A stretch of 31,348 nucleotides of DNA, from the NCBI GenBank assembly GCA_035350835.1, contig DAOPUX010000001.1, positions 1 through 31,348 on the forward strand, written 5' to 3'. Position numbers and translations under genes: made by a program. Origin of the DNA: Candidatus Woesebacteria bacterium. GTDB lineage: Bacteria; Patescibacteriota; Microgenomatia; UBA12405. The notes beneath the pieces are model-generated. The model was not told where the DNA came from, ran no database searches, and was given only the letters and a program-made list of their open reading frames with translations. Positions 1 to 31,348 of this stretch are shown piece after piece. Positions within the stretch are counted from its first letter, which is position 1, and each line of letters starts with the position of its first letter.

Positions 1-371
1 CCAAAAAACTTGTAAACATCGTCATAAAGTCCGAGTAGTCCAAAACTAATAAAAGTAAAAAATATGATAGAAATTTCACTGGCAATTTTGTAATTTGAGG
101 AAATAAATATTTTGGAAAATTTAATGACAGGGAATAAAACAAAAAATAAGACAGTAACGGCAATGATAACCAAGACTCCCCCACCGACCGGAGTGCCGGT
201 TTTGCTGTTGTGAAACTTATCGAAAATAGGGGTTTTTTTGTTGAGAAAATCGGTAGTTTGCTGCTTTTGCCGCTGAAATTTTAATTTGTAAAGAATGTTA
301 ATAAAAGGAACGACCAAAATACTGGTGATCAAAAAAGAAAACAATAATAGACCAAGATACAAGTGAATCAT
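1..371 (-). CDS. mraY: Phospho-N-acetylmuramoyl-pentapeptide transferase MraY, 5' part only (runs off the window edge)
   Basis: Not in the ORF track; translated by hand from ATG at 371: MIHLYLGLLLFSFLITSILVVPFINILYKLKFQRQKQ...KTGTPVGGGVLVI...FGLLGLYDDVYKFF. Has the MraY K-x-GTP-x-GGG and G-x-x-DD motifs plus hydrophobic helices. Starts 3 nt after the murA stop. Confidence 0.88.
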   Translation of the reverse strand, partial: MIHLYLGLLLFSFLITSILVVPFINILYKLKFQRQKQQTTDFLNKKTPIFDKFHNSKTGTPVGGGVLVIIAVTVLFFVLFPVIKFSKIFISSNYKIASEISIIFFTFISFGLLGLYDDVYKFF

Positions 372-374
372 AAT

Positions 375-1703
375 TTATGTTTTTATATATTTTATGTTAG
401 CACCCAATGAACAAAGTCTCTCGGCTAATTTTTCGTAACCTCTTTCGATATATTCAACTCCGTCAATAATAGAAGTGCCTTCGGCGGTGAGAGCTGCCAG
501 GGTGGTGGAGGCTCCAGCTCGAAGATCGTTGATAACGAAATTGGCCGGTTTTAGCTTGGTGGGACCGTAAATTTTGACTCCGTGGAAATATTCCGGTTTA
601 TCACTTTCAGGATTAAACTGGTAGTAAGTTTCAGGATTATCAACCTTGGGATTGAAAAAATTGGCTTTGACACCCATTTTTTTGAGATTTTCGATGTGTT
701 GGAAACGTGAGGGGTAAACCCGTTCAATAACGGTACTGCAGCCGACAGTTTGGGTAAGAAGGACAGAAAAGATAGCCTGCCAATCGGTCATAAACTCTGG
801 TTCTGGTCCAGTTTCAATATCAATATTTTTTAGAGGTTTAACCCAAGAGACGGTGATTTCGTCTCGGCCGGGGATAATTTTTGCCCCCATGGTTTCAACG
901 GTATTTAAGAAAGTTTGGACAATTTCCGGACTGCTACGCAAAATATTAATGGAGCCCTTGGTGGCAAGAGCAGCACAGGCAAAAGTAACAATTTCATTTC
1001 TGTCGGCGATGACTTGGTGATTGGTGCCTTTAAGTTGGCGGACGCCATTGATAATAATTCTTTTTGGGTCTTTGAGGTCACGGTGAATATTGGCTCCCAT
1101 ATCGTTAAGCATCGATATGAGATCATCAATTTCGGGTTCCTGAGCAGAGTTGTCGAGAATGGTTTCGCCGTGGGCAAAGGCGGCTGCCATAATAACTGTT
1201 TCAGTGACGGTGTGGCTAGGTTTATTGAAAGTATAGTGAACCGCCTTGATCTTGTCGGTATTAAAGGTCATGTTGGTGTTGGTAACTTCAGTTTTTATAC
1301 CCATTTTGTCAAAACAGTCAAAAAGACGATCAAGCGGTCTGGCGCCGAGTTTGTCACCGCCGGGGGTGGGAACGACCGCTTTTCCGCTTCTGACTAACAA
1401 AGGGGCAGAAAACATAAAAGAAGTTCTAGATTTTTCACCAGTGCCGGCAGGAACAGTAGAATTGGTAATTTTTGGGGTAGTAATCTCAAGACAATGTTCA
1501 CCGCAATAGTTGATAGTCGAGCCGATGCTTTTGGCAATACTTTCAGTTATTTTTATGTCAGAAATTTTTGGGATATTAGTTAGCTGAGTGGTTTGAGGGC
1601 TGAGAATGGAGGCGATTATTTGTTTATAGCTGGCATTTTTGGCTCCACGAATAGAAACTTCACCATTTAATTCTTTGCCGCCAGTGACGATATATCTGGA
1701 CAT
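375..1703 (-). CDS. murA: UDP-N-acetylglucosamine 1-carboxyvinyltransferase MurA (Asp in place of the active-site Cys)
   Basis: N-terminal GAKNA, PGGDKLGARP loop, PEIDDL, GPEPEFMTDWQ, DLRAGA and IERGYE motifs typical of MurA. Confidence 0.95.
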   Translation of the reverse strand: MSRYIVTGGKELNGEVSIRGAKNASYKQIIASILSPQTTQLTNIPKISDIKITESIAKSIGSTINYCGEHCLEITTPKITNSTVPAGTGEKSRTSFMFSAPLLVRSGKAVVPTPGGDKLGARPLDRLFDCFDKMGIKTEVTNTNMTFNTDKIKAVHYTFNKPSHTVTETVIMAAAFAHGETILDNSAQEPEIDDLISMLNDMGANIHRDLKDPKRIIINGVRQLKGTNHQVIADRNEIVTFACAALATKGSINILRSSPEIVQTFLNTVETMGAKIIPGRDEITVSWVKPLKNIDIETGPEPEFMTDWQAIFSVLLTQTVGCSTVIERVYPSRFQHIENLKKMGVKANFFNPKVDNPETYYQFNPESDKPEYFHGVKIYGPTKLKPANFVINDLRAGASTTLAALTAEGTSIIDGVEYIERGYEKLAERLCSLGANIKYIKT

Positions 1704-1705
1704 AT

Positions 1706-3103
1706 TTATTTGAATAAATTAATAACTGATTTAAAAATTCGATTGCCTTCGAGTCCACCAGAACTCATGTAGATTAAAATATCATTTGATGTCAGACTAT
1801 GTTTATAATACTGCATAATTTGGGTTTTCAGAGGGAGATAGATTAATTTTGACCCAAGACAGTCACGAAAATCTTTGGCAGTGTTTCTGTTTTTTTTGTT
1901 GATATTATGGTTGAATTTGAGTTGAGTCAGAACGATTTCATCGGCAAGATTAAAGGCGTTTTTTAGTTCATCTAGACTACTTTTGTATTGACTAAAAGAA
2001 GCATGGGCTTGGTAGAGGACTTTTATTTTTTTTTGAGGGTAATGAGAATTTAGGGCAGTCAAAGTTGATTTGATGCGGTTGCCGGATTGGGCAAAATCAT
2101 CAAAAAATAAAATATTTTTGGGTTTAGCAACTAATTCCAGGCGGCGTCTGATGCCGCGATAGGAAAAAATAGACTTGGCAATTATTTTGGGACTGATGGC
2201 AAGATAGTCACTGAGAGCTACGGCGGCAAGAATATTTTCAAAGTTAAATTGGCCAATAAGAGTAGTGTTAGTTTTGATAATGCCTGAAGGGGTGCGGATA
2301 ATGAGGGTGGTAAAATTTTTTTGAGGGATTGTTTTTTCTAAAAAATAATCGGATTCGGGAGTATTGTAGCTGATAACTTTTGCCGGTGAATATTGGGCTA
2401 AACTCAAGGCAGACGGGCTTTGTTGGTTGACAAGAAAGACACCGTCTGACGGCAGTTTTTGAACGAGTTTTTTGAAAGTTTTTAGATTTGAGGCGGCGTC
2501 GGGATAAGAGTCTTTGTGTTCCCAATCGGCGCTGGTGATAATAAGATATTTGGCGGGATAATAAAGGAATTTAGCAGTTTTGTCCAAACCATGAATAGAT
2601 TCGTCACCCTCGACGATAGACCAATTAGAGTCGGTTATTTTGACGGGACTGAATTTATTTTTGGAGCTGCCGCCAAACATATAACTGGGCTTAAGTTTGG
2701 TGTGGTGAAAAATCCAAGCCAAAAGACTGGTAATGGTGGTTTTGCCAAAACTGCCGGCAACAATAATTGAGTTGGGTTTGATAATGTTTTGAGCGATATA
2801 TTTTGTGGCTGACAGGTAAGGAATTTTTTGTTGTTTGATTTGTTTGAATTCTTCTTTGGTATTTTCAAATAGATTATATGAAGAACCGATAATGGCTTGA
2901 TTAATATCATGATCGATGTCAGTGATGTTAATTTTTATATCGGCTTTTTTGAGAGTAGTGCTGATGGGAGGGAATATTTTAGGTTGGTCGGAACCGGTGA
3001 CTCGGGCACCAGCTTGTTTGAGAGCCACGGCTAAACTGGCGGTCATAGTGCCGGCAATGCCTAAAATATGAATGTGAGAGTTAGATAGAGATGGATTTGT
3101 CAT
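1706..3103 (-). CDS. MurC/Mpl-family UDP-MurNAc:peptide ligase with Mpl-like signatures (465 aa from the ATG at 3103)
   Basis: HIHILGIAGT, VTGSDQPKIFPPIST, P-loop AGSFGKTT, DKTAKFLYY, RRRLEL, FDDFA and DILIYMSSGG resemble E. coli Mpl (IHILGICGT, VTGSDANVYPPMST, DKRSKFVHY, RRRLEL, DDFAHH, ILVMSNGG). Start moved from 3166 to the ATG at 3103, which overlaps the upstream stop. Confidence 0.8.
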   Translation of the reverse strand: MTNPSLSNSHIHILGIAGTMTASLAVALKQAGARVTGSDQPKIFPPISTTLKKADIKINITDIDHDINQAIIGSSYNLFENTKEEFKQIKQQKIPYLSATKYIAQNIIKPNSIIVAGSFGKTTITSLLAWIFHHTKLKPSYMFGGSSKNKFSPVKITDSNWSIVEGDESIHGLDKTAKFLYYPAKYLIITSADWEHKDSYPDAASNLKTFKKLVQKLPSDGVFLVNQQSPSALSLAQYSPAKVISYNTPESDYFLEKTIPQKNFTTLIIRTPSGIIKTNTTLIGQFNFENILAAVALSDYLAISPKIIAKSIFSYRGIRRRLELVAKPKNILFFDDFAQSGNRIKSTLTALNSHYPQKKIKVLYQAHASFSQYKSSLDELKNAFNLADEIVLTQLKFNHNINKKNRNTAKDFRDCLGSKLIYLPLKTQIMQYYKHSLTSNDILIYMSSGGLEGNRIFKSVINLFK

Positions 3104-3689
3104 ACTTTGTCCACTGGTGATGGTGGAAATATTCAAAGCCAGGCATATTTCTTTTGTAATAACCATTTTGTGGAGAAAATCGGCCCAAATAACAATAGTC
3201 TAATTTCAGATCGTAACTATCAATAATGGTTTGCAAGACTAATCTGATGGGTAGATTACCATGACTGTAATCCGGGTGGTAAAAAACATAGGCAATATGA
3301 CTGATATCCTTGGAAAAATAACAAATTGAGTAAGCAATAACATTATTTTGTTCATCTTTCCATATATATAGATAATTAAAAATATGTTTATTGAATACAG
3401 TTTTGACAGAGCTTGTGGGAAAATCCCAGCCTAGTTGTTTAATCCAAGAGAAAATTTGTTTGGTAATATCCGAAGTTAGTTTAAAATTTTTAAGAGGTAT
3501 TTTTTGATAACTGAAGCCGGCAGTTTTGTTGAGAATGCGACGGTTTTCGGAACTGAGCTTAAATTGTTTTAGATTTGATCGGCAGCTGGTGTCGGAATAC
3601 CAAAAGTTGGTTTGATTTCTTTGGGGCAGCAGCCCTTGGGAATAATTGATTTCAGGAGACTGATTATTATTAAGATTATATTGAGGCAT
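3081..3689 (-). CDS. Arginyl-tRNA-protein transferase (ATE)/Bpt-like GNAT-fold aminoacyl transferase, compact 202-aa form
   Basis: R-x-NL-x-x-F-x-x-S-x-ENRRIL, YVFYHPD, LVLQTI, LDYCYLG, YYK and GFEYF-x-x-x-x-W match ATE_C/Bpt motifs (RRILKRN, YTFYDPD, ILWQI, VYLGYW, YK, ELF-x-x-x-x-W). Start placed at ATG 3689, overlapping the murE stop; the ORF-track extension to 3872 lies inside murE. Confidence 0.72.
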   Translation of the reverse strand: MPQYNLNNNQSPEINYSQGLLPQRNQTNFWYSDTSCRSNLKQFKLSSENRRILNKTAGFSYQKIPLKNFKLTSDITKQIFSWIKQLGWDFPTSSVKTVFNKHIFNYLYIWKDEQNNVIAYSICYFSKDISHIAYVFYHPDYSHGNLPIRLVLQTIIDSYDLKLDYCYLGRFSPQNGYYKRNMPGFEYFHHHQWTKYDKSISI

Positions 3690-4980
3690 CGGCTTGGCGT
3701 AATTTAAAAGCAGTTCTAAAGGCTTCGGCTTCGGACCAGGGATATTCAGTGTTGCCGTCAAGAATGGTGGTTTCATGGCCTTTACCCATGGCAATGACAG
3801 TATCTTTGGCTTGAGCCAGACTGATAGCAAGATTAAAAGCGTCCTGACGGTTGGGAATGTTGAAATAAACAAAATTATCTTTATTGTTTTTAATTATTTT
3901 TTTGATTTCGGATAAAGGTTGTTTGTCATCGATTAAAACTGAATTTCGGGAAATACCACTAATGATTTGTTGGTTTATTTTGTCAATATCTTCGTTTCTG
4001 GTGTCATCGGCAGTAACAAAGGCAATATCTGCCAGTTGAGAGACGACGGAACCCATAATGGGACGTTTGGTTTGATCGCGACCGCCGGTAGCGCCAAAAA
4101 TAGTTAGAATCCGACCTTGTCTAACCTGATGGAGAGAGGAAAGAGTGTTTTTGATGGCGTTGGGGGTGTGGGCAAAGTCGATCAGGGCAAGTATGTCTAA
4201 TTGATTGACGACTTCTTCGCGGCGACCCTTAGTATTGGGAAAATTTTTGACAACTTCCAGAGCATATTCGGGGTTGATTTTAAGCTGGTCGATAATGGCA
4301 AAAGCAGCTAATATATTGTAGATTTGGTAATAATAAAGACTATCAGTTTTTATTTTAAGGCTATTAAGATTAAAGGTGAGTGAATTTTTGTCTAAGTTGA
4401 TTTTTTTAGCCTGATAATCTGATTTGTGTTCAATGCCGTAGGTTAAATATGGTTTGTTGCCAAGATTGTGTTTGATGATTTGATATGAAGCGTCGTCTCG
4501 GTTGAGAATAGAGATTTTTGAATGAGAAAAAATAAGACTTTTGGTTTCGATGTAGTGTTGCATATCACGGAAATAATCCAGATGTTCGTGGGAAGTGTTG
4601 GTGATAACAGAAACTTCAAAATTGCAGCCGTAATAGCGGAATTGATCTAGGGCATGGGCGGTAATCTCGCAAACTACATGGGTAACACCAGCATCAACCA
4701 TTCTTTTGAATATTTTTTGAATAACTGAGGGGTCGGGGCTGGTCATATGGAGGCCGGTATCAATTTCCTCGTTGCCATATTTGGCGCCGATGGTGGTAAT
4801 AACGCCGGCGTTTATGCCTGATTTTTTGAGAATTTCATACAACAGGATTGAAGTGGTGGTTTTGCCGTCAGTGCCAGTGACACCAACGAGAACCAATTTT
4901 TTGGAAGGTTGATGGTAGTAGTGACGGTAGAAAATACTTTTGGGGAGATGAAAGAGGCGGTTTTTGATTTTTTGCCACAT
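3676..4980 (-). CDS. murE: MurE-family UDP-MurNAc-dipeptide:diamino acid ligase lacking the N-terminal domain (434 aa from the ATG at 4980)
   Basis: VGVTGTDGKTTT, TSPDP, EITAHALDQ, TNTSHEHLDY, IDFAHTPNA, FGATGGRDQTKRPIMG, TADDTRNED and GKGHE motifs. Lies directly after ftsI. Confidence 0.88.
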   Translation of the reverse strand: MWQKIKNRLFHLPKSIFYRHYYHQPSKKLVLVGVTGTDGKTTTSILLYEILKKSGINAGVITTIGAKYGNEEIDTGLHMTSPDPSVIQKIFKRMVDAGVTHVVCEITAHALDQFRYYGCNFEVSVITNTSHEHLDYFRDMQHYIETKSLIFSHSKISILNRDDASYQIIKHNLGNKPYLTYGIEHKSDYQAKKINLDKNSLTFNLNSLKIKTDSLYYYQIYNILAAFAIIDQLKINPEYALEVVKNFPNTKGRREEVVNQLDILALIDFAHTPNAIKNTLSSLHQVRQGRILTIFGATGGRDQTKRPIMGSVVSQLADIAFVTADDTRNEDIDKINQQIISGISRNSVLIDDKQPLSEIKKIIKNNKDNFVYFNIPNRQDAFNLAISLAQAKDTVIAMGKGHETTILDGNTEYPWSEAEAFRTAFKLRQADASI

Positions 4981-4994
4981 TTTGAATGATTTAA

Positions 4995-6644
4995 TTATAA
5001 CAAACCATTGATTTTTGAGGCCATTTTGAACCAAATAGGGGCGGCTGTATTTGACCCCCAGGATGATGATTTAGGGTTGTTGATGGTGACGATCATGGTG
5101 AACTTTGGTTGATAACAGGGCCAAAATCCGATATATGAGCCGATGGTGGCAGAGTCAGTATAGCCGCCCTTGACGGCAACTTGGGCAGTGCCGCTTTTGG
5201 CGCAAACTTCAAGATCTTTGGGTTTAAAGACAGAAACGGCTCCATTTTCGACAGCGTATTTTAGGATTGATTTAATTTCCAAAACGGAATCATGACTAAA
5301 GACGCGAGTTTCTTTTTTGGATTTGATGGGATAAACTTTACCTATTTGGTCGGAAAGGGATGTGGCAACTTTGGGATTAACCAAGACGCCGTCGTTGGCA
5401 ATAGTATTAAATGCCTGAAGCATATTAATTTCCGTAACCACAATCCCCTGTCCGAATGAAGCTGTGGCTAGGTCAATTTCGGGCCAATTATTTTTTATGG
5501 TGGGCTTAACTTCTCCCTGAAGATCGATGCCGGTTTTTTGGTTTAAGCCTAAACTTTGGTAGTATTTTAGAAAATTATTTAAACCTAATTGTCGGATAAT
5601 ATTACTCATCCCGATGTTGTCGGAATTTTTTATGATGTCTTTGAGAGTTGATTCGGGGTGGGTGGATTTGTCCCAATTATTGATAGTGTATTGACCGATG
5701 GTAAGCGGTTGGGAACAATTGTGGCAGATATAATCGGGCTGAATTGATTTTTGGTCGAGAGCCATAGTAACAACTATGGGCTTAAAAATAGATCCAGGTT
5801 CAAATAGATCTGAGATGGCTGGATTTCTTGAAGCACTGGGGGTGGCCACAGTTGAAGCGGTTTGACTGGTCATAGCAACTATTTGGCCAGTTTTGGTCTC
5901 CATAACGATAATCGAACCGGAATCGGCCTGATATTGTTCTATTCCTTGAGATAATTCTATTTCGGCCTGATGTTGAAAATTACGGTTAATGGAAGTGAGG
6001 ATAGTTTGACCATCAATTGAGGGAGAACTCCAGCTTTTTTTGGTAAGGATGGTTTTGCCGGTGGCGTCTTGAGGCGACCAAGTAAAACCGGTTCGTCCGC
6101 TAAGCTGTTTGTTGTAATAAGCTTCAAGTCCGCCATATCCGGTTTGATAACCATAGTTGTCATTGGCAACAAATCCCAACATATTTGAAGCTAAACTGTT
6201 TTCGGGGTAATAACGAGAACTATATTTTTTGAAAATAAGACCATTGATTTCTTGAAGCTGGTTTTTTTGAGGTTCGGTAAAATTAGTGGAAAGGTCAACC
6301 CATTTTTGGTTGGAATTTGATTTGAAATTATTAAGATTGGGATTTTGTTTGGTAAATTCGGGATAAACAAGATCGATTTTATTTAAAATATCATCCAAGT
6401 TTTCGGTCATATTTGGTTTGTAGAGAGAAAGACGATAATTGGTTTGGTTTAGGGCCAAGGGAAAATTATCTGAAGAAAGTATTTGGCCGCGGGCAGGGTA
6501 TTTGGTTTCAAGTTTGTAGGTCTGACTGAGAGCCTTTTCTTTGAGTTCCGGGCTTTTGACCACCTGCCAATAAAAAAGTTTGCCAGTAACAGCCAAAAAA
6601 CAAAGAATAAATGAAAATAATAAAATACGATAGCGTTGAGTCAT
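4995..6644 (-). CDS. ftsI: Class B penicillin-binding protein (FtsI/PBP3-like transpeptidase)
   Basis: N-terminal TM helix, RGQILS and RYYPEN motifs; SxxK (EPGSIFKP), SxN (NSDNIG) and KSGTAQ motifs. Follows rsmH and the ftsL-like gene. Confidence 0.88.
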   Translation of the reverse strand: MTQRYRILLFSFILCFLAVTGKLFYWQVVKSPELKEKALSQTYKLETKYPARGQILSSDNFPLALNQTNYRLSLYKPNMTENLDDILNKIDLVYPEFTKQNPNLNNFKSNSNQKWVDLSTNFTEPQKNQLQEINGLIFKKYSSRYYPENSLASNMLGFVANDNYGYQTGYGGLEAYYNKQLSGRTGFTWSPQDATGKTILTKKSWSSPSIDGQTILTSINRNFQHQAEIELSQGIEQYQADSGSIIVMETKTGQIVAMTSQTASTVATPSASRNPAISDLFEPGSIFKPIVVTMALDQKSIQPDYICHNCSQPLTIGQYTINNWDKSTHPESTLKDIIKNSDNIGMSNIIRQLGLNNFLKYYQSLGLNQKTGIDLQGEVKPTIKNNWPEIDLATASFGQGIVVTEINMLQAFNTIANDGVLVNPKVATSLSDQIGKVYPIKSKKETRVFSHDSVLEIKSILKYAVENGAVSVFKPKDLEVCAKSGTAQVAVKGGYTDSATIGSYIGFWPCYQPKFTMIVTINNPKSSSWGSNTAAPIWFKMASKINGLL

Positions 6645-6898
6645 TAAAAATTTATGTTGATAGACTTAATAATGGGTTTGAGGCTGGCAGAAGGAGTGCT
6701 TTGGACAAGATGGGTAATAGAGGTAAGGTCGGCGACTTGTTTCCAAGCTGATTCAACTTCTAGCTGAAGCTGGTCGGCTTCTTTTTGGTATAAATCAAGC
6801 TGGTTGTTTTGAGTGACAATACTACTGGAATAGAAAAAAGAAAAAACTATTTGAACTATGAGACTGAGAATGATTATGCCGGAAAATATTTTAGACAT
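6644..6898 (-). CDS. Putative FtsL-like cell-division protein (single TM helix plus coiled coil)
   Basis: 84 aa with an N-terminal hydrophobic helix and heptad-like QLDLYQKEADQLQLEVESAWKQVADL. Occupies the ftsL position between rsmH and ftsI with TAATG overlaps. Mostly positional evidence. Confidence 0.55.
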   Translation of the reverse strand: MSKIFSGIIILSLIVQIVFSFFYSSSIVTQNNQLDLYQKEADQLQLEVESAWKQVADLTSITHLVQSTPSASLKPIIKSININF

Positions 6899-7773
6899 TA
6901 AACTATTTTATACGATCTAAGGATACTTGAGCGGGATAGAGGGTTGGATTTTATCTCCGATAGAGACGGTTTGATAAATTTTTGTTTTTGAACCAAGTGT
7001 TTGTTTCGGTTGATAAATTGTTTAACTAATCTATCTTCGCCGGAATGAAAAGTAATAATAACTACGGTACCTTTGGGCTTAACAACTTCAAGGCTTTGGG
7101 ATAATAATTGGGTTAAATTTTTATCTTCCTGATTAACGGCAATCCTGAGACTGAGAAAAATTTTGGTGGCGGGATCAATTTTGGTTTTAATGTGGCGGTC
7201 ACGGTAATAATCCCTGATGATATCGGCTAATCTAAGACCGTCTTTGATGGCAGATTTTTGCCTTTGTTTAATAATTTTTAGGGCAATGGGTTTGCTATAT
7301 AATTCCTGACCAAGTTTGGAAAAGATTTGAAACAGTTGGTCAAATGAGTAGGTGTTGATGATTTCTTCGGCGGTGAGAGTTTGAGTGTCGGGGTTAAGAC
7401 GCATATCTAAAGATTGGGAATCGTTGAATGAAAAGCCTCGATTGATGCCGGTCTGCTGATTTTGACTTAAACCCAAATCAGCAATTAGACCGTCAACCTT
7501 GGATTTGATTTTTTGCTTAACGACGGTGTTTAACTGATTAAAGTTTTGGTTGATTGGAAAAAAATTTGGGGATAAATTATTGTCTTTTATTCGGTCAGCG
7601 GCAATTTTTAGATTGTTGGGGTCAAGATCAAAACCGTAAACAATACCGCCCCGCTTGAGAATTTCTAGGGTGTGTCCGCCGTGACCGAGGGTGGCGTCGA
7701 CATAAATATGGTGTGGTTTGACACAAAGAGTATCCACGGCTTCTTTGAGTAAAACCGGGGTATGAAAATTCAT
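6898..7773 (-). CDS. rsmH: 16S rRNA (cytosine1402-N4)-methyltransferase RsmH/MraW
   Basis: HTPVLL, YVDATLGHGGHT, DLGLS, RGFSF, LDMRL, LRIAVN, ITFHSGED and NPLSRS motifs. Confidence 0.95.
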   Translation of the reverse strand: MNFHTPVLLKEAVDTLCVKPHHIYVDATLGHGGHTLEILKRGGIVYGFDLDPNNLKIAADRIKDNNLSPNFFPINQNFNQLNTVVKQKIKSKVDGLIADLGLSQNQQTGINRGFSFNDSQSLDMRLNPDTQTLTAEEIINTYSFDQLFQIFSKLGQELYSKPIALKIIKQRQKSAIKDGLRLADIIRDYYRDRHIKTKIDPATKIFLSLRIAVNQEDKNLTQLLSQSLEVVKPKGTVVIITFHSGEDRLVKQFINRNKHLVQKQKFIKPSLSEIKSNPLSRSSILRSYKIV

Positions 7774-8471
7774 TAGTTGATCAAATAATCCCCTACCAGA
7801 GTGTTGGTATTTTCTTTGGTGACGGTTTCGGGTGATATTTTAGTTATTTTAGCTGTGCCGCTGCCGCTGGAAAAGACCGAGTAATAAGGCCGATAGTTTT
7901 TGATGAGAATGAAAAAATCATTTTTGGTGGTGGTAGTGGCGGTGATAGATAAATTTTCTAGACTGAGAGATAATCCGCTATTTTTTTTGATATCAGCTGA
8001 AGTGGTCAAAGTGAATGGAGTCTCAAAGGAGGCAGTTTGATTGTCGTTGGTGTAGAAAGTCAGAGAAAGAACTCCGCCAACAACGTCTTCATCAAATTTG
8101 TATTTGCAACCATTAGTGCAGCTGGCAGTTCCCAAAAGTAGGTCTTTTTCGAAATTATTGGAAGTTAGTTTGACGGTATCACCGACACCTTTTTCCATTT
8201 CTAAACCGTTGTCTTTGGCAGAATAAATGAGTTCATATTCGACTTGGCTGATGCTGGCAGGAATTTTGTCAACTTTTAGTTTGAGCTCGTGACCATCAGC
8301 ACGAGGGATAAGAGAAATTATAGGTTTGTCGCTGTCAGTAAGAGTCAGTTCTTTGGGAGCAGAGTTTTTGGTTTCGGCGGGAGTTTTGGGAGCTTTTTTG
8401 CCGCAGCCGGAAAGAAGAAGAGAAGAAAGAAAAATTATTAAGGTAAAGGAAATGGTTTTGAACTTATTCAT
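7773..8471 (-). CDS. Hypothetical lipoprotein
   Basis: Basic N-terminus, hydrophobic core and lipobox LSGC (Cys23), then a P/K/T-rich tether and a predicted beta-rich domain with CTNGC. No function recognised. Confidence 0.6.
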   Translation of the reverse strand: MNKFKTISFTLIIFLSSLLLSGCGKKAPKTPAETKNSAPKELTLTDSDKPIISLIPRADGHELKLKVDKIPASISQVEYELIYSAKDNGLEMEKGVGDTVKLTSNNFEKDLLLGTASCTNGCKYKFDEDVVGGVLSLTFYTNDNQTASFETPFTLTTSADIKKNSGLSLSLENLSITATTTTKNDFFILIKNYRPYYSVFSSGSGTAKITKISPETVTKENTNTLVGDYLIN

Positions 8472-8472
8472 A

Positions 8473-9792
8473 TTAGTTATTTAACCTTTTTTCAAGCCAG
8501 GTGTCAATTTCATCGGATTTGAGACGGATTTGCTCCATAGTATCGCGGTCCCGAATAGAGACAGTGTTATCTTCTAGGGTTTGATAATCAACTACCAGAC
8601 ACCAGGGGGTGCCGATTTCGTCTTGGCGGCGGTATTTTTTGCCAATACTGCTACTGTCATCCCAGTCGACAGCATATTTTTGGTTTAACTGGTTAAAAAT
8701 AGTTTCGGCTTTGGTAATTAGTTCCGGTTTGTTGGCGGCTAGGGGGAGAATCGCCATTTTGTAAGCGGCAATTTTGGGGTTAATTTTAAGATAGGTTCGG
8801 ATGTCTCCGGTTGAAGTGGTTTCTTCTTGGTAGGCATCAAGCAGGAGAAAAAAGAAGCTGCGGTCAACTCCGCCGGAAGTTTCAGTTATCCAGGGGATAT
8901 ATTTTTCTTGAGTTTGAGGGTCGGTATAGGAAAGGTCTTGTCCGCTAAATTTGGCATGTTGTCCAAGATCGTAGTCAGATCGCCAGTGAATTCCTTCCAT
9001 TTCTGCCCAACCCCAAGGAGCTTGGTATTCAATGTCAAAGGCTTTTTTGGCATAGAAAGCCAATTCGTCTTTTTGATGTTGGCGGAAGCGGAGGTTTTTG
9101 GGATTATTAAAATATGTTTGATACCAAGCCATGCGAGTTTCTTTCCAGTATTCATACCATTTATCCATTTCTTTGGGATGGACAAAATATTGAATGTCCC
9201 ATTGTTCAAATTCGCGGGTGCGATAAAGAAAATTTTTAGGAGTAATTTCGTTTCTAAAAGCTTTGCCAATTTGGGCAATACCAAAGGGAATTTTTATGCG
9301 GGTGGAGTCAACGATATTTTTGAAATCCAAATAAATGGTCTGGCAGGCTTCACCCCGGAGATAAGCATGTTGTTTTTCGCCCTCGATAACACCAATTTCG
9401 GTTTCAAACAAAATATTATATTTTCGACCTTGAGTAAATTGACCACCACAATCGGGGCATTTGCTGGGGTCGTCAAGAAGATCGGGGCGAAAACGTTTGT
9501 GGCATTTTTTGCATTCAACCATAGTGTCGGCAAAATTTTTGACATGACCTGAGGCTTGCCAGACGGTGGGGTGAGTGATGATAGAACCATCAATGCCGAC
9601 AATATCGCGGCGGCGGACAACATTTTCCTGCCACCATAAATTCTTCCAGTTAAGTTTCATTTGGGAACCGATAGGGCCGTAGTCATAAAAACCTTGGACA
9701 CCTCCGTAAATTTCTGAGTTTTGAAAGATTATTCCCCGACGTTTGCAGAGACTGACAATTTTGCTAACAAGATCGCTTTGATTAGTCACCAT
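8473..9792 (-). CDS. glyQS: Glycine--tRNA ligase, homodimeric (GlyRS-1) type
   Basis: KRRGIIF, YDYGP, CxxC...CxxCGG insertion, PFGIAQIGKAFRNEI, REFEQ, GGVDR, IGKKYRRQDEIGTP and RDRDTMEQ motifs. Preceded by a glycine T-box. The GTG at 9789 is an alternative start. Confidence 0.93.
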   Translation of the reverse strand: MVTNQSDLVSKIVSLCKRRGIIFQNSEIYGGVQGFYDYGPIGSQMKLNWKNLWWQENVVRRRDIVGIDGSIITHPTVWQASGHVKNFADTMVECKKCHKRFRPDLLDDPSKCPDCGGQFTQGRKYNILFETEIGVIEGEKQHAYLRGEACQTIYLDFKNIVDSTRIKIPFGIAQIGKAFRNEITPKNFLYRTREFEQWDIQYFVHPKEMDKWYEYWKETRMAWYQTYFNNPKNLRFRQHQKDELAFYAKKAFDIEYQAPWGWAEMEGIHWRSDYDLGQHAKFSGQDLSYTDPQTQEKYIPWITETSGGVDRSFFFLLLDAYQEETTSTGDIRTYLKINPKIAAYKMAILPLAANKPELITKAETIFNQLNQKYAVDWDDSSSIGKKYRRQDEIGTPWCLVVDYQTLEDNTVSIRDRDTMEQIRLKSDEIDTWLEKRLNN

Positions 9793-9795
9793 ATA

Positions 9796-9931
9796 TCCTT
9801 AAAAATTAATATTAATTTTTAGGGACGAAAATTTCTTTCCGCGGTTCCACCCTATTTGACAGATTATTTTTGAACATCCGTCCACTTTATAAATTTTCAA
9901 CTATCGAAGTGCCTTCTTCGTTCGTAGTTGA
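9796..9931 (-). promoter_or_regulatory. Glycine T-box riboswitch, ultrashort Stem I, probably acting on translation
   Basis: Minus strand: Stem I TCAACTA-CGAA-CGAAG-[AAGGCA]-CTTCG-A-TAGTTGA (9931-9897). Stem III GACGGAT/ATCTGTC (9882-9858). T-box AAT-AGGG-TGGAACC-GCGGAAA-GAAA-TTTTCGT-CCCT (9856-9821). Alternative hairpin 9825-9796 covers AAGGA just before the glyQS start. Confidence 0.88.
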
Positions 9932-9944
9932 TAATAATAGGTAT

Positions 9945-9953
9945 ATTTTACCA
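9945..9953 (-). promoter_or_regulatory. Extended -10 promoter (TGgTAAAAT) for the T-box/glyQS leader
   Basis: TG-n-TAAAAT on the minus strand about 13 nt upstream of Stem I. No recognisable -35. Confidence 0.55.
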
Positions 9954-9972
9954 TCAAAGAACAGTGATAGGA

Positions 9973-11772
9973 TTATTCAAATAGATATATTTTCTGATTT
10001 TGGTTGTCGATAAAAGATATTTCTGCTTTTTGAGGATAGTGAAAAAATTCCAATCCTGGAATTTTTCTGGTCTCATCAAAGTTTTTGATATTTACATTCC
10101 CTACCCAGCGATAATATTTGTCTGGGACACTAAACCGTAGCCTATCATTAATCGTTTGTTGGGGAATTTTAGTAATATCTTGAATTTGAGTGAGATTTAG
10201 TCCCCAGTCAGACATTGATCTGGGGGCCATAAATGCTTCAATAGCGGCTATTTGGTTTAATTTAGGGACAATATTAATTTGATATTCTGGTTTGTATCTA
10301 TTAAATAGATAATTCCAATCCCAAATTAATTTCCACTGGTTATTGATTTTTTGGAAGATTATGTTGCTTTTATTTTCGAGAGGTCCATATCGGGTTTGGT
10401 AGGTGGTATTGAGCACTCCCGTAACAATATCTTGATCGAATTTGATAGAAGTTATATTTGATTCGATACTTCTGGTGCCAATTTTATTAAGAAAATTTTC
10501 ATAAGAATTTATAAAGTAGTCTTCGTTCATTAAGTTTCGTTGGTGTAGAGATATAGACCTATAAAGCTCTCGATAATTTCTGGTATTAATAAATCTAGTA
10601 GTGCTCTCTATGGTTCCTTGATATGGTTGTTTAATAACAGAAGTGTAATAGAAAGGAATGTTTAAAATAATTAAAAGATAAATTAAAAAAGGTTTTTGCT
10701 GCAAACAAATAGTAATAATAAGACAAAAAGTAGGAATTATTGGCATTAAATATCTTGGAAAGAATGGTATAAAGCAATTAATTAATATAAATGATAGTGA
10801 AAATAGACACAGATAAAGAGTTAATTTATTTTTGTTTTTAATAGAAGTAATTAGTAGGACAATCAGGAGTAGTAGTCCAGCCGTTAGCATTGGGGACCAG
10901 TCACCAAGCGTGCCAGGTTGAGCCCCAGCCCAAAATCCTTGATAACGATTTATTAAGATACCCTTGAGTTGATTAAAATAATCTATATGACTATTACCTT
11001 GTCCAATATAAAATCTGATAGGCTTTTCATGAAGTCTTAACCATGGAATTGGATTTGGGTGGTAGATAAAGTAGGATATAAAAGAAAAACCGTAGCCTCC
11101 TAAAGTGCTAAAAGCATAAAGTAGTATTTTTTTAATTTTTTTAGTTTTGGTGGTTAAGATAAAAATTAGACCAATTAAAAATATCAAGGGAGAATAAACG
11201 CCTATCTTGCATCCGGTGGCAATACCTAAAAATATTCCGGCAAATATTAGTTTTTGAAGATTATCTAATTGAAGATATTTAAGAAAAAATAAAAGATGAA
11301 CCAGAAAAAAGAACATTAAAGGCAGGTCAAGCATGGTTTCTCTGACTTGGGTAGAAATAAAAGGAGATGTAGCCATGAGAAGTAGTGTAAGGAGAATTGT
11401 GTGGGTGTTTTTTTGGAAAAATATTTTAGAAATTAAATGTAAAATAATAAAAGATGAAAGATAAAAAATAATGCTTATTATGTAAGGATTGCTAAAAAAC
11501 CGTTCAGCTAATCCATAAAGCAATTTGGCAAAGGGTGGAACTTCGTAATTGATATTAAATGGATTTTCACCGAAGGCTAGCCTGTAACCAACAAATTTAT
11601 ATAAATCTCCATCACCTATACCGCGAACACTGTTGGGAATATTCCATTGGGAGTGGTAATACCAGTTTTCGTAGTATTCAGGCTCATATTTGTAAAAAAA
11701 TATCTGTCGGGAATAATAAAAAGTTAAAGAAATAAAAATCAGAATTAGTGTTTTTATAATGTTGTTTTTCAT
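9973..11772 (-). CDS. GT-C (ArnT/PMT-like) polytopic glycosyltransferase with a C-terminal NTF2/MecA_N-like soluble domain
   Basis: First ~375 aa contain many TM helices, an acidic first external loop (GDGDLY, NYEVPP), and ETMLDLP, ATGCK and PRYLMP segments. The C-terminal ~220 aa include YRELY...YQTRYGPL...QWKLIWDWNYLF. Confidence 0.62.
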   Translation of the reverse strand: MKNNIIKTLILIFISLTFYYSRQIFFYKYEPEYYENWYYHSQWNIPNSVRGIGDGDLYKFVGYRLAFGENPFNINYEVPPFAKLLYGLAERFFSNPYIISIIFYLSSFIILHLISKIFFQKNTHTILLTLLLMATSPFISTQVRETMLDLPLMFFFLVHLLFFLKYLQLDNLQKLIFAGIFLGIATGCKIGVYSPLIFLIGLIFILTTKTKKIKKILLYAFSTLGGYGFSFISYFIYHPNPIPWLRLHEKPIRFYIGQGNSHIDYFNQLKGILINRYQGFWAGAQPGTLGDWSPMLTAGLLLLIVLLITSIKNKNKLTLYLCLFSLSFILINCFIPFFPRYLMPIIPTFCLIITICLQQKPFLIYLLIILNIPFYYTSVIKQPYQGTIESTTRFINTRNYRELYRSISLHQRNLMNEDYFINSYENFLNKIGTRSIESNITSIKFDQDIVTGVLNTTYQTRYGPLENKSNIIFQKINNQWKLIWDWNYLFNRYKPEYQINIVPKLNQIAAIEAFMAPRSMSDWGLNLTQIQDITKIPQQTINDRLRFSVPDKYYRWVGNVNIKNFDETRKIPGLEFFHYPQKAEISFIDNQNQKIYLFE

Positions 11773-11777
11773 TCCTT

Positions 11778-11783
11778 ATTGTA
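11778..11783 (-). promoter_or_regulatory. Possible -10 element (TACAAT) 5 nt before the GT-C start codon
   Basis: TACAAT-aagga-ATG; spacing fits a leaderless transcript. A-rich tract upstream. Confidence 0.3.
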
Positions 11784-11814
11784 TTTAATCATTTTTTAGA
11801 TTTTTTTTTGGGTT

Positions 11815-12375
11815 TTATCTAAACAATTTGTTGCTTTGGAGAGGTTTTTCGATAATTGATTCAAAAAATCTTTTGATTAGTTTTTGGCTGGTCTTGTAAT
11901 CTTTTTGACTAAAATATGTTTTTATGTCCAAAGGGACCCCAAAACCCAGAGTTTCCAAAAAGTAGATTTCGTTTTGGATATACTGGCGGATTAAATTTTT
12001 GTTGATAGCAGCAATAATATTTTGGGAAATTTCAAAGATTTTGTCGATATGCTGATTTTCGGCGACAAATAAATTGACTATTTCCAAAAAGTAAAAAAGA
12101 AGGTTAAGTTGGGCCAAATTTTTGTCTGTTTGGAGAAAAGGAGAAATATTTTGTGATTCTGAAATCCAGGTAAAATCTCCTTTTTGGTATAGTTGAGCTT
12201 TGATGGTGTTGCCTAGTTGGAGATTGCCAAGACGACTGCTTTTTATGTTTTTAGCGCCTTTGGCAATAGCTACAATCTTGCCCATTTTGGGCGTTAAAAG
12301 GGTAATAAGCAAGTCAGACTCTTTGGTAGTTTTTTTGTTGATGACAATCCCTAAGGTTGATTTGTAGTGGTCCAT
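11815..12375 (-). CDS. recO: DNA repair protein RecO (short form)
   Basis: GIVINKKTTKESDLLITLLTPKMGKIVAIAKGAK RecO N-terminal OB-fold signature and a C-terminal LxxLGF segment. 186 aa, no Zn finger. Confidence 0.88.
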   Translation of the reverse strand: MDHYKSTLGIVINKKTTKESDLLITLLTPKMGKIVAIAKGAKNIKSSRLGNLQLGNTIKAQLYQKGDFTWISESQNISPFLQTDKNLAQLNLLFYFLEIVNLFVAENQHIDKIFEISQNIIAAINKNLIRQYIQNEIYFLETLGFGVPLDIKTYFSQKDYKTSQKLIKRFFESIIEKPLQSNKLFR

Positions 12376-14301
12376 TTAGAGGGTAAATCTAATGGTTTTG
12401 TCGGCAACCCAGGAGAAGTTTTGCTTGGAGCCGTTAATTATCAGCTCATAATCAACCGGTTTGGTGCCGGGTTGTTTTTGGAGCATAAGGGTGTAAACGG
12501 AACCAATTTGAGCGCCGGAAGTATATTCGATTGAGGTTTTGAGGTTTGATTGGGGGTTAAGCCCAAACTTGTTGCCATAAAAACCTTCAAAGACCTGTTT
12601 ATTTAACTCTTCATACTGGACAGTTTCAACTTCAGAACCGGTCATTTTGGTGAGTTTTGAACCTTTGGGGGTATAGAAACGGAAGATATCTCGGTAGGTA
12701 GAAGCGTTAAGACACAGACCGCCTTTTTCTAGATTGCAATTGGAACCAGGGGCGGAATTGGTATAAGTAATATTTATTTTGTGTTGAGCTTGACCGTTTT
12801 TGATAGTGATGTCGTGTTTGATTTTTTGAGTAATGAAAATATTGCTTTTGGCGCTGGCAAAATTGGTGTCATTAAGGTGGAGATAGTCAACCGAGGATTC
12901 GGTGTCGTATATTTTTCCGGTAATGTTGGCCAGGTCACCCATTTTTTGATTGTCTTCGTTGGGAAAGTAAAAAAGGACGTGTTTTTCGTTGATACTTTTG
13001 AAGCCGGCTTGAATCAACTGACCCATTTTGTTTTTTTCCGAACCCATAACGTTGGCAAGGAGGGCGGACATAAGCGGGTTCATAAAATCTTTTCGATTTT
13101 TTTCGATATAATCCCGAGGGCGACCGGACATCCATTGCATTTCGTAAATAATTTGAGGACAGCCATAACACCTTTTGTCAGGTTCGGTAGTAAAAGTGCC
13201 GACCCGGGTGTCTAGTTTACCCAAAACAGCAACCATATCAACCAAAAGTTGGGTGTCGATGGCGATAATGGCATCAAATTTTTCCTTACTGCCGGTAGCT
13301 TTGAGATATTGGTCCAAAAATATTTTGGCATCAGTGGGAAAATCGGGAGAAAGATTGCTGTCGCGGAGATTAAGATAAGGAACATTGATATGGTAACTTT
13401 TGATAAGCCTGGGAGCGGGAGTGCGGCTGTTGATGCGGTCGTCAAGATCATAAATATTGCTGGCAGTGCCGGGCTTAACTTTGCCATTATCGACCGTCAT
13501 GGTGCTGTAAGCAGTCCAAAAACCACCACTAGGTCGGAGCTCACCATCATTTTGAAAGATCATGAGATATTTTCGAGGAGAATCTTTGCCCAAGAGCCAA
13601 GAAACTTTGGACAAAAGCGGCTTGCCGTCTTTTATAAGTTTATGGGATTGAGATAGCAGCTCCTGAGCTTTGGTAATATTAGATTTGATTTGGTAGCCGC
13701 GGAATTCTTCGGGATATCTGGAGGGATTTATTTCTCCGGCCGATTTGTCAATTTCGGCAATTTTGGCTTCGATGGTGTCTAAATACGGAATCAAACCTTC
13801 AACAGATTGGGTCAAAAAGGCGATTCTGTCTTGAGTGGTTTCTTCGCTGGAAGCGGCAGAGCCGGTCATACCCAAAAAATCTTTGTAGGGTTCGATGGCT
13901 TTTATGATAATATCGCTGGTATCAAGGCTGTTTTTGGCAATACTGATGGTTCGGAGACCATCTTGGTAGTAATTATTGATTATAGGAAGGAAGCCGATTG
14001 GTTTTAGTTTAAAATAGGTGTCTTCGATAGATTTAGTGTGATCTTTGATGACACTGAGATTAATTTTGATTTTTTCCAGATCTTTTTCGTTGATGGATTG
14101 TTTGAGATGATCGACTTCGGTTTTGGCAGCTTCGATTTTGGTCTGGAGTTCCTTGGCGGGGAGATAGACTACAAAAAATAGTCCGAGAGCAAGGATAAAA
14201 ATAAAAGCAAAAATGATAGCAATAATTTTGGGCCATCGCCGATTACCCAGCTTTACTTTCTTACCCGGTTTGGTGTTGGCGGTTTTGGTGATCAAATCCA
14301 T
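12376..14301 (-). CDS. DUF4012 domain membrane-anchored protein
   Basis: N-terminal TM anchor, long helical region, then YLMIFQNDGELRPSGGF, RDSNLSPDFP and FDAIIAID motifs characteristic of DUF4012. Confidence 0.8.
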   Translation of the reverse strand: MDLITKTANTKPGKKVKLGNRRWPKIIAIIFAFIFILALGLFFVVYLPAKELQTKIEAAKTEVDHLKQSINEKDLEKIKINLSVIKDHTKSIEDTYFKLKPIGFLPIINNYYQDGLRTISIAKNSLDTSDIIIKAIEPYKDFLGMTGSAASSEETTQDRIAFLTQSVEGLIPYLDTIEAKIAEIDKSAGEINPSRYPEEFRGYQIKSNITKAQELLSQSHKLIKDGKPLLSKVSWLLGKDSPRKYLMIFQNDGELRPSGGFWTAYSTMTVDNGKVKPGTASNIYDLDDRINSRTPAPRLIKSYHINVPYLNLRDSNLSPDFPTDAKIFLDQYLKATGSKEKFDAIIAIDTQLLVDMVAVLGKLDTRVGTFTTEPDKRCYGCPQIIYEMQWMSGRPRDYIEKNRKDFMNPLMSALLANVMGSEKNKMGQLIQAGFKSINEKHVLFYFPNEDNQKMGDLANITGKIYDTESSVDYLHLNDTNFASAKSNIFITQKIKHDITIKNGQAQHKINITYTNSAPGSNCNLEKGGLCLNASTYRDIFRFYTPKGSKLTKMTGSEVETVQYEELNKQVFEGFYGNKFGLNPQSNLKTSIEYTSGAQIGSVYTLMLQKQPGTKPVDYELIINGSKQNFSWVADKTIRFTL

Positions 14302-14307
14302 ACTCTT

Positions 14308-14316
14308 AGTTTAACA
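14308..14316 (-). promoter_or_regulatory. Extended -10 (TGtTAAACT) 6 nt before the DUF4012 start codon
   Basis: TG-T-TAAACT-aagagt-ATG in a 28-nt intergenic gap. No SD present. Confidence 0.45.
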
Positions 14317-14329
14317 AAGATGAAACAAT

Positions 14330-14971
14330 TTACCAACGAGAGATCATAGACATGGGAGTTTTGAGAATGATGAGAAGTTCCTGTCTAATAGATTGATTGC
14401 GGATGTATTTTGAGTCGAGTTTGGCTCGTTGTTCAAAATTAAGTTCGTTGCGGCCGGAAGTTTGCCAAAGACCGGTAATGCCAGGTTTGACGGATCTAAC
14501 ATCGTCAATATATTTTTTGGTGGTAGGATATTTTTTTTCGTACTCTTGAAGTTCTTCTTCACGATAGGCTCTAGGTCCGACTAAACTCATTTCTCCTTTG
14601 AGAACATTGACCAATTGAGGAAATTCATCAACTGATGAAGCTCGGATAATTTTGCCTATGGGTGTGATTCGAGGGTCTTCGGACATAGGTAATTTCCAGC
14701 CGCCGTCTTTGTATTTTTTCCATAACTCAGGATAATTTTCGCGGAGACGTTTGTCATTGTCGCCAGTATACATAGAGCGGAATTTATACATCCAAAATTC
14801 TTTATTTCCTTTGGTGACCCGCTTTTGTTTAAAAAAAATAGGACCAGGTGAAGTAATTTTGACAAGAATGGAAGTGAGTAAAAATATGGGAGAAAAGATA
14901 ATCATAAGAAAGACAGAGCTGATAATGTCAAGAATTCTTTTGAAGACGTTGAAGTAGAGTTTGTCTGTCAT
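14330..14971 (-). CDS. Monotopic phosphoglycosyl transferase (bacterial sugar transferase, PglC/WcaJ C-terminal type)
   Basis: KRILDII, SPGPIFFKQKR, YKFRSM, DPRITPIG, DEFPQLVNVLKGEMSLVGPR and KPGITGLWQ motifs. Confidence 0.93.
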   Translation of the reverse strand: MTDKLYFNVFKRILDIISSVFLMIIFSPIFLLTSILVKITSPGPIFFKQKRVTKGNKEFWMYKFRSMYTGDNDKRLRENYPELWKKYKDGGWKLPMSEDPRITPIGKIIRASSVDEFPQLVNVLKGEMSLVGPRAYREEELQEYEKKYPTTKKYIDDVRSVKPGITGLWQTSGRNELNFEQRAKLDSKYIRNQSIRQELLIILKTPMSMISRW

Positions 14972-16056
14972 GGTTTTTTGAGAAAAAATGATTTATATTT
15001 TTTGTTTTTGACCATTTTACCGATTAGGTCGCGAACATGATAACTGTCGTCAAGATGGCAGATAAGAAGACCATCATCAGTGTCAATGACGGCTAAATTA
15101 CTAACACCGACCAAGCCAATAAGCTTATTTTTGGATCCGTTTATTAAACAATTAGTTGAGTTGTGGGCTAGATAGTTGGTTTGGGAATTGAGGACGGCGT
15201 TGTTGTCGGAGTCTTTGTCTGATCGTTGGTGAATGGATTTCCATTCGCCAATATCGCTCCAATCAAAACTAGCAGGGATAACATAGATTTGATCGCTTTT
15301 TTCGGAGACGGCCCGGTCAATGGCTAAGTCGGGTGATTTGGCGTAAACCTTAGCAATAGTTTTTTTGTCAAGTTGAGAATTGACTAATTGTTGATAAAGT
15401 CGGAAATATTCTGGTTGGAGTTTTTCAACTTCATTGACTATATCAGTTAGGGTAAAAGTATAAATGCCAGAGTTCCAGAGAGCGCCTTTTTTGATGAGAT
15501 TTTGGGCGGTGTCTTTGTCTGGTTTTTCGACAAACAAACTGACGTTGGACAATGGTTGATTTTTTTGGCGGGGAAGAATGTAGCCGTAGGAAGTGTTGGC
15601 AAAAGCAGGCTTGATACCAATAGTGATAATCCGATGGTGATTTTGGGCTAGTTTTTGGGAATTGGCAATATCTTTTCTAAAACTGATTATTTTTTTGATG
15701 TAGTGATCAGCAGGAGTGGTGGTAACCACGGCATCAGGATTAAGTTTTTGGATGTGGGCTAAGGCCAAAAGAATGGCCATGGTGGTATTCTTTTTCTCCG
15801 GCTCATAAATAAAATTTTGGGGTGGAAGTTTCTTGCCCAAGATTTTGTCAATTTTGGCTTGGTATTTTTGGTTGGAGACAATAAAAATGTTTTTTCCGGG
15901 ACAGAATTTTTGGCAACGAGAAAAAGTTTGTTCTAAAAGAGTTTTTTTGCCTAAAATTTTGAGAAATTGTTTAGGATTGCCCGCATGTGAAAGCGGCCAT
16001 AAACGGGGACCACTACCGCCGCAGAGAATGACTACATACTGGTTTGATTTAGCCAT
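14968..16056 (-). CDS. manC: Mannose-1-phosphate guanylyltransferase (GMP domain only)
   Basis: VILCGGSGPRLWPLS...PKQFL, EPEKKNT, PADHYI, YGYI, FVEKPD, WNSG and FDWSDIGEW motifs. No C-terminal PMI cupin. Confidence 0.9.
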   Translation of the reverse strand: MAKSNQYVVILCGGSGPRLWPLSHAGNPKQFLKILGKKTLLEQTFSRCQKFCPGKNIFIVSNQKYQAKIDKILGKKLPPQNFIYEPEKKNTTMAILLALAHIQKLNPDAVVTTTPADHYIKKIISFRKDIANSQKLAQNHHRIITIGIKPAFANTSYGYILPRQKNQPLSNVSLFVEKPDKDTAQNLIKKGALWNSGIYTFTLTDIVNEVEKLQPEYFRLYQQLVNSQLDKKTIAKVYAKSPDLAIDRAVSEKSDQIYVIPASFDWSDIGEWKSIHQRSDKDSDNNAVLNSQTNYLAHNSTNCLINGSKNKLIGLVGVSNLAVIDTDDGLLICHLDDSYHVRDLIGKMVKNKKYKSFFLKKP

Positions 16057-17129
16057 AGTTGGTTGATTGTTTGCTTAAAGTTTAGCATAAATTTTTTGCG
16101 GGAAAATTTGGCGGCATTTTGAACACAGTCGGCGGGAGAAAAATTTTTGGAATCAAATTTGGCTAGGGTTTGGGCCAAAGAATCAGCTGTTTGATGATCA
16201 AAAAATACACCGGTTTGGTGATTGATGACGGTTTCGGTTAGACCACCTTGGTTGAAGGCAATGACGGGTTTGCCACAGGCTTGAGCTTCAAGTGGGGTAA
16301 GACCAAAGTCTTCAATTTGGGGGCAGATGAGAGCTTGGCAGTTTTGATATAGAGAAAGAAGTTTTTTGGGAGAAACTTTGCCGGCAAAAATAACTTGAGA
16401 GTTGGAATTTTGGGCGGCTAATTTGGTTAATCTATAATAATCACGGCCCTGACCGACAATAATCAATTTTTGATTTAGCTGGTGGCAGGCGCGGATAGCA
16501 AGGTCAATTTTTTTGTGTTCGACTAGCCGGGAAACAACTAAAAAATAAGGTGAAACGGTAGGATTGGTTTTGGGGATAAAAAATGAAGTGTCAACTCCGG
16601 GATAAATGACTTTGGCCGGTCTGTTGTAGGCGGATTTTATCCGGCGGCGGACGGTTTGGGAATTGCACAGACAGTAATCCGGTCGCTGCCCGTAAATAAA
16701 ATCGGTTTTTTGATAGTGTTTAAGAATGGGCTTAAGAAATTTAAACTGTTTTGGAGTTTGGTAAAGATAACGGTTAACATTGTGAAAATAACAGACGAAC
16801 AAAGTTGACGGCGGGGTCAAAAGAGAGTGACCGACGGTAGAAGTGGTGGAAATAACAATATCAAATTGAGAAAAATCAAATTTTTCTAGGGCCAGGGGGT
16901 AAAGAGGGGTGTAGATGATGGGGTTTTGGTGACTTAGGGGAAGATGGTTAATAAAAGAAGGGATTACTTTGATTGAGGATGGCAGCCAAGAGGTTTTTTT
17001 GGGGTGATAGTTTAGGGTAAAGACGGTTGCCTGGGGAAAAATTTGTAAAATATCAAGAAGGACCTTTTCGGCGCCGCCCCACTGGTTGAGCCAGTCGTAA
17101 AAAACAGCCACCCTGGGTTTAGCGGTCAT
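16032..17129 (-). CDS. Glycosyltransferase family 4
   Basis: DWLNQWGGAEKVL, VSRLVEHKKID and EDFGLTPLEAQACGKPVIA (EX7E) motifs. Confidence 0.92.
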   Translation of the reverse strand: MTAKPRVAVFYDWLNQWGGAEKVLLDILQIFPQATVFTLNYHPKKTSWLPSSIKVIPSFINHLPLSHQNPIIYTPLYPLALEKFDFSQFDIVISTTSTVGHSLLTPPSTLFVCYFHNVNRYLYQTPKQFKFLKPILKHYQKTDFIYGQRPDYCLCNSQTVRRRIKSAYNRPAKVIYPGVDTSFFIPKTNPTVSPYFLVVSRLVEHKKIDLAIRACHQLNQKLIIVGQGRDYYRLTKLAAQNSNSQVIFAGKVSPKKLLSLYQNCQALICPQIEDFGLTPLEAQACGKPVIAFNQGGLTETVINHQTGVFFDHQTADSLAQTLAKFDSKNFSPADCVQNAAKFSRKKFMLNFKQTINQLWLNQTSM

Positions 17130-18246
17130 TTAGGGTTTTTTGGTAAACAGATAAGGTTTTTTTGGCAGTATTGTCCCAAGAGTATTTGTTTATCTGAAGA
17201 CAACCTTTTTGGATAAGCTGCCGGCGCAGGTTGGGAGTTTTGAGCAACCGAGTTATTTGTTTGACTAATTGACTAGGTTTATAGGGGTCAAAATAAAGAA
17301 CTGAGTCTTGGTAAATTTCGGGCAGACAGCTGCTGTTGGAGGAAATAACCGGGCAGCCCAGGGCCATAGCTTCAAGACCGGTGAGACTAAAACCTTCCAT
17401 AAACGAGGGATGGACTAGAGCAATAGCTTGGGAGTAAATTCGCTTGAACTGACTGTCAGGAATATAACCGAGAAATTCGATTTGGTTGCTAACTTGGTTT
17501 TGTTTGGCTTCGGCTTCGACTTGATGAGTAAAAAAACTTCGGGCGCTGATTATTTTTAATTTTAGTTTTGGAAGTGATCTTAGGGCCTGAATGATAACTT
17601 TGATATTTTTGTGGGGGTAGAGATTGCCGGTATAGAGAAGATAGTCCCCTACTGGCTTGCTTTTAGGATTAACTTGAGAGAGATTTTTTTTGAAATCAGG
17701 ATCGACGGCTTCATGAGTGGTGGTGATTTTGGCGGGAGAAAGATGAAAATGTTTGATAATATACTGACGCCAAAAATCACTGGGGACGATAATAGTATTG
17801 GTTTTGATGGTGATGTGAGTAATCAAAATGTAAAAAAAATATTTTGGCCAATAAAGAAGGGAATTTTTGGTAGTATTGGCTTTGCCTCGGAAAAAATGTT
17901 TAATGAGGTCGTGAATGGTGACAACCGATCGGCCAAAATAAAGCAAAGGTTTGTTGAAATGGGTAAAGTGGACTAAGTCGGGTTTGAGTTTGGAGATGAC
18001 AAGGGGTAAAAGCAACTGTTCTTTGAAAGAATAATGACGGATGTTGGTGGGGATATAATTGAAACTATTTCCAAGATCGGTTTTGATATCGGAAAGAAGT
18101 TCAGGGTAAACAAGGAGACTAAAGCGGTAGTGAGAGAAATCAGGTTGGTGAGTAAGAGACAATAAAACATTTTTGGTATAGCGACCGATGCCAGTATGTT
18201 TGGGGCCGTAAAGCCTGGCGTCAATAACAATATGCTTTTTGGTCAT
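17119..18246 (-). CDS. Glycosyltransferase family 4 (mannosyltransferase-like)
   Basis: IDARLYG...TGIGRY, VVTIHDL, GNLYPHKN and EGFSLTGLEAMALGCPVISSN motifs. Confidence 0.92.
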   Translation of the reverse strand: MTKKHIVIDARLYGPKHTGIGRYTKNVLLSLTHQPDFSHYRFSLLVYPELLSDIKTDLGNSFNYIPTNIRHYSFKEQLLLPLVISKLKPDLVHFTHFNKPLLYFGRSVVTIHDLIKHFFRGKANTTKNSLLYWPKYFFYILITHITIKTNTIIVPSDFWRQYIIKHFHLSPAKITTTHEAVDPDFKKNLSQVNPKSKPVGDYLLYTGNLYPHKNIKVIIQALRSLPKLKLKIISARSFFTHQVEAEAKQNQVSNQIEFLGYIPDSQFKRIYSQAIALVHPSFMEGFSLTGLEAMALGCPVISSNSSCLPEIYQDSVLYFDPYKPSQLVKQITRLLKTPNLRRQLIQKGCLQINKYSWDNTAKKTLSVYQKTLNDR

Positions 18247-19166
18247 AAATATTTGGCTTTGAAGAGGCGTTTGATTTCTAGAAGTTTAATACCACCAAGG
18301 ACTAGTTGCCGGGTGAAAAAATTATATTTTGAAAACAGATTTCGTTGATAAAAGATTTTCATAGCTTCGGTGCTGGATTTGGCGGCCAAAATTTTGGTGC
18401 TGCGGTTGGCTGAAGAGAGTTTTTGACTTTGTGATTTTATGCCGGAAGAAATGCCCTGAAAATGGGTAATCTGACAGTGGGGATTGAAATACAATTTATA
18501 TTTTTTTTGGTAAAGTTGGTAACAAAAATCAAGATCTTCGCCATAAAAGAAATATGATTCATTCCACCAGTTTATGTTTTGACCGACAGATTTTTTGACC
18601 ATGAGAAAGGCGCCGACACAGGCTTCGATAGGGTGAATGGTGGAAGTGTCTAGGTGACCCAGAAAATAACCGTTAAAAAATTTTGACTTGGGGAAGAGTT
18701 TGGAAATACCGCTAAAATAACAAAATGAACGCCAAGGAGTGGGAAAGCCGCGATGGCATTCCGGCTGCATTTGACCGGTTTTGGCAAGTTTAATATAACA
18801 AGTGGCGGCGGAGGCGTCTGGCTGGCGGTTGAAAAAGTCAATCATGGTTTTTAGAGTCTTGGGTTGGACAATGGTGTCGGGGTTGAGAAAAAGAACATAC
18901 TTAGTGTTGGGATTGATAATTTTGACGCCTTGATTGTTGCCAGCAGCAAAACCAAGATTTTTTTTGAGAACCAAATATTTAACCCACTTATGTTTGTCTT
19001 TTTGGGCTAATTTAAGACTAAGGTCGGTGGAGGCATTATCGACAACAATGGTTTCAATGGCGTAATTGCCCAGATTTGATCGGGAAATGCTTTTGAGACA
19101 ACGGCGAAGATAGTCGGCAGAATTATAGTTAAGGATAATAATTGAGAGATCAATTCTTTTTGACAT
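18243..19166 (-). CDS. Glycosyltransferase family 2 (WbbL/rhamnosyltransferase-like)
   Basis: LSIIILNYNS, VVDNASTD, NLGFAAGNN, LFLNPDT, VGAFLMV and FFYGEDLDFC motifs. Confidence 0.92.
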   Translation of the reverse strand: MSKRIDLSIIILNYNSADYLRRCLKSISRSNLGNYAIETIVVDNASTDLSLKLAQKDKHKWVKYLVLKKNLGFAAGNNQGVKIINPNTKYVLFLNPDTIVQPKTLKTMIDFFNRQPDASAATCYIKLAKTGQMQPECHRGFPTPWRSFCYFSGISKLFPKSKFFNGYFLGHLDTSTIHPIEACVGAFLMVKKSVGQNINWWNESYFFYGEDLDFCYQLYQKKYKLYFNPHCQITHFQGISSGIKSQSQKLSSANRSTKILAAKSSTEAMKIFYQRNLFSKYNFFTRQLVLGGIKLLEIKRLFKAKYL

Positions 19167-20376
19167 TGGTAATCTTTTGGTAAATTTTGTTCAGGCCATC
19201 AACACTATTTTGGTAGGAGTATTTTTTGGCGATTAATTTGTTGGCTGCCTCCCCCATGGCCTGGCGCTGATGGTGATTTTTGAGTAAATTGATAGCATTT
19301 TTGGGAACTTGATCATAATCGCAGACAATGGATTCTTTGAAATTTTCGATTTTGATACCACCCATACCTTCGGGGGTGGTAACGATGGGAAGACGGCAGG
19401 CCATAGCTTCTAAAAACTTGTTTCGGGTGCCGCCGCCGCTGCCCATGGGAGCCAAAAGTATCCAGCAATATTGGTAAAAATACATAGGATCTTGTGGCTG
19501 ACCGTCAAAGTCAGCTTCCTGAACAATAACGTCGGGCGATTGGTAGTGACCGTAATAGTCGGGAGCATGTCGGCCGATGATGTAAAGTTTACAGTCTGGA
19601 ATGACTTGTTTGATAGCCGGCCAGGAGTCTTTGATGATCATTTCGACTGATTCCCGGTTTTGCATCCATTTCATATTGGAAACTCCAAACAAGACGGAGG
19701 GAAATTTGCTCCGGGGGGTCTTGGGTTTGGATTTAAAAAATTTATTGTCAACTCCGTTTTGAAATAATTCAATGTCGTTTCGCCCGGTAACTTGGGAAAT
19801 CAGCTCACGGTCTTCTTGGGCAAAAGCGACAACGGTATGTGTGTTTTTCCAATAATGAGTTTCCCAATATTTGAGTTTGAGAACGTCAATCCAGAAAATT
19901 GGTTTAAAGATTTTTTTCCAGCCGGAAAGAGTTTCAACGTAGTGTTGATAAACCGCATATTCAACGGTTAAATCAACCAAAACGATGGGGATTTTGGTTT
20001 TGGGTATATTGGGCATGGGATAGAAACAATCGCAGTGAATCAAATCAAATTTGTTATTATCTAGCTCGTGTTTGATGGCTTGACGGAAGTTTTTGTTGAT
20101 ATGTTTCATGACGAGGAACGGATATTTGCTTAGACCGGTTAAAAGAACTTTTTTAGGATCCCAGGTTTTGCCCCGTTTAACAACGATAACCTTGGAACAA
20201 TATTGTTTAATGTCTTCTAAACCTTCTTCATCGGGGCTGAGGCAAATTAGGGTGATATTGTTGTCGGGGGAGAGATATTTGATGGAATAGAATGAGCTGT
20301 TTTGACCGCCGGATTGGGACAGTCGGGGGATATAGGGAGTAATCATTAAAATGTTTCGTTTATTTTTTTGAGTCAT
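19150..20376 (-). CDS. Glycosyltransferase family 4
   Basis: NILMITPYIP, NGVD and APMGSGGGTRNKFLEAMACRLPIVTT motifs. Confidence 0.88.
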   Translation of the reverse strand: MTQKNKRNILMITPYIPRLSQSGGQNSSFYSIKYLSPDNNITLICLSPDEEGLEDIKQYCSKVIVVKRGKTWDPKKVLLTGLSKYPFLVMKHINKNFRQAIKHELDNNKFDLIHCDCFYPMPNIPKTKIPIVLVDLTVEYAVYQHYVETLSGWKKIFKPIFWIDVLKLKYWETHYWKNTHTVVAFAQEDRELISQVTGRNDIELFQNGVDNKFFKSKPKTPRSKFPSVLFGVSNMKWMQNRESVEMIIKDSWPAIKQVIPDCKLYIIGRHAPDYYGHYQSPDVIVQEADFDGQPQDPMYFYQYCWILLAPMGSGGGTRNKFLEAMACRLPIVTTPEGMGGIKIENFKESIVCDYDQVPKNAINLLKNHHQRQAMGEAANKLIAKKYSYQNSVDGLNKIYQKITNVKKN

Positions 20377-21763
20377 TTTTTAGATTTAAAGATTGATAAT
20401 AACAGCCTAACATAATCCAAAAGAGGTAAGCGGTTTTTGAAGCTTCAAAAACATCAATAAAAACGGCATTTGCCAAAGTGGTAATAAGACCACCAAAGCA
20501 GATTAAGGAAATCATATCATAGGTATTTTTTGATTTTTTGAAAATAAGAGGAATGGTTTTGATAAAAAAGTAGAAAATGAGAGCAGAAAAAGTGATAAGT
20601 CCTAATAGTCCGCTTTCACCCAAACACCTGAGATAATCATTGTCGGTAGCCAGAGTGATTGACCCTAAACCGCTGCCGACAAGTGGATTGCGGCGCCAAG
20701 CAGTGATGGCTCGGGGCCATTCGGCATTGAAGCGAATTTCGCCGGATCTGGCAACGCCAACGTCGGCATCAACAGGAGGATAGGTTTCCGGTTGATGTCT
20801 GACAACAGTGGGAGTGGGTTTGATAATCTGACCGGGAATGGGGGTTAACTTTGGGGTGGATATGGTGGGAGTAGGAATAATAGTGGGGGCGGGAGCGAAA
20901 TTATTTGAGGATTTAAACTGGTTTTTTAGGGCGGGAATGGTGGCAATGAGGCGTTGATTAAGATCACCGGAATTAAAAATACTGAAAATAACTAAACCGG
21001 TGACGGGAATAATCCAAAAATATTTTTTGATAAAAATAAGAGTAAGACAAACTCCACCCAAAAAGGCAAAAATTGAAACCCGAGAAGCGGTTAGAGTAAG
21101 AATATAGTATGACGGTAACCAGACTAATAAGCTGACGATTTTGGTAAATTTATTTTGGCTTAAGAGAAAAATTGCCAGAATAATAATAAGAGCGACGCTG
21201 AGAAAAGCAGCCAAATCATAATGACCGGCAAAAGTAGAACTGATTCGGGTCCAAATATTCATCTGCAGCAGTTGGCCTTTGGAAAATTCTGAATTCATAG
21301 TGGAAACCACAGGAAAATGAAGATATTTTTGGCCATAACCATAAAAAGTGACTAATCCGGTGGCAATAAGGAAAAAATAGTAAATAAACTTAAAATCACT
21401 TATGGATTTGACGGCATCAAGGGTAATAAAAAATAAAGACATATATTCAAAACGGCGGAAAAGGTGGAGCAAAAGAATATTGGTAGGTTCGGTCTGGTAG
21501 ATAAGATAGGCGTGAACAAAGCTAACAAAAATAGCTAAAAAATAGAGAAAAAATAGTTTGGTTATTTTTAGCTTGAGAAAGGAAAAACCATTGGTTACCT
21601 GATAAATAAACCAGGTTAAGACGGCCAAGGCAACGATGATATCATCCAGACGGACAGCAACATAGGTATTGGGGACATTAAACAAGGGAAATTTAGGATA
21701 AAGAGGAATAAAAACGATGAGAATGGCAATAATTGATTTGATGGGGTTTATATTTTTGAACAT
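20360..21763 (-). CDS. O-antigen ligase/Wzy polymerase-like polytopic membrane protein
   Basis: About 11-12 TM helices, RISSTF, LTASRVS, NPLVGSGLGS and DNDYLRCLGESGLLG (Wzy_C-like). Pro/Thr-rich external loop. Confidence 0.78.
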   Translation of the reverse strand: MFKNINPIKSIIAILIVFIPLYPKFPLFNVPNTYVAVRLDDIIVALAVLTWFIYQVTNGFSFLKLKITKLFFLYFLAIFVSFVHAYLIYQTEPTNILLLHLFRRFEYMSLFFITLDAVKSISDFKFIYYFFLIATGLVTFYGYGQKYLHFPVVSTMNSEFSKGQLLQMNIWTRISSTFAGHYDLAAFLSVALIIILAIFLLSQNKFTKIVSLLVWLPSYYILTLTASRVSIFAFLGGVCLTLIFIKKYFWIIPVTGLVIFSIFNSGDLNQRLIATIPALKNQFKSSNNFAPAPTIIPTPTISTPKLTPIPGQIIKPTPTVVRHQPETYPPVDADVGVARSGEIRFNAEWPRAITAWRRNPLVGSGLGSITLATDNDYLRCLGESGLLGLITFSALIFYFFIKTIPLIFKKSKNTYDMISLICFGGLITTLANAVFIDVFEASKTAYLFWIMLGCYYQSLNLKNDSKK

Positions 21764-22677
21764 GCTTGAAGGTAAACGGGAGAAAAATGAATAACGGATC
21801 TGATGAGGGCGTTGATTTTGAGTAAAAATTTAACCAGAGGATACTGCCATTTGGGTTTGTGCTTTTGGAAAAAGGAGAGAAAACCTTTGTATTCGTTTAA
21901 GATTGGGTCAAGTTTTTTGGCGGCTGAAGCCCTGCCCAAATGAATTATCTGCGGACCAATAAGATACCAGACGTGATTGTTGGGAGTAGTTTGGCTGATT
22001 CTGTAGGAAAGTTCAAGTTCTTCGCCATACATAAAATAATTTTCATCAAAACCACCAACTTTATCTAAGAGTGGTTTTCGGGTCAGGAAAAAGGCACCGG
22101 TAACCCAGTCCTGGCGGTGATCTGAAAGATAAAACCTGTCTTTGGTATAAAATTCGGGGGTGTGAGGGTGAATAGGTCTGATAATTTTGTTGACCAAAGG
22201 GAGGTCATCAAGATTTAGACACCAGGTAAAAACATTGCCAAGGTTTGGGAAAAAACCTCCGGAGGCTTGAATAGTTTTGTCTTGATTTAAAAGCTGGGCG
22301 GTGCAGGTGGAACTTTCCGGATGGGAACAGAGCCAATCGAGTGATTGACTGATGGCGGAATGAAGAATTAGGGTGTCGGAGTTGAGAAATAAAATATAGT
22401 TGCCGGAAGCAATTTTTAAGCCTTGATTGTTGGCTTTGCCAAAACCATGATTGGTTTTGTTGGCAATTAATTTTAGGGAAATGTTTTTGGATTTGAGATT
22501 GATTTTGAAGCGATTAATTTTAGTAAGGCTGTCGTCTTGGGAATTGTTGTCGATGATAATAATTTCGTAGTCAATTTGGTTAAGACCTTTATCCTGGATA
22601 ATTGATTTGAGACAATTTAGGGTAATATCGGCGGTGTTGTAGGAAACTATAATGATAGAAAGAATGGGATTAATCAT
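21748..22677 (-). CDS. Glycosyltransferase family 2
   Basis: LSIIIVSYNT, IIDNNSQD, GFGKANNQG, LFLNSDT, VTGAF and FDENYFMYGEE motifs. Confidence 0.92.
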   Translation of the reverse strand: MINPILSIIIVSYNTADITLNCLKSIIQDKGLNQIDYEIIIIDNNSQDDSLTKINRFKINLKSKNISLKLIANKTNHGFGKANNQGLKIASGNYILFLNSDTLILHSAISQSLDWLCSHPESSTCTAQLLNQDKTIQASGGFFPNLGNVFTWCLNLDDLPLVNKIIRPIHPHTPEFYTKDRFYLSDHRQDWVTGAFFLTRKPLLDKVGGFDENYFMYGEELELSYRISQTTPNNHVWYLIGPQIIHLGRASAAKKLDPILNEYKGFLSFFQKHKPKWQYPLVKFLLKINALIRSVIHFSPVYLQACSKI

Positions 22678-23209
22678 GTTTGATAGAGAATTTAAGCACC
22701 AAAACGGTAGTAATTAGAGCAATTTCGGTGATAAAAAAGGTAATAATCCGACCGGGAATGTCGGTAGGAAAACGACGGAGAGTGATTTTGGCGTGATATT
22801 CTTTGCCTTCGTAGATCAATTTGTTTTTGATGCGGTTTTCGGGTTTGGTAAAAACATCTTGTTCCCACTCAAAACCGTTGATATAGAGAGATTCTTTGAG
22901 AGGGAGGACAATTTCTTCTAGATAATAGCTGGGGATGGTGTCAACAATAACTTGTTTGGCTTTTTCCGGCGGATGATTGAGATTGATTCTAAAAAGACCG
23001 GTGTAGTAGGCTTTGTAAAAATTCATAACTTCAGTCCGACTCATATTGGTGTAATAGGCCGTGACGTGGCTTATTTGAACCGTATCGCCGGGTAGATTTG
23101 ATTTGACGCTATTGGGCAAGTCTGGCAGTGAAGGTAAGGGATAAACAAGGTAAATTAGGGCAAAAATATTGAAAATGACAAAAAGGAAATAAAAGATTTT
23201 TTTGGTCAT
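22670..23209 (-). CDS. Hypothetical membrane protein (N- and C-terminal TM helices)
   Basis: 179 aa with hydrophobic helices at both ends around a soluble domain. Overlaps both neighbours. No family recognised. Confidence 0.6.
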   Translation of the reverse strand: MTKKIFYFLFVIFNIFALIYLVYPLPSLPDLPNSVKSNLPGDTVQISHVTAYYTNMSRTEVMNFYKAYYTGLFRINLNHPPEKAKQVIVDTIPSYYLEEIVLPLKESLYINGFEWEQDVFTKPENRIKNKLIYEGKEYHAKITLRRFPTDIPGRIITFFITEIALITTVLVLKFSIKHD

Positions 23210-23802
23210 TATTGAAACAACATGGGGCGGCCAAGTTTATAATTTGGACGGCTGATTTTGCGATGGGAAATTTTTTGAGCCGGAACTCCGCCCCAGATTT
23301 CAAATTCGGGAATATCTTTGGTAACAACGGCTCCAGCGGCAACAACAGCGCCGGTGCCGATTTTGACGTTGGGTAAAATAATGGCTCTGGGTCCGATAAA
23401 AACATAATCACCAATAGTAATCGGTCCAAATGAGTTGCCATAATCGGGAGAATTTATTTCGTGTTCATCGTTGTAAATAAGCACTTGGCTGGCAATGCCG
23501 ACATGGCTGCCAATTTTGAGTGGAGCCCGGCCGTCTAAAAAACAATGATCACCAATGATAGTGTCATGACCAATGCTGATATTACTGGGCTTAAAAAAGT
23601 TGGCGCCGATGTGGATGGTTGAATCCCAAGGGAGATTGATGCCGGAAACAAGGTAAAAAATTTTTCTGAGAGAATGGACGGGAATATAGCCGACAAATCT
23701 GAGGATCATGAGCCAAAATTCTAAGAAGATGGTGGAAATTCGGGTGGTGACTTTTTGAAAAATTTGATTTGGGGAGAGATCTTTGCCGGTGCGGTCTTTC
23801 AT
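23209..23802 (-). CDS. Hexapeptide-repeat (left-handed beta-helix) O-acyltransferase
   Basis: ISIGHDTIIG, LKIGSHVGI, ITIGDYVFIG, VKIGTGAVVAAGAVVTKD and GGVPA motifs. Confidence 0.9.
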   Translation of the reverse strand: MKDRTGKDLSPNQIFQKVTTRISTIFLEFWLMILRFVGYIPVHSLRKIFYLVSGINLPWDSTIHIGANFFKPSNISIGHDTIIGDHCFLDGRAPLKIGSHVGIASQVLIYNDEHEINSPDYGNSFGPITIGDYVFIGPRAIILPNVKIGTGAVVAAGAVVTKDIPEFEIWGGVPAQKISHRKISRPNYKLGRPMLFQ

Positions 23803-23808
23803 AAACAG

Positions 23809-23814
23809 ATTATA
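23809..23814 (-). promoter_or_regulatory. -10 element TATAAT 6 nt before the acyltransferase start codon
   Basis: TATAAT-ctgttt-ATG; consensus hexamer at leaderless spacing. Confidence 0.45.
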
Positions 23815-23849
23815 GTTAAATTCTGAGGTTTGTGCCAGTAGCGAAAGGT

Positions 23850-24959
23850 TTATAAAGTTTGAAAAACTTTGATAACTGAGCTAGCGGTGTTGGTCCAGCT
23901 AAATTTGTCAGCCTGAATTTTGCCGAGCTTTGAATAATGTTGACGAGTTTTTTTGTCAGTAATTTTTATCATTTTTTGACAGAGGTCGGACTCGTTGGCG
24001 GGGTTGATAAATAAGCCATTGGTTTTGACAACCTCTCTGAAGGGGGGAATATTGGAGACAATAACCGGGGTGCCGACTTTCATAGATTCGATGGCGGGAA
24101 TACCAAAACCTTCGTAGGTGCTGGGCAAAACAGAAGTAATAGCATGTTGGTAGAGAGTCCATTTTTGATCTTCGGTAACAAAGTCGGTAAAAATAACCCG
24201 GTCTTCAATCCCCTGTTGTTGGACAGTGGCAAAAATTTCGTCAAACAGCCAACCTTTTTTGCCGGCGATAACCAGTTTAACTGACGGTTGAGATTTGTCG
24301 GATTGAAGATACCTAAAGAAAGATCTGATAAGAAAAGGAATATTTTTGTTGGGTTTGAGAGTGCCCAGATAAAGGAAATAATTACCTGATTGCAGATGGT
24401 AGGTTTTTAGAATTTTTTGTTGAGCCAGATGATTTATTTTGGGCGGGGAATCGACACCGTTGTAGGCAATAGTAATTTTGTCGGGATTAATATGGTAGGT
24501 TTTTATAAGTTCGTCTTTGGAAAACTGAGAGACGGTAATAATATGTTTGGCTTGCCGGAGAGATTGTTGGGTCCAGTGAATTAATTGGTGTAAGTCTTTT
24601 TGGTTAAACTGGTGGGGAAATTTGAGATAGCCGATGTCGTGGATAGTGGGAATGGTGGGAAAACGGGAAAAAATCGGTGAATAATGGCTGGGAGAAAAAA
24701 ATAAATCTAGTTTTTGTTTTTGAAATAATAAATGGAGCGGGAGAGCAAACCGAGTCCAGAGTTTGCTTGGGCCAAAGACTAAATAATGCCAATTGGGTCG
24801 GGCGGGAGGGAGATCATGGCTGGGCTGGTCTTTGAGATAAATTAGATAATGGTTTTGTTTGTCTTGTTGGTAAAGATGCCAGAGAAGTTTGAAGGCGTAT
24901 TGACCGACACCGACTTTGTTGACAATATTAGCTTCGTTGCCGTCGATTCCAATTAACAT
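23850..24959 (-). CDS. Glycosyltransferase family 4
   Basis: MLIGIDG, TIHDIGY, LGTLKPNKN and YEGFGIPAIESMKVGTPVIVSN motifs. Confidence 0.92.
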   Translation of the reverse strand: MLIGIDGNEANIVNKVGVGQYAFKLLWHLYQQDKQNHYLIYLKDQPSHDLPPARPNWHYLVFGPSKLWTRFALPLHLLFQKQKLDLFFSPSHYSPIFSRFPTIPTIHDIGYLKFPHQFNQKDLHQLIHWTQQSLRQAKHIITVSQFSKDELIKTYHINPDKITIAYNGVDSPPKINHLAQQKILKTYHLQSGNYFLYLGTLKPNKNIPFLIRSFFRYLQSDKSQPSVKLVIAGKKGWLFDEIFATVQQQGIEDRVIFTDFVTEDQKWTLYQHAITSVLPSTYEGFGIPAIESMKVGTPVIVSNIPPFREVVKTNGLFINPANESDLCQKMIKITDKKTRQHYSKLGKIQADKFSWTNTASSVIKVFQTL

Positions 24960-24964
24960 AATTG

Positions 24965-24973
24965 ATTTTATCA
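24965..24973 (-). promoter_or_regulatory. Extended -10 (TGaTAAAAT) 5 nt before the GT4 start at 24959
   Basis: TG-A-TAAAAT-caatt-ATG fills the 15-nt gap between two GT4 genes. Confidence 0.45.
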
Positions 24974-24974
24974 G

Positions 24975-26111
24975 CTATGACAAAACGGAGTGGTAAACTT
25001 TTAAAGTTTCTTTGGCAGTGGTCTGCCAGCTGAATTTTTTGGCAATCTCAAGACCTTTTTGACTAAGCCGGCGGCGGAGTTGCTGGGAGTGAACAATTTT
25101 TTCTATGGCTTTGGCAATACTATCGGTTGAGTTGGGGTCAATCAGGATGGCGGCTCCTTGGGAAATTTCGACCAAAGAAGAATTGTTGCTGGTAATAATG
25201 GGGACGCCAACTTTGAGCGATTTGACAACCGGCAGACCAAAACCTTCATAAAGCGAGGGGTAAGCCAGACAAATAGCGCTGGCGTGAAGTCCGACCATGT
25301 CTTTTTCGGGAATGAACCCAAGTATTTTTATGCTGAAGTCCTTGACGGTGACATCTTTGCCCCAACCATATTTGCCGGTAATGGCAAGCTGGGTTCTGGT
25401 TTTGGGATATTTTTGTTTGAATTTGAGAAAGGCATCGATAAGGCGGTCGAGATTTTTTCTAGGTTCTCTGGTTCCCTGGGCCAAAATAAAATTTTCCAAG
25501 CCATATTGTTTTTTGATGACCAACTTTTTTTTGTCTTGAGTTGGCGCGGGTAATTTTAGAAATTGACTATATTTGGATTCGGCAGATTCGTAAATAACAC
25601 TAGTTTTCTTGATATCAACTTGGGGAAAAAGTTTGAGTAAATCCGATTGGGTGTTTTGGGAAACACAGATAAGGTGGCGGCATTTTTTGACGGCCCAATA
25701 CATTTTGTGACGATGAGCATTAACAACCTTGGGTTGGTGCCACTGAGGGTATAAAAACGGGGTGAGATCATGGATGGTGGCGATAGTTTTGGCAAAAACT
25801 GTAGGAGGTTGAGTCCAATCTGAAGTATGAAAAAGGTCGCACTTGCCAATAAAAATTTCTATAGGAAAAAGTCTGAGTCGATTCCAAACAAACTGTAATA
25901 AGGTTGGCGGCAGACGGTGATGATGGATGGTGACATTAGCTTTTTGCCCCAGAATTTTGATTGATTCGGGCAAGGGCATTCTGAGAGAGGAATAAAACAG
26001 TTTGTAGTGGTTGGACTTGTCGAGATTAACTAAATTTTTAACCAAATTAAGGGTATAGTTGCTAACGCCGGTCTGGTAACAAACGGAGGAGACGTCAATG
26101 CCGATGATCAT
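24975..26111 (-). CDS. Glycosyltransferase family 4 (EX7K variant)
   Basis: MIIGIDVS, TIHDLTP, GTREPRKN and YEGFGLPVVKSLKVGVPIITSN motifs. Confidence 0.9.
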   Translation of the reverse strand: MIIGIDVSSVCYQTGVSNYTLNLVKNLVNLDKSNHYKLFYSSLRMPLPESIKILGQKANVTIHHHRLPPTLLQFVWNRLRLFPIEIFIGKCDLFHTSDWTQPPTVFAKTIATIHDLTPFLYPQWHQPKVVNAHRHKMYWAVKKCRHLICVSQNTQSDLLKLFPQVDIKKTSVIYESAESKYSQFLKLPAPTQDKKKLVIKKQYGLENFILAQGTREPRKNLDRLIDAFLKFKQKYPKTRTQLAITGKYGWGKDVTVKDFSIKILGFIPEKDMVGLHASAICLAYPSLYEGFGLPVVKSLKVGVPIITSNNSSLVEISQGAAILIDPNSTDSIAKAIEKIVHSQQLRRRLSQKGLEIAKKFSWQTTAKETLKVYHSVLS

Positions 26112-27130
26112 AAGGTGGTTTTATAATGACCATATTTTATCATTTTTTGGATTTGACGGCGTTTTTGGATCATTTTGGAGAGATTGACAATAACTTCCCC
26201 ATAGGTGCGGACAATATCAAAAGGGAGATAAAAAATAGATTTAAATTTATAAATCCTGATAGTGCTTTTTATGAGTCCAGATAAGTTTCTGAGTCTTTCT
26301 ATTGATAAGGCTAAAAAATAATCTTTAATTTCTTTTGAGGAATAATTTTTGATGATAATATAAATCCAGTTTTTAGCGTCCATACGATAACGAAAGTTTC
26401 CCATTAATTTACTGGTAGCCCCGCCCAAGTGGTAGGAAATAGCTTGGGGAACATAGATAGTCTGATAACCCAGTTTGTAAAAACGGAGACACAAATCAAC
26501 ATCTTCTTCGTAGGCAAAAAAGTCAGGATCAAACATGTCAACAGATTTAATGACTTTTTTGGGGTAAACGGCGAGAGCAGCTGAAGCCCCCCAAACAATC
26601 TTGGGAGTTTGAGGTAATTTGGAAGTAAAGTATTTTTGACCATTGGCAATGTTGTGACAGCGGCCGTTGGGGTAGAACTTCAGACCTTGAGATTCAAATT
26701 TTTGGCCGTCGCGGGTGAGAACAGTGCCAAAAAAGGTGGAAATTTTTGGGATAGTATTTTTGACGATAGCATCAGAAACAAGCTTAAACCAGTTTGATTT
26801 GAGAACGATATCATTATTCACAACAACAATATGGGAATAGTTTGAACGGTTAATGCCATAATTGACGGCAGCGGCAAAACCGGTGTTGGATGTGAGATAA
26901 CAGACTTTGGATTGTAAATTTGGTAATTTATTTTTTTGAAAAAAATTTTTGAAGATAAGAGGACTGTTGTCGTGAGAATTATTGTCAACTAGGATAATCT
27001 CAAAGGGTGTGTGGGGGCAGTTTTTGACGGCAGAAAAGATTGATTTGAGACAGTCTAAAATAAAGGCGGAACCGTTGTAATTGGGAATAACAAGAGAGTA
27101 GCTTAAGGACGGAGCGGCTTTAGGACTCAT
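26108..27130 (-). CDS. Glycosyltransferase family 2
   Basis: SLVIPNYNG, LVDNNSHD, NTGFAAAVN, VVNNDI and FDPDFFAYEEDVDLC motifs. Confidence 0.92.
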   Translation of the reverse strand: MSPKAAPSLSYSLVIPNYNGSAFILDCLKSIFSAVKNCPHTPFEIILVDNNSHDNSPLIFKNFFQKNKLPNLQSKVCYLTSNTGFAAAVNYGINRSNYSHIVVVNNDIVLKSNWFKLVSDAIVKNTIPKISTFFGTVLTRDGQKFESQGLKFYPNGRCHNIANGQKYFTSKLPQTPKIVWGASAALAVYPKKVIKSVDMFDPDFFAYEEDVDLCLRFYKLGYQTIYVPQAISYHLGGATSKLMGNFRYRMDAKNWIYIIIKNYSSKEIKDYFLALSIERLRNLSGLIKSTIRIYKFKSIFYLPFDIVRTYGEVIVNLSKMIQKRRQIQKMIKYGHYKTTL

Positions 27131-27584
27131 TGGTAACGTTGGAAAGTTGGATAATATCCCCTACTTTTAGATCAAGTTTAAAGACTTCATTGGCGTTTAG
27201 CTCGATGACATATAAAGCTGGTTGGTCGTTGGTAAAGCTTTTGAGAGAATCAGTTTCAGTAGCAGTGATAATTTTGACGACTTCAAATTTTGAGTTTAGC
27301 CAGATAATGTCCAGAGGAATTTTGGTATCTTTCATCCAAAAAGGATATTTACCTTCGCGATCAAAAACAAACAACATGCCACAGTTGGAGCAAAGATCTG
27401 TCCGGTGGGAAAGGCCGGTTTGTCGTGAAGTAAAAGTTTTGGCAACTTCGAGATAATAAGGATTACCTTTGATGATGGCGCTGACATTGTTATCAAAATT
27501 TTGAGGTTTGGCTTTTGGTCGAGAGATAAAATAGATGACGGCAGCAAAGATTAAAATGATGATTATGATAGTAATTTTTGGCAT
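27120..27584 (-). CDS. DUF192 (COG1430) protein with an N-terminal membrane anchor
   Basis: LEVAKTFTSRQTGLS, GMLFVF, FWMKDTKIPLDIIWL and YVIELNA motifs. Start may be 27584 or 27608. Confidence 0.85.
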   Translation of the reverse strand: MPKITIIIIILIFAAVIYFISRPKAKPQNFDNNVSAIIKGNPYYLEVAKTFTSRQTGLSHRTDLCSNCGMLFVFDREGKYPFWMKDTKIPLDIIWLNSKFEVVKIITATETDSLKSFTNDQPALYVIELNANEVFKLDLKVGDIIQLSNVTNES

Positions 27585-28792
27585 ATTTTTTGTCCGACTT
27601 TTGTCCATAGATAATTATTTTTAACATATTTTTTGCCATTTTGTCCAAGCTTAAAGGCGGTTTGGGGCGAGCTGACTAGTTTAATGATTTGAGAGGAGAG
27701 ATCAAGGTGGTTGTTAAGCTTAAAAGTTAAACCGCCTTTAGCACGGGAAACAAGTTCTGAAAGGGTGGCAATATTGCTGGTAATAACCGGTTTGCCCCGC
27801 GCCCAGGCTTCGATAATTACCAATCCGAAACTTTCGTGGCGTGAGGGTAGAATGAGAGTATAAGAGTTGTCAATCAAATATTTGAGGCGGGATTGGGGAA
27901 AATCAAAAATAAATTTTATTTTGGTAGAAAAAGGTTTGGGGAGAGAACTAATTTTTTGTTTGATAATGGGGTAATAAAGAGTTTTTTGGCCGGCAATAAT
28001 CAGCCGAAAATGGGGAGAATTTTTTTGGGAAATTAGATACGAAAAACTGTCGATGAGGGTATCAAGACCTTTGTGGGCAGAAATGGAGCCAATAAAAAGT
28101 AAGTTGATTGGTTGGTTTGGCTTGAGACGGTTTGGAGTTGTGGTTTTTTTGATAAAACCAGAATTAACGCCATTGCCGGCAAGGATAATTTTTTTGGGCG
28201 GAAGATGAAGATGGTGGATAAAATAATCAGTTTCGAATTGGGATAAAGTCCAGATATAGTCGGAGTGACGAAGACTGCGGATAAGCGGGAGTTGATGAAA
28301 ATCAGGATCGGAGACATGAAAGGAAGCATTAATTAAAATTTTGACCTGATGACGGGATAATTTCTTTAAAAGGTGCTTAAAAATGTGGGCATACCAAATA
28401 ATGGTAGTGGGCAGGGGGCCGGCGACAATATAGTCGGGTTTGAATTTTAAAACTGTGAAAATAGATTTTAAAAAAGGAAAAAATCGAAAGACGGGTCCTT
28501 TTTGGAAAACAGACAATAACCCGTGGAGATAAGTTTTTTGGGGGAGAAAAAGATTAATCAATTTTAGAGGTCGGCGGAGACGGTGATAAACGGGAAGTTT
28601 GATTTGGGAGGTTAGCTGGCGGGAGGGACGGTAGTTGGATTTGACAAAGTCGTCGGTGCTGGAACAATCAGAAGAAAGATAGATGGTATCAAAATTTTGA
28701 GAGGCAAAATATTGCCCTAGTTGATGAACAACTCGTGATCCCCCATCGACAGCCGGCGGAAAAATATGACTGAGAAGCAAAACCTTGACCAT
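27563..28792 (-). CDS. Glycosyltransferase family 4
   Basis: FPPAVDGG, GNGV, FIGSISAHKG and HESFGLVIIEAWARGKPVITS motifs. Confidence 0.9.
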   Translation of the reverse strand: MVKVLLLSHIFPPAVDGGSRVVHQLGQYFASQNFDTIYLSSDCSSTDDFVKSNYRPSRQLTSQIKLPVYHRLRRPLKLINLFLPQKTYLHGLLSVFQKGPVFRFFPFLKSIFTVLKFKPDYIVAGPLPTTIIWYAHIFKHLLKKLSRHQVKILINASFHVSDPDFHQLPLIRSLRHSDYIWTLSQFETDYFIHHLHLPPKKIILAGNGVNSGFIKKTTTPNRLKPNQPINLLFIGSISAHKGLDTLIDSFSYLISQKNSPHFRLIIAGQKTLYYPIIKQKISSLPKPFSTKIKFIFDFPQSRLKYLIDNSYTLILPSRHESFGLVIIEAWARGKPVITSNIATLSELVSRAKGGLTFKLNNHLDLSSQIIKLVSSPQTAFKLGQNGKKYVKNNYLWTKVGQKICQKLLS

Positions 28793-28806
28793 GTTTATTT
28801 AAGGTT

Positions 28807-28823
28807 ATTATACGTGTTATTCT
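28807..28823. promoter_or_regulatory. Divergent -10 elements: TATAAT (minus, 28812-28807) and TGtTATTCT (plus, 28815-28823)
   Basis: 42-nt divergent intergenic region with one -10-like hexamer per strand, 14 nt and 11 nt before the respective ATGs. Confidence 0.4.
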
Positions 28824-28834
28824 AGTGAATAATC

Positions 28835-29779
28835 ATGTTTAAGAAAATAATAAATTCTAAGTTGATCAAATTGGTGATATCGTCGATATTGATTTATTTT
28901 GCGTTTAAAAAAGTAGATGTAGTCTCTTTGGCAAGAGATTTGTCTAGAGTGGAGTGGTGGTTTTTGGTAGTAAACATATTAATTAGTTTAGGGTTGATGG
29001 GAATGATTTCTTGGAGATGGAGTTTACTTTTAATTAAAAATCCGACTTTTAAGGATATAATTTTGTTTTTTAAGTCGAGTTTGTCGGCAGCTTTTTATGG
29101 TTTGTTTTTGCCGTCATCGGCGGTGGCAGGAGATGCTTTGAAATGGATTATTATTGATGAAAAATACCCAGAAATTTCTAAGCCAAAATTGTTGGGATCA
29201 ATTTTGTTGGACCGGTTTGTGGGGTTGACGGTGTTTGTGGTGTTGGGATCAATAATGATTTTTTTGGCGGGAAACAAGGGAGTGGAAATACCGATGATGA
29301 TTCAGTTGGTGTTTGCGGGATTGTTGTTGGGCTGTCTGACATTTTATGTGACGATAATATTTTTTGATATAAAAAAAGTTTTTAATTTTAAGTGGCTAAA
29401 TAAATTTAGCGGTATATTGGAATTGGTAGACAAAAAAAATTTGGTTCAGATAGGTAAGTCGTTGGGAGTGTCGCTTATGAGTGATATTTTTTGGGTGCTG
29501 CAAATGTGGTTTATCGGCTGGTATTTTGGAACCGGTTTGTCGGTGGTTTCGATATTAATTTTTTTGCCGGTAATATCAACCATATTAACCCTGCCAATAT
29601 CTTTTGCCGGTTTTGGCGCCAGAGAGCAGTTGTTTGTCTATTTTTTTGGCAAGGAAGCGGTGTCAATAGAAAGCGTTTTGTTGATGTCAACGTTTGCCGG
29701 TATTTTGGGAGTGATAAATTCTTTGGTTGGCGGATTAGTAACACTGACACCAGATTTTAAACGAAGTCAGAAAAAATAA
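28835..29779 (+). CDS. UPF0104 / lysylphosphatidylglycerol-synthase-TM family flippase-like membrane protein
   Basis: SWRW-x-x-L, FYGLFLPSSAVAGDALK, SILLDRFVG and LPISFAGFGAREQ motifs; multiple TM helices. Confidence 0.8.
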   Translation: MFKKIINSKLIKLVISSILIYFAFKKVDVVSLARDLSRVEWWFLVVNILISLGLMGMISWRWSLLLIKNPTFKDIILFFKSSLSAAFYGLFLPSSAVAGDALKWIIIDEKYPEISKPKLLGSILLDRFVGLTVFVVLGSIMIFLAGNKGVEIPMMIQLVFAGLLLGCLTFYVTIIFFDIKKVFNFKWLNKFSGILELVDKKNLVQIGKSLGVSLMSDIFWVLQMWFIGWYFGTGLSVVSILIFLPVISTILTLPISFAGFGAREQLFVYFFGKEAVSIESVLLMSTFAGILGVINSLVGGLVTLTPDFKRSQKK

Positions 29780-29787
29780 TTTTGGTT

Positions 29788-29816
29788 TTGACATTTGGAT
29801 AAAAGTGTTAAATAAT
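29788..29816 (+). promoter_or_regulatory. Sigma70-type promoter for the riboswitch-metK transcript
   Basis: TTGACA (29788-29793), 17-nt spacer, AATAAT (29811-29816); about 8 nt before P1 of the riboswitch. Confidence 0.6.
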
Positions 29817-29824
29817 TAGCTTAA

Positions 29825-29930
29825 TTGTCACGAGTCCTGACGTAAGTCAGCGACAGCAACCGAGACTTGAATAAGTTCACGGTGCTTTCCTGTTTTGGGG
29901 AGACAAGCCTTTATAAATTTAAAAAAAGGA
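29825..29930 (+). promoter_or_regulatory. SAM-I/IV-type riboswitch upstream of metK
   Basis: P1 TTGTC/GACAA (29825-29/29902-06), J1/2 ACGAG, P2 CTGAC-GTAA-GTCAG, P3 core AGCAACC...GGTGCT, P4 TTCC/GGGA between GGTGC and the 3' strand of P1, and P5 CCTTT/AAAGG after P1. Downstream gene is SAM synthetase. Confidence 0.82.
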
Positions 29931-29935
29931 AAAAT

Positions 29936-31048
29936 ATGAATTACCCCGTATTTGTGTCTGAGTCGGTTTGCGCTGGTCATCCGGATAAAATTTGTGATCA
30001 AGTGTCGGATACAATTTTGGATGAAGCTTTGGTGAGAGATAAAAATGCCAGGGTGGCAGTAGAGACTTTGGCGACTTTTAATCGGCTAATAGTGGCAGGA
30101 GAAGTCAATTGTCGGCAGGGAATTGATTATGAGACTGTGGCCAGAAAAGTAATTTTGGGTTTGGGTTATGATAATGAAGATTTTGGATTTTGGCACAAAA
30201 GCCCTGTAGAAATTTTGGTTCATCAACAGTCTAGTGATATTGCTGTGGGAGTGGATAATGATGGGGCGGGTGATCAAGGAATAATGTATGGGTATGCCTG
30301 CAAGGAAACGCCAGAATTAATGCCGCTGCCGATAATGTTGTCGCATAATATTTGTCGAAAGATGGATGAACTAATGAACTCAGATTTGCCTTATCTTAGA
30401 CCTGATGGTAAGGCTGAGGTGAGCGTGGTTTATGAAAGAGGTAGACCAAAAACAGTAGAAAAGATTGTATTAGCCAAGCCTTTTGAAAAAGATTTGTCGG
30501 GCGATGAAGTCAAGAAACAGTTGCTTAAACTGGCTGTATTACCGTTGCTGGATAAATTTAGGTTGGGTGAAATTGCTGAGAATAAGGTTGTTTTTAATGG
30601 CACCGGAAGTTGGAAATTTGGTGGACCGACAAGTGATACCGGGCTAACTGGGAGAAAAATAGTAGTGGATACTTATGGGGGGATGGGAAGAATTGGAGGT
30701 GGATGTTTTTCTGGCAAAGATCCGACTAAAGTAGACCGAAGCGGAGCATATGCTGCCAGATATATAGCGAAAAATATTGTGGCGGCGGGTTTGGCTGACA
30801 GATGCGAAATCCAATTGGCTTATGCTATTGGTCAAAGAGATCCGGTGGTAAAGTCAATAGAAACTTTTGGCACCGCCAGAAAATCAGCTAGGACAATTGA
30901 GGGTTTTGGTTGGGGGCTGATGGATTTGTCGGTTAGAGGGATTATTGATAAATTTGATTTGAAACGACCAATTTATAAAAAGACAGCTAAATATGGTCAT
31001 TTTGGGGATAATAGCTATCCTTGGGAAAGCCTAGTAGAGAGTAAATGA
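29936..31048 (+). CDS. metK: S-adenosylmethionine synthetase (370 aa from the ATG at 29936)
   Basis: SESVCAGHPDK, GAGDQG, RPDGK, GLTGRKIVVDTYGG, GGGCFSGKDPTKVDRS and TAKYGHFG motifs. SD AAGGA lies 5 nt before ATG 29936. Confidence 0.96.
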   Translation: MNYPVFVSESVCAGHPDKICDQVSDTILDEALVRDKNARVAVETLATFNRLIVAGEVNCRQGIDYETVARKVILGLGYDNEDFGFWHKSPVEILVHQQSSDIAVGVDNDGAGDQGIMYGYACKETPELMPLPIMLSHNICRKMDELMNSDLPYLRPDGKAEVSVVYERGRPKTVEKIVLAKPFEKDLSGDEVKKQLLKLAVLPLLDKFRLGEIAENKVVFNGTGSWKFGGPTSDTGLTGRKIVVDTYGGMGRIGGGCFSGKDPTKVDRSGAYAARYIAKNIVAAGLADRCEIQLAYAIGQRDPVVKSIETFGTARKSARTIEGFGWGLMDLSVRGIIDKFDLKRPIYKKTAKYGHFGDNSYPWESLVESK

Positions 31049-31054
31049 TAAAAT
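31046..31054 (+). promoter_or_regulatory. Possible extended -10 (TGaTAAAAT) for galE, overlapping the metK stop codon
   Basis: Same TG-n-TAAAAT motif seen upstream of the T-box and of the GT4 at 24959. Confidence 0.3.
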
Positions 31055-31085
31055 TAAACAGTTATTTATTTTTTTTAAATAAAAA

Positions 31086-31348
31086 ATGATTTTAATTGTC
31101 GGCGGGGCCGGATATATCGGTTCTACAGTTAACAAAGAGTTAAGTAAAAAAGATTATAAGACGGTAGTGTTTGACAATTTGTCGACTGGGAAAAAAGAGC
31201 TGGTCAAATGGGGTGAATTTTTTGAAGGTGATTTGGGAAAAATTGATGATATTCGGGCGGTATTTAAAAAGTATCCGATTGAGGCGGTGCTACATTTTGC
31301 GGCGTTTAAGGCGGTAGGAGAATCAGTGACTGACCCGCAAAAATATTA
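31086..31348 (+). CDS. galE: UDP-glucose 4-epimerase GalE, 5' part only (runs off the window edge)
   Basis: Hand translation: MILIVGGAGYIGSTV...VFDNLSTG...EGDL...VLHFAAFKAVGESVTDPQKY. Confidence 0.92.
   Translation, partial: MILIVGGAGYIGSTVNKELSKKDYKTVVFDNLSTGKKELVKWGEFFEGDLGKIDDIRAVFKKYPIEAVLHFAAFKAVGESVTDPQKY

Follow-up and report, generated by a model that had tools for sequence, protein, structure and literature searches.

Peptidoglycan stem peptides are assembled by the ligases MurC, MurD, MurE and MurF, a route that is treated as universal and that serves as a set of antibiotic targets. On a contig assigned to Candidatus Woesebacteria, murE is directly followed by a gene for a small protein that resembles the aminoacyl-tRNA transferases ATE1 and Bpt, a type of enzyme that normally marks proteins for degradation with the help of charged tRNA, and this gene is followed in turn by one for a Mur ligase. 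What does such a transferase-like protein do among the genes of cell-wall synthesis? Here, the window denotes the whole 31,348-nt stretch of DNA that was analyzed, and positions refer to it.

The ATE-like gene and its product

The ATE-like gene lies on the minus strand at positions 3081..3689, with an ATG start codon at 3689 and a TAA stop codon at 3083-3081. Its 202-aa translation contains SSENRRIL, AYVFYHPDY, LDYCYLG and GYYK, and is devoid of the Cys motifs CxxC and CC. The murE ORF ends at 3676, resulting in a 14-nt overlap with the ATE-like start, and the ATG of the ligase gene at 3103 produces a second overlap of 23 nt. The initial annotation had described a 202-aa ATE_C/Bpt protein that carried these motifs and overlaps and was without N-terminal Cys motifs; the ORF, motif check and coordinates agree with that description.

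Pfam reported ATE_C (PF04377) on the protein with 24.4 bits (E 4.6e-5) against a gathering score of 25, and many of its close homologues have a precomputed PF04377 match. ATE_N (PF04376) gave no Pfam match, and the later half of that domain (R37, SSENRR) seems to persist without its Cys residues. The NCBIfam arginyltransferase (Bpt) equivalogs NF002341-NF002346 matched residues 35-199 with 18.5-29.4 bits and did not reach their cut-offs of 170-267. A FemAB domain (PF02388) was found by neither Pfam nor NCBIfam.

An AlphaFold (AF2) model of the protein (pLDDT 94.1, pTM 0.90) was searched with Foldseek. The best matches in the PDB were the ATE1 structures 8tzv, 8e3s, 7tif and 7wfx (TM 0.65-0.68), and the top 30 matches in AFDB/Swiss-Prot were all Bpt (TM 0.68-0.79), with alignments that cover about residues 2-201 of the ATE-like protein and start at approximately Bpt residue 30-50. 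FemX aligned to the model with a TM of about 0.5. These comparisons uphold the ATE/Bpt relationship put forward in the initial annotation and, as judged from the predicted model, the protein has a GNAT-derived ATE fold. Bpt is the nearest fold and has SSENRR-like, FY(D)P, YxYLG and YK motifs in common with the ATE-like protein, although the latter is without about 30 N-terminal residues, including the Cys motif.

Among 70 sequences of the ATE-like family (20-87% identity), the motifs SSENRR, HYAY-FY, YxYLG and YK are near or fully invariant, and Y178 and K179 are invariant. This Tyr-Lys pair, which aligns with Y303-K304 of the yeast enzyme klAte1, is shared with eukaryotic ATE1, the source of the best solved-structure matches. 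K304 of klAte1 is a lysine common to FemX and the aa-PG synthases, and it has been proposed to stabilize the reaction intermediate (PMC9351520). ATE1 differs in its length of about 500 aa, its Cys-rich ATE_N and its C-terminal domain (PMC9351520). A weak HMM alignment places the klAte1 Arg-pocket residues S255, S273, E277 and Y289 opposite I132, L150, T154 and C166, such that T154 stands at the position of the acidic E277 and apolar residues occupy the rest of the pocket. To the extent that this weak alignment is correct, the lack of an acidic residue at these positions fits a small or apolar donor. The ATE1 pocket for the acidic residue is in ATE_N around R80, inside a motif that we take to be GFRRSG; the corresponding stretch of the ATE-like protein reads GLLPQR, and acceptor recognition may therefore differ.

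The flanking genes are likewise on the minus strand. Downstream of the ATE-like gene lie the ligase gene (1706..3103; 465 aa, with Mur_ligase N, M and C domains), murA (375..1703; TIGR01072, 398.8 bits) and the N-terminal part of mraY (3..371), which runs off the window and matches TIGR00445 weakly, with a conserved syntenic homologue. Upstream are murE (3676..5034; TIGR01085, 323 bits, over the cut-off), a gene for an FtsI-like class B PBP (4995..6644; Transpeptidase and PBP_dimer domains), rsmH/mraW (6898..7773; Pfam Methyltransf_5, 254 bits) and, at the head of the run, glyS for a dimeric-type glycyl-tRNA synthetase (8473..9792; NF003211, 565 bits). A probable divergent T-box leader is located upstream of glyS on the same strand at 9818..9984 (RF00230 over the full model length, 49.8 bits with a gathering score of 93, E 2.6e-10), and no Rfam match at the gathering threshold was obtained anywhere in the window. 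The glycine genes that the initial annotation had placed at the head of the run are thus confirmed for the synthetase, with the T-box found only below the Rfam gathering score. The order murE, ATE-like gene, ligase, murA and mraY is conserved across the order to which the window belongs, and linkage of glyS to the locus was seen within that order only. Gly-tRNA is neither supported nor excluded as a donor. The locus was also present in three runs labelled RNA-Seq, which are probably DNA, and one true metatranscriptome held a single 203-nt contig at 3658-3860.

A probable Mpl-type ligase as the conserved partner

In the initial annotation, murE had been regarded as the partner of the ATE-like gene. 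Across the order, murE, the ATE-like gene and the ligase gene are adjacent at 40/40 loci, down to 33% identity. In other classes, adjacency to murE is mostly lost, but the ATE-like gene adjoins the ligase at 15 of 16 loci; in three distant relatives (24-27% identity) it lies beside a Mur ligase gene, in either gene order. At least two lineages encode both as a single ORF, with ATE_C joined to the N, M and C domains of a Mur ligase: genome G006 has a 645-aa version, which belongs to a cluster of 7 members drawn from several sources, and genome G439 has one of 688 aa. The ATE-like gene has the downstream Mpl-like ligase gene, not murE, as its conserved partner. The linkage of homologues to mur genes, the absence of which would have refuted the initial annotation, extends across classes and far beyond close relatives, so that the annotation is not refuted on this count. 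A complex prediction for the ATE-like protein and the ligase scored 0.00, which is no answer and speaks neither for nor against binding.

With NCBIfam, the window ligase scored 232 bits on murC (TIGR01082) versus a cut-off of 335.1, and 181 bits on mpl (TIGR01081) versus 388.7. ATE-paired ligases in general ranged from 170 to 261 bits on murC and from 151 to 253 on mpl; the corresponding ranges for canonical CPR MurC were 353-416 and 164-199. In a phylogenetic tree, 29 ATE-paired ligases formed one clade (support 97/92), with E. coli Mpl as its sister (99/99); this Mpl was the only one in the tree and sits on a long branch. MurC from E. coli fell outside, as did canonical CPR MurC, among them that of a genus from the same family. 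The best PDB sequence match of the window ligase was 3hn7, the P. arcticus Mpl, and the motifs YPPxST, the loop before KFxxYxP and MSSGG (MSxGG) are of the Mpl type. Differences from Mpl are the scores under the mpl cut-off, the stretches EPRSNT and DDFAHH, which are not conserved in ATE-paired ligases, and host genomes that lack MurC and MurD. By sequence, the partner ligase appears to group with E. coli Mpl, the one Mpl reference in the tree, rather than with canonical MurC. Mpl, a UDP-MurNAc:L-Ala-gamma-D-Glu-mDAP ligase, adds a preformed peptide, and the partner ligase could still add L-Ala alone. C-domain residues that include EPRSNT were proposed to bind the peptide in the Mpl structure paper, and L-Ala-D-Glu is a weak substrate (1.4 per min) of a characterized Mpl (PMC3060825).

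Distribution of the ATE-like gene and the Mur ligases

The distribution of Mur ligases was surveyed in a sample of 401 genomes of the phylum, 299 of which have murD over the cut-off. The 19 ATE-positive genomes, which represent 7 families, all lack a murD match of this strength, and their best murD E-values (1e-15 to 1e-26) are cross-hits. In four ATE-positive genomes that are 91-100% complete, the set found was limited to MurE, MurF and the Mpl-like ligase, plus FolC in one. Within the window's order, full-length MurD and over-cut-off MurC are confined to one genus (g4) and one family (f5), and the ATE-like gene was found in 0/3 cases in the former and 0/13 in the latter. Genomes carry either the ATE-like and Mpl-like pair or canonical MurC and MurD, and never both sets. 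In about 10 genomes of the sample, several Mur-ligase matches were obtained but no MurD and no ATE-like gene was detected; in five of these, a family-profile search up to E 1 returned only one 16-bit match. Other solutions or losses thus exist.

MurE is retained over the cut-off in every ATE-positive genome checked and is operon-linked throughout the order, which means that UDP-MurNAc-dipeptide must still be made. MurF is likewise present in complete ATE-positive relatives, and the window's own genome has a murF-like gene on another contig (C22; 176 bits to TIGR01143, cut-off 288.6). The initial annotation had assigned the ATE-like gene to the murF slot. Its position after murE does match that of E. 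coli murF, but with the murF-like gene located elsewhere we reject the replacement of MurF by the ATE-like protein. The enzymes that are missing are MurC and MurD, not MurF.

Searches of ATE-positive genomes detected neither glutamate racemase nor D-amino-acid aminotransferase, and an enolase-superfamily L-Ala-D/L-Glu epimerase was not found, with only weak matches to frames of about 425 aa that were taken as enolase. All three D-Glu enzymes are also absent from a MurD-containing relative (G025), so their absence does not discriminate. FemAB-family genes (PF02388) were detected in four ATE-positive genomes and in G025, the one ATE-negative relative checked, and the window's own genome contains a PF02388 fragment. 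Bpt, the bacterial aspartate/glutamate leucyl-tRNA-protein transferase, places Leu on proteins with N-terminal Asp or Glu and acts together with the N-recognin ClpS in the Leu/N-degron pathway; ClpS (PF02617) was not found in five genomes (G000, G086, G098, G323 and G439).

A proposed start of the stem peptide

We propose that the ATE-like protein and the Mpl-type ligase constitute a two-enzyme module that replaces MurC and MurD in these ultra-small CPR bacteria, a reading that we consider to have an even chance of being correct. The ATE-like enzyme, as a putative X-Glu dipeptide synthase, would transfer a small amino acid from an aminoacyl-tRNA to the alpha-amino group of free glutamate, either D or L, to yield an X-Glu dipeptide. 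The donor would most likely be L-Ala from Ala-tRNA, with Gly or Ser as other possibilities. The ligase, a candidate UDP-MurNAc:dipeptide ligase, would then use ATP to join the preformed dipeptide to UDP-MurNAc, and the retained MurE and MurF would extend the resulting UDP-MurNAc-X-Glu to the complete pentapeptide. Every chemical step of this module, along with its donor and acceptor, is something that we infer. Transferases of this kind acylate an amine, and ATE1 and Bpt act on Asp or Glu at an N-terminus (PMC9351520). As the ligase occurs where MurC and MurD are missing, it must serve de novo synthesis and not recycling.

The initial annotation had favored a different role, the aminoacylation of a cross-bridge or lipid II by a non-Fem enzyme. 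A Fem-like branch transferase would pass an amino acid from aminoacyl-tRNA, perhaps Gly-tRNA, to stem position 3 of a UDP-MurNAc-peptide or lipid II. The GNAT-type superfold in common with FemX (TM about 0.5), the location in the dcw cluster beside murE within the order, and glyS with a probable T-box at the head of the run are all consistent with such a role. However, the FemAB genes of the four ATE-positive genomes and of G025 mean that branching already has a candidate, one that does not track the ATE-like gene, and they tell against the original proposal. Moreover, it is the Mpl-like ligase that stays adjacent or fused outside the order, where adjacency to murE is lost; the glyS linkage is limited to one order, and the strict exclusion of MurC and MurD is left unexplained. 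We therefore regard a branch transferase as quite unlikely. CPR bacteria are thought to be host-dependent, which counts for a salvage module in which the Mpl-like ligase re-attaches peptides of host peptidoglycan and the ATE-like protein repairs these peptides, with L-Ala from Ala-tRNA placed on an N-terminal D-Glu such as that of gamma-D-Glu-mDAP. The preference of ATE/Bpt for N-terminal Glu acceptors would suit this, no encoded source of D-Glu was found, and known bacteria use Mpl for recycling (PMC3060825). Salvage is nonetheless unlikely in our view, as it would render MurE dispensable, yet MurE is kept over the cut-off in all ATE-positive genomes tested, and EPRSNT, a stretch among the residues proposed to bind the peptide (PMC3060825), is not conserved in the paired ligases.

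The remaining alternatives deny the ATE-like protein a catalytic part in wall synthesis. That it is a non-catalytic accessory or regulatory domain, with the ligase or an unrecognized enzyme performing both the MurC and MurD steps, would agree with the fusions and the tight coupling expected of a regulatory subunit, but it is very unlikely given transferase motifs that are near-invariant in 70 sequences, including the Lys aligned to Ate1 Lys304; such conservation is typical of an active enzyme. We give hardly any credence to an ordinary Bpt-like N-degron enzyme that acts on proteins with N-terminal Asp or Glu and is located in the dcw cluster by chance, even though Bpt is the nearest characterized family by fold and some sources label the homologues arginyltransferase. 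The ATE_N Cys motif is absent and the NCBIfam cut-offs are missed approximately 6- to 14-fold; in addition, homologues remain paired or fused with a Mur ligase in different classes and in either gene order, and the distribution excludes MurC and MurD.

The proposed X-Glu module has partial parallels in known systems. As in Bpt, the acceptor is presumed to be a free amine beside an acidic group, but the predicted acceptor is free glutamate and not a protein, and the ATE-like protein accompanies an Mpl-type Mur ligase, or is fused to it, instead of being part of a ClpS pathway. FemX, FemABX and MurM are also GNAT-derived aminoacyl-tRNA transferases of peptidoglycan precursor synthesis with an equivalent conserved Lys (PMC9351520). 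They differ from the ATE-like protein in that they match its structure less well than Bpt and ATE1 do, in the PF02388 domain that it lacks and in the coexistence of FemAB with it as separate genes, and the step proposed here opens the stem peptide and is not a branching reaction. Xanthomonas MurD2 and MurL, by which L-Glu is added and then epimerized, provide a precedent for installing residue 2 in a non-canonical manner without glutamate racemase (PMC5808125). That route uses a MurD-family ligase and MurC without tRNA, whereas no MurD-family gene is present here. No paper found in the full-text literature covered, which leaves most subscription journals outside, describes an enzyme of the ATE/Bpt kind that acts in the Mur pathway.

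The broader claim, which we hold with slightly less than even confidence, is that a substantial set of CPR/Patescibacteria starts the stem peptide without MurC and MurD, through an ATE-like X-Glu synthase and an Mpl-derived ligase. By the names used in the sequence sources, this set would take in the Shapirobacteria order and Dojkabacteria-like lineages, among others, and would span no fewer than 7 of the sampled GTDB families. If true, this would be a natural bypass of two Mur enzymes, assembled from a protein-tagging family and a recycling ligase, and a clear case of non-orthologous displacement. It would widen ATE-family chemistry from proteins to a free amino acid, as the first ATE-family enzyme with a small-molecule acceptor, and would represent the first tRNA-dependent step in the core, rather than a branch, of stem-peptide synthesis, tying cell-wall synthesis directly to the charged-tRNA pool. 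It would also account for the seeming gaps in the peptidoglycan pathway of many reconstructed CPR genomes.

The ATE-like gene, its gene run and its predicted fold

The ATE-like gene is a 202-aa open reading frame on the minus strand, running from an ATG at 3689 to a stop codon at 3083-3081. A longer reading frame opens at TTG 3872, with its extension falling within murE; 3689 is supported as the true start by homologues of 196-209 aa, whose alignments begin at residue 1. The 3' end of murE (3676-5034, minus strand) reaches 14 nt into the gene, and the partner ligase (1706-3103, minus strand; ATG at 3103) begins 23 nt ahead of its end. Both overlaps were correctly given in the initial annotation, and the motifs it quoted are all found in the product (SSENRRIL, AYVFYHPDY, LDYCYLG and GYYK). 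Its description of the position as the murF slot fits the location of murF in E. coli, but a murF-like gene lies on contig C22 of the same genome.

From 5' to 3', the minus-strand run comprises a probable T-box, glyS, a lipoprotein-like gene, rsmH, a small ORF, ftsI, murE, the ATE-like gene, the ligase, murA and mraY. The T-box candidate upstream of glyS (9818-9984, minus strand) is a full-length Rfam match of 49.8 bits against a gathering score of 93 (E 2.6e-10) and is probably a divergent CPR T-box. Between glyS and rsmH, a 232-aa protein with a lipoprotein-like N-terminus (7773-8471, minus strand) has no Pfam domain; its gene occupies the usual mraZ site, a position kept across the order. 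Close homologues of the ATE-like protein carry the source name Candidatus Shapirobacteria, and about 14 studies of sludge, anaerobic digesters, manure and wastewater yielded metagenomes that contain the locus (window 1-9990) at >99% identity. Elsewhere in the window, a long surface-polysaccharide cluster (12376-28792, minus strand) encodes a DUF4012 protein, a Bac_transf priming transferase, a mannose-1-P guanylyltransferase-like gene product, about nine GT1/GT2/GT4 glycosyltransferases, a Wzy_C-like polymerase and a hexapeptide acyltransferase. A 314-aa protein (28835-29779, plus strand) has only an LPG_synthase_TM (MprF flippase-type) domain, the aminoacyl-PG synthase domain being absent. 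The SAM-I/IV riboswitch previously proposed upstream of metK (29825-29938, plus strand) was not confirmed at the Rfam gathering score, which no SAM riboswitch family attained in a whole-window scan.

Pfam ATE_C matches the ATE-like protein at 24.4 bits (gathering score 25), ATE_N has no Pfam match, and NCBIfam Bpt ('arginyltransferase') equivalogs reach only 18-29 bits over residues 35-199. An AlphaFold model built from a 70-sequence alignment was confident (pLDDT 94.1, pTM 0.90). Its top matches in the PDB were ATE1 of human, yeast and K. lactis (TM 0.65-0.68), with FemX and the aminoacyl-phosphatidylglycerol synthase domain of MprF behind them, and Bpt proteins made up all 30 of the best AFDB/Swiss-Prot matches (TM 0.68-0.79), in alignments beginning at about Bpt residue 30-50. 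The protein is thus predicted to be a Bpt-like fold lacking the first, Cys-bearing segment. G19, R37, R51, G169, Y178, K179 and W193 are invariant in the family, and S47-E48-N49-R50, H131, F136, Y137 and Y167 almost so. In a profile alignment, Y178-K179 correspond to Y303-K304 of yeast Ate1, of which K304 is conserved in FemX and aminoacyl-PG synthases and is a proposed stabilizer of the reaction intermediate (PMC9351520). The Arg-binding pocket of Ate1, formed by S255, S273, E277 and Y289 (PMC9351520), aligns with I132, L150, T154 and C166; none of these is acidic, which is only suggestive because the Ate1 alignment is weak (E about 0.05).

A conserved pairing with an Mpl-like ligase

The ATE-like family was found in 107 of 132 genomes of the order, and the arrangement murE, ATE-like gene, ligase was present at all 40 loci examined there, down to 33% identity. 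In an evenly drawn phylum sample of 401 genomes, the gene occurred in 19, spanning seven families, none of them in other orders of the window's class. In these distant lineages murE mostly does not adjoin the gene, and the ligase directly follows it at 15 of 16 loci. Three remoter members (24-27% identity) each adjoin a Mur ligase with a MurC/Mpl-type N-domain, the ligase coming first in two and the ATE-like gene in one. Single-ORF fusions, in which ATE_C precedes the N, M and C domains of a Mur ligase, occur in genomes G006 (645 aa) and G439 (688 aa); the G006 type is not an assembly slip, since its cluster holds seven proteins from several sources. The conserved partner of the ATE-like gene is therefore the ligase. 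In family f76, paired ligases of 695-697 aa (L070:4851-6938, minus strand, in G219; L071:3880-5973, plus strand, in G283) are lengthened at the C-terminus by about 250 aa that match neither Pfam nor NCBIfam.

The window ligase scores 232 bits against NCBIfam murC and 181 against mpl, each below cut-off; other paired ligases score 170-261 versus 151-253 bits, and canonical MurC of MurD-containing CPR genomes 353-416 versus 164-199 bits. In a maximum-likelihood tree (LG+C20 PMSF) of 29 paired ligases, seven canonical CPR MurC and E. coli MurC, Mpl and MurD, the paired ligases formed a single clade (support 97/92) that joined E. coli Mpl, the one Mpl reference and a long branch (99/99), apart from all MurC, including that of genus g4 in the window's own family. 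The closest PDB sequence to the window ligase is 3hn7, the Mpl of Psychrobacter arcticus (PMC3060825). Alignment revealed Mpl-type signatures in the paired ligases (GSDx-x-YPPxST, an extra loop before KFxxYxP, and MS(S/N)GG); EPRSNT and DDFAHH, among the Mpl C-domain residues proposed for peptide binding (PMC3060825), were not conserved. On these sequence grounds, we class the partner as Mpl-like.

Distribution of MurC and MurD

Four ATE-positive genomes in few contigs (G086, G098, G439 and G323; 91-100% complete) contain MurE, MurF and the Mpl-like protein as their only Mur ligases, with FolC additionally in G323, and the window's genome (72% complete) likewise has these three. MurD exceeded cut-off in 299 of the 401 phylum-sample genomes, while the 19 ATE-positive ones gave only cross-matches (E 1e-15 to 1e-26). 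Among the 299, G285 is unpublished, and none of the conclusions rests on it. Within the order, full-length MurD (over 330 bits) was confined to G025 and G026 of genus g4 and to family f5, lineages with no ATE-like gene (0/3 and 0/13, respectively). MurC above cut-off was likewise restricted to g4 and f5; the sole other strong match (G126, 295 bits) is an ATE-paired ligase. MurE exceeded cut-off in all ATE-positive genomes tested. This complementarity between the ATE-like gene and MurC/MurD repeats across seven families or more, as well as within a single family, and is given as counts, without a P-value, because the sampled genomes are mutually related.

Five complete phylum-sample genomes (G190, G472, G405, G184 and G355) have three or four Mur-ligase matches each, with neither a true MurD nor an ATE-like gene detected, and may install residue 2 in some other way. 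No glutamate racemase, D-amino-acid aminotransferase or L-Ala-D/L-Glu epimerase was detected in G086, G098, G323, G439 and the ATE-negative G025, all of which nevertheless possess MurE and MurF, and G025 MurD too.

A possible tRNA-dependent route to the stem dipeptide

Without MurC and MurD, another maker of UDP-MurNAc-dipeptide is needed. Aminoacyl-tRNA transferases acylate an amine. The ATE-like enzyme cannot replace MurD directly, since UDP-MurNAc-L-Ala presents only a carboxylate. It may instead acylate the alpha-amine of glutamate with the residue carried by the tRNA, and the Mpl-type ligase would then attach the preformed dipeptide. ATE1 and Bpt recognize an N-terminal amine beside an acidic side chain (PMC9351520), and one characterized Mpl ligates L-Ala-D-Glu, slowly, at 1.4 per min (PMC3060825). 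Such a two-step route would account for why the two genes are paired and sometimes fused, why the ligase resembles Mpl, why MurC and MurD are both lost, and why MurE and MurF are retained. Some stem peptides carry Gly or Ser at position 1 (PMC8844914). Gly-tRNA, suggested as donor from the glyS and T-box at the head of the run, may serve in this role; the glyS linkage is kept inside the order and was unseen at the 16 distant loci.

The Fem-like branch addition first envisaged for the ATE-like enzyme is unlikely, given FemAB-family genes in four ATE-positive genomes as well as in G025, and a FemAB fragment at a contig end in the window's genome. An N-degron role is similarly unlikely, as ClpS was not found in the genomes searched (G000, G086, G098, G323 and G439) and the conserved context is a Mur ligase. 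Addition of L-Ala to scavenged Glu-mDAP peptides would agree with the undetected D-Glu source, but would make the conserved MurE unnecessary, and a non-catalytic accessory role is difficult to reconcile with the invariance of the transferase motifs. A module of this composition was not described in the full-text literature searched. We give the specific mechanism, a tRNA-made dipeptide followed by Mpl-type ligation, roughly an even chance of being correct; the broader proposal, that the ATE-like/ligase pair takes over the function of MurC and MurD in these bacteria, is probably right.

Follow-up and report, generated by a model that had tools for sequence, protein, structure and literature searches.

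A minimal glycine T-box predicted in the glyS leader of a Woesebacteria bacterium

How small can an RNA be and still tell which tRNA it has met and whether that tRNA is charged? The question is raised by the leader of a glycyl-tRNA synthetase (GlyRS) gene in DNA from Candidatus Woesebacteria; the whole stretch of 31,348 nucleotides that was analysed is called the window here. Structural work from 2013 to 2020 established that T-box riboswitches recognise tRNA in a multivalent manner, combining the anticodon either with the tRNA elbow, which is gripped by a long Stem I, or with a latch formed by Stem II. To our knowledge, every described class of T-box has a distal elbow platform on Stem I or a Stem II with its IIA/B element, and the leader described here has neither.

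The leader is best read as a glycine-specific T-box riboswitch that controls the initiation of glyS translation, a reading to which a probability of about 0.8 can be attached. Binding of tRNA, discrimination between charged and uncharged tRNA and the regulatory outcome are predicted from sequence, structure, covariation, gene context, a matching tRNA and distribution. A first-pass annotation had proposed a minimal glycine T-box without either stabilising module, and this proposal is supported by the downstream gene, which encodes a GlyRS, and by a canonical discriminator half. A covarying natural leader with neither element would be a natural experiment on the minimal RNA that reads tRNA identity and charging. 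It measures about 150 nt from promoter to start codon, and its sensing part roughly 110 nt.

Layout of the leader

The leader lies on the minus strand, in a 180-nt spacer that separates, on a reading of the sequence, the stop of the upstream open reading frame (9973) from the start of a 439-aa open reading frame (AUG 9792). Its parts and the gene it precedes are the following.

9953-9945, minus strand: probable extended -10 element, TG-g-TAAAAT, from reading the sequence
9931-9897, minus strand: ultrashort Stem I of 35 nt, which folds (-9.5 kcal/mol alone)
9913-9911, minus strand: specifier GGC, a glycine codon, in the apical loop of Stem I, followed by the purine A9910
9896-9883, minus strand: single-stranded linker of 14 nt between Stem I and Stem III, from reading the sequence
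9882-9858, minus strand: Stem III, 7 bp with an 11-nt loop, which folds; a conserved AA (9857-9856) comes after it
9853-9821, minus strand: antisequestrator, or T-box discriminator core, from the Rfam alignment and covariation of helix A2
9825-9796, minus strand: sequestrator hairpin, present in minimum-free-energy folds
8473-9792, minus strand: glyS, a dimeric-type glycine--tRNA ligase of 439 aa, with its AUG at 9792-9790

The glyS product scores 564.7 bits against NCBIfam NF003211 (cut-off 312) and 462.6 bits against TIGR00389, and contains the Pfam class II core and anticodon-binding domains. The open reading frame upstream of the leader (9973-11772, minus strand) encodes a 599-aa multi-pass membrane protein resembling glycosyltransferases; its Pfam domain, PMT_2, is of the dolichyl-phosphate-mannose mannosyltransferase-like kind.

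Stem I is built from two helices. The lower one has 7 bp (UCAACUA with UAGUUGA) and the upper one 5 bp (CGAAG with CUUCG), closed by the apical loop AAGGCA. Between them lies an asymmetric internal loop, CGAA opposite A, at the site where relatives have a K-turn. The last five bases of the linker that follows, AAGUG (9887-9883), form the purine string next to Stem III, which corresponds to the RRRxG motif. Since only 14 nt, five of them in the purine string, separate Stem I from Stem III, there is no room for Stem II, and both Stem II and the IIA/B pseudoknot are absent from 9896-9883. The first-pass description of the short stem, its loop with GGC followed by A, the 14-nt gap and the 7-bp Stem III was confirmed at these positions. 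The Stem III loop of the window copy reads GUUCAAAAAUA.

The discriminator has the sequence AGGG-UGGAACC-GCGGAAA-GAAA-UUUUCGU-CCCU. Helix A1 pairs AGGG (9853-9850) with CCCU (9824-9821), the 7-nt T-box bulge UGGAACC occupies 9849-9843, and helix A2 (9842-9825) carries a GAAA loop and, at its base, a G9842.U9825 wobble. According to a review, the hallmarks of a T-box discriminator are RRRxG before Stem III, AA after it, a 7-nt bulge composed of UGGN and ACC, and a G.U pair at the base of A2 (PMC7583486). All of these are found in the leader.

At gathering thresholds, Rfam has no match anywhere in the window. When hits are listed by E-value instead, RF00230 aligns to 9984-9818 with 49.8 bits (E = 4e-10), short of its 93-bit gathering threshold. 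As the first-pass annotation had expected, it is mainly the 3' half that is matched: Stem III and the antiterminator align with confidence, and the Stem I of the model is mostly deleted, from 92 positions to 15. The assembly (431 kb, 72% complete) contains no other T-box match. Compared with shuffled sequences, the fold of the leader has z = -3.1.

Several features thus place the leader among T-boxes: a discriminator with A1, bulge and A2, a cognate specifier followed by a purine, a match to the discriminator base, the flanks of Stem III and an exclusive sequestrator. The window copy lacks a K-turn at the base of Stem I, a long Stem I with a platform and a score above the Rfam threshold. Two features of the actinobacterial ileS type, a specifier in the terminal loop and sequestration of the Shine-Dalgarno sequence, are present; Stem II with its S-turn and IIA/B are absent.

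A start of transcription far upstream, revealing a conventional long Stem I, would change this picture, and such a hidden Stem I was considered and ruled out. The upstream open reading frame ends at 9973, 42 nt before Stem I, and the promoters of relatives abut Stem I. Only the -10 block is conserved in that region. Perfect or near-perfect sigma-70 promoters of relatives end 5-7 nt before the start of the model match; two of these leaders (L063 and L071) have TTGACA-16-TATAAT and a third (L037) has TTGACA-17-TAAACT. The same order of promoter and then Stem I is visible in most other leaders too. The window copy shares with close relatives a GTAAAATAT block before Stem I, and transcription is predicted from the sequence to start near 9938, about 8 nt before Stem I. 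A simple promoter scan makes no call at this site because a good -35 element is missing.

Contigs from two sludge metatranscriptome libraries (9565-9898 and 9745-9895) contain glyS and leader and do not reach the upstream gene, which is weak evidence on the transcript because the contigs lack true RNA ends and such libraries may contain DNA. Both contigs stop at 9895-9898, directly 3' of Stem I. The stop could be a processing site, under-coverage of the 5' end or an effect of assembly.

Ligand and regulatory output

No tRNA-Gly gene is among the 19 tRNAs that ARAGORN found in the 72%-complete assembly of the window, so the ligand was taken from a relative in the same genus. This relative (G012), which bears the leader, encodes tRNA-Gly(GCC) with the acceptor GCGGGAA/UUCCCGC, U73 and no encoded CCA. 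Its anticodon GCC complements GGC, and UCCA at its 3' end complements UGGA of the bulge. The A in the bulge does therefore match U73, as had been claimed for TGGAACC in the first reading of the DNA.

The proposed switch would work as follows. In the OFF state, UCCCU (9825-9821) would pair with the Shine-Dalgarno sequence AAGGA in a long AU-rich hairpin, so that the ribosome could not load. Uncharged tRNA-Gly(GCC) would form two helices with the leader: its anticodon would pair with GGC in the apical loop of the very short Stem I, and the UCCA at its unoccupied 3' end with the UGGA in the T-box bulge. In the resulting ON state, CCCU would be withdrawn from the sequestrator and the Shine-Dalgarno sequence freed. 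Charged tRNA-Gly would be excluded by a steric clash at the basal G.U pair of A2, the mechanism known from solved T-boxes. We infer that a codon-anticodon helix made only of G-C pairs and a 3'-end helix suffice for this.

Folding energies are given for both states. The minimum-free-energy fold of the 3' part is A2 plus the sequestrator, at -13.7 kcal/mol (OFF), and the antisequestrator fold reaches -9.0 kcal/mol (ON). Because the OFF fold is 4.7 kcal/mol more stable without ligand, OFF would be the default state, and the pairing and stacking of tRNA would have to supply about 5 kcal/mol.

The sequestrator has 13 pairs, is AU-rich, and includes two G-C pairs and one C.A mismatch. UCCCU in its 5' arm uses the 3' strand of A1 a second time, and the last bases of its 3' arm are AAGGA (9800-9796), 3 nt before AUG 9792. 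The 3' end of 16S rRNA was not found in the assembly of the window, and relatives were used instead; in five genomes of the genus it reads ...GGAUCACCUCCUU (also given as ...CACCUCCUU; ...CCUCCUU). Since AAGGA is complementary to it, AAGGA is a genuine Shine-Dalgarno sequence. In the relatives that were read, the spacing to the AUG is 4-7 nt rather than 3 nt.

In the Shapirobacteria family, which includes the window copy, every member carries AGG(A/G) within the 3' hairpin arm and immediately ahead of the start codon. Two leaders (L053 and L054) have a different A1 strand (AGAG or GAGG), with concerted changes in both its partner and the 3' hairpin arm.

A very improbable alternative is that the 3' hairpin terminates transcription, with or without a sequestering role as well. 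Beyond the Shapirobacteria family, most related leaders do end in terminators, and the window copy has a run of five U in its 3' arm. This run, however, is inside the stem and not after it, the G-C pairs number only two, and the hairpin ends at the Shine-Dalgarno sequence close to the start codon, a position that AGG(A/G) shares in every member of the family. No U-tract follows the hairpin, and a terminator scan of the leader gave no call; on that negative scan the terminator reading was rejected for the window copy. The competing hairpin over the Shine-Dalgarno sequence, without a U-tract, is thus borne out, and sequestration is the output adopted here.

Outside the family, leaders with an equally short Stem I and the discriminator continue into GC-rich hairpins with 5-7 U (for example L063, L066, L067, L069, L071, L076, L170 and L182). 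The terminators of L063 and L071 were missed by the simple terminator scan, and folding showed both clearly. Short Stem I elements with classical terminators are likewise found in other Microgenomatia and other Patescibacteria; across Patescibacteria, where this architecture is widespread, a terminator is the commoner output. With a Shine-Dalgarno hairpin in the family and terminators elsewhere, one sensor architecture is joined to two kinds of expression platform, and sister lineages would wire the same sensor to a transcriptional or a translational output.

Conservation, variation and loss

The GlyRS loci of 40 relatives were examined, and the leader was found in only some genomes of the genus. 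Seven orthologous leaders make up an alignment (alignment A2, not to be confused with helix A2), from which a covariance model, R1, was built. In this alignment, 98.3% of cells are paired on the proposed structure, compared with at most 50% after the 3' partners are slid. Both sides change in 14 of the 25 pairs, including all four pairs of upper Stem I. Helix A2 shows compensatory changes in five of its seven pairs and keeps the G.U pair invariant, and AAG-G of the purine string is also invariant in the seven leaders.

A larger set of 39 leaders agrees with the structure: 24 of 25 pairs covary with 95.5% of cells paired, both helices of Stem I covary, and so do all six modelled pairs of Stem III (99.6% of cells paired), although these pairing counts are inflated because the alignment was fitted to the model and leans towards the structure.

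Conservation of GGC in orthologous leaders was a point on which the first-pass annotation could have failed. The loop triplet is GGC in 38 of 39 leaders. The exception, in one half of a tandem pair, is GGA, which also encodes glycine. The base 3' of the triplet is A in 35 leaders and the base 5' of it is U in 30 (of 39 in each case). These triplets were read from the model-based alignment; minimum-free-energy folding of the first 48 nt gave noisy loop calls. The usual context, U-GGC-A, would by analogy resemble positions 33-37 of an anticodon loop.

Within the genus, model R1 finds exactly one copy in each of 15 genomes out of 38. It also finds copies in 33 of the 132 genomes of the order, and matches in 13 of 150 other sampled genomes of the class. 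A second model, R2, matches 44 of 151 sampled Patescibacteria genomes, that of the window included. With R1 the window copy reaches 120.9 bits, a mid-range score for the genus. Its sequence occurs in sequencing runs from activated sludge, wastewater and digesters.

The window copy departs from its relatives at the base of Stem I. A K-turn consensus, NNN-GA-N ... N-GA-G, is present there in 33 of 39 leaders. The window copy has UAC-GA-A ... A-UA-G, with U for G at K-turn position 2n, a change unique among the 39, and it can form a continuous 7-bp helix with a CGAA bulge in place of the K-turn. A contig from a separate wastewater run (X15) covers 9200-10116 and differs at one position only, 9733, which is within the coding region; the variant is therefore real and not an assembly error. 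The structure first described for this leader holds, with two corrections: Stem I does not rest on a standard K-turn, and the hairpin includes the C.A mismatch.

In a GlyRS tree, the leader is missing at four to six places in the family, and well-supported branches force at least two changes. One row (L053) was marked as having none though its leader exists and was missed by the pattern. The row paired with the gene of the window (L006) has no leader. Loss at several places in the genus indicates that the switch is dispensable.

Nine glyS loci of the genus that lack the T-box leader (L009, L010, L011, L012, L014, L017, L018, L021 and L024) have no Shine-Dalgarno sequence, and their TATAAT box is separated from the ATG by 5-7 nt only. 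The glyS mRNAs of these loci are thus probably leaderless, such a start having replaced the 150-nt riboswitch leader.

The damaged K-turn and these losses allow an improbable reading in which the window copy is a decaying relic that no longer responds to tRNA and whose hairpin merely sets the level of glyS. The change at position 2n is found in no other leader, the leader has been lost repeatedly in the genus, with a promoter that nearly abuts the start codon in relatives, and the tree partner L006 has none. Decay is hard to reconcile, however, with a copy in which GGCA, the purine string, Stem III, the bulge, the G.U pair, A1 and the sequestrator are all intact, whose R1 score is ordinary for the genus, and whose sequence recurs in the separate run X15. 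Published streptococcal glycyl T-boxes, moreover, include members without a K-turn. A functional glycine T-box is the preferred reading of the window copy.

Relation to known T-boxes

The glycine T-boxes of Bacilli, which precede glyQS, glyQ or glyS in B. subtilis, G. kaustophilus and O. iheyensis, provide reference structures (4LCK, 4MGN, 6PMO, 6POM; PMC7583486). The window leader shares with them GGC followed by a purine, the absence of Stem II, a regulated GlyRS gene, the K-turn (deviant in the window copy), a flexible linker, a Stem III with its purines, a UGGA bulge for U73 and the G.U pair at the base of A2. In Bacilli, however, a long Stem I presents the specifier in an internal loop and reaches the tRNA elbow, on which its two interdigitated distal T-loops are stacked. 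The Stem I of the window leader ends at the specifier, which is in the apical loop. The output differs as well, being a terminator in Bacilli and in the sister lineages, and a Shine-Dalgarno sequestrator here.

Translational T-boxes of actinobacterial ileS genes are known from M. tuberculosis (6UFG) and N. farcinica (6UFM) (Sherwood et al. 2015 via PMC7583486). They share with the window leader a truncated Stem I on a K-turn (deviant here), the lack of an elbow platform, and translational control by a mutually exclusive antisequestrator and sequestrator. In contrast to its 14-nt linker, they have a Stem II with S-turn and IIA/B of about 70 nt, which is essential where Stem I is truncated (PMC7583486). 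They also respond to Ile in Actinobacteria, rather than to Gly in Patescibacteria. The window leader is thus a combination of what the glyQS class lacks (Stem II) with what the actinobacterial ileS class lacks (distal Stem I).

The best match outside Patescibacteria in the scan is the GlyRS of Dictyobacter (Chloroflexota), at 57% identity. The T-box of the Dictyobacter glyS gene also has a GGC specifier, no Stem II and a score below the Rfam cut-off (60-64 bits), but differs in its full-length Stem I of about 100 nt, its distal-loop motifs and its GC-rich terminator. The two Dictyobacter leaders (L133 and L134, about 90-330) have a UGGG bulge, not UGGA.

Other T-boxes of the genus and phylum, in front of proS and thrS (for example L200, L175 and L190), share the short Stem I with K-turn, the codon in the apical loop and the discriminator. 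Their codons are CCC for proS and ACU or ACC for thrS, and unlike the glycine leaders they have an extra hairpin region between Stem I and Stem III. Each of those examined closely (L200 and several thrS leaders) has a terminator at its end. Leaders of ileS elsewhere in the phylum look similar to the proS leader L200. A short Stem I in the proS, thrS and ileS leaders makes the short stem a local style; only the glycine leaders also lack the middle domain, which is consistent with the published glycine rule on Stem II.

The proS T-box L200 (G012:C15:266739-266870, minus strand) has the loop UAUCCCG (CCC then G), a UGGU bulge, a middle hairpin and a terminator. Leaders with a UGGU bulge also stand before genes for a CsaA-like tRNA-binding-domain protein (N-terminus MATYDDF[VA]KLD) in L058, L059 and L073; their loops contain CCCG in the first two and AAUG in L073. 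The thrS leaders are the other common T-box in the phylum sample (L175, L176-L179, L183, L184, L187-L193 and L196). They have a UGGA bulge and, where readable, a short Stem I with ACU, ACC or ACA and an extra hairpin before Stem III.

RF00230 matches are found in 58 of 132 genomes of the order. Two exceed the cut-off, neither of them before glyS: L198 (G055:C1:124586-124846) at 111 bits and L199 (G081:C61:3063-3346) at 100 bits. These only T-boxes in the order to pass the cut-off are canonical long-Stem-I forms of about 260-285 nt that precede non-synthetase genes, so long and short T-boxes coexist in the lineage.

Can so short a stem bind tRNA? Without Stem II, a truncated Stem I binds tRNA barely detectably, and transcriptional T-boxes need the elbow contact (PMC7583486); tRNA binding by the leader is for this reason not guaranteed. 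Glycine T-boxes, on the other hand, do without Stem II owing to the strong GGC:GCC pairing (PMC7583486).

The leader might accordingly be a working T-box that is not truly minimal, its grip on the tRNA coming from a partner that has escaped recognition: a K-turn-binding or other protein, contacts of the A-rich linker or the Stem III loop, or GlyRS itself. Besides the poor affinity of truncated stems, this unlikely possibility draws on a conserved motif, UGGA...CAU, in the enlarged Stem III loop of many relatives, and on the K-turn kept by 33 of 39 leaders, which could recruit a protein of the L7Ae type. It is weakened by the window copy, which has neither the loop motif nor a standard K-turn and has kept all else, and by the precedent of glycine T-boxes that already dispense with Stem II. 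A minimal leader that relies on its two short helices is the reading retained.

A wider proposal, whose chances look about even, is that an unannotated class of T-boxes spread across Patescibacteria senses tRNA-Gly by two short helices, a kissing contact with the U-GGC-A loop and an NCCA-UGGN pairing. Neither elbow contact, Stem II nor protein would be involved, and the class would act co-transcriptionally where it has terminators and at equilibrium where it has Shine-Dalgarno sequestrators. If true, two views would fall: that Stem II is indispensable once Stem I is truncated, and that a transcriptional T-box cannot do without the elbow platform.

In the full-text literature that was covered, most of it outside subscription journals, no T-boxes are described in candidate-phyla bacteria, nor is such a glycine variant. 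The transcriptional set of TBDB comes from RF00230, and its translational set from actinobacterial ileS leaders only. The minimal glycine leaders fall short of RF00230. Standard annotation misses the T-boxes of candidate-phyla-radiation bacteria because the Rfam threshold is not reached, and tRNA-sensing riboswitches would be common in these bacteria with genomes below 1 Mb. So compact a module could also serve in engineered tRNA-responsive switches.

Minimal glycine T-boxes also occur in tandem, in other Microgenomatia genomes and in some cases before genes other than GlyRS. Three such pairs are L065 (1336-1469 and 1501-1619), L062 (1326-1459 and 1501-1616) and L074 (785-895 and 951-1082); the two copies of L074 read GGC and GGA.

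The enlarged Stem III loop of several leaders contains the motif A-N-UGGA...(C)AU-A. It is present in L032, L037, L039, L041, L047, L049, L050, L054, L062 and L064 and in the tandem copies of L065 and L074, spans different families and is absent from the window copy. The motif repeats the UGGA of the T-box bulge.
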